Assembly (NCBI GenBank): GCA_031270285.1
Contig: JAISXY010000041.1
Span: forward strand, 3,977 to 67,976
DNA length: 64,000 nt
Direction: 5' to 3'
Source of the DNA: Campylobacteraceae bacterium
GTDB lineage: Bacteria; Campylobacterota; Campylobacteria; Campylobacterales; Campylobacteraceae
Shown here piece by piece: positions 1-64,000 of this stretch. The notes below the pieces were generated by a model that saw only the letters and a list, made by a program, of their open reading frames with translations, was not told where the DNA came from and searched no databases. Positions within the stretch are counted from its first letter, which is position 1, and each line of letters begins with the position of its first letter. The position numbers and the translations under genes were made by a program.

Positions 1-755
1 TTTGCGACAATACTTTTAAAGTTTATATAAAAGGGCGGGTTCGCGTAAACTCAAAACTCTTTTTTGATGAAAAGCTGCAAGCGAGCGTACTTGCGTTAAA
101 TGAAGACGGCACGAGAGTTGTAAAGTTTTTCCAAAACGGCGAAGAGCTTGACGCACAATCGCTTTTTAAACTCTTAAATCATATCGGGCATGTACCGCTG
201 CCGCCGTATATCAAAAGAGAAGATACAAAAGAAGATGAAGATGATTATCAAACGATTTTTGCCAAAAACGAGGGCGCTGTCGCTGCGCCTACCGCATCGC
301 TGCATTTTAGTGAAAAGATGTTTGAAGAATTGCAAAAAAGATTTGAAACGAATTTTCTAACGCTTCATGTAGGAGCCGGAACATTTAAAGGCGTAGAGTG
401 CGAAAGATTGGACGAACATATCATGCATTCGGAGTATTTTTCTATCTCTAACGCAGCAAAGCGCATTATCAAAAGCGATAAAGCGCTGCTTGGTATAGGC
501 ACAACAGTAACAAGGACGGTTGAATATTTCGCAAGAACAAAAGAGCAGCAGGGATTTTGCGACCTTTTTTTAAATCCGCTAAATCCTCCCGTGCGCATAA
601 ATCATCTGCTCACCAACTTTCATCTGCCCCGCTCCACTTTGATAATGCTTGTGGCAGGTTTTATCGGGCTTGAGGAAACTTTAAGAGTTTACGGCGAAGC
701 AGTGAAAGAAAAGTACCGTTTTTTCTCTTACGGCGATGCGATGCTTATATTGTAA
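1..755 (+). CDS. queA: S-adenosylmethionine:tRNA ribosyltransferase-isomerase (QueA), 5'-truncated by the window edge
   Basis: The reading frame is open from nt 3. The translation (...NHIGHVPLPPYIKR...IFAKNEGAVAAPTASLHF...GIGTTVTRTVE...) shows QueA hallmark blocks. The ATG at 318 is internal to the gene. Confidence 0.85.
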   Translation, partial: CDNTFKVYIKGRVRVNSKLFFDEKLQASVLALNEDGTRVVKFFQNGEELDAQSLFKLLNHIGHVPLPPYIKREDTKEDEDDYQTIFAKNEGAVAAPTASLHFSEKMFEELQKRFETNFLTLHVGAGTFKGVECERLDEHIMHSEYFSISNAAKRIIKSDKALLGIGTTVTRTVEYFARTKEQQGFCDLFLNPLNPPVRINHLLTNFHLPRSTLIMLVAGFIGLEETLRVYGEAVKEKYRFFSYGDAMLIL

Positions 756-1422
756 GTTTTTCCGTCAATATCCGCATTCCAACGCTTGCTTTCTCTTTAA
801 TGACATTTACGAATGCGAACGGCGTATCTACATTATTCGGATCTATGAGAAAAATCTTGGCGTTTCGCTTGGCATAATGTATCAGTCCCGCAGCGGGATA
901 AACTTGCATTGAAGTCCCGATAATGACGATAATATCGGCATTTGATACGATATTTGCAGCTTTTTCTATAAGCGGTACAGCTTCGCCGAACCAAACGATA
1001 AAAGGGCGCAATCTTGAGCCATCATCTGCTTTTTCGCCGATTTCAATTGCCTTTGTGCCTATATCATAAACTTCACTCTTGCTTTCATTGCAAACTTTTG
1101 TCAATTCTCCATGCAGATGGATAATGTTAGAACTGCCCGCACGCTCATGTAGATTGTCCACATTTTGAGTGATAACGGTAACTTCAAAACTGCTTTCAAG
1201 TTGGGCAATGAGTTTATGCCCTTCATTTGGCATAACATAATCCAATTGAGTGCGGCGTTCATTATAAAATTTTGTCATTAAATCCGGATTTTTACGCCAA
1301 CCGTCAATACTTGCAACTTCCATCACATCGTATTTTTCCCATAAACCGCCGCTATCTCTAAATGTACTTATGCCGCTCTCCGCACTCATGCCGGCTCCGG
1401 TTAAAAAAACAATCCGCTTCAT
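745..1422 (-). CDS. cobB: NAD-dependent protein deacylase, Sir2 family
   Basis: Contains GAGMSAESGISTFR, ITQNVDNLHERAG and HLHG motifs. Length is 225 aa. Confidence 0.85.
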   Translation of the reverse strand: MKRIVFLTGAGMSAESGISTFRDSGGLWEKYDVMEVASIDGWRKNPDLMTKFYNERRTQLDYVMPNEGHKLIAQLESSFEVTVITQNVDNLHERAGSSNIIHLHGELTKVCNESKSEVYDIGTKAIEIGEKADDGSRLRPFIVWFGEAVPLIEKAANIVSNADIIVIIGTSMQVYPAAGLIHYAKRNAKIFLIDPNNVDTPFAFVNVIKEKASVGMRILTEKLTI

Positions 1423-1799
1423 CTTTCTCCCTCTTTGAACCTCTTCAAAATTATTGCAGCCGCAATAGAGTCTATGCGTCCGTCTCGTTTTTGTTTCACA
1501 ACTCCCTTAATGCGCTCTTTGGCTTCATGAGATGAAAAATCTTCATCTGTAAAAACTACTCTGCCCTGAAACTTCAGCAGCGACACAAAGTGTTTTATGC
1601 GCCGCTTCATCTCGTCGTTTGTCGGCAATCCAACTACTAAAATCTCAACTTTGTATTCGCATAAAAGCTCGTCTATATCGCGTGCGGCTTGAACTCTATT
1701 TTGACGCAAGATGGCATCAAGCGGAGTGATAATGCCCTCATGAAGACAAATTGCCGCACCTATCCGCTTCAGTCCTATATCAATTGCGGCTATATTCAT
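1419..1799 (-). CDS. ruvX: Holliday-junction resolvase-like nuclease RuvX/YqgF
   Basis: 126 aa with an N-terminal IAAIDIGLKRIGAA motif. It has 4-nt overlaps with both neighbours, consistent with an operon. Confidence 0.85.
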   Translation of the reverse strand: MNIAAIDIGLKRIGAAICLHEGIITPLDAILRQNRVQAARDIDELLCEYKVEILVVGLPTNDEMKRRIKHFVSLLKFQGRVVFTDEDFSSHEAKERIKGVVKQKRDGRIDSIAAAIILKRFKEGER

Positions 1800-2569
1800 A
1801 CTATTTTCACTCTCATGCCTTTTATCTCTATTTTGCCCGCAAGTTCGTATTCATAAATCTTATCGCCAAATTGTCTCAAACACTCGTTTAAATCCGAATT
1901 TTTAGCGCAAAATGCCAATAGTTCGTCTTTTGTGCCGTTTCCATTTATATCGCTCTGCGGCGCAAATATCTTTACGAAAGCGCCGAAATCTTCTATAACC
2001 TCAGCCTGTCCGTTTTTCACAAGCTGTGCGCTCCCTTCGCTCTCGCCTATTCTATGAGGAAATACATATATCGGCACGCCGCATTCTATGGCATATTCTG
2101 CGCTTCTTAACGAGCCGCTGTTTAAATCCGCCTGCGCTATAACTAATGCATTAGACAATGCCGCTACAATGCGGTTTCTTAATACAAAATTATATTTTGA
2201 TACGGGCGCTCCCTTGCCATATTCGCTTATGAGCAATCCGCTCTCTGAAATCTCTTTTAAAAGCGCGCTGTTGATTTTCGGATAAAGTATATCGAGAGAT
2301 GTCGGCAATACGGCTATAGTATTTGGCATAGCGCCTCTGTGAGCCGCCGCATCTACTCCCATCGCGCCGCCGCTTACCACGACGACTCCCGCGCTGCTTA
2401 ACATAAAACTTAACCGTTCAGTCATGTTTTTGGAGTACAAAAGGGCTTTTCTGCTGCCGACAATAGCAACTTTTGTACGTTTTAAAAGTTCTAAATTGCC
2501 CTGCGCATAAAGCTCTTTTACGGGTTCTTTCAGCGCTGAAAGGATTGGCGGAATCGGTATCGCTGTCAT
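1796..2569 (-). CDS. dprA: DNA-processing protein DprA
   Basis: 257 aa with IVGSRK...SGGAMGVDAAAHRGA (Rossmann-like DprA core). Confidence 0.85.
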   Translation of the reverse strand: MTAIPIPPILSALKEPVKELYAQGNLELLKRTKVAIVGSRKALLYSKNMTERLSFMLSSAGVVVVSGGAMGVDAAAHRGAMPNTIAVLPTSLDILYPKINSALLKEISESGLLISEYGKGAPVSKYNFVLRNRIVAALSNALVIAQADLNSGSLRSAEYAIECGVPIYVFPHRIGESEGSAQLVKNGQAEVIEDFGAFVKIFAPQSDINGNGTKDELLAFCAKNSDLNECLRQFGDKIYEYELAGKIEIKGMRVKIV

Positions 2570-3492
2570 TATAAATCTCTTAAATAAACCACTTCTATAT
2601 CTTTTAAAATATCTAACGACTCCGCTATCGTATCAAGCGTTTTATCATGCGGATGCCCTATCGCTATAGCAAAACCCTTCTCTTTAGCTTTTTTTACAGC
2701 AGTTAAAAGTTGAGCTTTTATAGCCTCTTTCTCTATTACATTATCTAAAAATACATCTCTTTGCAGCAGTTTTCTACCCTGTTCGGCAAAAATTTCAGGA
2801 GCTTTCGTCTGCGCTGTAGTTCTGCTGTCCACAAATATCAAATCCAACTCATCCATAGCGTCAATCAATCTCCTCATAGCCTCAATATCTGCCGTAAATT
2901 TACTGCCTGTATGGTTGTTGTAATAAACGGCGCGCGGAAATTGCGTTTTTAGCTTTTTAAGTTTCTCTAAAATAATATCATAACTATCGCTTACCAAAAG
3001 CGTCGCTTGTTCCGCTCTTTTGAAATTCACAGCCTCCAGCGGCAGATGTACCATGTAAAACTCACAATTTTCAGCCAGTTTATCGGAAAACGGCGTTTCA
3101 GATTTGGGCGGCAAAAATGAAGGCGAGAGCGCAAGCGGAATAGAGAGAATTTTCTCTATCTGCTTTGGAAATGTAACATCGTCTATAACAATCACCAGTT
3201 TTGGTTTTGTCTCTATTTTGGGCGGAACAACAATCGGAAGCGGTACGGTTTCATTAGGCAAAACGGTAATATTCGGAACGGTTGGCGGCGGAGGCAATGT
3301 CGTTTGATTGGTCACATTAATATAAACGCTCGGCGGCTTTTGCATTACAAGTACTGCCGCTGTAATACTTATCAATGCCAATATTATAACCGCTGCAGCG
3401 CCGATAATGTAAAGTTTTGGTATTTTGGATTTTTTAGTTTTTCTTCTGCGTTTTGAAACATTTTTTCTTGGCGCTCTTGGTGTTCTTATCAA
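2569..3492 (-). CDS. Divergent polysaccharide deacetylase family protein (YibQ-like), membrane anchored
   Basis: Basic N-terminus followed by a TM helix and a Pro-rich linker. The C-terminal domain contains NNHTGS and IAIGHPH motifs. Confidence 0.7.
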   Translation of the reverse strand: MIRTPRAPRKNVSKRRRKTKKSKIPKLYIIGAAAVIILALISITAAVLVMQKPPSVYINVTNQTTLPPPPTVPNITVLPNETVPLPIVVPPKIETKPKLVIVIDDVTFPKQIEKILSIPLALSPSFLPPKSETPFSDKLAENCEFYMVHLPLEAVNFKRAEQATLLVSDSYDIILEKLKKLKTQFPRAVYYNNHTGSKFTADIEAMRRLIDAMDELDLIFVDSRTTAQTKAPEIFAEQGRKLLQRDVFLDNVIEKEAIKAQLLTAVKKAKEKGFAIAIGHPHDKTLDTIAESLDILKDIEVVYLRDL

Positions 3493-3539
3493 AAATATCC
3501 CTATGGTTGGGCAAATCTATTACAATTTGCCCAAAAAAT

Positions 3540-4583
<1,044 letters not shown>

Positions 4584-4693
4584 TTAAGGAATATTTTACT
4601 CATATTTGACTTATCAAATACTTTGAAAAAAGCAATCCGTAAAGGTTTTATGGATACAATATACTTCATTTTCGGCTAAAAAAGGTTACTATC

Positions 4694-6643
4694 TTGAACA
4701 ATATAAAATCATTTTTATTGTCGCTTATTGAAGGATTTGATGCCGATAAGATTGAAGATACGCAAAAAGCGCTTATATCTGAAATGGTGCGCAAAAATAT
4801 CATAAAACAGCAAAAAAACATCTATAAATTAAATTCCGACTATCGCGCAGGCAAACTTGATATATCATTAAACGGCACCGGTTATTTGGAGATTTTAGGA
4901 GATGAGAGTAAAAAAGATTTGGTGATAGAGCCAAAAGATTTGGGTGGTGCAGGAAAAGGCGATTTGGTCGTAGCAAAGAGGATTTTTACAAATTCAAAAA
5001 GACAAAAAGGTAAAGTCGTACTGGTAGCGCAAAAGGGATTTTTGACATATGTCGGCATGACTAAAACCGTAAACGGCGCGGTTATCATACAAAATATCAA
5101 AACTACTCTTCCCATAACGACAGCTGCAACACAAAAATCATTAAAGCAGCTTCCGCAAGGCACACTTTTAAAGATAGACAGCGCCGCTGGAACTATCAGG
5201 GAAGTTTTGGGGGTTTTAGGCGATCCTTTGGTAGATGAAAAAATCTCTTTAGCGCTTTTTGACAAAGAGGAGTTTTTCACCAAGCAAAGCGAAGACGAGG
5301 CAAAAAGTCATGGCAATGAAACGGACAAATCGCTCTATCCGCACAGACTTGATTTGACACATCTGCCGTTTTGTACGATTGACCCGAATGATGCCAAAGA
5401 TTTTGACGACGCTATATATTTTGACGAGAAAAATCTCACTATATACATAGCGATAGCCGATGTTAGCGAGTATGTATATCCGTTTGGAAATATAGACAAA
5501 GAGGCAAAAAGCAGAGGCTTTTCTATCTATTTTCCGCACAAGTCAATCCCAATGCTGCCAAGAGCTTTGAGCGAAAATATCTGCTCTTTGAAGCCTCATG
5601 TAGACAGGCTTGTGTTTGGCTTTAAGATAACTTTGGACAAAACCACTTTTGAGCCGAAAAAAGAAGAGCTTTTTGAAGGTATTATCAACTCCAAAAAAAG
5701 ATACACTTATGAAGCTGTGGATAAATTTTTGAGCGATTCCAACTCTCATGCAGACGAGAGTGATAAAAATATACTTCAATGGCTAAAACCGCTTTTTTCG
5801 CTTACCGAAAAACTCCGCGAAAAAAGAGTGCGAAACGCTTTTTTATTTCGCTCTTCGGAAATCAGAATGGAGCTGGACGAAAATCAAAATATCATTGAGA
5901 CAAAAATAGAAGAAGACACGCCCTCTCATGCGCTGATAGAAGAGTGTATGCTTTTGGCAAATAAAGCTGCGGCAAAAAGGATAAATTACGGTATTTTCCG
6001 CACTCATGAACCGCCGTCTTTTGAGAAGATAGAGAATTTGCTTGAGGATTTGCTACTGGTTGGAATTGAAGCCAAATTTTCACCCCAACTGCCTGCGCTC
6101 ATCAGGCAAATCCAAAAACAAGCGGACGAAGCAGGCATAAGAGCTGAGGTAGATAAACTCATCATCAAAAGTCAAAAGCAGGCATGTTATACTCCGGACA
6201 GCAGAGGACATTTTGGGCTTGGGTTTAAACATTATACTCATTTTACTTCGCCCATACGCCGTTACTCGGATCTCGTACTTCACCGCCTTTTGAAATCGCA
6301 CCTCAAAAAAGAGGAAAAACTTGCAAAATATCAATTGACAGATATAGACGCTCTTTGCGAAAATTTGAGCGAACTTGAGCGGGAAGCGGACAAAGTCGCA
6401 TGGGATTTTATGGATAGAAAATTTGCGCGCTGGGCGGCTTTGCACATAAATGAGAATTTTGTCTGCAAAGTAACCGAAGTCGGCAAAAGCGCTATAGCGG
6501 CACTGGATGACAAACTAAAAGGGGCTAGAATATTTTTGATTGACGATGATTTGGAACTGTTTGAAAAAGTGAGCGTAAAGATAATCCAAAGCGATATAGC
6601 ATCTGCCAAAATAATCGGCAAAGTTATGAAAAGGCTTGATTGA
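4694..6643 (+). CDS. rnr: Ribonuclease R (RNB family 3'-5' exoribonuclease), TTG start
   Basis: RNB motifs are present: TIDPNDAKDFDDAIY, HFGLGFKHYTHFTSPIRRYSDLVLHR. Length is 649 aa. Confidence 0.9.
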   Translation: MNNIKSFLLSLIEGFDADKIEDTQKALISEMVRKNIIKQQKNIYKLNSDYRAGKLDISLNGTGYLEILGDESKKDLVIEPKDLGGAGKGDLVVAKRIFTNSKRQKGKVVLVAQKGFLTYVGMTKTVNGAVIIQNIKTTLPITTAATQKSLKQLPQGTLLKIDSAAGTIREVLGVLGDPLVDEKISLALFDKEEFFTKQSEDEAKSHGNETDKSLYPHRLDLTHLPFCTIDPNDAKDFDDAIYFDEKNLTIYIAIADVSEYVYPFGNIDKEAKSRGFSIYFPHKSIPMLPRALSENICSLKPHVDRLVFGFKITLDKTTFEPKKEELFEGIINSKKRYTYEAVDKFLSDSNSHADESDKNILQWLKPLFSLTEKLREKRVRNAFLFRSSEIRMELDENQNIIETKIEEDTPSHALIEECMLLANKAAAKRINYGIFRTHEPPSFEKIENLLEDLLLVGIEAKFSPQLPALIRQIQKQADEAGIRAEVDKLIIKSQKQACYTPDSRGHFGLGFKHYTHFTSPIRRYSDLVLHRLLKSHLKKEEKLAKYQLTDIDALCENLSELEREADKVAWDFMDRKFARWAALHINENFVCKVTEVGKSAIAALDDKLKGARIFLIDDDLELFEKVSVKIIQSDIASAKIIGKVMKRLD

Positions 6644-7620
6644 TGTATAAAAGAGATTTTGACCTGCTGTTGGCTTCTAAAAATATTCCAAGAGCGCTGT
6701 TTTTGTACGGCGCATGCGAATATCAACTCTCGCTTTTGGAAAATGATATACTCTCTTCATGGGGAGAGGGCGAGGTTTTGAAGTTTTATTTTGACGAGTA
6801 TGATTTTAAAACCGTCAAAGCGTATTTGAGCCAATCTTCACTTTTCGGAGATAAAAATATAGTGCTTTTAAAGCTTGAAAAAGCTCCTTCGCAAAAAGAG
6901 ATTGAAGAATTCGTAAGACTTTGTGAAAAAAACGATATAAACCATCTTTTATTCATCTTTTACGGCGAAGATGCGAAAGCAAAAGATGCGGCAAAGGCGT
7001 TTGGCAAATCATTTGTGAGGGTATTTAAGCCAAATCCGAACGAGGCTTTAAAATTTTTAAGCAGTGAAGCAAAAAAGATAAATCTAAACATAAGCGGTTT
7101 TGTTTTGCAAAATCTATACTCCGTGCAAAATGAAAATCTCTCTTTAGCGGTCAGCGAACTGCCGAAATTATCGCTTTTAAACAAAGAGATAACTAATGCC
7201 GATATAGACAATCTCGTGTTTGGCATGGGCAGCGTGGAGCTTGAAACATTTATAAACAAACTCTTAAACGGCGAAAATATAACCAATCTTTACAAGACGA
7301 TAAGCGGGAGCGGGAGCATTGATGAGATAAGGCTTATAAATGCGATACAGTCGCACCTTTATCAGCTTTTTTTATTTCATGCGTATATCAAGATAAACGG
7401 CTCATTTGATGCGGAAAAGATTTTAGGACACCCTCTGCCGCCGCAAATCGCCAAACAACGCTCCGAAATGGCAATGCGCATAAAGATAAAAACTTTCGGC
7501 AAGCTTTTCAAGATTTTAACAAACGCCGAATTTTCTCTTAAAACAAACTCTAATTTAGACAAAGATAGTTACATGTTATCAACGATTTTGGAGATGCAAA
7601 ATATGCTTAAATCCGTTTGA
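6640..7620 (+). CDS. holA: DNA polymerase III delta subunit (probable)
   Basis: 326 aa with an ATGA overlap onto rnr. The N-terminal LFLYG..EY pattern and the size fit HolA. The family is weakly conserved, so confidence is moderate. Confidence 0.55.
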   Translation: MMYKRDFDLLLASKNIPRALFLYGACEYQLSLLENDILSSWGEGEVLKFYFDEYDFKTVKAYLSQSSLFGDKNIVLLKLEKAPSQKEIEEFVRLCEKNDINHLLFIFYGEDAKAKDAAKAFGKSFVRVFKPNPNEALKFLSSEAKKINLNISGFVLQNLYSVQNENLSLAVSELPKLSLLNKEITNADIDNLVFGMGSVELETFINKLLNGENITNLYKTISGSGSIDEIRLINAIQSHLYQLFLFHAYIKINGSFDAEKILGHPLPPQIAKQRSEMAMRIKIKTFGKLFKILTNAEFSLKTNSNLDKDSYMLSTILEMQNMLKSV

Positions 7621-7644
7621 TAAAATATTTAAAAAGGGGATAAA

Positions 7645-8166
7645 ATGGCAGATTTATCGGATGCACTATCGGTAATTTTCAACAGAAAAAGCGTCAGGAG
7701 TTTTAAGGATAGCGATAAAGCTATACCAAAAGAGACATTGGATGTAATTATAAAAGCCGCATTTGCCGCACCGTCAGCCGTCAATTTGCAACCTTGGCAT
7801 TTTATAGTTATAGATAAGCGCGATATTTTAGATGCTTTGGGCGACGGTCTGCCTTATGCCAAAATGCTTTATGACGCATCTGCGGCTATTATTGTGTGCG
7901 GCGATGAGAATGAGAGTAAACTCTACTGGGAAGTTGATTGCTCTGCAGCTACACAAAATATATTACTATCAGTTGAAGCATTGGGTCTTGGTGCGGTATG
8001 GACAGCTGTTTATCCGCAAAAAGAGCGTGTATCGTTTGTGCAAAAACAGTTGCATCTTCCGAATAATATCACACCGCTCAATGTCATACCCATAGGCTAT
8101 CCGGCAAATACAAACAGACCGAAAGATAAGTATAAACCACAAAAAGTGCATATAAATAAATGGTGA
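7645..8166 (+). CDS. Nitroreductase family protein
   Basis: Contains RKSVRSF, AAPSAVNLQPWHF and a GLGAVW block. Confidence 0.8.
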   Translation: MADLSDALSVIFNRKSVRSFKDSDKAIPKETLDVIIKAAFAAPSAVNLQPWHFIVIDKRDILDALGDGLPYAKMLYDASAAIIVCGDENESKLYWEVDCSAATQNILLSVEALGLGAVWTAVYPQKERVSFVQKQLHLPNNITPLNVIPIGYPANTNRPKDKYKPQKVHINKW

Positions 8167-8342
8167 TTTGCCGTTGGCGCAATTGGCGCAAATAGTGCTT
8201 TTAAGATTATTTTAGCTGCTTGGCTGTTGCTGTTATTTGCAAAATACCGTCATTTTGGTCATTGCAAGCCGATAAAAGAGGCGTAGTAATCCATTTTCTC
8301 GGAATTGTAAAAATAGTTACATGAAGCAATTCATTTGATTTT

Positions 8343-8405
8343 GTCATTCCCGCACGACCTACGCCCAAGCTTATAAGCGCATATCATGAGAGGTGGCAGA
8401 AATCC
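8343..8405. repeat. Solitary, decayed copy of the 'expanded' GTCATTCCCGC...GGAATCC repeat element
   Basis: The sequence gtcattcccgcacgacctacgcccaagcttataagcgcatatcatgagaggtggcagaaatcc aligns with the elements at 45042-45107, 45388-45453 and 48845-48911. Confidence 0.6.
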
Positions 8406-8430
8406 AAAAGAAAAAGTCAAATCAAAACTT

Positions 8431-9015
8431 CTATTTCAGTGCGCCTGAGTCGTAAATTATACGCCCCCAATGGTACATTTGTCCGGGCTTTACTACATGC
8501 GGGAGAGGATTTTGCGGCGGATTTGCATCTATGGCATCCTTATAAGCATCTATCGCCAGTTGTGTGCAGTAAAAGCTGTTCGGCGTATCCAATCCTATAA
8601 GTCCTGTGTAGTTATAGTTAAGTCCGATTTTGCTTTTCGCTCTTTTTATGGCAGCCGCTCTTGTCTGCTCATCTGCCCATATCGGCACTATCGCCATTAC
8701 CCTTTGCGACTTTGCCAAAAAATCTTTTAAAGCCGTAGTATGCACGCCGCTTCCGTCAGCCTCTATCACTTCATCAGTATCGGCGTCATAGATAGCCGCA
8801 TGCGATAAGGGCATATTAGTGGCTCCCGCTATGAAATTATCCGTCTCATGAATGCCTCTTGCAACCAGCCAATCGCCATGTGTAAGCACATTTTTAAATG
8901 CTTCATGATCTTCGCCTAAAGTTTTATTTACATCAACGCCGACTTTCACCGCACAGCCCGAAAACAGCGCCAAAATACAGCACCATAAAACAAATTCGGA
9001 AATTTTTCTTTTCAT
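8431..9015 (-). CDS. Lipoprotein, YiiX-like permuted papain/NlpC-P60 superfamily hydrolase (putative)
   Basis: Lipobox LFSGC is present. A His-containing block (LSHAAIY) precedes a Cys block (SFYCTQL), as in permuted NlpC/P60 enzymes. Confidence 0.5.
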   Translation of the reverse strand: MKRKISEFVLWCCILALFSGCAVKVGVDVNKTLGEDHEAFKNVLTHGDWLVARGIHETDNFIAGATNMPLSHAAIYDADTDEVIEADGSGVHTTALKDFLAKSQRVMAIVPIWADEQTRAAAIKRAKSKIGLNYNYTGLIGLDTPNSFYCTQLAIDAYKDAIDANPPQNPLPHVVKPGQMYHWGRIIYDSGALK

Positions 9016-9485
9016 AACTCTTTTCTCCAGTAAAGCATTCTGGGCTCAGTATCTTTAAAACCCATACTTTTATAAAGGTTTTGCGCTATTTTATTATCTT
9101 CTCTTACTTCCAAAGTTATGCGTTCACAGCCGCTCTTTTTTGCCTCATTTATGATAGCGTCCATCAACTGCCGCCCAACTCCTTTGCCTCTATACTCTTT
9201 CAAAACAATAATGTCATGTATATTTATCATAGGTTTTGCCGAAAATGTAGCGATATTTTCAAATGCTATCAAAAGCCCCGCAAATTCACCGCCGCTTTGG
9301 GCTAATAAAACTATAGCCGTTAAGTGAGCGGTAAGTTTTTTTATCAAAGAGATTTGCGTCCTTTTGTTTAAAAGTTTTCCGCCGCCCATTTCATCGCTCA
9401 TGTAAGCGTTTAAAAGCGATATCAGCGCACTTGTGTGTTTTGGATTTGCATAATCACATTTTATTATATCTGCGGCTTTTGCCAT
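9012..9485 (-). CDS. GNAT family N-acetyltransferase
   Basis: Contains the acetyl-CoA binding motif RGKGVGRQLM. The likely start is MAKAAD (cat at 9483-9485), rather than the longest ORF. The stop forms an ATGA overlap with the downstream lipoprotein gene. Confidence 0.8.
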   Translation of the reverse strand: MAKAADIIKCDYANPKHTSALISLLNAYMSDEMGGGKLLNKRTQISLIKKLTAHLTAIVLLAQSGGEFAGLLIAFENIATFSAKPMINIHDIIVLKEYRGKGVGRQLMDAIINEAKKSGCERITLEVREDNKIAQNLYKSMGFKDTEPRMLYWRKEL

Positions 9486-9637
9486 CAAAAAACCTTTTAA
9501 AAAGGGACTATTATACCACAATCATGAGGATTAATGAAACTTCAAAGTTATTTATAGTAAAATCACGCCCTACTCTGTTCTTTTTCAGAGTAAATCCTTA
9601 CTCTTGTTTAAGAGTTTAAAACCCACAAGGAGAATAT

Positions 9638-10036
9638 ATGCGATATTACGAATTGCTGTTTGTCTTGCGTCCGACATTAACGGAAGAAGAGATAAAAGCT
9701 AAAGTTGACTTCATTAAAGAAGTTTTGGAAAAAAATGGGGCAAAAGTTGCCGCAAAACTTACATTAGGCGCAAAAAAACTTGCCTACACCGTACAAAAAT
9801 TCAAACGCGGATATTACACTGTGTACTATTTTCAAGCTCCCGCATCTGTTATAGCTGAGATTGAGAGAGTTATCCGTATCAACGAAGAGATTATCAAGTT
9901 TTTAACGGTAAAATTTGAAAACAAAACAGAAATTGCTTATTGGGAAAAGAGTGTTGCCAAGCTTAACAGTAAAGCTGTACAAGAGGCTGAACCTGAAACT
10001 GATGCTAAATCAGAACAAACATCTGAACAAGCATGA
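9638..10036 (+). CDS. rpsF: 30S ribosomal protein S6
   Basis: Starts MRYYELLFVLRP and has an acidic C-terminal tail. An AAGGAG RBS lies upstream. Confidence 0.95.
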   Translation: MRYYELLFVLRPTLTEEEIKAKVDFIKEVLEKNGAKVAAKLTLGAKKLAYTVQKFKRGYYTVYYFQAPASVIAEIERVIRINEEIIKFLTVKFENKTEIAYWEKSVAKLNSKAVQEAEPETDAKSEQTSEQA

Positions 10037-10063
10037 ATCGTTATCAATTTTTAAGGATTTTGT

Positions 10064-10516
10064 ATGTTTAACCGCGTAATTTTAGTCGGAAATTTGACAC
10101 GCGATATTGAGCTTCGCTATACGCCTTCCGGTATAGCTATTTGCACAACGGGTATCGCTACAAACCATCGTTTTAAAAAACATGATGGAAGCGTCGGCGA
10201 AGAGGTTATGTTTATAGATATTACGCTTTTTGGCAGAAATGCCGAAATAGCAAACCAATACCTGAAAAAAGGCAGTAGAACGCTTATAGAAGGTCGATTG
10301 AAATTGGATAGCTGGACAGATCAAAACGGACAAAAACGCTCTAAACATACCATTACGGTAGATAGCATGAAGATGCTGGAGTCAAAAAGTCAAGATAAAA
10401 ATGACAGTGAAAATTTTGACGAAGAGTATCGCCAGTCAGCACAAAATACGGCGCAAAATACGACAAAACAGAATATCCCTGAAATTGACATAAATGAAGA
10501 CGAGATACCATTTTAA
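10064..10516 (+). CDS. ssb: Single-stranded DNA-binding protein
   Basis: Starts [20 protein letters not shown] and ends with the C-terminal DEIPF tip. Confidence 0.95.
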
Positions 10517-10539
10517 CTAAAAAATAAAGGATAAAACCG

Positions 10540-10800
10540 ATGGCTGAAAAGAGAAAATATTCACGAAAATACTGCAAATATTGCGAACAAAAAATTGAGT
10601 TTTTGGATTATAAAGATACCAAATTATTAAAACACACGCTATCAGAGCGATATAAGATTATGCCGCGTAGATTAACGGGTAATTGCAAAAAGCATCAAGA
10701 GATGGCTGAAGCTGCGATTAAACGCGCAAGACACACCGCACTTATACCATATATTATAGACACTAAAAATATAGTATCAAATCCATTTGAACTTCTATAA
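10540..10800 (+). CDS. rpsR: 30S ribosomal protein S18
   Basis: Contains CKYC...IEFLDYKD...[12 protein letters not shown]. Confidence 0.95.
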
Positions 10801-10820
10801 AACGATTTTGATTTTATAAA

Positions 10821-10848
10821 CTTTGTGCGGAGTTAAATCCGCACAAAG
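10821..10848. terminator. Bidirectional stem-loop between the convergent rpsR and hpf genes
   Basis: Perfect 11-bp stem ctttgtgcgga / tccgcacaaag with loop gttaaa. Confidence 0.6.
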
Positions 10849-10859
10849 AGCAGATTTTA

Positions 10860-11375
10860 TTAATACAGTCCGAATTTTCCGTCTGTTCTTTTATAAATAA
10901 CGCGCATTTTAGCATCCATGTCATTAAATACATAAAATTGCAAACCCGCATCTTTGAGTCTTTGCAGAGCCTCTTCTATTTCCAGCGGTTTGTACAGTTC
11001 AAGCTCCATAGGAATTATCTCATCTGCACCGTCTAAAACGATGATTTCATTCTCATTTTCTTTTGTTTTGCCTTTTTGAGTCGTTATCTTGTCATGCGTA
11101 CGGCGAAGAACTTTTTTGGCTCGTTCTGCCGCTATATCTATTGCGGCATACAAATCTTTATCCTTATGCTTAATAACTATAGTCTCTTTTTTTGCAAGAT
11201 TTATAACAAATTCAACGCTAAAGCCTTTTTTGCCGCTTTTTTCATCTGCGCTTACGATAACTCTTGTAGAGATGATATCAAGATTGTATTTATATAACGC
11301 ATCTACCGCTTCTTCAATATAGTTTTTGATAGCATCGGTCAGCTCAAGCTGCCTGCCTGAAATACTTAGATTCAT
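10860..11375 (-). CDS. hpf: Ribosome hibernation promoting factor (long HPF / S30EA family)
   Basis: 171 aa. The N-terminal S30EA fold pattern (ISGRQLELTDAIKNYIEE) is followed by a C-terminal dimerisation domain. Confidence 0.85.
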   Translation of the reverse strand: MNLSISGRQLELTDAIKNYIEEAVDALYKYNLDIISTRVIVSADEKSGKKGFSVEFVINLAKKETIVIKHKDKDLYAAIDIAAERAKKVLRRTHDKITTQKGKTKENENEIIVLDGADEIIPMELELYKPLEIEEALQRLKDAGLQFYVFNDMDAKMRVIYKRTDGKFGLY

Positions 11376-11427
11376 GCTAATCCTCCGTAAAAAATATGAG
11401 AGGATTATAACACACCAAGCTTTAAAT

Positions 11428-11865
11428 TTACGGTTTTTGAAGCGTTCGTCTGTGTATTGTTATGCGTTCTGTGCCTACGCCGGCATTTGACTGTACGATA
11501 GTGTCTATCAAAACGGTTACGCTTGAATCGGCTGTGGCTATAGCATTTGTACCTGCAAGCGTATTGCAGCCTGGTACTGGTAAACCATTTCCTATATACT
11601 GCATTATCATATTGATATTAAACATGCCGCCATATGTTAAAGTTATCTGATTGATACAATTACCAGTGGCTGCAATATCATGAGCAGAGATAGCCAAAAG
11701 CGCATACTCTATAGAACTCATAGCCAAAAGTTCAGCCTGCGCTTTAAGGTAAACATCACCTGTCTGTTTAGTCGTTTGCGTAGAGAAAGAGAGAGCCAAA
11801 GCACCGATAGTAGCTACAAAAACTATAAATGCTATAGCCATAATAAGTCCAAATCCTTTTCTCAT
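11428..11865 (-). CDS. Pseudopilin-like protein lacking Glu5 (MshP/GspK/PilX-like N-terminus)
   Basis: Starts MRKGFGLIMAIAFIVFVATIGALAL, has two Cys in the C-terminal half, and has an ATGA overlap with the upstream pilin gene. Confidence 0.55.
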   Translation of the reverse strand: MRKGFGLIMAIAFIVFVATIGALALSFSTQTTKQTGDVYLKAQAELLAMSSIEYALLAISAHDIAATGNCINQITLTYGGMFNINMIMQYIGNGLPVPGCNTLAGTNAIATADSSVTVLIDTIVQSNAGVGTERITIHRRTLQKP

Positions 11866-12752
11866 AGTACGACCTCCTCTTTACAAGTAACGATATAATC
11901 CCCTGCTCCGCTGCTCTGATCATCATTTAAGCAGAGTTTGAGGCGAATCGTAGAACCTGTCTGCCGCACTCTAAAGAGATTTACATTGTCTGCTAAAATA
12001 GCTCTTTCACCATCTTCATATGTTTGACCAAGCCAAGGTTGAAAATTATATCTCAATGTTAAAGTAAAATTCACACCAGCACCTTCAGGCACTATCGCGT
12101 AAGCTGTATGAGCGAGATAGTATTGCTCGTAAATAGTTTTTGGAACAACGGCGCCAACAATATTAAAAACGCTGTTACCATTTCTTGTTACTCTAACAAC
12201 ATAATCAGGATCCCAGCCGCCCCAGTAGCCCTCAACTGCTCCTACAGCGGTATCCGGAATACCTTTAAAAATGAGTGCGGCATTACCATTATCTAAAGTA
12301 ACTTTGCTATCTGTAAGTGCGCTTATAATATTATGCGCAAAAGCGAGATTGCTTCCCGGAGTCGAGAGAGTTTTTGCTGCGCTGTTGGTTCCTGCGGCAG
12401 CTAAATCTATAAAACCGCTCCATCCGGGATTTTGTCCGGCAGTGGTGAGCAATGCTTCATTGCTGTATCCTATCCACTGTATCACATTATAAGTATTATC
12501 AACTGTCGAATCAGACAATAACAAATCAATTGCGCCTTTATGTGCAATAGCTGTATCTTTGATGCGGTACTGGAGTCTTTTGGCTATCTGCTGCAGTGTA
12601 ATCTCACTTTGGGATTGAAGGTAGTTTATAGTCCTTGCCTGTATATAATTTTTATACATAGTCGCTATGATATCAGCGCCAATAGTGCCGATAATACCAA
12701 ATATGATGATAACAAGTATCAGCTCTATCATAGTAAATGCGCCTTTTTTCAT
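11862..12752 (-). CDS. Type IV minor pilin-like protein (prepilin N-methylation motif), MshO-like
   Basis: Starts MKKGAFTMIELILVIIIFGIIG. The start shares one nt with the upstream stop (TGATG). Confidence 0.7.
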   Translation of the reverse strand: MKKGAFTMIELILVIIIFGIIGTIGADIIATMYKNYIQARTINYLQSQSEITLQQIAKRLQYRIKDTAIAHKGAIDLLLSDSTVDNTYNVIQWIGYSNEALLTTAGQNPGWSGFIDLAAAGTNSAAKTLSTPGSNLAFAHNIISALTDSKVTLDNGNAALIFKGIPDTAVGAVEGYWGGWDPDYVVRVTRNGNSVFNIVGAVVPKTIYEQYYLAHTAYAIVPEGAGVNFTLTLRYNFQPWLGQTYEDGERAILADNVNLFRVRQTGSTIRLKLCLNDDQSSGAGDYIVTCKEEVVL

Positions 12753-13468
12753 CACCATTCTCCTGCGCTTCTTTTTAATAGCTCAAACTCTCCTATATTT
12801 GTAGAATATGCTCTGATCGTAATATCTACAACCGGATTAGTATTTACAACATTGATGGCTACCATTTTGATATTTGTTATGCCACCTGCATCGGCTATTG
12901 GAAAGTTAAAATTTATTATGTTTTGTGTATAATCAACACCGCCAACACCGCCACCGTCTCCGACATACCGTATAGTAGGGGTAAGTTTGAGACTGAACAT
13001 ATAATCCATATCTGCGGGAACAATAGTTAAATCCTGCACAAATCCATCAAAATCATCTACATCTCTCAAATTCGCATTCTTTCCCCAGTTTGCCGTTCCG
13101 TCAGCGGTAGGATAAGGATCGGCGGCAATGCTGTTTATAAGCCTCCTTCTGCCATAACCATCTATATTGCCTGATCGCATATTAGTACCGACTACTCTGT
13201 TAAATTCACTGTCTGCCGCTATACCGGCAACGGCCGAATCCGTTTCAAGTATCACGGCCATGCCAGATGAATCTAATGAATTCTCATCCCATGGACGTGA
13301 CAATATCGTCCCCATGTATGTCTTTGTCGCTAAAATAGCTTCTTGTTGCGTCGCGAGCTCAACATTATTGCTTGTCTGCATCATTATCAACGGAAAGCTA
13401 AGCGACACTATGCCTACAATAACTATCGTCAATATAAGCTCTATAAGCGTGAATGCTTTCCTTATCAT
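12752..13468 (-). CDS. Type IV minor pilin-like protein (prepilin N-methylation motif)
   Basis: Starts MIRKAFTLIELILTIVIVGIVSL. The start lies 1 nt after the stop of the 1801-aa gene. Confidence 0.7.
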   Translation of the reverse strand: MIRKAFTLIELILTIVIVGIVSLSFPLIMMQTSNNVELATQQEAILATKTYMGTILSRPWDENSLDSSGMAVILETDSAVAGIAADSEFNRVVGTNMRSGNIDGYGRRRLINSIAADPYPTADGTANWGKNANLRDVDDFDGFVQDLTIVPADMDYMFSLKLTPTIRYVGDGGGVGGVDYTQNIINFNFPIADAGGITNIKMVAINVVNTNPVVDITIRAYSTNIGEFELLKRSAGEW

Positions 13469-13469
13469 C

Positions 13470-16400
13470 TTACCAGTCCGCCTTCATTTTTGTTCTCTCT
13501 ACGGGAGTTGCCGGTATGACACCTCCTATACTATCGCCCGCCTTTACGCCGCCTTCTCCTGCCCATCCGCCCGTATCTCCGATGAATTTTACAGTGAAAC
13601 TAATATCACCTGCAGCGGCATTGATTGGATTATAAATCAACCATGGGCTTGGCACGGCATGAACCATATCTTGATAAGGCGTTTGACCTGAATTATTTGT
13701 AAAAGTTACGCTTTCAATGCCTGCTGCTGGCACTCCGGTAGGCGTAATTGCTATGTTGCCAACAACATTAGGAGTATAGCTGCCTGCAGGGATTATCCCG
13801 ACAGTTGCACTATTATGCCCCCTATTTACAAACCAGCGAGTGCTTTTTTTATCCATATCGGCTGCTAAATTTATACCATAATCTGCCATAACGCATGCAT
13901 CGCAATAAACCTCGTACCATACTTCTCCTGCTATCGGACTTTTTCCTTCGTAATTGTCCACAAAAGCTCTGCCGTAAAAGAATTTAATATTTTTATCTTC
14001 AATATGTACATCTGCTTCCTTAACATCTATGTCTGTTATGTCATCATTTTTAATCTCAAAATCAGTTCCGACATTAATTATAAATGGTTCTTCAGGTTTA
14101 TTTACACTTCGTCCAAAATTAAAGTTAAACCTTACATCGCTTACTTCGCCACTGTTAAAATGATTTTGCTCTACCGTAAAATCACCTATACCATCTCCAC
14201 CCGTATTATTATTGTCCAGTCTTACATTTGATTCTTCAAAAAATATCGCTCTTTCCTTAGTAGAGCCATCTCTACCACCCCAGCCTGCAGGTGCGCCATT
14301 TACAAGCCGTATAGTGTATGCTACATTATTTGCAAAGCAGTTTTGATGATAATTGGTAGCGGTAGTATCATCGGCAAGCCTTGCGGTTAGTTTTGTTATG
14401 ACTTCTCCTGCCATGTTGCCATCATTTGATAAATATACAAAATCTCCGCCGTCTGCTCCGCTGATAGTTACATCAGCAAAAAAATCTTTCGGGATAAATG
14501 TGATAATTTTGCCGGCAGTTGCTATATCGCATCCGACTTTACCGTCTGCATCATGAACGTTTGAAGTGCTATTTTTATTGCAATCCTCTTTTGTTCCCAC
14601 TATATCTTTACTTGTCCAATCATTATCAACAAATCCTGTAATCACCTTGCCGACATTATTATATTTCGCCGTCATGTCCGCTATGCCACTTATAAAATCA
14701 CCATGTGTAAGTTTAAAGTCTATGGCATCTATTACGCTATCTATATCCGCAGGATCGCAAAGACCTGGTATCTCAAGTGTTGTATTCCCGAGCGATATAG
14801 TATTTGTATATTGATCGTATGAAGCAGTAACTGTCCCATTTGTAGTAACAGCGATGAGATTGGCATGATTATCAGCGCCTCCTATGAGCTGACCAACTAA
14901 TCCGTCTATATTAAATTGCGCAGGGCGCATGGCAAATCTATCAGGCGAACACGCAGTAGCATTTGTTTCCATATCTTTTACTCTGAATGTTACCTCCCTG
15001 TAAGCATCGTTTATAGTAATATTATCTATATTAGTAACGCCACTGGTTATATTTTTTTCACCAAAATTTACAAGAGAGGCAGCACTTTCGCATTTCACCT
15101 GCTTTTCCGCAATGGTGTCACTGACCAAATACTCCGGATACTTTATCAGTTCTATCTCTATAAGTTTTTCATATGCACCGCCAAGGGTTGGATCTTCTAT
15201 TGTATTTGATGAACTATTTGTAAATAGAAGTTTAACATCAAACGATTTACCTGCTACCTGCGTATATAAAGCATTATCGGAGTGTAAAGCATCGTTAGAG
15301 ATAATATCGCCGGTATTTTTTGAAAATTTTTCATTTACCGCTCTATATGTTCCTATCGGCGGCTGTCCGGGTTCAAATGTATTAGAAAAATCGTAGCATT
15401 TTTTGATGGGACGGTTTTTAAATTCAAGCGACAGATACGCGTTGTCGTAGTCTATAAGATAAACATTCTCTTTTATGGTATTATTGGTAGTAAGTTTTGC
15501 TTTATATTTAAACTCTACCATATCCGATACATTTCCTAATGTTCTTAGCGTACCGCCTTGCGTTGCGCTCGCTCCGCGCCCGACATTGATGCGTATAGCA
15601 GAATTGCTGTACTGCGCCGTATCGTCTCCTATCGCATCTGTTTTATCGGAAAAAACCGAAGGCGAATCAAAACTGTTTTTTACACGCATAGAGCTTGTTA
15701 CATACTCCAAACCGTAATCCTCTATAAAAGTTTTATGTATCGTTACTTTTTCCGCATCCTCATGCTCTTTATGTTTAATTATCAGCGTGTACTCTACTAT
15801 GCCGTTTTTCGGCGGGAGATTGCCCGCTTGTATAGGCAAACCGTTATATGTTACATTCTCTTCATAACATATATCAGGATCATAAAGTTGTATAGAAGTC
15901 GCTACCATAGAAGGGTAAAAATGATCATTGCCATCATTCAGAATAACGGTAATATTATCATTTTGGTTTTTTATATGCTCGCCGATATCTATACTCTTCA
16001 AATCTATACCGTTACCGTTACGCGTGATAGGATATCTGTCTGCCTTGCCTATTGTGCCTGTAAGAATATTTTCATTACTGTTGCGAAAATTACCTGAAGA
16101 GTCCATATGGGAAAGCGGTTTGCCTATAAGCGCTTTTTTTTCTGCATCACTCAAAGTAGATGGGTGTGTAGCGATAAAGTTCGCAGGGTATTTTGAATTG
16201 TCCCTTACATAGTTATCACTTCCTTTTTTACTGGGTGTAATTCTTATATTATCTCCTGCAAGTCCCAACTCTCCTTCACCCGCAAATATATGCAAAAACG
16301 CATCTACATCGCCGTTTTTTGGCGTTAAAAAACCACCAATATAAAAACTTTGAGGCTCATCAACTTTCCCAAAACCGTTAAATACGCTTAAGTTTCTAAA

Positions 16401-18875
16401 TACTCCCTCTATATCGGGGTTTTCGGGATTCTCTTCATATATAACTACCATACTCCATCCGCCGTAATTTCCTATCTCATTAAGTCCTGCGCTTCCTCTG
16501 AAGTTCGCCGCCCAGTACTCGCCGTCAGCCGCTTCGGGGTTTATCATATCGGTGATATCTTTATACGCTCCAAACATCGCCGCTCCGTATCCATTTACAT
16601 ATATGAGCTTTTGCGCATATACTTCTTGGTAGTTAGCGCTTCCGGGCACTTTCAGCAAAATCTTTTCAACATCAAAACTATTGCTTGCGTAATGATTTTC
16701 ATCTGTATATGATCTGTATGGCGCTTGATGTCTAACAAACCAATACGGACTGTTGCGATCCACCATACCTATCCAAAAGAGTCCTGCCCACACCACTTTT
16801 GAATCTGCCGGCGTAGAGAGTCTCGCCATGGCAGAGTTATAAGTAGAGGAGTCGCTGTCCATATCAAGATAAGGCATCTGCTGATAGTTTGCTGTTTCGG
16901 TAAAACTTTTAGTACATACTTCGCCTGACGCTTTTGTCAAAAGACCTGCATTTACCAAATTGTTAAATCCTCCTGTTCCATCACCATAATCAGTTATACA
17001 TAAGAAACTATTGCCTATAGATTTTATATTGCCGTAGAGATTGCGCGTAGATAGGGGGTTAACTATTTCATAATCGCTGATGCCATTGTTTGCAAGCTCC
17101 TGTATCACAGTAACTTTCGGTAAGTATTTTATCTCTATCTCATAATCAGTTGTTACTTGGGTATTGGCAGAGTTGTATGCTCCTACAAAAAAATATCCCT
17201 TTTGCCCCGCTTTAACATGCATAACGCTATGCTCTATTTTTCTTGGATCTAACTGCTCATTTGTTATTTGTCCTTCAGGATTCATCCACCATGAGATAAG
17301 AGAGTTAGCGGGGAGTGTATTTGAAAATCTAAATTTTTGATCAGCTTTAAGCACATAATACATTGTACTTCCACCATCTCTAGAAAATTCAAAAAAAGCA
17401 CCATTTGGGTTATTATTACTACTGCATGGGGAAATCTTTGTGGATTGTATAAAATCAAGCGTTCTGCTGCCTGTAGCTTTTATTGTTATCTCTACCCTTG
17501 CGTCCATGCCTGCCGTAAACTCAAAAAACCGTCCTTTTCTATCGGTGTTGCTTTCTGAATTCGCTTTTCCCGATGTAGTCATAGAGCCTTTTATCACTCC
17601 TGCGGTAGGAAAAGGGTGGTTATCTAAAAAAGTAACCGAATCTATTGAACCGCAATTGTTTGTACCTGTAGAGTTTTGAGTATTACTGAGTCCATACAGT
17701 ATGGCTGTCGCACTTTCTTTTGTCAAATGCGCGCCTGTAAGTACTACCTTAAACTCTTTACTAAATGCCAATTGATCTGCCGTAAGGTTGCCTATGACTG
17801 TAACGGTTATAATTTTTGTCTTTTCGTTCGCTGCAAATGTTACTGTTCCGCTTTTGGCAATATAGTGTGTGCCGGCTTGCGCAGTGATATCCTCCGTATG
17901 ATAATCAACGCTCACAGGTACACTGTAGCTATTGTGGAGTGTAAAATTGGCGGTGATAGGGTTTGCGCTATTGTTGCCCGCATAGATAAAACCCGCATCT
18001 TCTATGCTGATAGCTCCCTGTTGCGCTTTGATAGTACCTATTGCTTCGGCATCCGTGATACGCACATCCCCGCTTTCTATAGAGACTGCGAAGCGTTTGT
18101 CTTCACTTAATGGAGCACTGTGCTGCAGTATCTTGACGGCTATATTTTTTTCCGTCTCTCCGCTGTTAAATTCAAGAGTGCCGTTGGCAGCTTCATAATC
18201 CACGCCCTCCTGCGCATTAAGCGGAACCGTCTTATAATCTATCTCGGCGGCAATCCCACTTGGATTATGGACTGCGAATTGCATATAAACATCAGAAGCA
18301 GTGTTTTGCTCTATCTGGGCATCATCTATCCATACAACGCCGTTTGCTATAATAGTGACGGATTTGACATAACCCTTATATGTTCCTGAACCACCACTCA
18401 CAGCAAAATCTATCTTAAGTTTTTTATCCACATCAAGTTTGGCATCATATGTAATCTCTTTAAAATACGAGTTGCTGGATGTTGAGCTACTAACTGCACC
18501 GGATAATCCGCTGAAGCTAAAAGTATGGGTTTCATTGTTTAATTTTGTATTGAGCGTATATGCACTGGCGGAGTTAGAACTCCTGCCAAATACAAATTTG
18601 ACCGTTACATTCTGCCCTATTTTAAGGGTCGGAAAGAAAAATGTCTTCGTAGCATTTTCATTCCTTTCAATCTCCAAACTATACGAACCTGCCGTAGATA
18701 CAGTTCTAATTACGCCGGAAGTTCCGTTAGTCCAACCTTTGCATACAAGCTCGTTAGGACAGTTCGCAGCAGCGGGGAAATCATCTTGGGCGACTATTTG
18801 CAGGTCGTCAACTGCCGACAATTGTGATAACAGTATGGTGGAAAGAATGGAAAGTATTATGGCTATTTTTTTCAT
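13470..18875 (-). CDS. 1801-aa secreted giant protein with two Calx-beta-like domains; MshQ-like pilus-associated adhesin (putative)
   Basis: Signal peptide MKKIAIILSILSTILLSQLSA|VDD. Residues about 181-395 (nt about 17691-18335) form two Calx-beta-type repeats (VDYEAANGTLEFNSGETEKNIAVKIL..., VDYHTEDITAQAGTHYIAKSGTVTFAANEKTKIITVTV). It is the first gene of an operon with three pilin-like genes. The MshQ assignment rests on context and size only. Confidence 0.6.
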   Translation of the reverse strand: MKKIAIILSILSTILLSQLSAVDDLQIVAQDDFPAAANCPNELVCKGWTNGTSGVIRTVSTAGSYSLEIERNENATKTFFFPTLKIGQNVTVKFVFGRSSNSASAYTLNTKLNNETHTFSFSGLSGAVSSSTSSNSYFKEITYDAKLDVDKKLKIDFAVSGGSGTYKGYVKSVTIIANGVVWIDDAQIEQNTASDVYMQFAVHNPSGIAAEIDYKTVPLNAQEGVDYEAANGTLEFNSGETEKNIAVKILQHSAPLSEDKRFAVSIESGDVRITDAEAIGTIKAQQGAISIEDAGFIYAGNNSANPITANFTLHNSYSVPVSVDYHTEDITAQAGTHYIAKSGTVTFAANEKTKIITVTVIGNLTADQLAFSKEFKVVLTGAHLTKESATAILYGLSNTQNSTGTNNCGSIDSVTFLDNHPFPTAGVIKGSMTTSGKANSESNTDRKGRFFEFTAGMDARVEITIKATGSRTLDFIQSTKISPCSSNNNPNGAFFEFSRDGGSTMYYVLKADQKFRFSNTLPANSLISWWMNPEGQITNEQLDPRKIEHSVMHVKAGQKGYFFVGAYNSANTQVTTDYEIEIKYLPKVTVIQELANNGISDYEIVNPLSTRNLYGNIKSIGNSFLCITDYGDGTGGFNNLVNAGLLTKASGEVCTKSFTETANYQQMPYLDMDSDSSTYNSAMARLSTPADSKVVWAGLFWIGMVDRNSPYWFVRHQAPYRSYTDENHYASNSFDVEKILLKVPGSANYQEVYAQKLIYVNGYGAAMFGAYKDITDMINPEAADGEYWAANFRGSAGLNEIGNYGGWSMVVIYEENPENPDIEGVFRNLSVFNGFGKVDEPQSFYIGGFLTPKNGDVDAFLHIFAGEGELGLAGDNIRITPSKKGSDNYVRDNSKYPANFIATHPSTLSDAEKKALIGKPLSHMDSSGNFRNSNENILTGTIGKADRYPITRNGNGIDLKSIDIGEHIKNQNDNITVILNDGNDHFYPSMVATSIQLYDPDICYEENVTYNGLPIQAGNLPPKNGIVEYTLIIKHKEHEDAEKVTIHKTFIEDYGLEYVTSSMRVKNSFDSPSVFSDKTDAIGDDTAQYSNSAIRINVGRGASATQGGTLRTLGNVSDMVEFKYKAKLTTNNTIKENVYLIDYDNAYLSLEFKNRPIKKCYDFSNTFEPGQPPIGTYRAVNEKFSKNTGDIISNDALHSDNALYTQVAGKSFDVKLLFTNSSSNTIEDPTLGGAYEKLIEIELIKYPEYLVSDTIAEKQVKCESAASLVNFGEKNITSGVTNIDNITINDAYREVTFRVKDMETNATACSPDRFAMRPAQFNIDGLVGQLIGGADNHANLIAVTTNGTVTASYDQYTNTISLGNTTLEIPGLCDPADIDSVIDAIDFKLTHGDFISGIADMTAKYNNVGKVITGFVDNDWTSKDIVGTKEDCNKNSTSNVHDADGKVGCDIATAGKIITFIPKDFFADVTISGADGGDFVYLSNDGNMAGEVITKLTARLADDTTATNYHQNCFANNVAYTIRLVNGAPAGWGGRDGSTKERAIFFEESNVRLDNNNTGGDGIGDFTVEQNHFNSGEVSDVRFNFNFGRSVNKPEEPFIINVGTDFEIKNDDITDIDVKEADVHIEDKNIKFFYGRAFVDNYEGKSPIAGEVWYEVYCDACVMADYGINLAADMDKKSTRWFVNRGHNSATVGIIPAGSYTPNVVGNIAITPTGVPAAGIESVTFTNNSGQTPYQDMVHAVPSPWLIYNPINAAAGDISFTVKFIGDTGGWAGEGGVKAGDSIGGVIPATPVERTKMKADW

Positions 18876-19092
18876 TAAACACCTCGCTTTTCGGGTTGAT
18901 ATACCGAAACTTTATTTAACGCTTCTCCTATTATACTCCAAATTTATTAAAAAGTGCATTATCATGTAAAAATTTTTAAATTGGCTATAAATATTTGCGA
19001 AATTATTTTGTTGCTTTGTTATTTTATCTCAAACTGCGAACAATTAGACGAATTTATTAAAATATATATTTTTAAATATTTTTAATTTTTTT

Positions 19093-19720
19093 GGATACCC
19101 GTTTTCACGGGTATAACGTAGAGAGTGTGTCCTTCCCGCTTCTCCTTTTGTCATTTCCATGTCCTCTTACGTCATTCCCGCGTAGGCGGGAATCCATCTT
19201 CTCATGACGATTATTTATCAAAAATATTCTCATATAAAAATATTTTTTGCATGTTTTTTTGGATACCCGTTTTCACGGGTATGACGAAGGGTGTATGTCA
19301 TTCCCGCGTAGGCGGGAATCCAAAACAAGCGAAGCGCTTTTGCGTAAGCAAAATGTTTCCTTGAAAACAAGTGAAGCGCTTTCGGCTTGCTGAAATGTTT
19401 CCTTGAAAGCGCATTTTAAAAACCTTGCAATATTCAAATAAGGTGAAGCGCATAAAACTAAAACCTTTCACTTTTTTGTATGTTTTTTCATGAAAACATT
19501 TTTGTTGCCTCTTTTGGATACCCGCATTCCTCGCAAATATCGTTTTTTACAAAAACGATTACGCTCGTGCGGGTATGACGAAAAGGGGGTGGATACCCGT
19601 TTGCACGAGTATGACGTAGGGGACGTGGATATGATAAAAAATATATCGGTGCTTGATCGTCCCGCAAGGATAAAACACACAGGTATAACGTGAGTTATGA
19701 CAAAAGGGAAGCAGATATGA
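19093..19720. repeat. Mosaic palindromic repeat array A (NIME-like)
   Basis: Type-2 cores GGATACCCGTTTTCACGGGTAT(GACG) lie at 19093-19114 and 19261-19286. Type-1 cores GTCATTCCCGCGTAGGCGGGAATCC lie at 19171-19195 and 19297-19321. A tandem 42-bp module (aaaacaagcgaagcgc...gtttccttg) spans 19322-19405. An expanded type-2 element lies at 19516-19580. Confidence 0.9.
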
Positions 19721-19749
19721 CAAAGTACATGAAGCAATGTACGGGCAAA

Positions 19750-22161
19750 TCACTTCAAAGCGATATCCAATACCTCTTCTATGCATGAAACGGGCACTAT
19801 CTGCATATTATCTTTTACCTCTTCGGGCAGTTCGTCCAAATCTCTTTCATAATTTTTTTTAGGAATTATCGCCGTTTTTATTTTGGCTTTGAATGCGGCG
19901 ATAAGTTTCTCTTTCAGTCCGCCTATAGGCAGCACTTTTCCTGTCAGCGTCAGCTCTCCCGTCATTGCCGTATCGCCCCTCACTTTTTTATCTGATAAAA
20001 TAGAAGCGATAGCGGTCGCCATCGTTATACCGGCGCTTGGTCCATCTTTTGGCACAGCGCCTTCGGGTACATGCAGATGCAGATCAAACCGTCTGTATAT
20101 TTCGCTGGGTTCGGGTGAAAAATTATCATTTTTCTCCGTTTCGGTAAGCGGTATGCTATCGGTATTTATCTTTAATCTGTCCTCATCTATCAATACTTTG
20201 ACAACACTTTGAGCAATTTTGGCAGACTCTTTCATGACATCTCCCAAAGATCCCGTAAGCTGCATATTTCCTTTGCCTTGAATGCGCACTGCTTCTACTT
20301 TCAAAACATCGCCGCCCACGCTTGTCCATGCAAGTCCGTTTACCTGTCCTACGACATCTTTTTCATCACTCTTTTCTATCTCAAAAACAGTTTTTTCAAG
20401 ATATTTTTTGACATTTTTCTCATCAATTTCTATTCTGCCCTCTTCCGTGAGCAGTTTTTTTGCGCTTTTTCTAAGTATATCAGCTACTCTTCGGCGAAGA
20501 TTTCTAACGCCTGACTCTCTTGTATAATTTTCTATAATAATTTTAACGGCGCCATCAGAAAATATCACTTCATCATCTTTTAACCCGTGTTTTTTTATCT
20601 CCTGCGGAATCAGATATTTTCTGGCTATCTCAAACTTCTCCTGCGGCGTGTATGAATTTAAAAATATAAACTCCATTCTATCCCGTAACGGTGCGGGGAT
20701 AGAAGATACATCGTTAGCGGTTGCGATAAATACGACATTGCTTAAATCTATATTGAAATTAAGATAGTAGTCTCTAAATCTATTATTCTGCTCGGGGTCT
20801 AATATCTCCAGCAAAACTGCGGTCGGATCGCCTCTGAAACTACGCGCTACTTTGTCTATTTCGTCCAAAACCACAACAGGATTCATCTGTACGGCTTCTA
20901 TAAGTCCCTGTACTATGCGTCCAGGCATTGCGCCTATGTATGTGCGTCTGTGTCCTCTAAGTTCGTTTACATCTTCCAAACCGCCAAGCGCTACGCGAAC
21001 TAAATTTCTATGCAGCGCTTTGGAAATAGAGTTGGCAAGCGATGTTTTGCCCACACCCGGAGGTCCCGCAAAGCAAAGTATAACTCCTTTGCTCTCTTTA
21101 TCCTTTATGCCGCGTCTGTCTAAAAGTTCTTTTACGGCAAAGTATTCTACTATGCGCTCTTTTGGTTTTTCAAGCGAATAGTGGTCGGTATCTAACTGCT
21201 TTTGTACATCATTTATATCAAGTTTTTTTGCCGCAGTATTTTCAAACGGTATCTCCAGCGTCCAATCCAAATAACCCTGAAGCATATTTGCATCGGCAGA
21301 ATCGGGATGCATTTTGGAGAGTCTGTCTATCTGTTTTTTTATCTCTTTATAAGCATCATCGTTCATGAAAGGCTTTTTGATCTCTAATTTTGCGCGAAAA
21401 GTTTCTAACTCCTCTTCGCGTTGAGAATCCGCCCCAAGTTCCTGCTGTATCTGCTTTAACTGTTCTTTTAAAAAATACTCTTTATTTATTTTGTCCAACC
21501 GTGAATGGACTTTATTTTTTATCTCTTTTTGCAGTCGGCTTGATTCTATATCATTATTGATATAGTCAATCAGCGTTACAACTCTCTTTTCAAGGTCAGG
21601 TTCAATAAACAGCTTATAAGATTGATTTTTCTTTAGTTTTATAGCAGATGCGATAATATCGCAGATACGCTCCGCTTCACTGTTGTCGTTTATCGTTTTG
21701 AGAAGTTCGGGAGAAACGGCGCCGCTTATGCTTGAGAGAGATTGTATTTTCTCTCTTAAAACAGCTAAAAGCGCATCCGATTTAAGAATATCCGGTTTTT
21801 GAATATGCAAAATCTCAACCAAACCTTTAAGCGGCTTTGTCTGAATATTTTTTATAATGCGCCCTTTTGCCATACCTTGAAAAAGTATCTTTGTACGCCC
21901 GTCAGGCAAAGATATTTTGCGCATGATAGAGCCTATGACGCCTATATCGTATATTCCTTCAAAGTCTCTGGATCCTTCTTCTCCGATTTTTGTAGGAGCG
22001 ACTATCAAAAGCGTATTTTTTTCAAGCGCTTCATTTACGGCAGAGATATTATCCTCGTCGTTTAAAAAAAGCTGCGTTATCATGAACGGATATAAAAAAA
22101 GTTCATCTTCCACTATAATAGGAAGTTCTGTTGGAAATGAGTTATAGTTGCTAAGCTGCAA
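19750..22161 (-). CDS. lon: ATP-dependent Lon protease
   Basis: 803 aa with Walker [10 protein letters not shown] and the protease motif [14 protein letters not shown]. Confidence 0.95.
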
Positions 22162-22173
22162 AATCTATCCTTA

Positions 22174-22824
22174 TTATTCAAACCACTTACGGTACCAAGG
22201 GGTTGTCGGATTGATAATCTCGCCCTCTTTTTCGTAAGTTTTGTCGCTTTGCTCCTTATAAAATTCCACTGCATCGTTTTTGTTGAGTTTTTTATATAAA
22301 GCTGCGGCATTTTCGCTCATGAGATTTGCGCCAAGCTCCATTTGTACAAGCATTGTTTTTACCATAGGAATATAAGGCGAATTTGGATATGTCTTTACAA
22401 ACTGTTTTATGTCTTTTATCGTCGTAAGTATAAGCTGCTGATTTCTGTTCGGAAGCGAAAAAGATGCGTAATAAGCCGTGATCTTAAGATATCTTGCGTA
22501 TTCGTTTCTCATGCTGCTGCCGAACTTTTTGATATATTCGTCCAAATATTTATTAGCCTCTACATATTTCTCTTCATCTATATTAGCTTGTGTCAGTATC
22601 AAAAGCGCTTCACTGATGAGCGGCGAGGCTACATGTTCGCTTGAAAGCGATATGTAAAGCGAATCGGCTTTTTCCAAATCGCTCATGATAATAGCCTTTA
22701 TGATTTCATTATACCAGTATTCGGCACTTTTGTTGTATTCAAGCACAGGATCTTTACTTGCACACCCTGCAAACAAAATAAACGCCGCAACAAAGATAAA
22801 AAGCTTTCGCCTCATAAAACTCAT
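22174..22824 (-). CDS. bamD: Outer-membrane protein assembly factor BamD (TPR lipoprotein), probable
   Basis: Lipobox FAGC follows MSFMRRKLFIFVAAFIL. The body is TPR-like. The start was chosen at the internal Met (22824 or 22815). Confidence 0.65.
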   Translation of the reverse strand: MSFMRRKLFIFVAAFILFAGCASKDPVLEYNKSAEYWYNEIIKAIIMSDLEKADSLYISLSSEHVASPLISEALLILTQANIDEEKYVEANKYLDEYIKKFGSSMRNEYARYLKITAYYASFSLPNRNQQLILTTIKDIKQFVKTYPNSPYIPMVKTMLVQMELGANLMSENAAALYKKLNKNDAVEFYKEQSDKTYEKEGEIINPTTPWYRKWFE

Positions 22825-22969
22825 CCCTTTAAATAATTTCGCAATTTTATACAATACATGTAAATAATTAGTCTTTGCCAAATTTTGCAAGACAAATATT
22901 TTATCTCATTATCTGTTATTTTAAGTTTAAAGGATATAATAAACTTTTATTTTTTCTTGAAGGATTAAA

Positions 22970-23710
22970 ATGCTTTTAACGGTATTCGGCAACGGCGTGA
23001 TGGCAAACGCAATGATTTCAAGGCTATTAGAGCAGGATTTTAATATAGAGGTTTTCGGACGCGATGAGAAAAAACTACAGGATTTAAAAGAGCGGTTTCA
23101 TTCGCAAATTACAGTATCAACCTATCAAAACGGCGTAAATATAAACGGTAAAAATATCATCTTATGCGTAAAACCGTATGCTTTAAACGAAGTGGCAAAA
23201 TATTTAAAAGGCGAAGCTTCGGCGCTGTTTTCTGTGCTTGCGGGAACTACTCTTGAACAGTTAAAAGAGAGTATAAAAGCCAAAAAATACATAAGAGCGA
23301 TGCCAAATATCGCGGCTATGTTCGGTAAATCTATGACTACTTTAACAGGCGATAAAGAGGCGCTGAATGAAGCCGTAAAAATTTTTGGCGCAATAGGAAA
23401 AACGCTTTGGGTCGGAAGTGAAAAAGAGCTTGATACGGCTACTATTCTTACCGGCAGCGCTCCCGCATTTTTGGCGCTTGTAGCCGAAAGTCTCATGGAC
23501 GGCGGCGTCAAAGAGGGATTAAAAAGAGATGATGCCGCTTTTTTGGCGCGCGGTTTGTTTGAGGGCTTTAGCGAACTATTGAATAACTATCAGCATCCCT
23601 CTTTAATAAAAGACGCTGTCATGAGTCCTAACGGCGTAACAGCCAAAGGATACGCCACGCTTGAAGATTATAAAGTAAGAAGCGCATTCATGAAGGTGTA
23701 TAAGAGTTAA
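22970..23710 (+). CDS. proC: Pyrroline-5-carboxylate reductase
   Basis: 246 aa with CVKP, the GSAPAF block and a C-terminal SPNGVTAKG motif. Confidence 0.85.
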   Translation: MLLTVFGNGVMANAMISRLLEQDFNIEVFGRDEKKLQDLKERFHSQITVSTYQNGVNINGKNIILCVKPYALNEVAKYLKGEASALFSVLAGTTLEQLKESIKAKKYIRAMPNIAAMFGKSMTTLTGDKEALNEAVKIFGAIGKTLWVGSEKELDTATILTGSAPAFLALVAESLMDGGVKEGLKRDDAAFLARGLFEGFSELLNNYQHPSLIKDAVMSPNGVTAKGYATLEDYKVRSAFMKVYKS

Positions 23711-23824
23711 TATATTTTGTACGGCTCTGCTTCATGACCTCTTTTTTATCAGCGGGTCTGGATCAAAGTCGCATTTATCTTTTGTCCAAGTCGTATATTC
23801 AAATACACAACCTCTTCCGCCATG

Positions 23825-24480
23825 CCCATGCGAGCAAAGACTTTTTGTAAAAAACGATATTTGCGAGGAATACGAGTATCCACCCCCTCTATTGTCATAC
23901 CCTCCCCTTATGTCATACCCGCGTAGGCGGGTATCCAAGAAATCATTTATACCATTCCCGTGTTTTTATGTCATACCTTCCCTCCCTTCATCATACCCGA
24001 GTAATCGGGTATCCAAAACAAGCGAAGCGCTTTTGTCAAAGCAAAATGTTTCCTTGAAAAAGAAACAACAAAAATATTTTTATAGAAAAATGGATTTTTG
24101 ACAAATAGTCGTCTTGAAAAGATGGATTCCCGCCTACGCGGGAATGACATAGAATAAAAAAGAATGACACTCTCTCTCCGTCATACCCGCGCGAGCGTAA
24201 TCGTTTTTGTAAAAAACGATATTTGCGAGGAATGCGGGTATCCAAAAAAAAACAACAAAGCAATGAAAGGTTTTTTGATTTTATGCGCTTTACCTTTTTT
24301 TGAATACATACAAGATTTTTAAAATGCGCTCTTGGATTCCCGCCTACGCGGGAATGACATAAGAGGAGGCGGGAATGACGTAAAAGGGAAAGTGAGAAAT
24401 AACATAAGGGGGAGAGGGAATGACCGAAAATACTGGAAGGATGGAAGGGGTCGCGGGAATGACGTAAAGAGGCGATGACA
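23825..24480. repeat. Mosaic palindromic repeat array B
   Basis: Type-2 cores lie at 23912-23936 and 23991-24014. Type-1 cores lie at 24124-24148 and 24334-24358. An expanded type-2 element lies at 24180-24243. Orphan half-sites gggaatgac(g) occur from 24369 to 24465. Confidence 0.9.
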
Positions 24481-24571
24481 TGTAAAAGTCTGTTTTTATT
24501 TGTTCTGCAAACTACGGTAAAAACGACCGATAATGTTTGTGTCCGATTTTGGACGCTTTATTGTTAAATAC

Positions 24572-26371
24572 TTATTTGTGAGAAAAAGCCGCTATATGAT
24601 ACTGCGCTTTTTGCAAAATATCTGCGTCAAGCCCGAGTGAAAACCACTTAAATTGCACGCCATGCTGCAGTACGCCGCCCAATACATCGCCGCTTTGGCG
24701 GTATTTCAAATCAAGTTCGGCTATATCAAATCCGCTTACGGTTTTAGAAAACTCTTTTAGCCGTTCGTTGTCCGGACAGTTCGTATAAAGATAACAGCAT
24801 CCTTTCAATCCCGTACGGCTGACTCTGCCGCGCAGCTGATGCAGCGTAGAAAGCCCAAGTCGTTCTGCGCCCACTATAACAATAGTAGATAATTTCGGCA
24901 GCGAGATACCAACTTCAACAACTGTAGTCGCAAGTAAAATAGAGCCGTTTTTTGCAAACTCTTCTAATATCTGTTCTTTGTTCTTATCCTTTCCATGCGT
25001 AACAAAAACGCCTTTATAGCGACTTTCCCAAAATGCTCTTCCCTCGTCTATAGACTGATAAACAAGCGCTTCGCTCTCTTCCACAAGCGGATATATAACG
25101 GCTGCTTGCCTGCCTTCGTTTATCTCGTTTTCAATATGAAAAAGCATACGCCCGAAACCTTTTTTATCAATAATAAGCGTGTCTATCTCTTTTTTAAACG
25201 GCATCTCTTTAATAAACGAATAATTAACCAAAGAGGAGTGTATAAGAGTCATTGTGCGCGGAATCGGCGTAGCGCTGAATTGCAAAAAATGCGGATGAGA
25301 TGTGCCTTCGCTTACTATTTTATGTATGGCATCTCTCTGTGCCGTACCAAAACGGTGCTGTTCGTCTATCATGACAAGGCTGCATTGCGGAAGTTCTCTA
25401 TACAAAAGTACATGCGTACCAATAATAAAATCGGCTTTGTTCAACTCTTCATTTATCTTACCGCTTTCAGCTAAAGCGATATTTACAAAAGACGGCAAAA
25501 GCCTTTTCGCCTCATTATATATCTGTGCAGACAAAATTGTCGTAGGCGCCATAAGAATAGATTTTTTTGGATATGCCATCATCACCGCAGCAAATATCAC
25601 AACCGTTTTGCCGCTGCCCACATCGCCTATGATGACGCGTCTGGCGGCGACAGGCTTTGAAAGGTCGCTTTTTATATCCGCTATCGCTTTTATCTGGTCA
25701 TTTGTAAGCGTAAAGGGCAGACTTTTAATAAACTCTTTTTCATCTCCCTGCAATATATCGGTTGCCTTAAAATACTGCTTTTTTTTGCCAAGAGCCTTTA
25801 AAAAAAGATATATTTCGGCAAATTTCAGAGCATACAGCGCATCTTTTAGACTTTTCTCATAACTCTGTCCTGATATGGGATTGTGCAGAGTTATAAGATT
25901 TTTGGCAAGCGGCGCAGGAAGCCCCTCTTCTATTAAACTCGTCTCTTTTAGATACTCATTTATCAAGCGGCGCACTGTTTTTGAGGCAAGTTCGGTTTTA
26001 TATACAGGTAAAATCCTGCCTATTTCGGATATGATTTTCGGCTGTATCAACTGCAATTTACCAAAATTTTTTTGAACCAAAGTCCGTACAAAAAATCTAT
26101 TTCCCGCCTTAAAAGCAAGATAATGAAAATTTTTGGGATTAAATATGATTAACTCCGCCTCTTCGTTCCATGCAAAAGCTGCCGCTCTCAAAAATTTGGG
26201 CGTTCTTTGGAGTTTTATTATGGTAATTTCTACGACATTTAACTCATCAAACTTCGGAAAGTGCGAAATCGTCAAATCATCATATTTGGTTGGAACTAAA
26301 AGCGCAAGCTCTATACATGAACTTACGCCTATTTTTTCAAAATAGTTTTTATCTTTGGGCGGCAGCGTCAT
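24572..26371 (-). CDS. recG: ATP-dependent DNA helicase RecG
   Basis: Contains GDVGSGKTVV (Walker A), DEQHRFG and the QLRGRVSR motif. Confidence 0.9.
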   Translation of the reverse strand: MTLPPKDKNYFEKIGVSSCIELALLVPTKYDDLTISHFPKFDELNVVEITIIKLQRTPKFLRAAAFAWNEEAELIIFNPKNFHYLAFKAGNRFFVRTLVQKNFGKLQLIQPKIISEIGRILPVYKTELASKTVRRLINEYLKETSLIEEGLPAPLAKNLITLHNPISGQSYEKSLKDALYALKFAEIYLFLKALGKKKQYFKATDILQGDEKEFIKSLPFTLTNDQIKAIADIKSDLSKPVAARRVIIGDVGSGKTVVIFAAVMMAYPKKSILMAPTTILSAQIYNEAKRLLPSFVNIALAESGKINEELNKADFIIGTHVLLYRELPQCSLVMIDEQHRFGTAQRDAIHKIVSEGTSHPHFLQFSATPIPRTMTLIHSSLVNYSFIKEMPFKKEIDTLIIDKKGFGRMLFHIENEINEGRQAAVIYPLVEESEALVYQSIDEGRAFWESRYKGVFVTHGKDKNKEQILEEFAKNGSILLATTVVEVGISLPKLSTIVIVGAERLGLSTLHQLRGRVSRTGLKGCCYLYTNCPDNERLKEFSKTVSGFDIAELDLKYRQSGDVLGGVLQHGVQFKWFSLGLDADILQKAQYHIAAFSHK

Positions 26372-27653
26372 TGGTAACGATTGAGATTACGAGTCTGTTT
26401 ATCTCTTGATGATTCTTGATAAACTCGTTCAACTCTTCTATATTCAAATTCTCTATCAATTTCAGCTGCTCTTTGGAGTAGCCGAGTCCAAGCCCCGAAT
26501 AGTACTCGTAAAACGAACGGGACAATCTTTGCGAAAGCGTCTCAACTCTTAAAGGTTCGCTTCCAAGCAGAAATTTTTTCGCCTGTTCCAGCTCCTCTTT
26601 TGTAACGCCGTTATCAGTAAACTCTTGTATAATTTTTTTTACAAGCTCCAGCGCTTCGTTTTGCGTTTCTATCTTTGTCTGTAGATATCCTGTGAAACTG
26701 CTTGAAGTTTTATCGGCGCTCAATCTGGAATATGCCGAATAAGCAAGCCCTTTTTTGACTCTTATCTCTTCCATGAGACGGCTTCCAAAGCCGCTCTCGC
26801 CTAAAATAAACGAGGCAACTTTTGCTTTATAGGCATCTTTATCGCCAAGCTTCATGTAAAACGGCGCTCCAAAATAGATATAAGCCTGTTCGCTTTTTTT
26901 TGTCTGCGCTTCATGTGTTTGAAGCGTAGAAACTTCGTAAAAACCAAGCTCTCTTTTTGTGCCTTTTAGCAGAGGCGAAAGCGTATCTTTTAATATTGTA
27001 TTTACTTCGCTCTCTTTTATATCGCCGCCTATAACTACAATGAGATTTGATAAGTCAAGATGGTTTTTGATAAACTTTTCAATATTTTTCTGATTTATCT
27101 TTTTTATGCTCTCTTTTGTGCCGAGATTTGCCGTTCCAAGCGGCATATTCGGATACATTAAACTTCTTAATTTTAATGACGCTATATAATCAAAATCACT
27201 CTCTTTGCTCAAAATCTCGCCGAGAGTCTGTGTATTGACTTTTTTGTACGCCTCTTTTGAAAGGTTTGGTTTTTCAAGTACGGCTTTTGTCATATTTGCA
27301 CCAAAACCAAACTCTTCTTTTAATGAAGAGAGTTCAAATACAAGCGTTTCTCTGCCTGCGCTCACACTAAAACCTATTGCTCTATTGTCTAACTCTTTTG
27401 CAAATTCGGCAGCATTCTTTTTGCCCGTACCTTCATTCAGCATAGATGCGCTAAAGCGCGCAAGTCCATCTATATCGTTATCTTCTATGCTTCCTGCGGA
27501 TAAAAATACAAGCTGCATGGATACTATCGGCAGACTTTTATCCTCTTCAAATATCACAGGCACTAAAACGCCTTTTACTTCAACATTTATTACGCTTTTG
27601 CCCATTAAAACTCCTTGCATTAATAAAAAAATCAAAAAAAATCCTGTTTTCAT
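26349..27653 (-). CDS. M16 (pitrilysin) family protein, secreted, apparently non-catalytic
   Basis: Signal peptide and M16 fold blocks are present. The position of the HxxEH zinc motif reads GLARFSASMLNEGT, with no His or Glu. Confidence 0.7.
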   Translation of the reverse strand: MKTGFFLIFLLMQGVLMGKSVINVEVKGVLVPVIFEEDKSLPIVSMQLVFLSAGSIEDNDIDGLARFSASMLNEGTGKKNAAEFAKELDNRAIGFSVSAGRETLVFELSSLKEEFGFGANMTKAVLEKPNLSKEAYKKVNTQTLGEILSKESDFDYIASLKLRSLMYPNMPLGTANLGTKESIKKINQKNIEKFIKNHLDLSNLIVVIGGDIKESEVNTILKDTLSPLLKGTKRELGFYEVSTLQTHEAQTKKSEQAYIYFGAPFYMKLGDKDAYKAKVASFILGESGFGSRLMEEIRVKKGLAYSAYSRLSADKTSSSFTGYLQTKIETQNEALELVKKIIQEFTDNGVTKEELEQAKKFLLGSEPLRVETLSQRLSRSFYEYYSGLGLGYSKEQLKLIENLNIEELNEFIKNHQEINRLVISIVTNDAAAQR

Positions 27654-28696
27654 CTGTAAACTTCCAAAATATTATATGCCGTATCTCTTTTGGCAGGTAT
27701 CTCTCCGACATCATGTATAAGCCGTATCATTTCGTCCTGATTCATGCGATTTGACATACCTGCAGCCGCCACAACATTCTCTTCCATCATCGTACTTCCC
27801 AAATCATTCGCTCCAAACAGAAGCGCCAACTGTCCTATATGGCTTCCCTGAGTTACCCATGAGCTTTGGATATTTTTGAAATTATCCAAAAACAGTCTTG
27901 AGAGTGCTAAAAGTTTCAAATACCTGTTAGCGGATTGTTTTCTGATTTCGGGAATTTCGGCTTTGAGAGCAGTATTAAGACTCTGAAAACTCCACATGAT
28001 AAAAGCTCTGAAACCGCCGGTTCTATCCTGCAAATCTCTTATATGTTCCCAATGTTCTATAATATCCTCATCTTTTTCAACAGTGCCGAACATCATTGTT
28101 GCGGTAGATTTCATGCCTATATTATGAGCCGCCTCATGTACCTCTATCCATCTTGCAACATCAAGTTTTTTCGGAGCGATAATATCTCTGACTTTATCGC
28201 TTAAAACTTCAGCGCCCGCACCCGGAATAGAGTACAAACCTTTTGCTTGAAGACGCTTTAACACTTCGCTTATGCTTATTTTAGAGATTTTGGCTATATA
28301 GTCAATCTCTATGGCGGAAAAACCGTGTATGGCAATAGTCGGATAGTTTTTTGTTATCCACTCTACCAAATCTTCATACCACTCTATCTTTAATGTTGGG
28401 TGTACGCCGCCTTGAAAAAGCACTTGCGTACCGCCTATAGCTATCAACTCTTCAATCTTTTTGCCTATCTCTTCAAAACTTAAAATATAAGCGTCTTCAT
28501 CTTTTTTATGTCGGTAAAATGCGCAAAATTTACAATTTACCCAGCAGATATTTGTATAATTAATATTTCTGTCCACAACAAAAGTGGTAATTTTATCTGA
28601 ATGCAGTTCGCGCTTTTTTTCATACGCAAGCCGTCCTATCTCATTTAAAGGAAGTTTTAACAGTTCTAATGCTTCATCTTTTTCTATTCTTCTCAT
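27650..28696 (-). CDS. Radical SAM enzyme of the futalosine menaquinone pathway (MqnC/MqnE family)
   Basis: Contains NYTNICWVNCKFCAF (CxxxCxxC cluster) and a GGTQVLFQGG block. Length is 348 aa. MqnC and MqnE cannot be distinguished by eye. Confidence 0.8.
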   Translation of the reverse strand: MRRIEKDEALELLKLPLNEIGRLAYEKKRELHSDKITTFVVDRNINYTNICWVNCKFCAFYRHKKDEDAYILSFEEIGKKIEELIAIGGTQVLFQGGVHPTLKIEWYEDLVEWITKNYPTIAIHGFSAIEIDYIAKISKISISEVLKRLQAKGLYSIPGAGAEVLSDKVRDIIAPKKLDVARWIEVHEAAHNIGMKSTATMMFGTVEKDEDIIEHWEHIRDLQDRTGGFRAFIMWSFQSLNTALKAEIPEIRKQSANRYLKLLALSRLFLDNFKNIQSSWVTQGSHIGQLALLFGANDLGSTMMEENVVAAAGMSNRMNQDEMIRLIHDVGEIPAKRDTAYNILEVYR

Positions 28697-28856
28697 ATCA
28701 ATTGCCCGTTTATAAAGGTATGATTATACTCTATTCATTGTTAAAACGGTATAATATTTTTTCAAAAGATCAAGGAGAATTTGTGCGTTATTTGCGTTAT
28801 GCGGCGGGCGCTGCCGTTTTTATAGCGGTTGTACTTTTGATTGAATTTTTTATGCA

Positions 28857-29495
28857 GTGGATTTACGGGCTGATAAGGTGAAAAAGTGGATTTTATTGGC
28901 GGGCGCTATTGTTATTGCGTTAGTTATAATCACTAAAACAGACGCAAAAATAGAGATTCCTCAAAATGCCGTGATACTGGCTTTCGGCGATAGTTTGACG
29001 GAAGGTTACGGCGCAAAAGAGGACGAAAGTTATCCTGTGCGGCTGGGTAAAATTTTAAATATGCAAGTCATAAATGCGGGCATAAGCGGCGAAGTTACTC
29101 AAAAAGGAGCGGCAAGACTGCCCTCTTTGCTTGACGAGATAAAGCCCGATATTGTTATCCTCTGTCATGGCGGCAACGATATAATAAGAAAATACGATCT
29201 GCAAAAAACAAAACAAAATTTGGCGTACATGATAAATCTTATCCGAAACAAAAATGCAGTTGTAATACTTGTCGGTGTGCCGAGTTTTAATGGCTTTTTG
29301 ATAGATACAAACGATATTTATGACGAACTTGCCGATGAGTATAATCTTATTTATGAAGATGCCGTTTTGTCGGAAATCATCAAATCCCCCGCTCTTAAAT
29401 ACGACCAGATTCACCCAAATGCCGCAGGATACGGCTTAATGGCAGAGAATTTGGCAAAACTTTTCAATAAATACTTCAATATTGCGGACAGATAG
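28857..29495 (+). CDS. SGNH/GDSL hydrolase (TesA-like arylesterase), exported
   Basis: Contains AFGDSLTEGYG (block I) and GGND (block III), plus a C-terminal DQIHPN. The start is ambiguous (GTG at 28857 or 28878). Confidence 0.8.
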   Translation: MDLRADKVKKWILLAGAIVIALVIITKTDAKIEIPQNAVILAFGDSLTEGYGAKEDESYPVRLGKILNMQVINAGISGEVTQKGAARLPSLLDEIKPDIVILCHGGNDIIRKYDLQKTKQNLAYMINLIRNKNAVVILVGVPSFNGFLIDTNDIYDELADEYNLIYEDAVLSEIIKSPALKYDQIHPNAAGYGLMAENLAKLFNKYFNIADR

Positions 29496-29497
29496 AG

Positions 29498-30688
29498 TTG
29501 GGCAAATATATCAATCTTCTTCGCTCAAATACTCTGTTGCGCAGGCTCTCATGCATACAACTCATCTGTTCTTTCGGCGCATGGTTCTCAAATGTCGCCA
29601 TATACAGTCTGTTGATAGAGTTAAGCTCTCCCGCATGGATTATCTCTACAACCGCCGTTTTAACATTTTTGCCGACAATGATTTTGGCGCCGTTAAGCGG
29701 CGTTTTGATAGACAAACTGCCTACAAAACCGCTCATGATAACGCTTTTTGTCATAGAAATAACAACGGTTTTGCTGTTGCTGCTTATAGATTCGCTTGAT
29801 ATGGTTTGGCTGCTTTTTGCGGTAATATTTTTAAGAATGGGAGCGGGAAGCGCATATTTTCAAACAGAAATGAGTCTGCTGCCATGTTTTTTAAAAGATA
29901 ATGATTTAAAACTTGCAAATGAGATTCACTCTATTATCTGGTCTATATCTTACACGGCGGGCATGGGACTGGCAGGTTTTTTTGTTTATATGTACGGCGT
30001 AAAAAGCGCTTTTATTGCGGATGCTGCGCTGTTTTTGATAGGGCTGGGACTTCTTGCAAATATCAAAATCCCATCTCTTGTCGCACAAAAAAGCGAGCGG
30101 TTGTTTTTTATGCTTAAAGACGGTTTTTTATACCTTAAAAAGAGTCCTAAAATTCTTCATATTATCATACTGCATGCATGCGTTGGCATAGCTTCGTATG
30201 ATGTTATCGTTGCACTTTTGGCAGATAAAGTCTATTATGCGGTGCTGGGTGCGCCTTTAGTTATAGGCTTCATAAATTCGTTTCGCGCCGTAGCTTTAAC
30301 GATTGGTTCGGCGATTTTCAGCCGCTTTGTAACCCGCAAAAGTTTTCATCTGTTCTTTTTTGCGCAAGGGGTTGGCATTATCGTTTGGGCAGCGCTGCAA
30401 TTCAACTTTTATCTCGCATTTATCGGTATATTTTTAGCAGGTCTGTTCTCCTCTACTATCTGGTCTTATACTTATACGATGCTGCAAAACTCTGTCTCAA
30501 AAGGTTATCATGGCAGAATGATAGCTTTTAACGATATGTTTTTGATGGGACTTACTTCATTTATCTCATTTTTAAGCGGATTTTTATACGATGCGGGATT
30601 TAGTTTAAGTATTATAACCGCTCTTTTGGGCGTTTTATTTATAATAGCGGGGATATATTATATGTGGGTAAGAAAAAACTATATGTAA
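29498..30688 (+). CDS. MFS transporter
   Basis: 396 aa with about 12 hydrophobic segments. Confidence 0.75.
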   Translation: MGKYINLLRSNTLLRRLSCIQLICSFGAWFSNVAIYSLLIELSSPAWIISTTAVLTFLPTMILAPLSGVLIDKLPTKPLMITLFVIEITTVLLLLLIDSLDMVWLLFAVIFLRMGAGSAYFQTEMSLLPCFLKDNDLKLANEIHSIIWSISYTAGMGLAGFFVYMYGVKSAFIADAALFLIGLGLLANIKIPSLVAQKSERLFFMLKDGFLYLKKSPKILHIIILHACVGIASYDVIVALLADKVYYAVLGAPLVIGFINSFRAVALTIGSAIFSRFVTRKSFHLFFFAQGVGIIVWAALQFNFYLAFIGIFLAGLFSSTIWSYTYTMLQNSVSKGYHGRMIAFNDMFLMGLTSFISFLSGFLYDAGFSLSIITALLGVLFIIAGIYYMWVRKNYM

Positions 30689-30721
30689 CCAACCGCTTCC
30701 ATGAAGCAAAGCGGTCGGTTA
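30687..30721. terminator. Stem-loop between the convergent MFS and OMP genes
   Basis: 13-bp stem with one mismatch, taaccaaccgctt / aagcggtcggtta. No clear T-tract follows. Confidence 0.4.
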
Positions 30722-30726
30722 TCCTG

Positions 30727-33700
30727 TTAATATGTTCCTACGGCGTTTAAGAACCAGCCTCTTGATTTGTAGTCCAATATCCTCAAATCATCGCTGAAGT
30801 CTGTAAAGTTATACCCGATACCAAGTCTGAAGTTTTTAGTGATATCTTTGTCTATACCTATCATGTATCCCTCTTTGGTACCTCCGTCTTTTATGTCAAG
30901 CACTCTGTACTCAACAAGGGTATGCCAATCATAAAGAAGGTCGTATCTGACTTGTCCTGCATAAAAAGTGGTTCTGGAGTCAAACCAATCTCCTAACCCT
31001 TCATACTTTATCTCTCCGAATCGTTGAGCATATTTTAGAGCAAATTCCCATTTGGCGTCATATTTATAAACACCTTCAAATGAGATGATTTGACTTTTTT
31101 GATCATATTCGCTGTTATATCCGTCATAAGTTATCTGTCCTGAAGGAGCAATATCGTAAAGATAGGTATATCTTCCGAACAGCGCAAATGAAGAAGAGTC
31201 AAACGGTCTGTATGCAAAACCTATATTTGCCTCTGTAAACTCCGCTCCGTCTTGAGCGTTATTGTTGTCTTTTGTTTCAGAGTAGTTAAATCTTCCCGCA
31301 AGCCTTAAAGACTCATTGAGTTTGTATGAGATTCTGTTTGTAGTCAAAAACTGCTCTCTCTCTTCTGATCCTCTGTCTTGTCTGTACTCTAATTTACTTA
31401 ACCAGTTCATGACGCTTGAAGTTTGACCTATACTAAAGGAGAACGCATCTCTTGTAGTCTCTTCTTGAGTACTGATTGAATTAAGATCTCCTTTTTGGTA
31501 TAAAAATCCCATATTCCAGCCCTCTCCGGGATAAAAATCCATACCTAAAGAGTTAGAGTTTCCTTTGGAGTTGCCGTTTCTGATTAGCTGAGATTCATTA
31601 TAGAGATTTATCTTATTTGTAAGATTCCACTTTTGTCCTACAGTAAAGCCCGTATCGGCTTTAGAGCTGAATATATTGTCGTTTGAATATCCCTCGCCGC
31701 TGTATGTATATCCTGCATAGATAGTGTGGTCTTTATTGAGTTCATGAGAGACGTCAAGATTGAGAGCTTCTCCTCTGTGTCCTGTTGTGTATCGTCCCTC
31801 TAAAGTGGAGCCGTTAAGAATGTATCTTGTGCCTACGACAATTGCGTCATTATTCTCATAAGCGCCTTGATTGTTATTTATCATAAATTGACCTGTAAAG
31901 TACGCTTCAAGATTTGAAGTTATATCATAGTCCGCTCTTACCGCTCCTACTGCTCCATGTATCTTTGAAGTGGCATTATTCTCTATCTCTCTGTAGTCTG
32001 CCTCTACGCTTAAGGTTAATTTCTCATTCGCTTTGTATGCGGTTTTTAAAGCCACTTCCGAATATGCGCTGTCATCACTCTCTCTTTCGCTCCTGCTTGC
32101 TTTGGCATAAACGCTTATATCGTTAGTGATTTCGGCTATAGTTTCAGCACCGTATTCTGTTATACCGCCAAGTGTAAGACTTGAAGCTGTTTGAGAAAAC
32201 TCTTTTTGCGCATCTCTGTACCATCCGCCCAATGTCAATTCATTATTTACAACGCCAAGCTCTTTAAAGTTTATCTTTGCATCAACGGCTATGGCATTAC
32301 CGCTTGTAGCATTGGACGCACTTCCTATATCGGTGAAATGCAAACCTCCGTTGTCAGAGTAGAATATAGAGCCTGCATTTGACTCTGTTCTGGTAATCTC
32401 GCCTCTGATATATGTTCCTTTGCCGAATTGCAGCGTTACATCTCCTCCGGCTATCTGATAATCATCGCTGGAGCTTCCTTTCTGTTCTCTGACATAAGTA
32501 CCGCCTACTGCTATATAATCATTTATCCACTGCTTAACTCTGACGCCTCCCGTCAAAATATCGTCTTCTAAATTTCTTGGCGCATATTCATAATCAACGA
32601 TCAACCTCTGCTCATAGCCGCTTAAAGGAGATGAGATGGTTATAGTATTGACATGTTGATAGATAATCTGAGATAAAGGACGGGATAAAATTACCCTTCC
32701 TTGAATATTATCCACTTCATAATCTATACCGTTTTTTAAATCTATCCTTGCTATCGTATTGCCCGTTATGGTATCGGTTACCTGCAAGAGTATCTTTTCA
32801 GAGCCGGGGAGTATATCCATGTGTTGTAGATAGTATAAGCTGCCGCCTGTTCCTAAAAATTCATTGTGTCCTAAAGCGCTCATGGCTTCCGAACCAAACA
32901 GTTTCACACTTCGTTTAGACTCTCCATAAGGATTTATGTCTATAGAGTTATAGTCAAGCTTTGCTCCGTAAAGAGTTCTTGAATACGAAGCGTACTCTGT
33001 GCCGCTAAATCCCGTATCATAATTACCCCATAGCGCTTCGCTCTTATCCCAGCCGACTTTTGCGTAAAATCTGCCTCGTGTATTTATATCTTTAAACACT
33101 GTAGAATCATCGCCATAGGTTGGATAATACATATCCGGATCTAATGATTCAAACAACTCTGTAGCGTCTGCTTGAGTGAAGCCTGAAAATAACCTATCTA
33201 TATCTCTTTGAGTAGTATCGGCTTGAGCTGTAATATGATATTTGCCGTACAATTTGCCTTTTGCATAGAAAGCCAGTCTGCCCTCTTCAAATACGTCTTC
33301 ATCATCATCAGCTCTCAAAGCGCTGTCGCTTACATCTGATTTTTTTACAGTTATGTCCGCTATAGCTACGCCAAACATATAATAAGGAGATACATCTACG
33401 CTTAAGCGTCCCTGTATATTCTCTTTTCCGATAAGAGCTATATCATAAGTGTGCGTTCCTACAGGCACTATATACTCTGCGGTAAATCTTCTCTCAAAGT
33501 CAATAGGATACTGCTCCGAATTAATTAAAAGAGCGCTCTCTTTGGGAATATTAACGCCTCGTACGATGACTTTTGAACCGTATGTGATGATATTTTGTTT
33601 ATCAATACTGTTTTGACCGAAAGCTTCATTTAACAAATACTGTGCGATAGCGGCTTCATTACTGCTGATCAACACGCCCTGCTCTTTTGAGATATGCTCT

Positions 33701-34404
33701 CTTATCTCATCTTTGCCGTTTTTTGCATCTTCGGGCTTAAGAAGAGAGATCGTTTTAGCAGACGTCTCATCAAATATTCCATCTTTGTCGTAAGCTTTCA
33801 GCACATATACCAATTCGTCTCCCGCTTTATAACTGTATTTGTCGGGAAGCTTACCGTCCCATTTTACTCTCGTAAAAGATGTCGGGGCTATATTGAGTAC
33901 AGCCAAAGGCTCTATAAGATCTTTATCTATGCTTCTATATATGGAAAGTTCAAGTCTGTCTATGAAAGCTGCATAATTTGTTCTGATATAAAAATCTAAA
34001 CTTTCAGTCAGCTGTCCGTTTTCTATCGACACAAACGATAAAGCGGCGGCATTTAAGGAGGTTCCGCCTATATTCGGATCTTCCGATACCCATATCAAAC
34101 CATTGTCCGGAAGTTGAATAGAGTAAGCGCTCGGATATATCAACGGGGCTTTAACATCCGTTATAAGCGGATCGTCCGTAACCGAAGCGTTGTTCTCTTC
34201 TATCGCATTTTCCTGCTCTTCTTCCAATGAAGGCGGAACAACCAAAGCAGGTTCTGACTGTATAATAACCGAATTAAAAGCCGGATTTTGTTCATCCAGT
34301 ATAATTATATCGTTATCAACCGTAACCTCGTTAGAGGCGTTCAATGGCATAGAGCCGATTAATAAAGCTGCCGCTAAGGCGCTGATTTTGATATTTCTTC
34401 TCAT
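30727..34404 (-). CDS. 1225-aa outer-membrane protein: N-terminal soluble region plus a large C-terminal beta-barrel; putative partner of the giant adhesin
   Basis: Signal peptide MRRNIKISALAAALLIGSMPLNA|S. In roughly the last 600 aa, hydrophobic and polar residues alternate with frequent aromatic girdle residues. The C-terminus ...GWFLNAVGTY ends in an aromatic residue (an OMP signature). The ATG overlaps the TGA of the upstream gene (tcat at 34401-34404). Confidence 0.6.
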   Translation of the reverse strand: MRRNIKISALAAALLIGSMPLNASNEVTVDNDIIILDEQNPAFNSVIIQSEPALVVPPSLEEEQENAIEENNASVTDDPLITDVKAPLIYPSAYSIQLPDNGLIWVSEDPNIGGTSLNAAALSFVSIENGQLTESLDFYIRTNYAAFIDRLELSIYRSIDKDLIEPLAVLNIAPTSFTRVKWDGKLPDKYSYKAGDELVYVLKAYDKDGIFDETSAKTISLLKPEDAKNGKDEIREHISKEQGVLISSNEAAIAQYLLNEAFGQNSIDKQNIITYGSKVIVRGVNIPKESALLINSEQYPIDFERRFTAEYIVPVGTHTYDIALIGKENIQGRLSVDVSPYYMFGVAIADITVKKSDVSDSALRADDDEDVFEEGRLAFYAKGKLYGKYHITAQADTTQRDIDRLFSGFTQADATELFESLDPDMYYPTYGDDSTVFKDINTRGRFYAKVGWDKSEALWGNYDTGFSGTEYASYSRTLYGAKLDYNSIDINPYGESKRSVKLFGSEAMSALGHNEFLGTGGSLYYLQHMDILPGSEKILLQVTDTITGNTIARIDLKNGIDYEVDNIQGRVILSRPLSQIIYQHVNTITISSPLSGYEQRLIVDYEYAPRNLEDDILTGGVRVKQWINDYIAVGGTYVREQKGSSSDDYQIAGGDVTLQFGKGTYIRGEITRTESNAGSIFYSDNGGLHFTDIGSASNATSGNAIAVDAKINFKELGVVNNELTLGGWYRDAQKEFSQTASSLTLGGITEYGAETIAEITNDISVYAKASRSERESDDSAYSEVALKTAYKANEKLTLSVEADYREIENNATSKIHGAVGAVRADYDITSNLEAYFTGQFMINNNQGAYENNDAIVVGTRYILNGSTLEGRYTTGHRGEALNLDVSHELNKDHTIYAGYTYSGEGYSNDNIFSSKADTGFTVGQKWNLTNKINLYNESQLIRNGNSKGNSNSLGMDFYPGEGWNMGFLYQKGDLNSISTQEETTRDAFSFSIGQTSSVMNWLSKLEYRQDRGSEEREQFLTTNRISYKLNESLRLAGRFNYSETKDNNNAQDGAEFTEANIGFAYRPFDSSSFALFGRYTYLYDIAPSGQITYDGYNSEYDQKSQIISFEGVYKYDAKWEFALKYAQRFGEIKYEGLGDWFDSRTTFYAGQVRYDLLYDWHTLVEYRVLDIKDGGTKEGYMIGIDKDITKNFRLGIGYNFTDFSDDLRILDYKSRGWFLNAVGTY

Positions 34405-37400
34405 TGCGCACCTCCTTCGGTTGTTGTCACCGAGCGCATAAGTGCCTCCAAATTCTTTATATTATCGGGCAGTTTTACCCCGAAGTCAAATCTTACGGGA
34501 ATACCCGGAGTCAATCTTCTAAGCAGAGGATTGGCTGTCGTAAATGTTGAGCCTGTAGGCAATGAGCTTGCATCAACTTTCATGATAAAGTTTCTGCCTA
34601 CGCCCCACTCTCCTCCGAGTATATTCAACAAGTGATACCTTCCGAATTGATCTGTTGTTATGATATAACCCTCCGCAGTTGCGATTCTAACGCCCGGTAT
34701 TCCTATTTCGCCTTCATCTTGCATGCCATTGGCATTGCTGTCTATATAGACGGTTCCGAATATCAAGCTCTCATCTATCATAGGATCTCCGGTGATTTCT
34801 ACTTCAGCCGAAGCTTTGTTAGAGATTGAGATTGACGCTTTAAAGGCTTCAACATATGATTTATGTTTTCCTTGTTTGACCCCTGCTCCTACTCTTAAGA
34901 TAAATACTACCTTTATCTCTCCGTTATTTGTTACCGTAAGATTATTAGCGTTAAACTCATGAGCGCTTATAAAGGTTGAATTAACCGTACCGTTAGCGGT
35001 GGTAGAGCTGACGGATCCTTCTACAAACGAGAATCCTTTAGGTATAGTATTTTTCAAGTCAAATATCGCCGGCTGGTCCATATTGTTTTGAATATTAACC
35101 GTATATCTTATTAGATCTCCTACATGCGCCATGCTGGTCGCTGCAGTAAAGTCTGTAATAGTAAGATTATCGTCAAATAATATTCTTCTAAACTCCCTTT
35201 CTATAGGGAAACCGCTGACGATTGAGCCGTTTATATATGCCGTAACATTGGCTTTGCCCCACTCTTCGCTCATCCAATATACCGTGCATGAGCCGTCCAA
35301 TCCCGTTAAGCATGTAAGCGTCTGGATATTGCCCGAGCTGGTATTAACATTAGACAGATTGCCTTTATCTATCTCAAAGTAGATACTAACATTCTCTGCC
35401 GCAGTAGAGTTAAACGCATCTCTTGCGATAACCGTTACAGTGTAATAATCAATTCCGTCAGCAGAAGCGTTTGTGGTATTATCTATCTCATGAGTTACAT
35501 AAATACCCGAATTGGTAGCGTTAACAGTGCCCGTTTGGAATATAACCGTAGCATTTTTTCCATGATCGTTGCCGTTTATATTTAGCCCGTTAATGATAAA
35601 GCTTACCGCTACGCTGCCCTGATTAAACGCCGTTAGATTAGCAGTATAATTTCCGCCTGTTCCGCCGTTTATCGTAACATTCTCCAATCCGTTAAGTTCT
35701 GCTGTACTGTTTGTATTATTTGCAAGAATATAAATGGTAACGCTTAAATTGTCGATAGGATTGCCGCCTTTATCTCCAAGATATACTGTTACCAGCGAGT
35801 TGCTTCCCACATCTACAGGGCTTACGGCTTGGATATTGGTATTATTATTGGATTCGTTTACATCAACCTCTCCCGAATTAAAATAGACCCATTCGGTATT
35901 GCTGCTTGGCGATCCTCCGTTTATGGTAAATGTCAGCGTAGTATTGCCTATCTTAGTTGAACGCAAGACGGCGCTGTATGTGCCGTTTACATTTGTCAAA
36001 GTTCCCGTATGACCTGCTGTTCCTCCGTCAAATGAGGAGTTGCTGAGGCTTGTGTAGATAACTACATCATGATTGGTATTTTTGATAGGATTGCCTTGAG
36101 CGTCATTGACTGTTACCGTTACCGTTACCGTATCGTCCGTAGTTACATTATGGGCGCTTACCGTAATATTTGACATATTAAGGTTAACCCCGCCTGTAAT
36201 GAATGTTCTTGTTCCGTTGAGCGTTATACTCTCTACATTAGCCGTGATATTTTGAGGATTATCGGCAAGTGTGCTTCTCCACAATACCGAGCAGTTACCG
36301 TTGCTTGCCGTAGTGCAAACAATAGTAGAATTAACGGCGGTAGTGTTATCGAGCCAGCTTGTTACAGGTACGGCTAAAGCGACCAATGCGTTATTTATCG
36401 GATTGCTGTGAATATCCAGCACTTCCACCGTAGTGGTATAGTAAGAGACATTATTTGCTTCTATAGAGTTATCGGCAACAGGATTAAAATGTATGCGCGA
36501 TGTCTGACTTGACGCACTTCCCGCAACGAATGTTTTTTTAATATCTTTTACGGAAGGAGTGCCATATCCATCAAGATATGTACTGCCCACGCTTGCGTAT
36601 ATCTGGTATTCGCCTGCGATATTAGCCTTGAGGGTAATATTTGCGGAGCATTGACCTGTCGCATTTGTTACGCATGAGTGTCCTCCTGCGATAGTTCCAT
36701 GGAAACCGTCTATGATCTTATCGTCAAGATATGCATCGCGCACTTCCACGCCGCCTCTGTATATCCTGAATGTAACATTTGCGCCCTCCATTTTATTTCC
36801 GCTGTTATCTTCTACATATGCGTTGAGAGCATAGTAAATTAAGCATGAGGCTATAGTGCTTTCGCTCTCTTCGCACACAGAGATATTATTAGGCTGTGAA
36901 GCGTTATAGCTGTCAACTCTAAAATATGAGCTGCTGCTTAAGCTGTCATATGTAAATCTTCTTGCCTTATCTTCATTGGAAGAGTATATAGGAGTCGTTT
37001 CTCCCGCTATAGTAACATTGACTAAAAATTCGCCCGTCTTATCGCTTCTCCATAGAACGAGACAATTTCCTAAACTGTCTGTTTGGCAAGTAGAGTTGCC
37101 TGCGGTAAATCCTGTATTATTATTTAACTCTCCGTACCCTATATAGATATTCATGAATTGGTTAGGAACGGCGTTGTTATATATATCACGCGCGGTTATA
37201 TTGAGCGTATAATAGTTGCCGCTGTTTGCTATAACCGTATCGGTTGGAGGAGTTATGACAAGCGTTGAATTAGCGTTTTGCGCAGTTCCTGCCGTAAATA
37301 CTCTCCTCTGCGGTGAAGCTAAAACAGGATCTCCGTTTCCTCCGAGATTTGTATCTGCGATAGTAGCGTTGATGGAGAAATTACCTGACTGGTTGCTTGT

Positions 37401-40400
37401 CCATGTAATAGAGCATTGTCCTGATGCGTTTGCTTCGCAGCTATCGCTGCTGAGCGTTCCGCCTTCTACGCTAAACTGTATTATAGCGCCCGGCGACAAT
37501 GTCCCCGTGCTACTTACTGCCGTTACGGTAGCCGTATAAAGTCCCGTACCTACTAAAACAGGTCCCGCAGGATCAACCGTAAGCGTAGAATTAAAGGCGG
37601 CAGCGTTTGAGGCTATAAATTGTCTTTGCGTACTACCCACCTGCCCTGCAGAGACATTTGCCCAAATCGTAGGACTGCCCGGCGTATCGCTTCTCCACCG
37701 AACAGAGCAACTTCCGTCCAAAGAGACGCATGTAAGCGTTGTACTTCTGTTTGTAGTGTTGTCAAGCCATCCGCCGTTTACTGTGAATGTAACAAGTTCT
37801 CCCGTTATATCATGATTTAGAGCGTCTTTGATATATGCCGTAGCTGTAAAATAGCTGGAGTTATCTGCCGTTCTGCTTGTAGTAGGCAGCACCGTGAGAT
37901 TTGAAGTTGCAAAACTGACGATGCCCTGTACGAAATCTCTGTATTGCAATCCGCTTATTATCATGCCCTCAACTTTGGCAGTTACGGAAAAGTTTCCGAC
38001 TTTATCGCTAAACCAAGTAATAGAGCAGTTGCCGTTTGCGAGCGTTGTGCATGTGCTGTTTTTGTATGAAACTGTGCTATTGTTTAGATAACCCTCCTGC
38101 ACATCAAATGTGATTAACGATCCGGGTTTATTGTTCTGGTAAGCGTCTTTTATATTTACGCTCAACGTATATGCAGAAATATTATCGGCTGTAACGCTTG
38201 AAAGAGGCGTTATGACAAAGCTTGAATCTCCTAAACTTACAGGTCCGGGGATAAACTCTCTTATTTGAGTGCCGTTTTGTATAAGTACATTGCCTACCGT
38301 AGCGTTTATTGTAAAGTTATTGGCATTTGTGCTTGACCAGTATATCGTTATATTTCCGCTTAAAGGATCAACGCTGTAAGAGTTTATCGTATAGCTTCCG
38401 TCTAACAATCCGCCGCTTACGCTGACCAAAACAGAGCCTGAGGTAGGAATATTGCTGCTATCTCTAAGAGTTATCACGGCAGTATATCTATCCGTACCGT
38501 TTGCTGTTTTAGGGCCGGCTTCTACTATATATAAATCGGAAAAAGAGGCGTTAGCGCTTCCTGATTTAAATTCTCTTATTTGAGGCGAATTTGATATGGC
38601 TGTCCCATTCGTAAGAGCTGCCGTTATTGTAAAGTTTCCTTTCTCGCTCGGACTTACCCAGTAATATTCGCAGTATCCTTGAACGTTTGTAGTACAAATT
38701 ATACTCTGGATTGTTCCCGGACTGTTTACATTTGTCGTAAGCGTACCGTTAGTTACTGTAATATTAATGTTAGTACCCGGAACAAAGTTCGGACCAACGC
38801 TGTCTTTTGCGTATGTTCTTACAGTATAGTAACCGCCCTCAGAATCCACAGGTCCCGCACCCGTTACCGTGAGATTGGAACTTAACGCACTTACCGTTGC
38901 GGGAATAAATGTCGCCGTTTGATTGGAGCCTGTTATTTCAGGTCCGGTTTCGCTGCCAAATCTAACCGTAATCTTATACGTGCCTACCAAATTACTCCAA
39001 AGCGTATTGGTACTTATAGCGGCCGCGCCTGTGGTGCTGTTCATGCTGTCCGTTTCTGTTCCGACCAAACCGAAGCCGGCGCCATCTATCGCAGGTTCCA
39101 AACTGTAAAATACATATTGATTGGTTATCGTGTTGTTGTATTTGTCTCTTAATGTAGCGTTCATGTTAAATAATTGACCTACACTCTTAGGACCGGCTTC
39201 CAAAAGGAATGTTGAAGTGGTTTCATTGGCAAGTCCTGCGGTAAAGCCTTTTATAGCAGGGCTGCCGCTGATATGTTTGCCGTCAATGGTAGCATTCATC
39301 GTATAACTGCCCGCTATCGTGCTTGTCCATACGACAAAGCATGTACCGTCTGCGGCTGTTGTGCAGCTATATGTATTAAGCGCTCCGCCGCTGACTGCAA
39401 AATTGACGACCTTATTGCCTACCGCATTACCATTGTTGTCTTTTATAAGCGCCGTTGCCGTAAAATTACTTTCAACGGAGACAGAATCCTGAGGCGGATT
39501 GAAACTAAGCGATGAGGTAGTGTTATTTGCCGAACCGCTTGTAAATATAGTAGAAGCGTTTTTGCTGTGGTTGCTGTTGCTTCCTACTTCAAATCCAAAT
39601 GTTACCGTCTCGGAAACGGGAGTAGTGAAATAAAGCGTATATCTTCCGTTGCCTGTGCCGTCTTGACCTATTGTAGCCGTTGATGGATTAAATGTGCCGT
39701 TATTGCCGCTGTTGCCGCTCAATATTATTATCTTGACCGTTTCATTATTGACGGGGTTATTTTTATCGTCTTTCAGCGTTACGGTTATAGTAGAATTACT
39801 GTTTACCTCTACTGTTGAAGTCGCCGTGATAGTCGTATTAGGATGACCGATACTGACGTTTCCGGATTTAAATTTAGCCCAATCTGTTTTATGAGGAGTA
39901 ACGGAAGTGCTGCCGCCCACATTTGCCACATAGAAAGCAAATGTAACATTCTTTGAACTGTTTGTTGAAGCGGTTGCCGTATATGTTCCGTTATTAAGAT
40001 CAACTACAGAGGAGAAAATGACATCGTTGTTAACTCCCAATACAGTGCCGTTTTCCAAAGTAGCGTTAGCGACGCTGAATGTTACTGTCTCTCCATCTAC
40101 TCCATTACCGTCGCTATCAAGCAAATGCAGCGTAATAGTAACGTTCTCTCCCGCATATACTTCATGAGGAGATACGCTGAATATTGAGTTTGTAAGATTC
40201 ACATTCCCAACTGTAAAGGTTGTCGTATCGTTATTGTTCGCAGGAGCGATTACGTTGTTTGCGCTAAAGCCAAATGTTACGTTTCCTGCGACAGTCGTAC
40301 TGTATGAAACGGTATAGTATCCGCCTCTTTGATCGCTGCTATCTGCCGTATAAGTTATAGAATTATTTGAACCCGGCGGTACAAAATTGCCGGTGTCGTT

Positions 40401-43400
40401 TACCAGCACTCTTACGCCCACGGTTGCATTTGTTATCGTGTTGTTGAGTTGGTCGGCAAGATAGACTTTTATAATAGAGTTAGTGCCGACTTGCGTTGCA
40501 TTCGTAGCGTCTATAAAAGAGTGTGATTGATTGCCAAGATCAGGATCATTTGGATTAAATTTTGCATTTGCCGATTTATTACTGTAATCCGAACCTATAT
40601 GAAAGGTTACGTTATAATCGCCCGTTATATTGGAAGTGATATTGGCGGTATATATGCCGTTACCAAGTCCATTCGCTATTACAGGATAGATAGTAGCGTT
40701 TATACTGTTTGCAGAATTTACATATATCTCCATCTGTTTTCCATCTATAGAGTTATTGTCATTATCCGCAAAATAAACCGTTACCAGCGAGGTATTGCCC
40801 GCATTTGTTACATTAGGCTCTACTCTTATGGTGGTATAATTGCCGCTTGTATTACCACCTGTCGCACTAAAGATAGCCGTAGCGTTTTTCGTTTCATTGG
40901 CACTTACGCCATTCGCTTGAAAGCTTACTATCACGGTGCCTTGCAGTACGCTTGTAAGATTTATATCATAAAAGCCGTTATTGTGATTTACTACATTGGT
41001 GTTATGAAAAGCAGGAACGCCTCCAGCTGTTCCACCCAAATATACTAATGTGACTGTAGCGTTCAGTACGGGATTATTAAATCTATCCCCTATCCATATT
41101 ACCGCCGTAGCGTTTTCTGAAACGCCGATATTTGGATACGGTATCGTTATATTTGAACTGTTAAGATCCGGTACATCATGATGAAAATAAGCCGTTGCGC
41201 CGTTTGGTGCGCTGGAAGCTCCGTTCACCGAAAATGTCAAAAATACATTACCTGAAATATTTGAACTGATATTTGCGCTGTATGTACCGTCTCCGTTATC
41301 TATGGCTGTTATATTACTTCCTGCCGTAGATATGGCATGCGTGCCGTTTGAAAGATGAGGAACTGCCCCAGTGATTGCAGATATAAATAACTTTACATCG
41401 TCTCCGCCTGATGCTATGGTCGTGTTATTGCTATCTTTCAGCGTTACTAATACCGAAGAAGTTCCGCCCACCGTATTATTGCTCGGTATGACGGTTATCT
41501 GCGAATTGCCGACATGTATGCTTGAAGTAGAAATATCTACACGGCATACTACATCGCTTCCAAATGTAGGCGAAATACTAAAAGTACCGTTACCTACTAT
41601 GTCATATGGTAGTGTCGTTATACCACCTATGGCGCATGTTGCCTCAAATTTGTATCTGCTTAGCGGCGCCGTACTTCCCGAAGCCATTTTAATTGTTATA
41701 TTATTTGTATGATCCGCTTCAAGTATTGCAAAAGCGGTCAAATCGCTTGCTGTTCCCGATGAAGTATTTGACGTAAGCAGCAAAGATGTGTTCATGTCTG
41801 TGATACTTAAGTTGAACTGGTCGTTACCAAACGCCCTTCCCGTTATATTCGCATTCACTGTAACGGTAGGAGCCGTACCGTAAGAAAAGGTGCAGATAAT
41901 ATCCGAATTTGTCTTAACATCGCTTGCCGCTATAGTTATATTATCATACCATTTGCCCGATACTTGATATCTCGCAAATGTCAAAGGCAAATTAGCGTTA
42001 GCATTACTCAAATCTTTACAAGTAGTCTCATTGCTCATGATACCAAGCGTTTGAGGCTTATCTACCGTGATTGAAACGGCCGTACCCGCTGAATTTATCC
42101 TGTGAACTACTCCTAAAGGCTCATCCGTTACATTATTTGCTGATGTGGTATAAAATGTAGTGGAAGCGGTTGAGGGAGGAGTGGCGGACGCAAGTATATT
42201 GCTCATGTTAAAGGTAAAATTACCGCTGTTGCCCGTAGTTCCTACGGTTTTTAGAGCGACTCTTACCTGTCTATCTACAACAAATATCCGATAATCCTCT
42301 ACCTCTCCGTCCAGTACCCATGGATTAGATGCGCTGGAGCTTGCATTGGCTGTAGCCGATATGCCTGAAGAGGTCGTGTATCTTGCTCTCAAGAAACTGC
42401 CTCCGACGCCCTGTGCGGGGAGAGTCCCGCTAAAAGTTATATTGTCTCCCGTACCTACTTGATCTGTCGCTCCAAAATTACTCCAACTATTTACGCTTGC
42501 CGCTATAAAAACGCTGAGTTTACCTTCGTTTTTTTTACTGCCGTTGATATCCGCTTTGAACGCATAGGCTGTATTTGGTACAAAACCTCTCTCTTGTACG
42601 GGTATATATCTGTTATCTACAAACACATAGATACCGTCGTCGTACGAGTCGCTGTTTGCCAGCGAATTTCCTATATAGTTTTGGTCTATAGTTACATTTG
42701 AGCCGAGATATGCGAAAAGCTGACTGTTTTTCTTTAAAACGGAGCTGTGAAGTACTTCGTTAAAGTTTGCGTCGCTTCTATCTGAAGCGATAGTAAAGGC
42801 GAAATTGGCTCTGGAAACTGCCAAGTCGGTTGTTACATGAACTTTTGATATATAATTGGCGATTGAATCCGCGCCGTTGGCGGTACTGTCAATGCCATCC
42901 GCCCGTTTGCCGTAGCATGAGCGGTTAGAAGAGCTGCCCGTAGTGTCGTCAACGCTGGTATTCAAATCTGCGCAATAGTTAGATACGGTATTGACGTTGC
43001 CGCCGGAGTTAGGCGTGCTAAATGTCCCGCCCGAAGCCCATGTCTGCGCTAAATGGGTGCCGTTTACGGCGGGGTTTTTGACGCGCACATAAAAGTCCAC
43101 ATTATTGGTATCGTTGATGATAAAAGAGTAAGTGCCGTTATTGGCGGTAGTTGTAGTGCTAAGCAAAGCGCCTGATTGGCTGTAGAGTTGCACCGTCAAG
43201 CCGTCTATACCATTCTCTGTACCCGATATAACGCCGTCTCCCTCTGCATCGTTAAATACCTGTCCTCTAAGGATAGGAGAAACTTGGCAAGAGGCAAGGT
43301 CAATAAGCTCACCAGATCCCATATCTATAACAGAAGAGCCTACAATCCCTGAAAGCGGATCCAATGATCCTATATCGCCACCATCATCTCCAAAATACAA

Positions 43401-44204
43401 CTTACCGTTCAAAAAAGCCATACCCCATACATTACTAGGATTGTTGCCACTAGGCATACCCGTAATACTGCTTACAATGTCGCCACTCCATGGAGCAGGG
43501 TAAAAAGTGCCGTCCTGTTTTTTGATATTGATACGCATTAAAAACCAGTTATTGTTGGTATTACTATCTACTGTTACCAACACATATGCGTTTCCTTCAG
43601 CATCTATCGCCATATCGGAAGCAACAAAATATTGTTTACCATCTGACGATATAACGCGGCTGTAAGTAGAAGTGTGGGAAGTGGTGTTATAAACGCCGAT
43701 GGCAAAAGTGCCTTGACTGCTGCTAGATGTTCCTGTGTAGCTGGTATAATCGCCGGTTATATATATCTCTCCTGTTAATTGATTGACTTCGCCGCCTGAT
43801 AAGTCTTCGCCAAAAGCGTAAAAACGGTTAGCAGGATTACCAATATTACCCCAATTGGCACCACCACTATCTATATAGCGTACCCCATTTGCTGTATCAC
43901 CATTATAACCATAACCCCAACTATACATTCTAAGAGTGCTGCTGCCAGGCGGGCGACCTAACGCGATAGTATCATAAGTGTCAGTAGACGGTGGATTAAG
44001 TCCTGTGCTAGTCGATGTTCCTGTTTCTACATTTACCTCGTAAAGATTAGTACCGCTCTTATCTGCATATAACCTATCGCATCTAAAATCCCATGCATGA
44101 GCGCTCATGCTCAAAGCCATAACGGCAAAGACAGAAAATAGTAATTTTTTTATGAAACAAATCTTACAAGAAAGATTAAGACTTTTTAGCTCAGACATTT
44201 GCAT
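34401..44204 (-). CDS. 3267-aa secreted giant adhesin: beta-propeller-like N-domain, SdrD-B-like, GEVED-motif region, about 20 Big_1 (invasin/intimin-type) Ig repeats, DUF11-like and SdrD-B-like C-terminal modules
   Basis: A GAGGGG RBS precedes the start, and the signal peptide is ...AVMALSMSAHA|WD. GQVFNDAEGDGV...NGTYSF lies at residues about 311-380, and LDGEVEDYRIF at about 631-641. About 19-20 domain junctions of the form xF(x)xGxxxxxxSxLxVxP occur between residues about 895 and 3005 (nt about 41522-35190). ITDFTAATSMAHVGDLIRYTVNIQN lies at about 3016-3040. IFGTVYIDSNANGMQDEGEIGIPGV lies at about 3143-3167. Confidence 0.85.
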   Translation of the reverse strand: MQMSELKSLNLSCKICFIKKLLFSVFAVMALSMSAHAWDFRCDRLYADKSGTNLYEVNVETGTSTSTGLNPPSTDTYDTIALGRPPGSSTLRMYSWGYGYNGDTANGVRYIDSGGANWGNIGNPANRFYAFGEDLSGGEVNQLTGEIYITGDYTSYTGTSSSSQGTFAIGVYNTTSHTSTYSRVISSDGKQYFVASDMAIDAEGNAYVLVTVDSNTNNNWFLMRINIKKQDGTFYPAPWSGDIVSSITGMPSGNNPSNVWGMAFLNGKLYFGDDGGDIGSLDPLSGIVGSSVIDMGSGELIDLASCQVSPILRGQVFNDAEGDGVISGTENGIDGLTVQLYSQSGALLSTTTTANNGTYSFIINDTNNVDFYVRVKNPAVNGTHLAQTWASGGTFSTPNSGGNVNTVSNYCADLNTSVDDTTGSSSNRSCYGKRADGIDSTANGADSIANYISKVHVTTDLAVSRANFAFTIASDRSDANFNEVLHSSVLKKNSQLFAYLGSNVTIDQNYIGNSLANSDSYDDGIYVFVDNRYIPVQERGFVPNTAYAFKADINGSKKNEGKLSVFIAASVNSWSNFGATDQVGTGDNITFSGTLPAQGVGGSFLRARYTTSSGISATANASSSASNPWVLDGEVEDYRIFVVDRQVRVALKTVGTTGNSGNFTFNMSNILASATPPSTASTTFYTTSANNVTDEPLGVVHRINSAGTAVSITVDKPQTLGIMSNETTCKDLSNANANLPLTFARYQVSGKWYDNITIAASDVKTNSDIICTFSYGTAPTVTVNANITGRAFGNDQFNLSITDMNTSLLLTSNTSSGTASDLTAFAILEADHTNNITIKMASGSTAPLSRYKFEATCAIGGITTLPYDIVGNGTFSISPTFGSDVVCRVDISTSSIHVGNSQITVIPSNNTVGGTSSVLVTLKDSNNTTIASGGDDVKLFISAITGAVPHLSNGTHAISTAGSNITAIDNGDGTYSANISSNISGNVFLTFSVNGASSAPNGATAYFHHDVPDLNSSNITIPYPNIGVSENATAVIWIGDRFNNPVLNATVTLVYLGGTAGGVPAFHNTNVVNHNNGFYDINLTSVLQGTVIVSFQANGVSANETKNATAIFSATGGNTSGNYTTIRVEPNVTNAGNTSLVTVYFADNDNNSIDGKQMEIYVNSANSINATIYPVIANGLGNGIYTANITSNITGDYNVTFHIGSDYSNKSANAKFNPNDPDLGNQSHSFIDATNATQVGTNSIIKVYLADQLNNTITNATVGVRVLVNDTGNFVPPGSNNSITYTADSSDQRGGYYTVSYSTTVAGNVTFGFSANNVIAPANNNDTTTFTVGNVNLTNSIFSVSPHEVYAGENVTITLHLLDSDGNGVDGETVTFSVANATLENGTVLGVNNDVIFSSVVDLNNGTYTATASTNSSKNVTFAFYVANVGGSTSVTPHKTDWAKFKSGNVSIGHPNTTITATSTVEVNSNSTITVTLKDDKNNPVNNETVKIIILSGNSGNNGTFNPSTATIGQDGTGNGRYTLYFTTPVSETVTFGFEVGSNSNHSKNASTIFTSGSANNTTSSLSFNPPQDSVSVESNFTATALIKDNNGNAVGNKVVNFAVSGGALNTYSCTTAADGTCFVVWTSTIAGSYTMNATIDGKHISGSPAIKGFTAGLANETTSTFLLEAGPKSVGQLFNMNATLRDKYNNTITNQYVFYSLEPAIDGAGFGLVGTETDSMNSTTGAAAISTNTLWSNLVGTYKITVRFGSETGPEITGSNQTATFIPATVSALSSNLTVTGAGPVDSEGGYYTVRTYAKDSVGPNFVPGTNINITVTNGTLTTNVNSPGTIQSIICTTNVQGYCEYYWVSPSEKGNFTITAALTNGTAISNSPQIREFKSGSANASFSDLYIVEAGPKTANGTDRYTAVITLRDSSNIPTSGSVLVSVSGGLLDGSYTINSYSVDPLSGNITIYWSSTNANNFTINATVGNVLIQNGTQIREFIPGPVSLGDSSFVITPLSSVTADNISAYTLSVNIKDAYQNNKPGSLITFDVQEGYLNNSTVSYKNSTCTTLANGNCSITWFSDKVGNFSVTAKVEGMIISGLQYRDFVQGIVSFATSNLTVLPTTSRTADNSSYFTATAYIKDALNHDITGELVTFTVNGGWLDNTTNRSTTLTCVSLDGSCSVRWRSDTPGSPTIWANVSAGQVGSTQRQFIASNAAAFNSTLTVDPAGPVLVGTGLYTATVTAVSSTGTLSPGAIIQFSVEGGTLSSDSCEANASGQCSITWTSNQSGNFSINATIADTNLGGNGDPVLASPQRRVFTAGTAQNANSTLVITPPTDTVIANSGNYYTLNITARDIYNNAVPNQFMNIYIGYGELNNNTGFTAGNSTCQTDSLGNCLVLWRSDKTGEFLVNVTIAGETTPIYSSNEDKARRFTYDSLSSSSYFRVDSYNASQPNNISVCEESESTIASCLIYYALNAYVEDNSGNKMEGANVTFRIYRGGVEVRDAYLDDKIIDGFHGTIAGGHSCVTNATGQCSANITLKANIAGEYQIYASVGSTYLDGYGTPSVKDIKKTFVAGSASSQTSRIHFNPVADNSIEANNVSYYTTTVEVLDIHSNPINNALVALAVPVTSWLDNTTAVNSTIVCTTASNGNCSVLWRSTLADNPQNITANVESITLNGTRTFITGGVNLNMSNITVSAHNVTTDDTVTVTVTVNDAQGNPIKNTNHDVVIYTSLSNSSFDGGTAGHTGTLTNVNGTYSAVLRSTKIGNTTLTFTINGGSPSSNTEWVYFNSGEVDVNESNNNTNIQAVSPVDVGSNSLVTVYLGDKGGNPIDNLSVTIYILANNTNSTAELNGLENVTINGGTGGNYTANLTAFNQGSVAVSFIINGLNINGNDHGKNATVIFQTGTVNATNSGIYVTHEIDNTTNASADGIDYYTVTVIARDAFNSTAAENVSIYFEIDKGNLSNVNTSSGNIQTLTCLTGLDGSCTVYWMSEEWGKANVTAYINGSIVSGFPIEREFRRILFDDNLTITDFTAATSMAHVGDLIRYTVNIQNNMDQPAIFDLKNTIPKGFSFVEGSVSSTTANGTVNSTFISAHEFNANNLTVTNNGEIKVVFILRVGAGVKQGKHKSYVEAFKASISISNKASAEVEITGDPMIDESLIFGTVYIDSNANGMQDEGEIGIPGVRIATAEGYIITTDQFGRYHLLNILGGEWGVGRNFIMKVDASSLPTGSTFTTANPLLRRLTPGIPVRFDFGVKLPDNIKNLEALMRSVTTTEGGAQ

Positions 44205-44499
44205 ATACCCCTCGTTTTATCGTTATGTACGTCGCTTTTATTAATTTACTCTATTACTTTAAAACTGCGCAATTCCCCTTAAAGAATGGCTTAATTTATA
44301 AAAAAGTAGAGAGAAATTAACTTTAATTGGTAATATTAGCGTTTATTTTATAAAATTAGAATTAATCCATTTAAAAATTTTTCATCAAGAACAAAATAAA
44401 GCAAAATTTTTAACGAAAAGTTGCATGATATAGCTTGTCTATATAAATGCTGCAGCTTAAATCTCCACTTTCAGCTTATCTTACAAAAATCCTTTTTTC

Positions 44500-45725
44500 T
44501 CTCTATGTCATTCCAATATTTTACGTCATTCCCGCGTAGGCGGGAATCCATCTTTTCTTCTTTCGTCATTCCCTTATGTCATTCCCGCTTCCTCCCTTTT
44601 TCCCTCCCCCTCTATGTCATTCCCGCGTAGGCGGGAATCCATCTTCTCATGACGATTATTTATCAAAAATCCATTTTTTCATGAAAGCATTTTTGTTATC
44701 TCTTTTTGGATACCCGTCTTCACGGGTATGACGTAAAGAGAGTGTCATTCCTTTTTTCCCCTCCTCCTTTTTTCGTCATTCCGCACCCCTATGTCATTCC
44801 TGTTTCCCTCTGTCATTCCCGTGCAAACGGGAATCCATCTTCTCATGACGACTATTTATCAAAAATTCATTTTTTCATGAAAGCATTTTTGTTATTTTTT
44901 TTGGATACCCGATTGCTCGGGTATGACGAAAAGAGAGTGTCATTCCTTTTTTCCCCTCCTCCTTTTTTCGTCATTCCCGCCTCTCCCCTATGTCATTCCC
45001 GCGCAGGCGGGAATCCAAACGTCATTCCCTCCTCACACTATGTCATTCCCGCGCCCTACGCCCAAGCTTACGAAGTAAGCGCATATCGTGAGGGATGGCG
45101 GGAATCCAAGAGCGCATCAAATTATCTTTCATTTCAAACAAAGCAAAAGCGCATAAAACCAAAAACTTTCACTGCTCCCCTCCCCCTTACGTCATTCCCG
45201 TGAAAACGGGAATCCATCTTCTCATGACGACTATTTATCAAAAATTCATTTTTTCATGAAAGCATTTTTGTTATTTCTTTTGGATACCCGTTTGCACGGG
45301 TATGACGTAGAGAGTGTATGTCCTTCCTTTTTCTTTTTTCGTCATACCTCGCCCTCACTTATGCCATTCCCGTTTCCCCCCCCTTTCGTCATTCCCGCGA
45401 CCGAACGACAAGCTTACGAAGTAAGCGCATATCGTGAGGGATGGCGGGAATCCATCTTCTCATGATAATTATTTATCAAAAATCCATTTTTCCGTAAAAA
45501 CATTTTTGTTGTTTCTTCTTTGGATACCCGCCTACGCGGGTATGACGTAGGGGACGGATATAACGTAGAAAGGGTTGGATTTCCGCCTACACAGGAATGA
45601 CGTAAAGGGCGGATACCCATTCTCAAGGAAACATTTTGGAAATGCGCTTCGCTTGTTTTCAAGGGAATGACGTAGGGGTGGGCGGGTATGACATGAAAAC
45701 ATGGGCATGACATAAAGTGTGTCAT
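44500..45725. repeat. Mosaic palindromic repeat array C (largest; about 195-bp composite unit repeated about 5 times)
   Basis: Type-1 cores lie at 44525-44549, 44616-44640, 44812-44836, 44992-45016 and 45191-45215. Expanded type-1 elements lie at 45042-45107 and 45388-45453. Type-2 cores lie at 44708-44733, 44903-44928, 45282-45307 and 45522-45547. Shared spacers atcttctcatgacga.tatttatcaaaaat.cattttttcatgaaagcatttttgttat and polypyrimidine modules separate them. Confidence 0.9.
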
Positions 45726-45779
45726 TTCTGCTTCATGAAAGAATCCAAAAAATATGTTAAAATAGCCGAAAGGCAAAAA

Positions 45780-46076
45780 ATGCAATCAAAGCAAGGTTAT
45801 GTTTATATATTGTCAAACAGACCAAACGGGACGCTGTATATCGGCGTAACTTCGGATTTGGTAAAAAGAGTACATGAACACAAAAACCATCTTGTTGAGG
45901 GATTTACTTCAAAATATGACTTAAATGATCTTGTCTATTATGAGATATTTGATGATATTGTTAATGCGATATTGCGGGAAAAACAGATGAAAAAATGGAA
46001 CCGCGCTTGGAAGCTAAAACTGATAAATAAGTTCAATCCTGCATGGAGGGACTTGTATGATGATATTTGTAAGTAA
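45780..46076 (+). CDS. GIY-YIG nuclease family protein (small stand-alone, UPF0213-like)
   Basis: Contains GYVYILSN..NGTLYIGVTSDLVKRVHEHK...REKQMKKWNRAWK. The start was chosen at the Met after GAAAGG, because the longer ORF (45717) runs into repeat sequence. Confidence 0.8.
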   Translation: MQSKQGYVYILSNRPNGTLYIGVTSDLVKRVHEHKNHLVEGFTSKYDLNDLVYYEIFDDIVNAILREKQMKKWNRAWKLKLINKFNPAWRDLYDDICK

Positions 46077-46122
46077 ATCCAAATTTCTATCCACTCTGTT
46101 TATCGCATAATAGAGAAATCGC

Positions 46123-46386
46123 CTACTCATAAACATCTTTTCTATGAGCTATCCTTAAAATCAAAACGACTAATTCGCTATCTTGTATCTTGCAAATGAT
46201 ACGATAATCCCCAACGCGATAACGCCAATACTCTCTCAATTTGCCCTTAAGAACTTTACCGTTTTGCCTTGGATAGCTTTGCGCGGAAAGTTTTTCAAGA
46301 AAAGAGATGATCTGCATGGATGCCGATCTATCAAGCTTTGATAACTCTTTTTTGGAGCTGGCTTTAAATCTAACTATCCAGCTCAA
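46123..46386 (-). CDS. Type II toxin, RelE/ParE (StbE-like) family
   Basis: 87 aa with LKGKLREYWRYRVGDYRIICKIQDSELVVLILRIAHRKDVY. It overlaps the antitoxin gene by 17 nt. Confidence 0.85.
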   Translation of the reverse strand: MSWIVRFKASSKKELSKLDRSASMQIISFLEKLSAQSYPRQNGKVLKGKLREYWRYRVGDYRIICKIQDSELVVLILRIAHRKDVYE

Positions 46387-46585
46387 GCTCTTGTTTCACT
46401 TCTTTTAATGTATATGTTTTCTCTTTTTTTAGGTCAGCCTGTTCAGCCAGATAATAATCCTCCAGATCGTCAAGATTGTCCTCTATCAGCCTGCGAAGAT
46501 AAAAAGCTTTTGATCTGTCTGTAAGATCGGCCAATCTATTTAGTCTTGATTCTATCTCTTTATCTACTCTGATAGATAGCGTCAT
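46370..46585 (-). CDS. Type II antitoxin, ribbon-helix-helix (CopG/RelB-like)
   Basis: Starts MTLSIRVDKEIESRLNRLADLTDRSKAFYLRRLIE (RHH pattern). A GAGGAA RBS is present. The start is at the internal Met (46585). Confidence 0.7.
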   Translation of the reverse strand: MTLSIRVDKEIESRLNRLADLTDRSKAFYLRRLIEDNLDDLEDYYLAEQADLKKEKTYTLKEVKQELELDS

Positions 46586-46654
46586 TTTAAATTCCTCACT
46601 AATGTATTCAATGAAAACATTGTAATACAATTTATCAAAAATGTCAATTTAAGA

Positions 46655-47100
46655 TATTCGTCCTTCCCTTTTTTCCGTCCTTCCTCCTCCTTTTTTTCTT
46701 TTTTCGTCATACCTCGCCCTCACTTATGTCATTCCCCCCGCTTCCTCTTTCCGCCATTCCCGCCCCCCCTTTGTCATTCTCGCCTCTCCCCTATGTCATT
46801 CCCGCGTAGGCGGGAATCCAAGAGCGCATTAAATTATCTCGCATACTAAACAAAGTAAAAGCGCACAAAACCAAAACTTTCACTGCTTTGTTGTTTTTTC
46901 ATGAAAACATTTTTGTTATTTCTTTTTGGATACCCGCCTACGCGGGTATGACGTAGGAGACGGGTATGACGAAAGGGGTGGATGGCCGATTACAAGGAAA
47001 CATTTCAGCAAGCTGAAAGCGCTTCGCTTGTTTTCACGGGTATGACGTAGAGGTGGTGGATACCCGTTTGCACGGGTATGACAAAGGAGGCGGGTATCCA
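46655..47100. repeat. Mosaic palindromic repeat array D
   Basis: Polypyrimidine tracts span 46661-46705. A type-1 core lies at 46795-46819. Type-2 cores lie at 46928-46953 and 47058-47082. A type-2 element with the 45-bp aaacaagcgaagcgc module in its loop lies at 46980-47047. Confidence 0.9.
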
Positions 47101-47161
47101 AAAAGAATTGCATTAAAGGAAAACAGAAATGAATAAGGAGGTGAATTGCTATAAAGACAAT

Positions 47162-47195
47162 AAAAAAACCCTGATACCGTTAAAACGGTTCAGGG
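47162..47195 (-). terminator. Rho-independent terminator downstream of porin gene 1
   Basis: On the minus strand the sequence reads ccctgaaccg-ttttaa-cggtatcaggg followed by TTTTTTT. A second hairpin (atctcccc...gggagat) lies at about 47233-47262. Confidence 0.6.
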
Positions 47196-47281
47196 TATGA
47201 AAAAAGTTACTTTTTTTCAAACAAAAGGATTATCTCCCCGCTCTTGCGAGCAAGGGAGATAAGGGTTTACAACACTTTCAA

Positions 47282-48505
47282 TTAGAATGTGTATTTGAGC
47301 TCTAACTGAATTTCGCTAAGGTCTTCAGTATCTGCATCAAGATATGAATAGTATAACTCTACAGCAAATTTTGGCGCAAGTTGATAAGAGCCGAGTAGAT
47401 AAATCTCGCTAAAATCATCATCGCCAAAGTCAGCTATACCATAGCCGCCTTCAACACCAAATTTACCGAATGTACCGCCGCCTTTTATAAAGTATGTCGC
47501 TGTATCAGGTACATTTGTTGTTAGATAGTAGAGTTGTTGACCGAATTTGATAAAGCCGTCATTGTCATCGTCAAGCGCATAGATAGGCTGATCTTCGTCT
47601 GTCTGAGTATAGCCTGCCGTTACAAAGAATTTGTCATTTTTGTAGCCGCCCTCAATACCGTAGAATAGACCTGCATCATCAGCTAATAATGCTGTATATG
47701 GAGCAGTAACAACAACAGGAGTACCAGTACTATCAATACCATCAACTATTATTTCATCTGAAATCTTCAAATAGTTTACTTGAGCTCTTACATTAAAGCC
47801 TGCCTGCGCAAAACTTGCCTGAGCAAATACAGTTGTATCTATAAGATTCTCAAGTTTTGCTGCCCAGAATTGCAAATCAACAGGACCGGCTTTACCGATA
47901 GCGCCTAAAGCATACAAGTTGCTATTACTACCAAGATCTGGAACATTAATAGTAGTCAATGATTGAACATATTCATCAACAAATAGGCTATCAAATCCAT
48001 TTGTCTGTAGGTACAATGCGCCTGCAAATGTCCAATTTGGCACGCCTGAGTACAATGCTACCAAACCGTTACCGCGTGAGCCTGCGAAACCTGACTCAGC
48101 CCATGGAGCGGGAACAGTGTATTTACCGCCGATAACAGCTAAGTCTTTAACGCCTGTGTACAAGAAGTAGTATTTGTCAAAGTTAAATGATCGAGCGCCG
48201 AGGTCGCCTGTCGGAGCGCTTGGTCCTGCATCAGGATAGTTATATCCGTCTGTAGTCAAAGTCGTACCGAAAGCTAAACCGTCAGCTACCGGAGCTACTA
48301 TATTTAACTCGCCTGAAACTCTGATAGCTTCGCCTGTTACATCGTCAGCACCATCTACGCCAAGAGTATCGTGCGTATATCTTAATCTCGCAAAACCGCT
48401 TACGTCAACGCCTTTGATAGCCTCTTCCAATGGAGTTGCGCTCGCGAATGAGCCTAAAGCACCTACTGCGACTATCGCAGCTAAACTTAACTTAGTTAAT
48501 TTCAT
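47282..48505 (-). CDS. Major outer-membrane porin, Campylobacter MOMP (PorA-like) family, paralogue 1
   Basis: Signal peptide MKLTKLSLAAIVAVGALGSFASA. The body is beta-strand rich and ends in the C-terminal LELKYTF. Confidence 0.8.
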   Translation of the reverse strand: MKLTKLSLAAIVAVGALGSFASATPLEEAIKGVDVSGFARLRYTHDTLGVDGADDVTGEAIRVSGELNIVAPVADGLAFGTTLTTDGYNYPDAGPSAPTGDLGARSFNFDKYYFLYTGVKDLAVIGGKYTVPAPWAESGFAGSRGNGLVALYSGVPNWTFAGALYLQTNGFDSLFVDEYVQSLTTINVPDLGSNSNLYALGAIGKAGPVDLQFWAAKLENLIDTTVFAQASFAQAGFNVRAQVNYLKISDEIIVDGIDSTGTPVVVTAPYTALLADDAGLFYGIEGGYKNDKFFVTAGYTQTDEDQPIYALDDDNDGFIKFGQQLYYLTTNVPDTATYFIKGGGTFGKFGVEGGYGIADFGDDDFSEIYLLGSYQLAPKFAVELYYSYLDADTEDLSEIQLELKYTF

Positions 48506-48644
48506 TTCTGCTCCTTAAGCATAAATTTTATGATTAGCATTATAGGTTTATATAACTTTATTTTTTATAAAAATATACCTTGTATGTACAATTTTTTTAA
48601 ATATTTTTGAGTTTATTGATAGATAATATAAGGTTCTTGGAAAC

Positions 48645-49200
48645 GGGTATCCATTGTACCCTCTACGTCATATCCGAGTAATCGGGTATCCAAAAGAATA
48701 ACAAAAATGCTTTCATGGAAAAATGGATTTTTGATAAATAGTCGTCATGAGAAGATGGATTCCCGCCTACGCGGGAATGACGTAGGGTTTTGATTTTATG
48801 CGCTTTTGCTTTGTTTGATATGCAAGATAATTTAATGCGCTCTTAGATTCCCGCCATCCCTCACGATATACGCTTTCTGCGAAAGCTTGTCGTTCGGTCG
48901 CGGGAATGACGTAAGGGAGAGGGAAAAAAAGGAACGACACTCTCTCTATGTCATACCCGTGAAAACAAGCGAAGCGCTTTCAGCTTGCCGAAATGTTTCC
49001 TTGAAAGCGTATTCAATAAATCTTTTATATTTCAATATAGATAAAACGCATAAAACCATCTCATGAGGGCAATGTCTCTTTGAGTTGTTTTGGATTCCCG
49101 CCTACGCGGGAATGACGTAAGGGTGAGGCGGGAAGGACATAGTGGGGAGGCAAGAATGACATATGCTCTTTTCGTCATACCCGTGAAGACGGGTATCCAA
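48645..49200. repeat. Mosaic palindromic repeat array E
   Basis: Type-2 cores lie at 48666-48691 and 49173-49198. Type-1 cores lie at 48757-48782 and 49092-49117. An expanded type-1 element lies at 48845-48911. Orientation is opposite to arrays A, C and D. Confidence 0.9.
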
Positions 49201-49248
49201 AAAGAAAAGTAAAACAAACATAGAATAATTTGTTTTATGCCTAATAAA

Positions 49249-51084
49249 TCATGAAAAGTTCAAAGGATCCATGTCAATTTGTATAAACCGATCTCGCACA
49301 AGTTTTGCGGCGCGTAAAAGCGGTTTGATATTTTTGCTTCTTAAGAGTATAAAATAGCGGTATTTAAGCGCAATTTTGGATATATCGCAGTCTCCTGCGC
49401 CCACTATCTCCACACTTTCGCAGTTCTCTAAAATATGCACGGTTTTATCGGTAATCTCTTTTGCTTTCATCTCGTTTTTGTGAGAGATCAAAAGCCGCAT
49501 GAGCTTTCTTGAAGGCGGGTATAATCCGTCTCTGATGTGTTTTTCATATTCTAAAAAAGAGTCGTAATCCTCTATATATTTTTCAAAAAAATCACAGTTT
49601 TTGCTCTGTATAAAAACCACTCCTTTCTCTTTGCGTCCGCTTCGTCCGGCTATTTGTATCGCAAGCGAGAGCGCTTTTTCGCGCGCTTTGAAGTCATTCA
49701 TGGCAAGAAGCGAGTCAATACCCATAACGATTGAGAGTCCCACGCCGTGATAATCATGTCCTTTGCTGAGCATCTGCGTACCGACCAATATATCAATTTC
49801 GCGCGCCTGAAAACTTTTCAAAGTCCTGTTTAATTTGATATCGGTCGTAATCTCGTCTTTGTCAAATTTCTCAATCCTGTATCCGCTGAAAATCTCGCGC
49901 AATCTGTCCACAACTTCCGCCGTGCCAAGCCGCGTGGCTTCCATCGTTTCGCTTTTGCATTCGGGGCAGATTTTGAAAATGCGGGCGGTAAAGCCGCAGT
50001 AGTGGCATTTCAGCGCATTTATATTTTTATGCAGGCTCATGGACACAGAGCAGTAAGGACACTCTATATTTTTACCGCAGGCTTTACATGTAATATATTT
50101 AAAATGTGCGCGAGTCGGCAAAAAAACGATAATCTGCTGTTTTTTCGCTAAAGTTTTTTTGATCTCATGCAGCAGTTTATCCGTAAGTTCGTTGTGCGCA
50201 TTTTCAAAAATTATCTCTTTATCGCTTTTGAAAAATGTGCCTTTAAGCCTGAAATATGGTATCTTAAGAGCTGTCGCAAGGCTTGGAGTAGCGCTTCCTA
50301 ACACTACTTTGATATTTTCTTTTGCGCCTGTCATTAAGCTTATGTCTCTCGCATTATAACGCGGTGCGGAGTTTGATTTGTAACTTTCGTCATGTTCTTC
50401 GTCCACGATAATCAACTCCGTATCATAAAGCGGCAAAAAAAGAGCGGAGCGCGCACCCAAAATCACCCTTGCCCTGCCCTCGTTTATCGCCGATAAAATC
50501 TCTGTTTTTCTCTTTTTTGTAAGTTTTGAGTGCCAAAGAACCACCAAATCGCCAAAAAAGACTTTCAGCCGCGCTTCAAGCTGCGGAGTAAGTCCGATCT
50601 CAGGCAGCAGAAAGAGCGCATTTTTGCCTTGAGAAAGGGCGTCGCAAATGAGTGCAATATATATTTCGCTTTTGCCGCTTCCCGTATCGCCGAATATCAG
50701 CGACATTTTGTGCGATTTGGCAAATTCAAAGGCTTGACGCTGTTCTGCCGTAAGGGCTGGCGGAGGAATTTCAAGCTTTGCAAAAGCGGTTTTTTCACTC
50801 TCATAAGGCACAAAAAGTCCAAGAGCAAGACCTAAAGAGGAGCTGTAGTATTCGGATATAAATTTTGCTCTTTCAAGCTGCGAGGCGGTAAAAAAGCGTT
50901 TTGTTGTTTCTATTATATCTTGACATTCAAAAGACGGCTCTTCTACGGCTTGCACGACTACGCCGAAACTCTCTTTTGTCTTCAGCGGAACTTTTATGAC
51001 ATATCCATTTTTGACTTGTTTTAAACTGCGATATGTCAAAGGTTCAAGCGATGAACCGAGAAGAGCTGTCTGATAGTAGAACAT
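49249..51084 (-). CDS. priA: Primosomal protein N' (PriA helicase)
   Basis: Contains GDTGSGKSEIY and DEEHD, plus a Cys-rich zinc-binding insertion (CKACG...CPYCS...CHYCG...CPEC). Confidence 0.9.
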   Translation of the reverse strand: MFYYQTALLGSSLEPLTYRSLKQVKNGYVIKVPLKTKESFGVVVQAVEEPSFECQDIIETTKRFFTASQLERAKFISEYYSSSLGLALGLFVPYESEKTAFAKLEIPPPALTAEQRQAFEFAKSHKMSLIFGDTGSGKSEIYIALICDALSQGKNALFLLPEIGLTPQLEARLKVFFGDLVVLWHSKLTKKRKTEILSAINEGRARVILGARSALFLPLYDTELIIVDEEHDESYKSNSAPRYNARDISLMTGAKENIKVVLGSATPSLATALKIPYFRLKGTFFKSDKEIIFENAHNELTDKLLHEIKKTLAKKQQIIVFLPTRAHFKYITCKACGKNIECPYCSVSMSLHKNINALKCHYCGFTARIFKICPECKSETMEATRLGTAEVVDRLREIFSGYRIEKFDKDEITTDIKLNRTLKSFQAREIDILVGTQMLSKGHDYHGVGLSIVMGIDSLLAMNDFKAREKALSLAIQIAGRSGRKEKGVVFIQSKNCDFFEKYIEDYDSFLEYEKHIRDGLYPPSRKLMRLLISHKNEMKAKEITDKTVHILENCESVEIVGAGDCDISKIALKYRYFILLRSKNIKPLLRAAKLVRDRFIQIDMDPLNFS

Positions 51085-51516
51085 TTACTGTATTAGTTGA
51101 GAACAAAGATCTCCTGCTTCTACTATCGCACATGTAAAGATTCCTGTAGCAGTACTATATGTAAATGTTACATCATCACCGTCTATATCTAAATTATAGG
51201 TTTTTCCCGCTTCTACCTCTGTCCAGCCTCTTCCATTAGCGTCGGCAGCAGGTTGAATAGGATAAGTAAGCACTCCCTCAAACAGCTTGGTTGCATCTAG
51301 TCCTTCTAATGGAGGGAATGCGGGATTCCCCTGCAGAAGGTTTTCACTTCTTGTCGTTGATATGGCGCTTCGTATTGTTGATATATCCGAAGCATATCTC
51401 GTTATTTGCGCATCTCTTCTTGTGGCAGTGAGTTTAGGGACAGCAATGGAGGCTAAAATACCTAAAATGACTATGACGAAGATCAATTCTACCATTGTAA
51501 AAGCTGAGCGTTTCAT
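51085..51516 (-). CDS. Type IV pilin / pseudopilin-like protein
   Basis: Starts MKRSAFTMVELIFVIVILGILASIAVP (prepilin N-methylation motif with Glu5). Its stop TAA abuts the priA ATG directly. Confidence 0.75.
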   Translation of the reverse strand: MKRSAFTMVELIFVIVILGILASIAVPKLTATRRDAQITRYASDISTIRSAISTTRSENLLQGNPAFPPLEGLDATKLFEGVLTYPIQPAADANGRGWTEVEAGKTYNLDIDGDDVTFTYSTATGIFTCAIVEAGDLCSQLIQ

Positions 51517-51597
51517 GCAAACTCCTTTTTAAAATAAAAAAGGTGGAAATATAATTCTACATTTCCACCTTTGGCATAGATATATTAGTCGCGTAAA

Positions 51598-52062
51598 TTA
51601 GTCGCGTTTAATACCTGTGCCACCAAAACTGATATTACCGCCATTTGCATGTATGGTGGAATTCAAAGTTTTATCCTTAAGCATCTCCGTACAAACGGTA
51701 CCAGTTCCTGCTCCTGCAGCAACAGTTAAAACACCGGCGTTGTTAAATGTTATCTTAACACAAGGGTCTTTGGCACTGCCTACACTTGTCTCATAATTAA
51801 TTGCAGTACCTGCAACTGTAGGGTTTGCAGCAACATTGTCAAAGTTAGCAACATTCGTCATTGCGCTGACAGTAGTAGCCCATTCACCTTGTGAAGTATA
51901 GTAAGCACCAAAATCACTGATAGCCATTTGAACTTCCGTCAAACCTTTAGCGATTTGTGCGTCATCTCTCGTAGCTGTTAGTCTTGGAATAGCTACAGCC
52001 GCTAAAATACCTAAAATAACGATCACGAAGATCAACTCAATCATAGTAAAACCGCGTCTCAT
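51598..52062 (-). CDS. Type IV pilin / pseudopilin-like protein
   Basis: Starts MRRGFTMIELIFVIVILGILAAVAIP and has two Cys in the C-terminal half. Confidence 0.75.
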   Translation of the reverse strand: MRRGFTMIELIFVIVILGILAAVAIPRLTATRDDAQIAKGLTEVQMAISDFGAYYTSQGEWATTVSAMTNVANFDNVAANPTVAGTAINYETSVGSAKDPCVKITFNNAGVLTVAAGAGTGTVCTEMLKDKTLNSTIHANGGNISFGGTGIKRD

Positions 52063-52139
52063 GGGAGACTCCTTAAAACGAATTTGTCAATACACTTATT
52101 GACATATTGTGATTGTACTCTTTATATTATTAAAAAAAT

Positions 52140-52364
52140 CTAAAACAGTTTATTATCTATTTTTTGCAGTATATCTTTCGCACTTTTTTCATTTTCAAAC
52201 CTGTCATGACACTCCTGTATAAAAGCCGCAAGTATATCTTTTATCTCCAGAGTGTTCTTATTTTTAAAAAAGCGCTCCAACTCTTTTTCAAAAAAATCTA
52301 CAAACTCATCGTCTAATGTAATATCAAAACTTTTGGCAGATACGGTTATGGTTACTTTTTTCAT
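52140..52364 (-). CDS. Hypothetical small protein (74 aa)
   Basis: The ORF has a 4-nt overlap with the upstream coiled-coil gene. No motif was recognised. Confidence 0.4.
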   Translation of the reverse strand: MKKVTITVSAKSFDITLDDEFVDFFEKELERFFKNKNTLEIKDILAAFIQECHDRFENEKSAKDILQKIDNKLF

Positions 52365-52594
52365 ATTTTAAGAACGGATTCTATCTTTTCTAACAGTTCG
52401 TCCGTCTCTAAATTTTTGGCTTTGACGTCGTTTTGGAGTTTGGCAACCATCTCCTCTTTTTCAAACAGTTCGGCCTTAAGGCTTTCAATCTCCTCTTTTA
52501 AAGCACCGTTTTCCGTCTCAAGCGCATTAAATTTTACTATCAACCTCTCTATTTTGTCGCTAAGAACAGCGGAGATATTGCCGTCGTTGCTCAT
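52361..52594 (-). CDS. Small coiled-coil protein (ZapB-like, speculative)
   Basis: 77 aa with heptad-rich sequence (LETENGALKEEIESLKAELFEKEEMVAKLQ). Confidence 0.4.
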   Translation of the reverse strand: MSNDGNISAVLSDKIERLIVKFNALETENGALKEEIESLKAELFEKEEMVAKLQNDVKAKNLETDELLEKIESVLKI

Positions 52595-52700
52595 TGAAAT
52601 CCTTGTTTTAGAATGTTAGGCTATAATTGTAACAAAAAACCTCTTAATTAGTATATAGATATTAGTTGGGATTTATTTTTTCTCAAATGAAGGAGACTTT

Positions 52701-54677
52701 TTGGATAGATTTGAATTGATATCTTCTTACCAAAGAGCAGGCGACCAAAATGAAGCTATAAATAAGCTGTCCGCTTCTATAAAAGACGGCAACCGTTATC
52801 AGACACTAATAGGCGTTACGGGCAGCGGCAAAACTTATACGATGGCAAATATCATACAAGAGCTTCAGATGCCAACTCTCATCATGACGCATAATAAAAC
52901 TTTAGCCGCACAATTGTACAGCGAATTTAAGGGATTTTTTCCGAAAAACCATGTGGAGTATTTTATAAGTTACTACGACTATTATCAGCCTGAAGCTTAC
53001 ATACCAAGACAAGACCTGTTTATAGAAAAAGACAGCTCTATAAATGAAGAACTTGAGAGATTGAGGCTCTCTGCAACCGCTTCGCTTTTGAGTTTTAATG
53101 ATATTATATGCGTGGCGTCCGTTTCGGCAAATTACGGACTCGGCAATCCGCATGAATATAAAAGTATGGTTCAAATAGTAGAAAAGGGCGGCTTTATCCA
53201 CCAAAAAACGCTGCTTTTGAAACTTGTAGAGATGGGATATAAGCGCAACGACAATTATTTTGACAGGGGCGATTTTAGAGTGAGGGGCGATGCGGTAGAT
53301 ATTTATCCCGCATACAGCGAAGAGGAGGCTGTAAGAATAGAATTTTTCAGCGATGAAGTGGAAAATATCGCGTATTTTGACGCTTTGACAAATAAAAAAA
53401 TAAAAAATACGAACAAAATAATTATCTATGCGGCAAATCAGTTTATCGTAGGGCAGGAGAGATTGAAACTCGCCGTAAAAGAGATAGAGGAAGAGTTGGC
53501 GGCGAGATTGGCTTTTTTCAAAAAAGAGAATAAGCTTGTAGAGTATCAGCGGTTAAAGCAGAGAGTTGAGTTTGATTTGGAGATGATAACGGCGACCGGA
53601 ATATGTAAAGGGATAGAAAATTATGCGCGCCATTTGACAGGTAAAAAAGCGGGAGAGACGCCATATACGCTGTTTGATTATTACGAAGCGATAGGAGAAA
53701 AGTATCTTGTTATCGTAGATGAGTCTCATGTAAGCCTGCCGCAGTTTCGCGGTATGTTTGCAGGAGACAGAAGCCGCAAAGATGTTTTGGTAGAGTATGG
53801 TTTCAGACTGCCCAGCGCACTGGATAACCGCCCGCTGATGTTTGATGAATTTATAGATAAAGCTCCCGCATATCTTTTTGTTTCCGCAACTCCTGCGCCG
53901 CTTGAGTTAGGGCTATCGGCAGAAAATATCGCCGAACAAGTTGTAAGACCAACGGGGCTGCTTGACCCTGTTGTAGAGATAAAGTCAAGCAGCAATCAAG
54001 TGGAGATTTTATTTGATGAGATAAAAAAGGTTATATCGCAAAACGAACGCATCCTTGTAACGACATTGACAAAAAAAATGGCAGAAGAACTGACCCGCCA
54101 CTATGCTGATCTGGGGCTAAAGATAAAATATATGCACTCCGATATAGACGCTATTGAACGAAATCATCTGATAAGAGGTCTCAGGCTTGGAGAATTTGAT
54201 ATTCTTGTGGGCATAAATCTTTTAAGAGAGGGGCTTGACTTGCCTGAAGTTTCATTGATAGGAGTTTTGGACGCCGATAAAGAGGGTTTTTTAAGAAGCG
54301 AAACAAGCCTTATACAAACTATGGGCAGAGCGGCAAGAAACGAAAACGGTAAAGTTATTCTTTTTGCAGATAAAATCACCGCTTCCATGCAAAAAGCTAT
54401 TGATATTACGAACGAGCGCCGTAAAAAACAAGAAGAGTTCAATAGAGCGCATAATATCACGCCGAAAACCGTCGTGAGAAAACTGGACGAAAACCTGCAT
54501 GCAGAAAATATAGACGAACTTGCTTCAAAAAGAAAGAAAATGGAAAAAATTCCCGCTTCGCAAAGGCGCGAAATCGTTAAAGAATTGACGAAAAAGATGC
54601 ATGAAGCGGCAAAAGCGCTGGAGTTTGAAAAAGCGGCAAAACTGCGGGACGAAATAGCAAAACTGCGGGAGCTGTAA
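52701..54677 (+). CDS. uvrB: Excinuclease ABC subunit B
   Basis: Contains [12 protein letters not shown] and a C-terminal UVR domain ([17 protein letters not shown]). Confidence 0.97.
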
Positions 54678-54704
54678 TTTATGGTATTTTTGTCTGCTTA
54701 CCGA

Positions 54705-55310
54705 TGTCCTCTCTACGTCATACCCGATTACTCGGGTATCCAAAACAAGCGAAGCGCTTTTGCGTAAGCAAAATGTTTCCTTGAAAACAAGCGAAGCGCT
54801 TTCGGCCTGCCGAAATGTTTCCTTGAAAGCGTATTCAATAAATCTTTTATATTTCAATATAAATAAAACGCATAAAACCATCTTATGGGGTCAATGTCTA
54901 TTTGAGTTTTTTGGATTCCCGCCTGCGCGGGAATGACATAAGAGGACATGGAAATGACAAAAGGAGAAGCGGGAAGGACGTAAAAAGAAAAAGGAAAGAC
55001 ACTCTCTCTCTACGTCATACCCGATTACTCGGGTATCCAAAAATAATAAAACAAATGAAAAATAAGGTTTTTTGGTTTTATGCGCTTTATCATTTAAATA
55101 TATGTAAGATTTTAAAATGCGCTCTTGGATTCCCGCCTGCGCGGGAATGACGTAAGGGAGTCGTGAAGGACGTAAAAAGAAAAAGGAAAGACACTCTCTC
55201 TACGTCATACCCGCATGAGCGTAATCGTTTTTGTAAAAAACGATATTTGCGAGGAATACGGGTATCCACCACCTTCTATGTCATACCCGCACAGGCGGGT
55301 ATCCAAAAAG
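54705..55310. repeat. Mosaic palindromic repeat array F
   Basis: Type-2 cores lie at 54716-54741, 55013-55038 and 55280-55304. Type-1 cores GGATTCCCGCCTGCGCGGGAATGAC lie at 54913-54937 and 55127-55152. An expanded type-2 element lies at 55203-55267. A tandem 45-bp module spans 54742-54830. Confidence 0.9.
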
Positions 55311-55460
55311 AAATAACAAAAATGTTTTCATAAAAAAACATACAAAGCAGTGATCTGTCTTAATTTTATATAATGCTCATGCGGGCTTAAAGAAAAAATA
55401 AAAGCGTGGTGATTTTAGAGATAGTCCCCCGATAAACGGGGGATTTGTAAAGCTGAATAT

Positions 55461-56639
55461 TTAGAAGTTATATTGAGCCTGGAAACGAATCTCGTCGTTG
55501 GTATTCTCATCTGTACCTGTTGTTTTGCCAGGTCTAGTATCGTTATCAAGATCTATATGAGAATAGTACAACTCAAGACCGAAATTTTTGGCATATTTAT
55601 ATGTAATTGTGCCGTAAGCTTCGCTGTAGTCTTGGTCTCTGCTGCCTACATCAGCCAAACCATAGCCAAGTTCAAAGCCAAATTTATCTATAGTCGCTCC
55701 GCCTTTTATAAATGCCGTACCGACATCATTAACATTTGAAGTTCTATAGTAGAGCTGTTTACCAAATCTTATAAAACCGCTGTTATCCGCATCAAGCGCA
55801 TAGATACCCTGATCTTTATCGCTCGCCGTATAGCCTGCCGTTACGGCAAACTGCTGGTTTTTATAACCGCCCTCTAAACCATAAAAAATACCTGCGTCTT
55901 CAGCTGCGCCGACTTGGTCTGCAAGCTTTAAGTAGTTCAACTGACCTCTTGCGTTAAATCCGTTTAAAGCAAATTTTGCTTCACCAAACAGTACCGCATC
56001 AGCTACAGTCTCCAAATTTGCTGCCCAAAACTGCAAACCGACAGGCCCCACTTTACCGATAGCGGCTAAAGCGTATAAATTGTTATCGCTGTCAAAACTT
56101 GTAGGAGCATATGGATGACCATTTAAAGCGTTCGTCTGCAGATATGCCGCACCAGCTACCGTCCAGTCAGGATTGATAGAATACAGAGCAAGTACGCCGT
56201 TACCGTAAGAACCTGATATAACAGATGTTTGCGTCCATGGAGTAGGTATCTCTATCTTACCCGCTTTTACAGTCAAACCGCCAGCGCCGTACTGAAAGAA
56301 GAATTTATCAAAATTAAAACTTCTTCCGCCCGTATCGCCTGCCGGTGAACTTGCATCGGTATCGCCTCTATTCCATATATCGGTTACTAAAGCGGTACCA
56401 AATTTCAAGCTGTCCGTTACAGGTACAATTAACTGTAAATAGCCCGAAAAACGATTCGCATCCACACCTCTGTTGCCGCTTGAGACAGGAGTAGCAAAAT
56501 CAGATTGAGAATGGTATCTGTATCTTGCCTGACCGCTTACCTCAACACCCTTTACTGCCTCTTCAAGAGGCGTAGCGCTTATAGAACTAAACGCACCTAC
56601 CGCTATAGCAGCGGCTAAACTTAACTTTGCTAGCTTCAT
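55461..56639 (-). CDS. Major outer-membrane porin, Campylobacter MOMP family, paralogue 2
   Basis: Signal peptide MKLAKLSLAAAIAVGAFSSISA and C-terminal RFQAQYNF. It shares conserved blocks with paralogue 1. Confidence 0.8.
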   Translation of the reverse strand: MKLAKLSLAAAIAVGAFSSISATPLEEAVKGVEVSGQARYRYHSQSDFATPVSSGNRGVDANRFSGYLQLIVPVTDSLKFGTALVTDIWNRGDTDASSPAGDTGGRSFNFDKFFFQYGAGGLTVKAGKIEIPTPWTQTSVISGSYGNGVLALYSINPDWTVAGAAYLQTNALNGHPYAPTSFDSDNNLYALAAIGKVGPVGLQFWAANLETVADAVLFGEAKFALNGFNARGQLNYLKLADQVGAAEDAGIFYGLEGGYKNQQFAVTAGYTASDKDQGIYALDADNSGFIRFGKQLYYRTSNVNDVGTAFIKGGATIDKFGFELGYGLADVGSRDQDYSEAYGTITYKYAKNFGLELYYSHIDLDNDTRPGKTTGTDENTNDEIRFQAQYNF

Positions 56640-57027
56640 ATTTTTCTCCTTTTTGCTAATAAAGATGGAAAATTATAACTAATTTTGCTTACAAAATAAT
56701 AACAAATGCAACTTATTCTATAGATTTAAGTAATAATAAAAGGGTATGGAAAAGTAAGAAAGGACTGCATAAGTTAATGATATACAATAATTAGACCGCA
56801 GTCCTTTCAATGCTTTCCGCAAAAGGAGCTAAAATAAAAAGTCAATTGGCAGTATAGAGTTAAATGGTAAACGAGCGGTAAATTAGATAATGAATGATTT
56901 TATTTCAACAATCATACCATAATACCGCTTTTATACAGAAAGCTTCAGATAAAAACAGGTTGATTTTTAAAGTTGTCAGGCAATGTCTTCAGCGTATAAG
57001 CACGCATAAAGACATTGCAAATTTGTT

Positions 57028-57255
57028 TTATAGATTGTTGGCTTTTTTATATGCCAATATCAACGCATAAGCTTCGTCTTTTAACAGCAGTTTCTCTTTT
57101 TTCAGCCTTTCAAGCTCCAAATGTTCCAAATGTTCGCGCCCTTCTTCAACATCTAAGATTTTTTGATCCAAGTCGTTGTGCTTTTCAAAAATCTTAGCAA
57201 AATGCGCATCTTCTTGTTTTAGTTTTGTAATAATGTCACGGTACTCATGCAACAT
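57028..57255 (-). CDS. DUF465 (YdcH-like) small protein
   Basis: Contains HEYRDIITKLKQEDAHFAKIFEKHNDLDQKI. Confidence 0.7.
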   Translation of the reverse strand: MLHEYRDIITKLKQEDAHFAKIFEKHNDLDQKILDVEEGREHLEHLELERLKKEKLLLKDEAYALILAYKKANNL

Positions 57256-57308
57256 AGCATCTCTCCTTATAAAATTTTTTTTATTTTAACGATTTTGTTA
57301 TTAAAGTC

Positions 57309-58496
57309 TTATGAACGATAGTCGGCATTTATACTTACATACTCATGCCCAAGATCGCATCCGTATGCCGTGTAACTTTCACTGCCGATACCCAAATCGC
57401 AGATTATTTTAAAGCCCTCTTGCTTCATGACTTTGTTTGCCGCAGCTTCGCTTGTTTTGTCAAGCTGCCTTTTTTGGGACGAATATACAAGCACATCGTC
57501 ATAGTAAATAACCAAACTCTCTTCTTCGCATGTAATACCGCTTGCACCTATAGTGGAAGCTATGCGTCCCCAATTCGGATCTTCGCCGAAAATCGCCGTT
57601 TTCACCAAAAGAGAGTTACTCAAAGCTTTTGCGGCTTTTTTCGCTTCATCTAAAGTCGCTGCATTTTTAACCTCAAAAGCAACCACTTTTTTGCTTCCCT
57701 CGCCGTCTCTTACTATCTCCAAAGCCAAATGTTTCATGACAAACTTCAAAGCTTCGCTAAAAGCTCTTTTCTCCCAAACACCGCTTTTTGCCGATGATAA
57801 AAGCATAACCGTATCGTTGGTTGATGTATCTCCATCTACGCTTATAGCGTTAAAACTCTCCTCCGCGGCATCTTTTAAAAGAGCGGTTATCAACTCTTCG
57901 GGCACATTTGCGTCGGTTGTTATGAAGCAAAGCATCGTAGCAAGAGATGGGTTTATCATGCCAGCCCCCTTGCAAATAGCTCCTATATGAAATGAGCCCT
58001 TGTTTTCAATATTGACTTTTACGGCTATCTCTTTTTTAAATCTATCGGTAGTCATAATCGCTTCAGCCGCCGCATTTGAATCTTTGGCATTGAAATTAAA
58101 AAGCTCAAAAGATTTTGCGATTTTTTGCGTATCAAGCCTGTATCCTATAACGCCCGTTGAACTCATGACGGGATTTTTTACATGCAAGAAGTTCGGAAGG
58201 TGCGAAAACAGCTCGTCTATATCGTCTATTCCCTCTTTGCCCGTCATGGCATTGGCATTTTTGGAGTTTATCAAAACAAAATTTGTTTGAAATGTTTCGC
58301 CGTATCTTTTAAAATGGCGTATGGGTGCGGCTTGAAATTTATTTGATGTAAAAATCGCTCCCACATCGCAAAGTGTATCGCTTCTTATGAAAGCTATGTC
58401 ATTTTTGCCCTCTTTTTTTAGTCCGACACTTACGCCGCCGCTGAAAAACCCCTCTACATTATCAAGCCCGCCTTTTAGCGGCAATATATCAAACAT
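57309..58496 (-). CDS. argJ: Bifunctional ornithine acetyltransferase / N-acetylglutamate synthase
   Basis: Contains the autoprocessing site ATMLCFITTDA, and DGDTSTND. Confidence 0.9.
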   Translation of the reverse strand: MFDILPLKGGLDNVEGFFSGGVSVGLKKEGKNDIAFIRSDTLCDVGAIFTSNKFQAAPIRHFKRYGETFQTNFVLINSKNANAMTGKEGIDDIDELFSHLPNFLHVKNPVMSSTGVIGYRLDTQKIAKSFELFNFNAKDSNAAAEAIMTTDRFKKEIAVKVNIENKGSFHIGAICKGAGMINPSLATMLCFITTDANVPEELITALLKDAAEESFNAISVDGDTSTNDTVMLLSSAKSGVWEKRAFSEALKFVMKHLALEIVRDGEGSKKVVAFEVKNAATLDEAKKAAKALSNSLLVKTAIFGEDPNWGRIASTIGASGITCEEESLVIYYDDVLVYSSQKRQLDKTSEAAANKVMKQEGFKIICDLGIGSESYTAYGCDLGHEYVSINADYRS

Positions 58497-59628
58497 ATTT
58501 TAACTCCTCAGGCTTTGTTTTTCTTCTGATAAGCCTTTTAAGGTTTATGATACTCTCATTTGTGCCGACAATCAATAACTTTGCATTTATGCCGACAATC
58601 GTATCGCCGCGCGGCATTGGCAAAAATTTGCCGTTAATATCGCTGATACCGACAACGCTCACATTTGTTATCTCTCTTAAATGCGTTTCTTTTAATTTTT
58701 TAAATATTATCCATGAAAATTCTGGTACTTCAACCTCTTCTATATTAACGGGAGGATCTTTTTTTGAAAGTAGATTTTCCATCATATTTTGCATATCGGG
58801 GTGCAGACTAACGGCAGATAAGCGTTGAGCTACAAGTTTTGAAGGCGATACGACCGAGTCGGCTCCAAGTTTTTTCAGCTTTTCCGCTTCGCTGTCATTA
58901 TTTGCATGAGCCATGATAAAAAAGGCTTTTTTCAACCCCAGCTCCTTTTCATAAAGCCTTGTCGTAACGACCTGCGCAATATTATCCGCTATATTTTCGC
59001 TCAGCGTTACTACACCTCTGGCAGATGCAAGAGAAGATTTGAGTATGGACAGTTCCGTATGCGGCTCGCCCTGTATATAGTAGGGATATTGATTTTGTTT
59101 TGCTGTTTGTTCAAAATCCAAAGAGTTATCTACCACCACAAAAGGTATATGATTTTGGCGGAACTGTTTTGCAAGTTCTATCGTAAAATTATTGTGATGA
59201 CAGATAACAAAATGGTTCTTAAGCCTTGCGATTTTTTGAAGCATTCTTCGCTCCTTAATAAGTTTTGTAATAACGCCCCTGTTTATCATATCTATCAAAA
59301 CGCCGATTGAAAATGAGAAAACGGCAAATCCCAAGACAATCAGTCCGATAGTAAAAAAGCGTCCTGCCGTAGAAATTTCGCCTATTTCGCCAAATCCAAC
59401 GGTTGTAAATGTAGAGCCTGATTGGTATATGGCGTCAATGAGAGTAAAACCATCTATCAAAATATAGCCGACAGTGCCTATCATCATGATAACAACAAGC
59501 AGTATTAAAGGCAATCTAAGCGGTTTTAACTGTTCGTAGATTTGATTGTCTATCTTAACTTTGGGAGTGGCGGACTGTTTACGCCACCCTTGGGGTGATT
59601 TGTCCTTTTTATCAAAGTTCATATTCAC
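58489..59628 (-). CDS. Potassium channel protein with RCK/TrkA-N domain
   Basis: The selectivity filter TTVGFGE sits between two TM helices, followed by a Rossmann-like RCK domain. Confidence 0.8.
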   Translation of the reverse strand: MNMNFDKKDKSPQGWRKQSATPKVKIDNQIYEQLKPLRLPLILLVVIMMIGTVGYILIDGFTLIDAIYQSGSTFTTVGFGEIGEISTAGRFFTIGLIVLGFAVFSFSIGVLIDMINRGVITKLIKERRMLQKIARLKNHFVICHHNNFTIELAKQFRQNHIPFVVVDNSLDFEQTAKQNQYPYYIQGEPHTELSILKSSLASARGVVTLSENIADNIAQVVTTRLYEKELGLKKAFFIMAHANNDSEAEKLKKLGADSVVSPSKLVAQRLSAVSLHPDMQNMMENLLSKKDPPVNIEEVEVPEFSWIIFKKLKETHLREITNVSVVGISDINGKFLPMPRGDTIVGINAKLLIVGTNESIINLKRLIRRKTKPEELKYV

Positions 59629-59647
59629 TCCCTGCGAGGTAAAAAAA

Positions 59648-59836
59648 TTAGCCGTTTTTCTTCATAGTTCTAAGCGTTGAGGCGGCAACCTTAATCTTTT
59701 GCGTAGTTCCGTCTTCAAGAGTAACTCTTACTGTACGAAGATTTGGTAAAAAGCGTCTTTTTGTTTTATTATTAGCGTGACTGACATTATTTCCTACAAG
59801 CGGTCCTTTACCTGTAAGCGCACATCTTCTTGCCAT
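59648..59836 (-). CDS. rpmB: 50S ribosomal protein L28
   Basis: Starts [33 protein letters not shown]. The start is at an internal Met of the listed ORF. Confidence 0.9.
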
Positions 59837-59978
59837 CATGAATCCTTTAAATAAATTTTTTGTAAAATACAAATATCAAGCAAAGTGGTGATTATATCAT
59901 AAATAGTTAATAAAATCATTAAAAGCCAAATATTTTTGCTCCAATCATAACCAAAAAGCGAAAATCAAACAGCATGTT

Positions 59979-60953
59979 TTACTCAAATATATTCATACTC
60001 GCACAATGCAGACTTCCATGCTGCCTTATAAAAACGGCTGCATTTATGCCGATTATCTCATGAGACGGAAGCGCACGACTTAAAATCTCTTTTACTCTTG
60101 CATCGTTTGCGTCATTATATGTCGGCAGTAAAACGGCGCCGTTTACAAACACAAAATTCGCATAAGTGGCGGGAAGCCGCTCATTGTTGTAAAATATCGG
60201 TTTGGGCAGAGGAAGAGGCAGCAGTTTAAAGCCTGTGCTTTGCAACTGTTTTTCCATCTTTTTTAACTCCTCAAAATGCTCGTCTTTTTCATCTTCGCAT
60301 GTTGTATAAGCTATTGTATCTTCTGTGATAAAACGAGCGAGCGTATCTACATGCGAATCGGTATCATCGCCTTTTAAAAAGCCGTGTTCAAGCCAGATTA
60401 TCCGCTTTAATCCAAACAACTCTTTTAATTTTGCATCTATCTCGTTTTTGCTCATATGCGGATTTCTATTTTTATCTAAAAGACATTTTGAAGTCGTAAT
60501 CGCAACGCCTGCGCCGTTATTATCCATGCTGCCGCCCTCAAACACCATAGGTACGCTTATAAGTCTGCCTTTTATATGTCCGCTCTCTAACAGTTTTTTA
60601 TTGACCGTATTGTCAAGCAATGAGTCAAATTTTCCGCCCCATGCATTAAATATAAAATCATACGAGATAATCCCGCCCTCATCTTCTGCATTAATCGCAC
60701 CGAAATCTCTCACCCATGTATCATTTGTCGGCAGTTGAATAACCGTAATATTGTCGCACTCATGAAGCAGTTTTTCGGCAGACTGTTTATCTGCGCACAA
60801 AACGGTACAGTGTTCATACATTGAAGCTTTTTTGATAAACTCTTTATATGCTGAAAGTATCTCATCTAAATACGGCGTCCAATCGGTTTTTTCATGCGGC
60901 AGAACAAGCAGAAGCGAACTCTGTTTTTCCCATTCGGCAAATATTCTTTTCAT
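59979..60953 (-). CDS. Agmatine deiminase / Porphyromonas-type peptidylarginine deiminase family
   Basis: Contains WVRDFG, an HVD block and the C-terminal catalytic GSLHCASM. Confidence 0.8.
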   Translation of the reverse strand: MKRIFAEWEKQSSLLLVLPHEKTDWTPYLDEILSAYKEFIKKASMYEHCTVLCADKQSAEKLLHECDNITVIQLPTNDTWVRDFGAINAEDEGGIISYDFIFNAWGGKFDSLLDNTVNKKLLESGHIKGRLISVPMVFEGGSMDNNGAGVAITTSKCLLDKNRNPHMSKNEIDAKLKELFGLKRIIWLEHGFLKGDDTDSHVDTLARFITEDTIAYTTCEDEKDEHFEELKKMEKQLQSTGFKLLPLPLPKPIFYNNERLPATYANFVFVNGAVLLPTYNDANDARVKEILSRALPSHEIIGINAAVFIRQHGSLHCASMNIFE

Positions 60954-61097
60954 GAAACTCCTTTGATGTGAAATTATAGCAGAGCAATATTAAGAGTGCA
61001 TTGAGCCTTTGCGGCAGCTTTGGTTAAGCCTTCTCTTAACAATAAATATATATAATACTAAATTGATAAATTAACTATAGTATTAAGGATTGAGGAG

Positions 61098-61943
61098 ATG
61101 AAAATTATAGATATGAGATGTCGCCCTGCATATTTGCATGAGTTTTTCGGAGCAGTCGCGGGTTCTAAAGCGTATGAAGGAGCAAAGTGGCTGAATAGAA
61201 GAGTAGGGACGAGAGGAGACGACGAGCATTTTAAAAAATCTCTCACAAAAGAGGGTTTTTTGAATGAAGTTAAAGACAGCGGGCTCTCTTATGCCGTTAT
61301 TGTCGGAAGACGCACGCCAAGCCAGCAAATCAGCAATGATTTTTTACATGAGATTACAAATCCGCATAAAGAGCTTTTAGCGATAGCGGGTATTGACCCT
61401 GCGCTTGATGGAATTGATGAAGCCATCAAAGAGATAGACAGATCCATAGATGATTTAAAACTTTCCGGTATCAATATAGAACCCGGATTTGCCGAACCTG
61501 CGCGCCACCCTGATGATGAGATATATTTTCCGATATACGAACATTTGGCGCATAAAAAGATACCGCTTACTCTCATGTCAGGTCCTACAACGCCAAATCC
61601 TGCTTTCAACGACCCTTCGCATTTGGCTAAAGTAGCGCGCGAATTTCCCTCGCTTGCGATTATCTGCTATCATGGATATTATCCAAATACAAATCAACTA
61701 ATAGGCGTTGCTTTCAAATATGAAAATATCTATCCCGTACCTGATATGTACGGTTTTATAGCAGGAAGCGAAGTTTTTGTAAAAGCGGGAAATACATTTT
61801 TGCAAGACCAGCTTTTGTTTGGCTCTTCGTATCCGTTTAGACCTATCAAGCAGTCTATAGACGATTTTGCCGCATTTGGATTTGATGATCATGTGCTTGA
61901 AAAGCTTTTTTATAAAAATGCGGATAGGATTTTTAATCTTTAA
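61098..61943 (+). CDS. Amidohydrolase-2 family metal-dependent hydrolase
   Basis: 281 aa. It starts IIDMRCRP, has a conserved HGYYP block and a C-terminal ...FGSSYPF... block. Confidence 0.6.
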   Translation: MKIIDMRCRPAYLHEFFGAVAGSKAYEGAKWLNRRVGTRGDDEHFKKSLTKEGFLNEVKDSGLSYAVIVGRRTPSQQISNDFLHEITNPHKELLAIAGIDPALDGIDEAIKEIDRSIDDLKLSGINIEPGFAEPARHPDDEIYFPIYEHLAHKKIPLTLMSGPTTPNPAFNDPSHLAKVAREFPSLAIICYHGYYPNTNQLIGVAFKYENIYPVPDMYGFIAGSEVFVKAGNTFLQDQLLFGSSYPFRPIKQSIDDFAAFGFDDHVLEKLFYKNADRIFNL

Positions 61944-62053
61944 ACTCTCATTTTGATAAATAGTTTAATTTAATATTTTTGCGACAAAGCATTATAAAAT
62001 AAAGATAAATCATCGCAAAGTTTTGATACAATTAAACCATTTAAATCCAAAGG

Positions 62054-62701
62054 GTGTTTATGCTTGTAGCTCCAAGTATTTTATCGGCAAATTTCGGCAG
62101 GCTTGATGAAGAGATAAAAGCGATTTGCGACGCAGGATGCGATTTTGTACATATAGATGTCATGGACGGGCATTTTGTGCCAAATCTTACGATAGGTCCG
62201 GTGGTCGTAAGCGCTGTGGCAAAAAGTGCGGCAAAACCTATTGATATACATTTGATGGTAAAAAACAATACGTTTTTCACAGAACTTTTTGCACCAATAA
62301 AACCAAAATATCTCTCATTTCATATAGAAGAGGAGAAACATCCTCACAGGCTTATTCAAAAGATAAAAAGTTACGGCATAAGTCCTGCCATTGTGTTAAA
62401 TCCGCACACTTCGTTAAAATCCATAGAGTATATTTTGGAAGATTTGGATATGGTGCTTTTGATGAGCGTAAATCCCGGATTTGGCGGACAGAGTTTCATC
62501 TCTTCATCTCTTAAAAAAGCGGAAGCTTTGCGAAAAATGATAGACGGCGCAGGGCTCAAAACTTTGATAGAGGTTGACGGCGGCGTAAATGACAAAAATG
62601 TGCATGAATTAAAAAATGCGGGCGTGGATATAGTAGTGGCGGGCAATTATATCTTCGGCTCTTCTTCATACAAAAATGCGATAGATTCTTTAAGGGTATA
62701 G
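62054..62701 (+). CDS. rpe: Ribulose-phosphate 3-epimerase
   Basis: Contains APSILSANF, HIDVMDGHFVPN, MSVNPGFGGQ and VDGG. Confidence 0.9.
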   Translation: MFMLVAPSILSANFGRLDEEIKAICDAGCDFVHIDVMDGHFVPNLTIGPVVVSAVAKSAAKPIDIHLMVKNNTFFTELFAPIKPKYLSFHIEEEKHPHRLIQKIKSYGISPAIVLNPHTSLKSIEYILEDLDMVLLMSVNPGFGGQSFISSSLKKAEALRKMIDGAGLKTLIEVDGGVNDKNVHELKNAGVDIVVAGNYIFGSSSYKNAIDSLRV

Positions 62702-63289
62702 ATGAGAGTAAAAATCTGCGGCATTACTTCGCTAAAAGACGCACTCACGGCTGTTAATGCGGGTGCGGATGCGGTCGGATTTATATTTTATCCCAAATCC
62801 CCAAGATACATAACTCCAAAAGCAGCTAAAAAAATATCCGCTTTACTGCCGCCGTTTGTGCAAAAAGTCGGGGTTTTTGTACATGAGAAGCCGAAAACGG
62901 TAGATAAAATCTGCAAAAAAGCAAAATTAAATCTTGCGCAGCTTCATTTTGATGTTGATGAAGATTTTTTATCAAAACTCAAAACGCCGTATGTGAAAGT
63001 CGTAAGAGCCAAACAAAAAAGCGATCTTTTAAAATACAAAGACGAGTATCGCTTGATTGACGCTTTTACGGACAACTTCGGAGGCGATGGCAAAAGCATT
63101 GATTTGTCATGGTTTAACGGAATAGACTGCTCAAAAATTATATTAGCGGGCGGACTTGGCGCGGATATGCTTGAGGGCATAAAACATTTTGGATTTTACG
63201 GCGTTGATGTGAACAGCGGAGTAGAACTCTCGCATGGCAAAAAAGATGCGCAAAAAATATATGATTTTGTAAAAAGCGCGAAAGATTGA
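62702..63289 (+). CDS. trpF: Phosphoribosylanthranilate isomerase
   Basis: Contains VKICGIT...GADAVGFIFYPKSPRY...LAGGL. Confidence 0.9.
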   Translation: MRVKICGITSLKDALTAVNAGADAVGFIFYPKSPRYITPKAAKKISALLPPFVQKVGVFVHEKPKTVDKICKKAKLNLAQLHFDVDEDFLSKLKTPYVKVVRAKQKSDLLKYKDEYRLIDAFTDNFGGDGKSIDLSWFNGIDCSKIILAGGLGADMLEGIKHFGFYGVDVNSGVELSHGKKDAQKIYDFVKSAKD

Positions 63290-64000
63290 GACAGTTTGAA
63301 CAGCTTGCCGATAAATTGGCTAAAAAAGATTTAAATATTGACTATTTTTTTCACATGCTGTCAAAATGCGAATATCTGGACGATTTTGAGATAACTTCCA
63401 TAGATGAGCTTAACTCTCTCGGATTTGACGCCGCAGAAAAAAACGGTAAAAATATAACTCTTCGCACAAGAGAGAGAAGGTGGCAAGAGCAGAGGTTTTG
63501 CGTGGTGGATATAGAGACAAATAACCTCTTGTTAAACGAAGCCAAAGTGATAGAAATAGGTGCGGTAATTTTGGAAAACGGCGCTATTTTAGATGAGTTT
63601 CATTCGCTCATTTTTACCGATTTTTTGCCCGAAGTTATAGTAAATTTGACGGGAATTACGACAGATATGCTGAAAAACGCTCCAAGCGAAGCGGAAACAC
63701 TGGAAAAATTCAGACTTTTTTTGAGTAACAGTGTTTTTGTAGCGCATAATGTTGATTTTGATTATGCATTTTTATCCGATGCTTTTAGAAAATACCATTT
63801 TGCGCCGTTTCTAAATAGAAAATTATGCACCATAAAACTTGCCAGAAAAACAATAAAAAGTACAAAATACGGTCTCGGAACGCTTCGTGAAGTTTTAGGA
63901 ATAAACGAAGGCGTTCACCATAGAGCGTTAAGCGATGCCAAAAGTGCGGCAAAAATATTTATACAAGCTTGCAAAAATCTGCCCAAATGGGTCGTAACGA
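63286..64000 (+). CDS. DEDDh 3'-5' exonuclease (DNA polymerase III epsilon-like), 3'-truncated by the window edge
   Basis: The frame is open to the window end. It contains VVDIETN (Exo I), VAHNVDFDYAFL (Exo II) and HRALSDA (Exo III). The start is either the TTG at 63286, overlapping the trpF stop, or the ATG at 63355. This ORF is not in the supplied track because no stop codon falls inside the window. Confidence 0.75.
   Translation, partial: MRQFEQLADKLAKKDLNIDYFFHMLSKCEYLDDFEITSIDELNSLGFDAAEKNGKNITLRTRERRWQEQRFCVVDIETNNLLLNEAKVIEIGAVILENGAILDEFHSLIFTDFLPEVIVNLTGITTDMLKNAPSEAETLEKFRLFLSNSVFVAHNVDFDYAFLSDAFRKYHFAPFLNRKLCTIKLARKTIKSTKYGLGTLREVLGINEGVHHRALSDAKSAAKIFIQACKNLPKWVVT

What the first reader, a model, noticed from the sequence alone, without database searches (positions are those of the whole stretch)
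30727..44204. Translationally coupled pair of a 3267-aa Big_1/DUF11 giant adhesin and a 1225-aa beta-barrel OMP: candidate undescribed surface-display system
**Seen in sequence**
- The giant gene has a Sec-type signal peptide.
- It has no C-terminal Gly/Asp nonapeptide (RTX) region, no TM, LPXTG or PEP-CTERM-like tail, and no N-terminal TPS-type motif.
- Its TGA overlaps the ATG of the next gene (ATGA at 34401-34404).
- The second gene encodes a signal-peptide protein whose last roughly 600 aa look like a very large beta-barrel ending ...NAVGTY.
- The two genes stand alone. An AT-rich region and a repeat array lie upstream, and a convergent MFS gene lies downstream.

**Established knowledge**
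- Big_1 Ig repeats are the passenger building block of inverse autotransporters (intimin/invasin). In those proteins the barrel is fused to the N-terminus of the same polypeptide.
- Giant adhesins in Gram-negative bacteria otherwise use a T1SS or TpsB partners.

**Inference**
This may be a split arrangement in which a dedicated large barrel exports and/or anchors a separately encoded Ig-repeat passenger, possibly through the C-terminal DUF11 and SdrD-B-like modules.
Basis: partly seen in the sequence, partly recalled or inferred. Interest (0 to 1): 0.72.

Follow-up and report, generated by a model that had tools for sequence, protein, structure and literature searches.

The report
Giant adhesin with dedicated giant barrel
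A 3267-residue surface adhesin and the 1225-residue outer-membrane barrel protein encoded right after it are the two-gene form of a widespread, apparently uncharacterised system that in other bacteria is a single fused protein, so the barrel is very probably the adhesin's own export and anchoring device.

Summary
Two minus-strand genes, 34401-44204 and 30727-34404, overlap by ATGA. A GGAGG lies upstream of the second start, and a terminator-like hairpin follows the second gene.

The second protein matches no Pfam, NCBIfam or PDB sequence. AlphaFold2 predicts periplasmic beta-sandwich domains followed by about 40 beta-strands. That would exceed the largest solved barrel, SprA (36 strands).

The pairing is not chance:
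- In 82 of 83 loci from other genomes, a barrel homologue directly follows a huge same-strand ORF. These genomes span Gamma- and Betaproteobacteria and Campylobacteraceae.
- All 83 loci carry one copy of a roughly 100-residue SdrD-B-like C-terminal domain ("CTD"), which averages 67% column identity although the stalk domains differ.
- 65 of 80 partner proteins add a C-terminal OmpA peptidoglycan-binding domain. The window's adhesin lacks it.
- About half of the top 150 family representatives are single polypeptides ordered passenger, CTD, optional OmpA, barrel module. They come from groups including Rhodothermales and Cetobacterium.

I read this as an autotransporter-like display system with a non-homologous giant barrel, present in split and fused forms. 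The translocation mechanism is inferred, not shown. I found no paper describing the pairing. A 2021 survey predicted unassigned 38- and 40-strand barrel families that may include this one.

The parts
34401..44204 (-). Gene for the 3267-aa fibrillar adhesin (the passenger)
   Evidence: ORF list, translation, Pfam Big_1/Invasin_D3/SdrD_B/SpaA_3
44094..44204 (-). Sec-type signal peptide of the adhesin, residues 1-37, cleavage after AHA
   Evidence: Read from the translation. Judged by eye; no predictor was run.
43269..44093 (-). N-terminal head, residues ~38-312, with no Pfam match; presumed adhesive tip
   Evidence: Pfam scan of this piece finds nothing significant. Its position matches the head of the CshA-like adhesin described in PMC12617251. 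Inferred.
41520..43262 (-). Proximal stalk modules, residues ~315-895: SdrD_B, GEVED-like, SpaA_4, SpaA_3
   Evidence: Pfam
35190..41519 (-). Stalk of about 20 Ig-like repeats, residues ~896-3005; Pfam detects 10-11 as Big_1/Invasin_D3
   Evidence: Pfam: Invasin_D3 in 10 stretches (E 1e-76), Big_1 in 11 stretches (E 4.5e-75)
34902..35147 (-). Weak DUF11/CLIPPER-like domain, residues ~3020-3101
   Evidence: Pfam PF01345, E 0.0015, 19.3 bits, below the 24.6 cut-off
34458..34790 (-). Conserved C-terminal domain (CTD), residues 3139-3249: SdrD-B-like beta-sandwich, proposed docking/stopper module for the barrel
   Evidence: - Matches 80 of 82 partner C-termini.
- Alignment A4 has 67% mean column identity, with 17 invariant residues.
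- One copy in all 83 loci and in 66 of 73 fused relatives, just before the barrel module.
- AF2 pLDDT 91.
- Foldseek: SdrD B domain, TMq 0.65, rmsd 2.2 A.
34404..34457 (-). Short C-terminal tail, residues 3250-3267, predicted helix. It replaces the OmpA-like domain found in most relatives.
   Evidence: AF2 helix at model residues 114-126. OmpA (PF00691) is present in 65 of 80 partners and absent here and in L004.
34401..34415 (-). Coupling junction: GGAGG (34411-34415), ATG of the barrel gene (34402-34404), overlapping TGA of the adhesin gene (34401-34403)
   Evidence: Sequence read
30727..34404 (-). Gene for the 1225-aa outer-membrane protein (the barrel partner)
   Evidence: - ORF and translation.
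- No Pfam, NCBIfam or PDB sequence match.
- More than 860 close homologues.
- 3722 cluster representatives.
34135..34404 (-). Signal peptide (residues 1-23) and a poorly conserved acidic linker (to residue ~90)
   Evidence: Translation. AF2 pLDDT below 50 for model residues 1-67. Unaligned in most homologues (92% coverage rows).
33385..34134 (-). N-terminal non-barrel domains of the barrel protein, residues ~91-340: beta-sandwiches plus a helical hairpin; presumed periplasmic or plug
   Evidence: AF2 secondary structure, pLDDT 75-95. Location is inferred from fused relatives, where this region follows the OmpA domain or the CTD within 10-50 aa.
30730..33381 (-). Predicted giant beta-barrel, residues ~342-1225, about 40 strands (38-42). 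It has an inserted small beta domain (GTGGSLYYL, residues 518-526), the invariant LDPDMYYPTYGDDS loop (residues 421-434), and a C-terminal ...GWFLNAVGTY beta-signal.
   Evidence: AF2 DSSP strand list, mean pLDDT 69, pTM 0.60. Invariant columns of A1. Foldseek gives only generic barrel matches, TMq at most 0.22. I had no coordinates, so barrel closure was not checked.
30686..30721 (-). Terminator-like hairpin (14-bp stem plus T-rich tail) 5 nt after the barrel gene's stop; end of the two-gene operon
   Evidence: Consensus scan

Best explanation
The two genes encode the split form of a widespread autotransporter-like adhesin display system built around a very large, non-homologous outer-membrane barrel.

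**Proposed sequence of events**
1. Both proteins cross the inner membrane by Sec.
2. [quoted passage not shown] It ends in a typical aromatic beta-signal.
3. It forms a barrel of about 40 strands, with beta-sandwich and helical domains on the periplasmic side.
4. The adhesin's conserved ~100-aa SdrD-B-like C-terminal domain (CTD) docks at the periplasmic mouth or lumen of this barrel.
5. The Ig-repeat stalk and head pass through the lumen to the cell surface.
6. The CTD stays behind as stopper and anchor. In most relatives it is reinforced by an OmpA-type peptidoglycan-binding domain, which the window's protein lacks.
7. Translational coupling (ATGA) would help keep the two parts in step.

**Shown**
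- The gene pair, its coupling signals, and the conserved synteny.
- The conserved CTD, the frequent OmpA domain, and the natural fusions in the same domain order.
- The lack of homology to known translocators.

**Inferred**
- That the passenger is surface-exposed.
- That it crosses through this barrel.
- That the CTD is the contact module.
- The strand count.
For: **Operon structure**
- ATGA overlap, GGAGG and a terminator.

**Conserved pairing**
- Barrel homologues lie immediately downstream of 3537-, 5362- and 6374-aa adhesins in Lysobacter, Neisseria and Zophobihabitans, with gaps of -1 to 10 nt.
- In 82 of 83 fetched loci a long same-strand ORF ends just upstream of the barrel homologue.
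- All 83 loci carry exactly one CTD on that strand.

**The CTD is the conserved part of the adhesin**
- The CTD has 67% mean column identity across Campylobacteraceae, Gamma- and Betaproteobacteria.
- Stalk domains differ between partners: DUF11, Big_9, Cadherin_5, Invasin_D3, CshA_repeat.

**Topology**
- 65 of 80 partners end in an OmpA peptidoglycan-binding domain. That places the adhesin's C-terminus in the periplasm, so the chain must cross the outer membrane just N-terminal of the CTD.

**Natural fusions**
- 73 of the top 150 family representatives are 1.5-7.4 kaa proteins with the barrel module at the C-terminus.
- 66 of those 73 have one CTD 10-660 aa before the module.
- P0207 and P0213 show clean in-frame junctions with no internal signal peptide.
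- The 5264-aa Cetobacterium somerae protein recurs in more than 10 assemblies, including a complete genome.

**The barrel is a family of its own**
- No Pfam or NCBIfam family.
- No PDB sequence match at E <= 10.
- Only generic barrel fold matches.
- About 40 predicted strands.

**No alternative transporter nearby**
- The part of the window I scanned holds no T1SS or TPS genes.
Against: - There is no experimental evidence, and I could not obtain a structure of the complex. The tool returns no coordinates, so I could not check barrel closure, the lumen or the CTD position.
- The barrel model is only moderately confident (mean pLDDT 69). The most conserved motif (YYPTYGDDS) lies in a low-confidence loop.
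- No energy source is evident for moving about 3000 residues across the outer membrane.
- The window's adhesin lacks the OmpA domain, so anchoring here would rest on the CTD alone. The adhesin could instead be released.
- CTD-like stand-alone proteins of ~140-160 aa exist without a neighbouring barrel gene (Cocleimonas, Chelativorans). The fold is therefore not exclusive to this system.
- Only 64 kb of this genome is visible, so a T1SS, T2SS or TPS elsewhere cannot be excluded.
Confidence: 0.7

Rival explanations
1. The barrel protein is only a socket or anchor. The adhesin crosses the outer membrane by another route (T2SS, BAM/TAM-assisted, or an unlinked transporter). It is then held at the surface by binding of its CTD to the barrel protein.
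For: - No energy source or translocation motif is identified.
- The CTD is a stable folded SdrD-B-like sandwich, which suits binding.
- Only 64 kb of the genome is visible.
Against: - In most relatives the extreme C-terminus carries a periplasmic OmpA domain. In fused forms the CTD and OmpA are covalently followed by the barrel's N-terminal domains. The chain must therefore cross the membrane at this protein.
- A ~40-strand barrel is far larger than an anchor needs.
- No other transporter is syntenic in 83 loci.
Confidence: 0.12
2. The barrel protein is an uptake channel, as NCBI's 'TonB-dependent receptor' label on some homologues suggests. It works with the adhesin as a capture-and-import device, not as its exporter.
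For: - Several homologues are named TonB-dependent receptor by NCBI.
- Foldseek lists TonB-dependent receptors among the generic barrel matches.
Against: - No Plug (PF07715) or TonB_dep_Rec (PF00593) match in Pfam, and no NCBIfam match.
- TM-scores to TonB-dependent receptors are 0.12-0.16.
- About 40 strands against 22 in those receptors.
- Covalent fusion to the adhesin's C-terminus is not a known receptor architecture.
Confidence: 0.05
3. The pair forms an envelope tether or structural element, an outer-membrane-to-peptidoglycan connector comparable to SlpA of Deinococcus. The giant protein is not an exposed adhesin.
For: - The top Foldseek hit is the SlpA barrel, an outer-membrane-to-cell-wall connector.
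- OmpA domains are common in partners.
Against: - TMq to SlpA is only 0.19-0.22.
- The window's adhesin has no peptidoglycan-binding domain.
- About 3000 residues of Ig-like, isopeptide-type stalk domains with a distal head is the architecture of surface fibrillar adhesins (PMC12617251).
- The periplasm cannot hold a rod of this length.
Confidence: 0.03

Closest known systems
Classical autotransporters (type Va secretion)
   Same: - Sec-dependent.
- N-terminal passenger followed by a C-terminal outer-membrane barrel. Fused relatives of this system have exactly this polarity.
- The passenger is displayed or anchored by its own barrel, with no dedicated ATPase.
   Different: - The type Va barrel has 12 strands (PF03797). 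Here about 40 strands are predicted, with no sequence or close fold similarity.
- A folded SdrD-B-like domain, and usually an OmpA domain plus further periplasmic domains, lie between passenger and barrel.
- The system also occurs as two genes.
Inverse autotransporters (type Ve; intimin/invasin)
   Same: The passenger is built of Big_1/Invasin_D3 Ig-like repeats. Many members have a periplasmic peptidoglycan-binding domain (LysM there, OmpA here).
   Different: - There the 12-strand barrel is N-terminal and the passenger C-terminal. Here the polarity is the opposite.
- No intimin-type barrel domain was found in either protein.
- In relatives the stalk can be CLIPPER, Big_9 or cadherin-like, so Big_1 is not a defining part.
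Two-partner secretion (type Vb; TpsA/TpsB)
   Same: Passenger and outer-membrane transporter are separate, co-transcribed proteins, and both are Sec-dependent.
   Different: - The TpsA recognition (TPS) domain is N-terminal and the TpsB barrel is a 16-strand Omp85 with POTRA domains. None of these was found.
- Here the conserved module is C-terminal, the barrel gene is downstream, and the passenger is probably retained.
Type IX secretion translocon (SprA/Sov) with CTD-bearing cargo
   Same: - Cargo has a Sec signal peptide and a conserved ~100-aa beta-sandwich C-terminal domain.
- The translocon is a giant single-chain barrel (36 strands), wide enough for folded domains.
- SprA is among the best, though weak, fold matches.
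   Different: - No sequence similarity to SprA or to T9SS CTD families.
- No PorK/L/M/N motor or PorU/V genes nearby.
- One barrel per cargo, sometimes covalently fused.
- Found in Pseudomonadota, Campylobacterota and Fusobacteriota as well as Rhodothermales.
LapA-type T1SS adhesins retained in their TolC-like channel
   Same: A giant repeat adhesin is held at the surface because a folded terminal module cannot pass the outer-membrane channel (stopper principle).
   Different: - LapA has no Sec signal. It has C-terminal RTX repeats, an N-terminal retention module, and an ABC/MFP/TolC apparatus with LapG/LapD control.
- None of these is present here.
Predicted 38- and 40-strand outer-membrane barrel superfamily (Solan et al., PNAS 2021, PMC8346858)
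   Same: Uncharacterised single-chain barrels predicted to be larger than any solved one. My strand count for this protein is about 40.
   Different: The paper gives no function, partner or accessions in the text I could read, and its supplement is not held. Identity with this family is therefore unverified.
Acinetobacter silvestris B9T28_05395 CLIPPER fibrillar adhesin (Protein Sci 2025, PMC12617251)
   Same: A Gram-negative fibrillar adhesin with N-terminal head, GEVED-like domain, repeat stalk and C-terminal 'OmpA-like anchoring domain'. An Acinetobacter adhesin of this architecture lies next to a barrel homologue (L034).
   Different: - The paper does not mention a barrel partner or an export route.
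- I did not check B9T28_05395's own neighbourhood.
- The window's adhesin has Big_1 rather than CLIPPER repeats and no OmpA domain.

Membership tests
Inverse autotransporter (type Ve) | N-terminal 12-strand intimin/invasin-type barrel in the same polypeptide as the passenger | tested here: not met
   Pfam finds no intimin-type barrel family in either protein. The barrel module is C-terminal to the passenger in fused relatives.
Inverse autotransporter (type Ve) | Passenger of Big_1/Invasin_D3 Ig-like repeats | tested here: met
   Invasin_D3 E 1e-76 (10 stretches), Big_1 E 4.5e-75 (11 stretches)
Classical autotransporter (type Va) | C-terminal 12-strand autotransporter barrel (PF03797) | tested here: not met
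   No Pfam match. The predicted barrel has about 40 strands.
Two-partner secretion (type Vb) | N-terminal TPS domain in the passenger, and an Omp85-type TpsB with POTRA domains | tested here: not met
   No Haemagg_act, POTRA or ShlB match in either protein. PDB profile search finds no FhaC or BamA match at E <= 10.
T1SS (RTX/LapA-type) adhesin | No Sec signal; C-terminal RTX nonapeptide repeats and secretion signal; adjacent ABC/MFP/TolC genes | tested here: not met
   Sec-type signal peptide present (by eye). No HemolysinCabind match. No T1SS genes among the neighbours scanned.
Type IX secretion | T9SS CTD on the cargo and a SprA/Sov translocon with Por/Gld components | tested here: not met
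   No T9SS CTD or SprA family in Pfam or NCBIfam. SprA fold match TMq 0.13-0.18 only. The CTD fold is SdrD B-like.
TonB-dependent receptor (label on some homologues) | N-terminal plug domain with TonB box inside a 22-strand barrel | tested here: not met
   No Plug or TonB_dep_Rec match, no NCBIfam match, TMq 0.12-0.16 to TonB-dependent receptors.
LptD / chaperone-usher ushers | LptD (26-strand) or usher (24-strand barrel with plug) sequence families | tested here: not met
   No Pfam match. No PDB sequence match at E <= 10. TMq at most 0.16.
Adhesin + giant-barrel family defined here (split or fused) | Barrel module of ~1130 aa homologous over its full length | tested here: met
   44-79% identity over 92-100% of the query to more than 100 proteins. 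1203 representatives at E <= 1e-30.
Adhesin + giant-barrel family defined here (split or fused) | Conserved SdrD-B-like CTD at the end of the passenger, directly before the barrel gene or module | tested here: met
   Window CTD at 34458-34790 is 50-76% identical to 79 partners. Present in 83 of 83 loci and in 66 of 73 fused representatives.
Adhesin + giant-barrel family defined here (split or fused) | OmpA-type peptidoglycan-binding domain after the CTD (frequent, not universal) | tested here: not met
   Present in 65 of 80 partners. Absent from the window's adhesin and from its closest relative L004.
38/40-strand OMBB superfamily (Solan et al. 2021) | Single barrel of 38 or 40 strands supported by contact maps | tested here: inconclusive
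   DSSP of the AF2 model lists about 40 (38-42) long strands from residue ~342 to 1225. No coordinates or contact map were available to me, and no accessions in the paper's text.

The most novel reading that the evidence does not exclude
This is a new, self-contained outer-membrane secretion and anchoring pathway, effectively a new secretion-system class or a new type V subclass. A single-chain barrel of about 40 strands, larger than any solved barrel, would let folded Ig-like or isopeptide-locked stalk domains of a fibrillar adhesin pass. It would then be plugged by the adhesin's own SdrD-B-like C-terminal domain. The system exists as one-gene and two-gene forms across at least four diderm phyla.
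Probability: 0.4. Interest if true: 0.92.

Novelty: new variant of a known kind. Interest (0 to 1): 0.82.

Why it matters
**An export route for Gram-negative fibrillar adhesins.** How Sec-dependent fibrillar adhesins with isopeptide-type or Ig-like stalks and an "OmpA-like anchor" reach the cell surface is not explained in the literature I could search. The 2025 CLIPPER paper names the anchor but gives no route. This finding supplies a concrete candidate: a dedicated giant barrel, genetically coupled or fused to the adhesin.

**A function for an orphan barrel family.** If confirmed, it would assign a function to a large orphan outer-membrane protein family. That family has at least 591 species genomes, 3722 clusters at 50% identity, no Pfam model, and partly wrong "TonB-dependent receptor" labels.

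**A possible record barrel.** It would probably be the largest single-chain beta-barrel known.

**An extension of the autotransporter principle.** It would extend that principle to a non-homologous barrel with both split and fused forms.

**A ready experimental system.** The two-gene form, with a small conserved docking domain, is a convenient handle for genetic tests and a possible scaffold for surface display. Relatives occur in Stenotrophomonas maltophilia and Acinetobacter, so it may bear on adhesion of opportunistic pathogens.

Tried and rejected
**Family searches that found nothing**
- Pfam and NCBIfam on the barrel protein gave only a sub-threshold DUF2490 match.
- A profile search of all PDB sequences gave 0 hits at E <= 10.
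- Foldseek of the full barrel model against PDB gave only generic barrel matches, TMq at most 0.22. It cannot assign a family.

**Literature**
None found a paper on the pairing.
- One search was wasted on calcium-channel noise.
- The Asaia and Vibrio papers that surfaced were irrelevant.

**Technical failures**
- The first representative search failed because the profile exceeded 1200 positions. I repeated it with the trimmed alignment A2.
- The search for homologous proteins with the CTD profile returned mostly short fragments and said little about cargo diversity.

**Leads that did not hold**
- Three ~140-160-aa CTD-only proteins were followed up. Two are not next to a barrel gene. One is a split locus.
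- A search for a third conserved gene found only lineage-specific neighbours: extra CLIPPER proteins and a histidine kinase in Lysobacterales.
- The apparent exceptions L012 and L057 were ORF-calling problems.

**Not attempted**
- I did not fold an artificial adhesin-barrel chimera. The tool restricts inputs to window or homologue sequences and returns no coordinates, so the CTD position could not have been read anyway.

**Rejected readings**
- TonB-dependent receptor, LptD, usher, TpsB and intimin barrel (see the membership tests).
Full report
**1. The observation**

The ORF list shows two adjacent minus-strand ORFs at exactly the stated coordinates: 34401..44204 (3267 aa) and 30727..34404 (1225 aa).

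The junction reads ...GAAGGAGGTGCGCAATGAGA...:
- The second gene's ATG is at 34402-34404.
- It overlaps the first gene's TGA at 34401-34403.
- A GGAGG lies 6 nt upstream, at 34411-34415.

A 14-bp-stem terminator-like hairpin at 30686-30721 follows the second gene directly. The two genes therefore look like a self-contained, translationally coupled operon.

Both products start with a Sec-type signal peptide. I judged this by eye from the translations.

Pfam results for the giant protein:
- About ten Big_1/Invasin_D3 repeats.
- Two SdrD_B domains, one near the N-terminus and one at the C-terminus.
- SpaA_3 above threshold, plus sub-threshold SpaA_4 and GEVED-like matches.
- A DUF11 match that is below threshold.
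- No RTX, TPS, autotransporter or intimin-barrel family.

Neighbouring genes are ordinary Campylobacterota housekeeping genes. They include two Campylobacter-MOMP porins, PriA, an MqnC-like radical SAM enzyme, Lon, and the convergent MFS gene. The part of the window I scanned holds no T1SS or TPS components.

**2. The second protein**

It matches no Pfam or NCBIfam family. A profile built from 39 homologues finds no PDB chain even at E <= 10.

It is nevertheless highly conserved:
- The closest relatives, at 75-79% identity, are from Campylobacteraceae MAGs.
- Full-length relatives at 44-48% identity occur in Lysobacter, Pseudoxanthomonas, Luteimonas, Stenotrophomonas, Neisseria and Zophobihabitans.
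- Sources label them "hypothetical" or, wrongly, "TonB-dependent receptor".
- A scan of one genome per species found at least 591 relatives.
- A profile search of 1.84 billion cluster representatives found 3722 at E <= 1e-3 and 1203 at E <= 1e-30.

AlphaFold2 gives mean pLDDT 69 and pTM 0.60. It predicts:
- A disordered linker.
- Well-modelled beta-sandwich domains with a helical hairpin, at protein residues ~95-340.
- About 40 long beta-strands (my count is 38-42) from residue ~342 to the C-terminus.

The protein ends in a typical aromatic beta-signal, ...GWFLNAVGTY.

Foldseek finds only generic barrel similarity, TMq at most 0.22. The best matches are the largest known barrels: SlpA (30 strands), SprA (36), LptD and MtrB. 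I had no coordinates, so barrel closure and the exact strand number are unverified.

A 2021 survey predicted an uncharacterised superfamily of 38- and 40-strand barrels (PMC8346858). This may be the same family, but I could not check. A 2026 preprint still names SprA, with 36 strands, as the largest known barrel.

**3. Whether the pairing is real**

- In three annotated genomes from different orders, the barrel homologue starts -1 to 10 nt after a 3537-, 5362- or 6374-aa adhesin gene.
- In 83 loci, 82 have a long same-strand ORF ending just upstream of the barrel homologue. Most of these ORFs exceed 1500 aa or run off the contig, and many contigs break inside them.
- The two apparent further exceptions were ORF-calling problems.
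- In one locus (L018) the partner lies 7 kb downstream instead.

**4. What is conserved in the adhesin**

The stalk is not conserved. Partners use DUF11/CLIPPER, CLIPPER_2, Big_9, cadherin-like, Invasin_D3 or CshA repeats.

The conserved part is a ~100-aa domain at the end of the passenger, which I call the CTD:
- In the window it lies at 34458-34790 (residues 3139-3249).
- It matches 80 of 82 partner C-termini.
- It aligns with 67% mean column identity and 17 invariant residues.
- It occurs exactly once in each of the 83 loci.

Its AF2 model is confident (pLDDT 91). It is a seven-strand sandwich closest to the B domain of S. aureus SdrD, with TMq 0.65, rmsd 2.2 A and 23% identity.

In 65 of 80 partners an OmpA-family peptidoglycan-binding domain follows the CTD. 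The window's protein and its closest relative (L004) instead end about 20-30 residues after the CTD, and AF2 models the window's 18-residue tail as a helix.

An OmpA domain at the extreme C-terminus places that end in the periplasm. The adhesive head at the N-terminus must be outside. The chain therefore has to cross the outer membrane just before the CTD.

**5. Fusions**

The most informative result came from the representative search.
- 73 of the top 150 family members are proteins of 1.5-7.4 kaa with the whole barrel module at their C-terminus. 62 are stand-alone, like the window's.
- In 66 of the 73, one CTD lies 10-660 aa before the module.
- P0207 reads: signal peptide, CLIPPER_2 x5, CLIPPER x4, CTD, about 15 residues, barrel module.
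- P0213 reads: CTD, OmpA, about 40 residues, barrel module.
- Neither has an internal signal peptide.
- Fused forms occur in Rhodothermales (7308-7402 aa) and in Cetobacterium somerae. In Cetobacterium the same 5264-aa protein is seen in a complete genome and in more than ten other assemblies.

These are genuine fusions in the same domain order as the operon. This is the classical argument that the two window proteins act as one unit.

**6. Mechanism**

Shown:
- A coupled operon.
- Universal co-occurrence.
- A conserved C-terminal module.
- A frequent periplasmic anchor domain.
- Natural fusions.
- A very large barrel family with no detectable relative among known translocators.

Inferred:
1. 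Both proteins cross the inner membrane by Sec.
2. The barrel is inserted by BAM.
3. The CTD docks at the barrel's periplasmic mouth or lumen.
4. The stalk passes through the lumen.
5. The CTD, with OmpA where present, remains as stopper and anchor.

A barrel of ~40 strands would be about 8 nm across between C-alpha atoms. That estimate comes from my own geometry and is not a tool result. Such a width is enough for folded Ig-like domains and would make sense for stalks locked by isopeptide bonds. It would also need plugging, for which the N-terminal domains, an inserted beta domain and the CTD are candidates.

The polarity is that of a classical autotransporter. The logic of Sec signal, conserved C-terminal sandwich and giant barrel recalls type IX secretion. 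There is no homology to either.

I give 0.7 to the statement that the barrel is the adhesin's dedicated display and anchoring partner. I give about 0.5 to passage through its lumen.

**7. Rivals**

- Anchor-only socket: 0.12.
- Uptake channel working with a capture adhesin: 0.05.
- Envelope tether: 0.03.

The periplasmic OmpA end, the fusions and the absence of plug or TonB features argue against all three.

**8. Known or new**

The window's pair is one member of a large family. In ten full-text searches I found no description of the family's function, of the pairing or of the fusions.

The nearest papers are:
- The CLIPPER study, which notes an "OmpA-like anchoring domain" in an Acinetobacter adhesin without naming an export route.
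- The 2021 barrel survey.

Subscription-only literature was not searchable, so prior description cannot be excluded.

I rate it a new variant of a known kind: Sec-dependent display of a passenger by its own outer-membrane barrel. There is a substantial chance that specialists would class it as a new system.

**9. Limits**

- No experiment was done.
- No coordinates were available, so there is no strand closure, lumen or interface analysis.
- The barrel model has moderate confidence.
- Only 64 kb of the genome is visible.
- Signal peptides were judged by eye.

Noticed in passing
window 44500-47110: The 3-kb region upstream of the adhesin gene holds many copies, in both orientations, of a short palindromic element (core GTCATTCCCGCGTAGGCGGGAATCCA) within longer 50-130-nt repeat units. 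GC here is 0.36. It looks like a cluster of REP-like extragenic palindromes.
   Followed up: partly
window 45717-46076 (+), 46123-46386 (-), 46370-46630 (-): Three small genes are embedded in the repeat region. One is GIY-YIG-like (motif GYVYILSN...YIGVTSDL). The other two overlap and look like a RelE/ParE-type toxin with a ribbon-helix-helix antitoxin. I identified them by eye from the translations only.
   Followed up: no
window 13470-18875 (-), 12752-13468 (-), 11862-12758 (-): A second large surface-type protein (1801 aa, Calx-beta domains) is followed by two proteins of 238 and 298 aa with no Pfam match. This may be another uncharacterised surface-protein operon.
   Followed up: no
window 47282-48505 (-) and 55461-56639 (-): Two paralogous Campylobacter major outer-membrane porin (Campylo_MOMP) genes lie 7 kb apart. 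They confirm a Campylobacterota host.
   Followed up: no
L006 6441-8795 and 8972-11419 (and 34 other loci): In many Lysobacterales loci the barrel gene is followed by one or two extra ~800-aa secreted proteins with DUF11/CLIPPER, SpaA_4 or DUF7933 domains, resembling Gram-positive pilins. They could be further cargo or accessory subunits. The window has none.
   Followed up: partly
L084 8001-8471 (Cocleimonas flava); L085 8001-8411 (Chelativorans sp.): Stand-alone proteins of 136-156 aa consist essentially of a CTD-like SdrD_B domain (41-47% identical to the window's CTD). They sit among housekeeping genes with no barrel homologue nearby. Their role is unexplained.
   Followed up: partly
L018 (Lysobacter yangpyeongensis) 9809-13369 and 20493-20777: This is the only locus where the CTD-bearing gene is not directly upstream of the barrel gene. 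It lies about 7 kb downstream on the same strand.
   Followed up: no
window 33103-33144 (barrel protein residues 421-434) and 32827-32853 (residues 518-526): The most invariant motifs of the barrel family are LDPDMYYPTYGDDS and GTGGSLYYL. The first lies in a loop that AlphaFold2 models with pLDDT below 50. The second lies at the start of a small inserted beta domain, partly in a low-confidence stretch (model residues 484-498). They are candidates for a functional site such as a plug, gate or partner contact.
   Followed up: no
P0365/P0366/P0367 (Cetobacterium somerae ATCC BAA-474): The same locus is annotated as one 5264-aa protein in the complete genome but as 4156 aa plus 1020 aa in an older draft. 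Split or fused status in draft assemblies can be an artefact and needs checking case by case.
   Followed up: partly
L029 (Nocardiopsis yanglingensis), L037 (Chitinophaga pinensis MAG), P0130 (M. tuberculosis), P0148 (Rhizopus delemar): Family members or CTD fragments are attributed to organisms without a matching envelope, or to eukaryotes. L029's adhesin C-terminus closely parallels that of a Stenotrophomonas locus (L041). These look like contamination or mis-binning in public records.
   Followed up: no
window 51598-52062 (-): A 154-aa protein has an N-terminal prepilin-type methylation motif (N_methyl), so it is a type IV pilin-like or pseudopilin gene. This is the only hint of a T2SS or T4P component in the window.
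   Followed up: no

What the first reader, a model, noticed from the sequence alone, without database searches (positions are those of the whole stretch)
55127..55152. Palindromic repeat core essentially identical to the Neisseria dRS3 element (ATTCCC-N8-GGGAAT), found in a Campylobacterota-like genome
**Seen in sequence**
- GGATTCCCGCCTGCGCGGGAATGACG lies at 55127-55152 and 54913-54937.
- GTCATTCCCGCGCAGGCGGGAATCC lies at 44992-45016.
- At least 10 further copies carry a GTAG/CTAC centre.

**Established knowledge (from memory)**
- Neisseria genomes carry hundreds of 20-bp dRS3 inverted repeats with consensus ATTCCC-N8-GGGAAT, very commonly as ...GTCATTCCCGCGCAGGCGGGAATC...
- These repeats delimit 50-150-bp units in Neisseria intergenic mosaic elements (NIMEs).
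- They also serve as integration sites for filamentous prophages that use a Piv/IS110-type recombinase.

Finding the same core, including the GTCA/TGAC flank, in an unrelated phylum is unexpected. It points to convergent selection for one recombinase or DNA-binding target, or to horizontal spread of the element and its cognate enzyme.
Basis: partly seen in the sequence, partly recalled or inferred. Interest (0 to 1): 0.75.

Follow-up and report, generated by a model that had tools for sequence, protein, structure and literature searches.

The report
Hairpin repeats targeted by SsnA nuclease
The Neisseria-like palindromes are real, but they belong to a repeat family already described across many phyla. 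These are hairpin sites recognised by a small single-strand DNA nuclease (SsnA), and a homologue of that gene sits among them in this window, so this is an ordinary new member of a known system.

Summary
ATTCCC-N8-GGGAAT occurs 14 times (0.01 expected). With their oriented flanks, 31 short copies of GTCAT[T/A]CCCG-N6-CGGG[A/T]ATCC plus 5 long-loop copies fill six intergenic arrays between 19 kb and 55 kb.

The similarity to Neisseria goes beyond the 6-nt arms. It includes the CGTC head and the ATCC tail, and the best copy matches 27 of 28 positions of the published NTS consensus.

The explanation is already published. Di Nocera 2013 described the "CGTC-1" repeats, which equal dRS3 and occur in five phyla including Sulfurovum. 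Chenal 2025 showed that dRS3/NTS hairpins are the single-strand DNA target of SsnA, a ~94-aa GIY-YIG nuclease that is widespread and usually flanked by these motifs.

The window encodes such a protein at 45780-46076, between two repeat arrays. It is 59% identical, without gaps, to the gonococcal SsnA orthologue (E=2e-42), and the catalytic Tyr/Tyr/Glu align.

Of the 80 best homologue loci in other phyla, 64 have a motif within 300 nt of the gene. The window contains no Piv/IS110 recombinase, RAYT transposase or prophage.

Verdict: a new member of a known kind, in an uncultured Campylobacteraceae genome. Local peculiarities are two stem variants coupled to orientation, long-loop copies, and a synteny break at the arrays. 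Cleavage and biological role are inferred, not shown.

The parts
45780..46076 (+). ssnA homologue: a 98-aa single-domain GIY-YIG nuclease, the predicted cognate single-strand DNA endonuclease of the repeats
   Evidence: Pfam GIY-YIG E=2.8e-16. It is 59% identical, without gaps, to the 94-aa N. gonorrhoeae SsnA orthologue, E=2e-42. Y9/Y20/E67 align with the Y6/Y17/E64 mutated in Chenal 2025. The AF2 model has pLDDT 92, and its top PDB fold matches are GIY-YIG domains. It is the only GIY-YIG locus in the window. A promoter-like site lies at 45735-45763.
19059..19630 (.). Repeat array 1, between the Calx-beta giant gene and lon. Copies: 19093-19117(-)A, 19171-19195(+)T, 19261-19285(-)A, 19297-19321(+)T, 19516-19579(-)A long-loop, 19591-19615(-)A
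23791..24493 (.). Repeat array 2, between the P5C reductase gene and recG. Copies: 23912-23936(+)A, 23990-24014(+)A, 24124-24148(-)T, 24180-24243(+)A long-loop, 24334-24358(-)T, plus orphan heads
44500..45710 (.). Repeat array 3, between the giant adhesin gene and ssnA. Copies: 44525(+)T, 44616(+)T, 44708(-)A, 44812(+)T, 44903(-)A, 44992-45016(+)T, 45042-45107(+)T long-loop, 45191(+)T, 45282(-)A, 45388-45453(+)T long-loop, 45522(-)A, 45577(-)T degenerate. Each short copy is 25 nt from the start given. Many orphan GTCATTCC heads are also present.
   Evidence: The 165-aa 'ORF' at 44706-45203 consists entirely of repeats.
45720..45745 (+). Possible decayed motif (GTCATTTCTGCTTCATGAAAGAATCC) at the canonical position just upstream of ssnA; low confidence
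   Evidence: Read directly. The position matches the upstream (+) motif seen at most homologue loci.
46657..47123 (.). Repeat array 4, between relB and porin 1. Copies: 46795-46819(+)T, 46928-46952(-)A, 47058-47082(-)A, plus orphan heads
48647..49222 (.). Repeat array 5, between porin 1 and priA. Copies: 48667-48691(+)A, 48757-48781(-)T, 49092-49116(-)T, 49174-49198(+)A
54692..55328 (.). Repeat array 6, between uvrB and porin 2. Copies: 54717-54741(+)A, 54913-54937(-)T, 55014-55038(+)A, 55127-55151(-)T, 55204-55267(+)A long-loop, 55280-55304(+)A
55127..55152 (-). On the minus strand, 55124-55151 reads CGTCATTCCCGCGCAGGCGGGAATCCAA, which matches 27 of 28 positions of the Neisseria NTS consensus.

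Best explanation
The palindromes are Ssn-related motifs, also known as the NTS / dRS3 / 'CGTC-1 REP' family. Each is an oriented ~28-nt element with a CGTC head, an 8-bp stem (AT[T/A]CCCGN), a 4-nt loop and an ATCCA tail. Each folds into a hairpin when the DNA is single-stranded.

They are the recognition sites of the SsnA-family GIY-YIG nuclease encoded at 45780-46076. By analogy with the characterised Neisseria and Wolbachia enzymes, this protein should bind the hairpin only in single-stranded DNA and only on the strand that carries the CGTC head. It should then cut a few nucleotides 5' of the head, in the pyrimidine-rich tract.

The nuclease gene and its sites have spread horizontally as a module among many phyla. 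In this lineage the sites have multiplied into NIME-like mosaic arrays in intergenic regions next to porin and adhesin genes.

The likely cellular consequence is fragmentation of repeat-bearing single-stranded DNA, for example incoming transforming DNA. That would limit or shape recombination around the flanked genes.

Shown here: the repeat family, its hairpin constraint, the presence and homology of the nuclease gene, and the gene-motif association across phyla. Inferred: cleavage, strand specificity and biological role in this organism.
For: Repeats
- There are 31 short and 5 long-loop oriented copies, all intergenic and none expected by chance.
- The published SRM regex gives 9 hits against 0.17 in simulations. 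The remaining copies fail only on the last base, A.
- The positions reported as critical in Neisseria are kept in the short copies. The C after the palindrome is invariant. In the GTC head the T is invariant and G and C are each kept in 30 of 31 copies.
- The predicted DNA hairpin has dG of -7 to -9 kcal/mol, z of -2.1 to -4.3 over the four copies folded.
- Stem pairing is 99.6%, with compensatory changes at pair 3 (T:A in 15 copies, A:T in 16) and pair 8 (C:G 16, T:A 9, A:T 5). None of 500 shuffles reached this.

Nuclease
- Pfam GIY-YIG domain.
- 59% identity to the gonococcal SsnA orthologue, with the catalytic Y/Y/E aligned.
- Confident GIY-YIG fold.

Association across genomes
- The gene lies between arrays 3 and 4.
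- A close relative (L001, 81% identity) has 16 motifs on both sides of its ssnA.
- Of the 80 best homologue loci, from about 15 phyla, 68 have a motif, 64 have one within 300 nt of the gene and 31 have them on both sides. The usual layout is (+) upstream and (-) downstream, and ATTCCCGCG is the commonest stem.
- The gonococcal ssnA sits in the same kind of array.

Literature
- PMC11893778 and PMC3733652.

Competence-type genes in the window
- dprA, ssb and two pilin-like genes.
Against: - No biochemistry exists for this protein. Cleavage, strand specificity and cut position are extrapolated from homologues that are 59% identical.
- Half of the copies are the ATACCC variant, and it is not known whether the single SsnA seen here cuts them. 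Chenal 2025 report only partial cross-specificity between variants.
- The motifs immediately flanking this ssnA are degenerate upstream and displaced downstream by a relBE pair, so the canonical tight motif-gene-motif unit is not intact here.
- Natural competence of this organism is unknown.
- Genome-wide abundance could not be checked.
Confidence: 0.85

Rival explanations
1. The module is primarily a selfish mobile element. Motif(+)-ssnA-motif(-) would be an insertion-sequence-like unit that moves through single-stranded DNA, and the gene-less T(+)...A(-) units would be its miniature non-autonomous copies. This is not exclusive of the best explanation.
For: - The gene-less convergent pairs have the same geometry as the gene-bearing unit found in other phyla.
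- Dispersed units are 92-94% identical to each other, while orthologous genes are only 68-81% identical to relative L001.
- Motif type is coupled to orientation like left and right ends: 17 of 17 opposite-strand neighbours are heterotypic.
- About 28 orphan heads lie in the arrays.
- Chenal 2025 raise the insertion-sequence analogy.
Against: - GIY-YIG nucleases cut but are not known to rejoin DNA, and no strand-transfer activity has been reported.
- No empty-site versus filled-site pair or target-site duplication was found.
- The arrays could equally grow by unequal recombination or gene conversion.
- Di Nocera 2013 found no transposase for CGTC repeats.
Confidence: 0.2
2. The repeats are attachment or integration sites for a Piv/IS110-type recombinase of filamentous prophages, as dRS3 is used in Neisseria.
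For: dRS3 is a documented phage recombinase target in Neisseria (cited in PMC11893778).
Against: - No IS110/Piv recombinase or phage gene is present among the window's ORFs of 150 aa or more.
- The SsnA protein has no match in 50,697 phage records.
- Such use would be secondary and would not explain the conserved oriented head and tail, or the association with ssnA in about 15 phyla.
Confidence: 0.03
3. They are classical REP/BIME elements mobilised by a RAYT (HUH tyrosine) transposase.
For: They are small, intergenic, clustered hairpin repeats with unpaired tags, as REPs are.
Against: - The tag is CGTC, not GTAG.
- CGTC repeats were never found flanking RAYT genes.
- There is no Y1 transposase in the window.
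- A GIY-YIG gene is the associated gene instead.
Confidence: 0.02
4. They act mainly at the RNA level, as intrinsic terminators or mRNA-stabilising hairpins. In that case the similarity to Neisseria would be convergence on a stable GC stem.
For: The hairpins are stable and some lie at 3' ends of genes. One copy (44528-44547) passes a terminator-like scan.
Against: - Only 1 motif in the scanned 5-kb region is terminator-like, and the total (4 sites) is not above the shuffle mean of 4.6.
- The tail is A-rich, not T-rich.
- Copies occur in both orientations in every array.
- There is no Rfam match.
- The conserved unpaired head and tail, together with a 59%-identical cognate nuclease, argue for common descent rather than convergence.
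Confidence: 0.05

Closest known systems
Neisseria NTS/dRS3 with SsnA (Chenal et al. 2025, Nat Commun, PMC11893778)
   Same: - Same oriented motif: CGTC head, ATTCCCGCG stem, 4-nt loop and ATCC tail.
- Same kind of 94-98-aa single-domain GIY-YIG protein, 59% identical with the catalytic Y/Y/E aligned.
- The gene is embedded in arrays of motifs in alternating orientation.
- Arrays lie next to surface-protein genes.
   Different: - The host is a Campylobacteraceae genome of about 40% GC.
- The commonest loop is GTAG rather than GCAG or GAAG, and the tail ends in A or T rather than G, so no copy fits the strict NTS consensus.
- Half the copies are an ATACCC stem variant tied to the opposite orientation.
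- Long-loop copies are present.
- Activity and any effect on transformation are untested here.
CGTC-1 REP family (Di Nocera et al. 2013, BMC Genomics, PMC3733652)
   Same: CGTC-tagged palindromes with a CCA tail. The family was equated with dRS3, found in five phyla including Sulfurovum sp. NBC37-1, clustered in some hosts, and found in opposite-orientation dimers.
   Different: That paper found no associated enzyme. Here, and in Chenal 2025, the GIY-YIG gene is the associated gene. This host was not among the genomes surveyed.
Neisseria intergenic mosaic elements (NIMEs)
   Same: Arrays of 50-300-nt repeat modules, each bounded by dRS3-type inverted repeats. The modules are shuffled between arrays.
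   Different: The spacer modules are unrelated in sequence and specific to this lineage. One module tested had no exact match in 185,579 species genomes or in the JGI metagenomes.
REP/BIME with RAYT, and IS200/IS605
   Same: A small enzyme gene is flanked by hairpin repeats that are recognised as single-stranded DNA. Gene-less copies are amplified in mosaic clusters.
   Different: The enzyme is a GIY-YIG nuclease, not an HUH tyrosine transposase. The tag is CGTC, not GTAG. Transposition has not been demonstrated.

Membership tests
dRS3 repeat (ATTCCC-N8-GGGAAT) | Exact 20-bp pattern present in many copies | tested here: met
   14 exact matches against 0.01 expected.
NTS (28-nt CGTCATTCCCGCGMAVGCGGGAATCYRG) | Match to the full oriented consensus; the paper allows 1 mismatch | tested here: inconclusive
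   0 exact matches, 1 copy with at most 1 mismatch, 7 with at most 2, and 13 with at most 3. The deviations are concentrated at the loop base M (T here) and the last base (A or T rather than G).
Ssn-related motif (SRM) | Match to the published degenerate regex HGTCWYN(0-2)YYVSBRHN(0-5)WNVSBRGN(0-2)RNCYNB | tested here: met
   9 strict hits against 0.17 in simulations. The other copies fail only because their last base is A.
Ssn-related motif (SRM) | Hairpin-forming, with a conserved oriented head, and the C after the palindrome conserved | tested here: met
   Hairpin fold. 99.6% pairing with compensatory changes. In the head, T14 is invariant and G13 and C15 are kept in at least 90% of copies; the tail ATCCA is invariant.
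Ssn nuclease family (SsnA) | Single-domain GIY-YIG protein of about 94 aa | tested here: met
   98 aa, with Pfam GIY-YIG covering residues 6-79. AF2 model with GIY-YIG fold matches.
Ssn nuclease family (SsnA) | Homology to Neisseria SsnA (the paper's criterion is E<1e-10) | tested here: met
   59% identity over 93 aa without gaps, E=2e-42 pairwise, to the 94-aa N. gonorrhoeae orthologue. The N. meningitidis protein itself was not available.
Ssn nuclease family (SsnA) | Catalytic Tyr, Tyr and Glu (Y6, Y17, E64 in N. meningitidis) | tested here: met
   Y9, Y20 and E67 align to them. All three are invariant in the 53-sequence alignment; in the 16-sequence alignment Y20 is invariant and Y9 and E67 are nearly so.
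Ssn nuclease family (SsnA) | Gene flanked by SRMs | tested here: met
   Arrays 3 and 4 lie on either side of the gene. The nearest intact copies are 178 nt upstream and 719 nt downstream, beyond a relBE pair.
Ssn nuclease family (SsnA) | Assignment to CDD cd10448 (GIY-YIG_unchar_3) | not testable with these tools
   No CDD library was available.
Ssn nuclease family (SsnA) | Site- and strand-specific cleavage of single-stranded DNA only | not testable with these tools
   Requires purified protein and oligonucleotide assays.
REP/RAYT system | GTAG tag and an associated Y1 (RAYT) transposase gene | tested here: not met
   The tag is CGTC. No transposase was found in the window ORFs.
Piv/IS110 prophage integration site | IS110/Piv recombinase or filamentous prophage abutting a repeat | tested here: not met
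   None in the 64-kb window. The rest of the genome is unavailable.

The most novel reading that the evidence does not exclude
Motif-ssnA-motif is an autonomous mobile element of a new mechanistic class, in which a GIY-YIG nuclease acts on single-stranded hairpin ends. The gene-less T(+)...A(-) composite units, which have distinct 'left' and 'right' hairpin variants, would be its miniature derivatives. Their arrays would drive rearrangement and cassette exchange around porin and adhesin genes in this Campylobacteraceae lineage.
Probability: 0.15. Interest if true: 0.7.

Novelty: new member of a known kind. Interest (0 to 1): 0.3.

Why it matters
- The finding extends the SsnA/hairpin-repeat system, recently shown to control which incoming DNA Neisseria can integrate, to a repeat-rich uncultured Campylobacteraceae genome. 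Campylobacterota include naturally transformable pathogens.
- The local density, 36 motifs in 64 kb next to porin and adhesin genes, parallels the Neisseria pattern around surface antigens.
- For annotation, these arrays generate spurious ORFs and probably break assemblies.
- The two orientation-coupled stem variants give a natural test case for SsnA specificity.
- None of this overturns current knowledge.

Tried and rejected
- Exact-protein look-ups for UvrB, the GIY-YIG protein and P0001 found no contig on record. The source record could therefore not be retrieved.
- The lineage-specific module CGGGAATCCATCTTCTCATGA (6 copies in the window) gave 0 hits in genome contigs and 0 in metagenome contigs.
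- The supplementary tables of Chenal 2025 are not held, so I could not check whether Campylobacterota genomes were in their lists.
- Rfam at gathering thresholds gave 0 hits, and there are no tRNAs.
- A sequence search of the PDB gave only weak GIY-YIG (UPF0213) hits, so no solved close homologue exists.
- No SsnA homologue is present in 50,697 phage genomes.
- The terminator hypothesis was rejected.
- The RAYT and Piv/IS110 hypotheses were rejected for the window.

Full report
**1. Observation**

ATTCCC-N8-GGGAAT occurs 14 times, against 0.01 expected.

The element is longer than the palindrome and has an orientation. GTCAT[T/A]CCCG-N6-CGGG[A/T]ATCC, with up to 2 mismatches, occurs 31 times. 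All copies are intergenic, and none appears in Markov-1 simulations.
- Fifteen copies have the dRS3 stem ATTCCC ("T-type").
- Sixteen copies have ATACCC ("A-type").
- Five further copies have the same head, stem base and tail but a 44-46-nt insert in the loop that is itself a hairpin.

The copies lie in six arrays: 19.06-19.63, 23.79-24.49, 44.50-45.71, 46.66-47.12, 48.65-49.22 and 54.69-55.33 kb. They are interleaved with shuffled spacer modules.

The host assignment is supported by two Campylo_MOMP porins and by RecG/PriA subfamily models. An identical protein is labelled "Campylobacteraceae bacterium" MAG. GC is about 40% throughout the window, and a related metagenomic contig shows the same arrangement. 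Contamination by Neisseria DNA is therefore excluded.

**2. Anatomy**

An alignment of the 31 short copies shows these features:
- a pyrimidine-rich 5' flank ending in TA[C/T];
- a GTCAT head in which T, A and T are invariant and G and C are each kept in 30 of 31 copies;
- an 8-bp stem and a 4-nt loop;
- an invariant ATCCA tail.

As single-stranded DNA the core folds into an 8-bp hairpin with dG of -7 to -9 kcal/mol. Stem pairing is 99.6%. Two stem positions change on both sides: pair 3 is T:A in 15 copies and A:T in 16, and pair 8 is C:G in 16, T:A in 9 and A:T in 5. None of 500 shuffles and none of the slid registers approaches this. The hairpin is therefore under selection, while the unpaired head and tail are conserved in sequence.

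Only one motif in a 5-kb test region looks like an intrinsic terminator, and the total number of terminator-like sites there is not above chance. There is no Rfam match.

**3. The associated gene**

A 98-aa ORF lies between arrays 3 and 4, at 45780-46076 on the plus strand. It is a single GIY-YIG domain (Pfam E=2.8e-16) and the only such locus in the window. Its AF2 model is confident (pLDDT 92), and its best PDB fold matches are GIY-YIG domains: UPF0213, Slx1 and the UvrC N-terminal domain.

A relBE toxin-antitoxin pair (46123-46630, minus strand) separates the gene from array 4. A decayed motif may remain 34 nt upstream of the start codon.

No transposase, IS110/Piv recombinase or phage gene is present among the other ORFs of 150 aa or more.

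**4. What is known**

Chenal et al. 2025 (PMC11893778) reported the following:
- dRS3 is the core of a 28-nt oriented element, NTS (CGTCATTCCCGCGMAVGCGGGAATCYRG).
- The 94-aa GIY-YIG protein SsnA binds NTS only as single-stranded DNA, only on one strand, and cuts a few nt upstream.
- The C after the palindrome is critical for binding, and the three bases before the palindrome are critical for cutting.
- SsnA lowers transformation by NTS-bearing DNA.
- Thousands of homologues in many phyla are flanked by related motifs (SRM): 71% have at least one and 42% have them on both sides.

Di Nocera et al. 2013 (PMC3733652) had already classed dRS3 as the "CGTC-1" REP family. They found it in five phyla, including Sulfurovum sp. 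NBC37-1, noted a CCA tail, and found no transposase.

**5. Direct tests of membership**

PLSDB holds a 2.17-Mb N. gonorrhoeae replicon labelled as a plasmid. It encodes a 94-aa protein with Y6, Y17 and E64, embedded in NTS arrays.

The window protein is 59% identical to it (82% similar) over 93 residues without gaps, E=2e-42. Y9, Y20 and E67 align to the catalytic residues.

The window's T-type consensus, TA[C/T]GTCATTCCCGCGTAGGCGGGAATCCA[A/T], differs from the gonococcal consensus essentially at one loop base and the last tail base. The published SRM regex gives 9 hits against 0.17 expected, and the other copies fail only on the final base.

**6. Wider association**

- A species-level genome scan found at least 590 relatives of the protein.
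- The best 80 are 57-70% identical and come from about 15 phyla. They include Sulfurovum, Sulfuricurvum, Helicobacter sp. CLO-3, CPR bacteria, Planctomycetes, Chloroflexi and Nitrospira.
- Of these 80 loci, 68 carry a motif, 64 have one within 300 nt of the gene and 31 have them on both sides.
- The usual layout is (+) upstream and (-) downstream, and ATTCCCGCG...CGCGGGAAT is the commonest stem.
- The protein is unusually conserved, with mean column identity of 70-72% across phyla. This fits horizontal spread of a constrained module and argues against convergence.
- The five Campylobacterota loci among the 80 have 0 or 1 motif.
- This window has 36 motifs in 64 kb, and its 81%-identical relative L001 has 16 in 16 kb. 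These two represent a lineage-specific expansion.

**7. Local peculiarities (descriptive)**

(a) Motif type is coupled to orientation. All 17 neighbouring pairs on opposite strands are T with A, and 7 of 8 same-strand neighbours are the same type. Each array is thus a tandem series of a composite T(+)...A(-) unit. The commonest unit has a 65-67-nt AT-rich spacer, and the array can lie in either direction. Because the units are copies of each other, this is a structural rule, not 17 independent events.

(b) About 28 orphan GTCATWCC heads lie in the arrays, mostly stacked 5' of full copies, against about 1.4 expected in the whole window.

(c) Relative to L001, the lon-yfiO-P5CR block has moved. 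Both of its ends, and the end of the ssnA block, fall in motif arrays in both genomes. This is a single comparison. It is consistent with the arrays acting as recombination breakpoints, as reported for dRS3 in Neisseria.

(d) The arrays flank two MOMP porin paralogues and two giant adhesin genes.

(e) dprA, ssb and two pilin-like genes are in the window. These fit a transformable organism but do not prove it.

**8. Limits**

- The source MAG is absent from the searchable collections. Genome-wide abundance, further ssnA paralogues and recombinases elsewhere in the genome could not be examined.
- No activity data exist for this protein.
- Whether one enzyme handles both stem variants is unknown.

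**9. Verdict**

The link is already explained: these are SsnA-related hairpin motifs with their cognate GIY-YIG nuclease gene.

This is a new member of a known kind and of modest interest. The most novel reading still open is that the module and its gene-less units are mobile by a GIY-YIG-based single-strand mechanism.

Noticed in passing
window 46123-46386 (-) and 46370-46630 (-): A RelE/ParE toxin and a RelB-family antitoxin lie between ssnA and the downstream repeat array (Pfam ParE_toxin E=6e-13; NCBIfam RelB-like E=3e-20). Relative L001 has an ssnA-proximal motif 22 nt after the stop codon and no such pair, so the pair may be an insertion.
   Followed up: partly
window 19754-23710 versus L001 11276-15228; window 35601-46078 versus L001 1-10299: In L001 the order is adhesin-ssnA-lon-yfiO-P5CR. 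In the window the lon block lies 12 kb upstream of the adhesin. All block boundaries coincide with repeat arrays in both genomes.
   Followed up: partly
window 47282-48505 (-) and 55461-56639 (-): Two Campylo_MOMP porin paralogues, with 71-72% nucleotide-identical stretches (families D9 and D16). Porin 1 is bracketed by arrays 4 and 5, and porin 2 follows array 6, which recalls NTS-gene-NTS around Neisseria surface antigens.
   Followed up: partly
window 34401-44204 (-), 30727-34404 (-), 13470-18875 (-): Three very large ORFs: 3267 aa (its L001 homologue has Big_1/Invasin_D3/SdrD_B repeats), 1225 aa (no Pfam hit) and 1801 aa (Calx-beta). They are probably surface adhesins, and two of them abut repeat arrays.
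   Followed up: partly
window 19516-19579, 24180-24243, 45042-45107, 45388-45453, 55204-55267: Long-loop motifs with a normal head, stem base and tail but a 44-46-nt insert in the loop. There are two insert families, and each insert is itself a hairpin. Whether SsnA would accept them is unknown.
   Followed up: partly
window arrays, e.g. 44565, 44578, 44744, 44775, 44793, 44939, 44970, 45021 (+): About 28 orphan 5' heads (GTCATWCC with no 3' half) are stacked upstream of full copies in C/T-rich tracts, against about 1.4 expected by chance. They may be scars of cutting and repair, or of slippage. This is unexplained.
   Followed up: no
window 1796-2569 (-), 10064-10516 (+), 51085-51516 (-), 51598-52062 (-): DprA, SSB and two tandem pilin-like genes with N-terminal methylation motifs. 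These are genes of the kind used for DNA uptake and for processing transforming single-stranded DNA.
   Followed up: no
window 44706-45203 (+); proteins P0036 and P0104: A 165-aa 'ORF' consists entirely of repeat array sequence. Some database homologues carry N- or C-terminal extensions that match the window's repeat motifs in tblastn. The repeats therefore cause spurious or over-extended gene calls.
   Followed up: partly
L086 (NZ_CP119140.1, PLSDB): A 2.17-Mb N. gonorrhoeae replicon is labelled as a plasmid in PLSDB and is almost unannotated (12 features in the whole record). It looks like a chromosome filed as a plasmid. It provided the Neisseria SsnA orthologue and NTS arrays used for comparison.
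   Followed up: partly
L086 15541-20691: In the gonococcal arrays two stem subtypes (ATTCCCGCG and ATTCCCACG) also alternate. In this stretch the ACG subtype is found only on the minus strand. This loosely parallels the T/A orientation coupling in the window.
   Followed up: no
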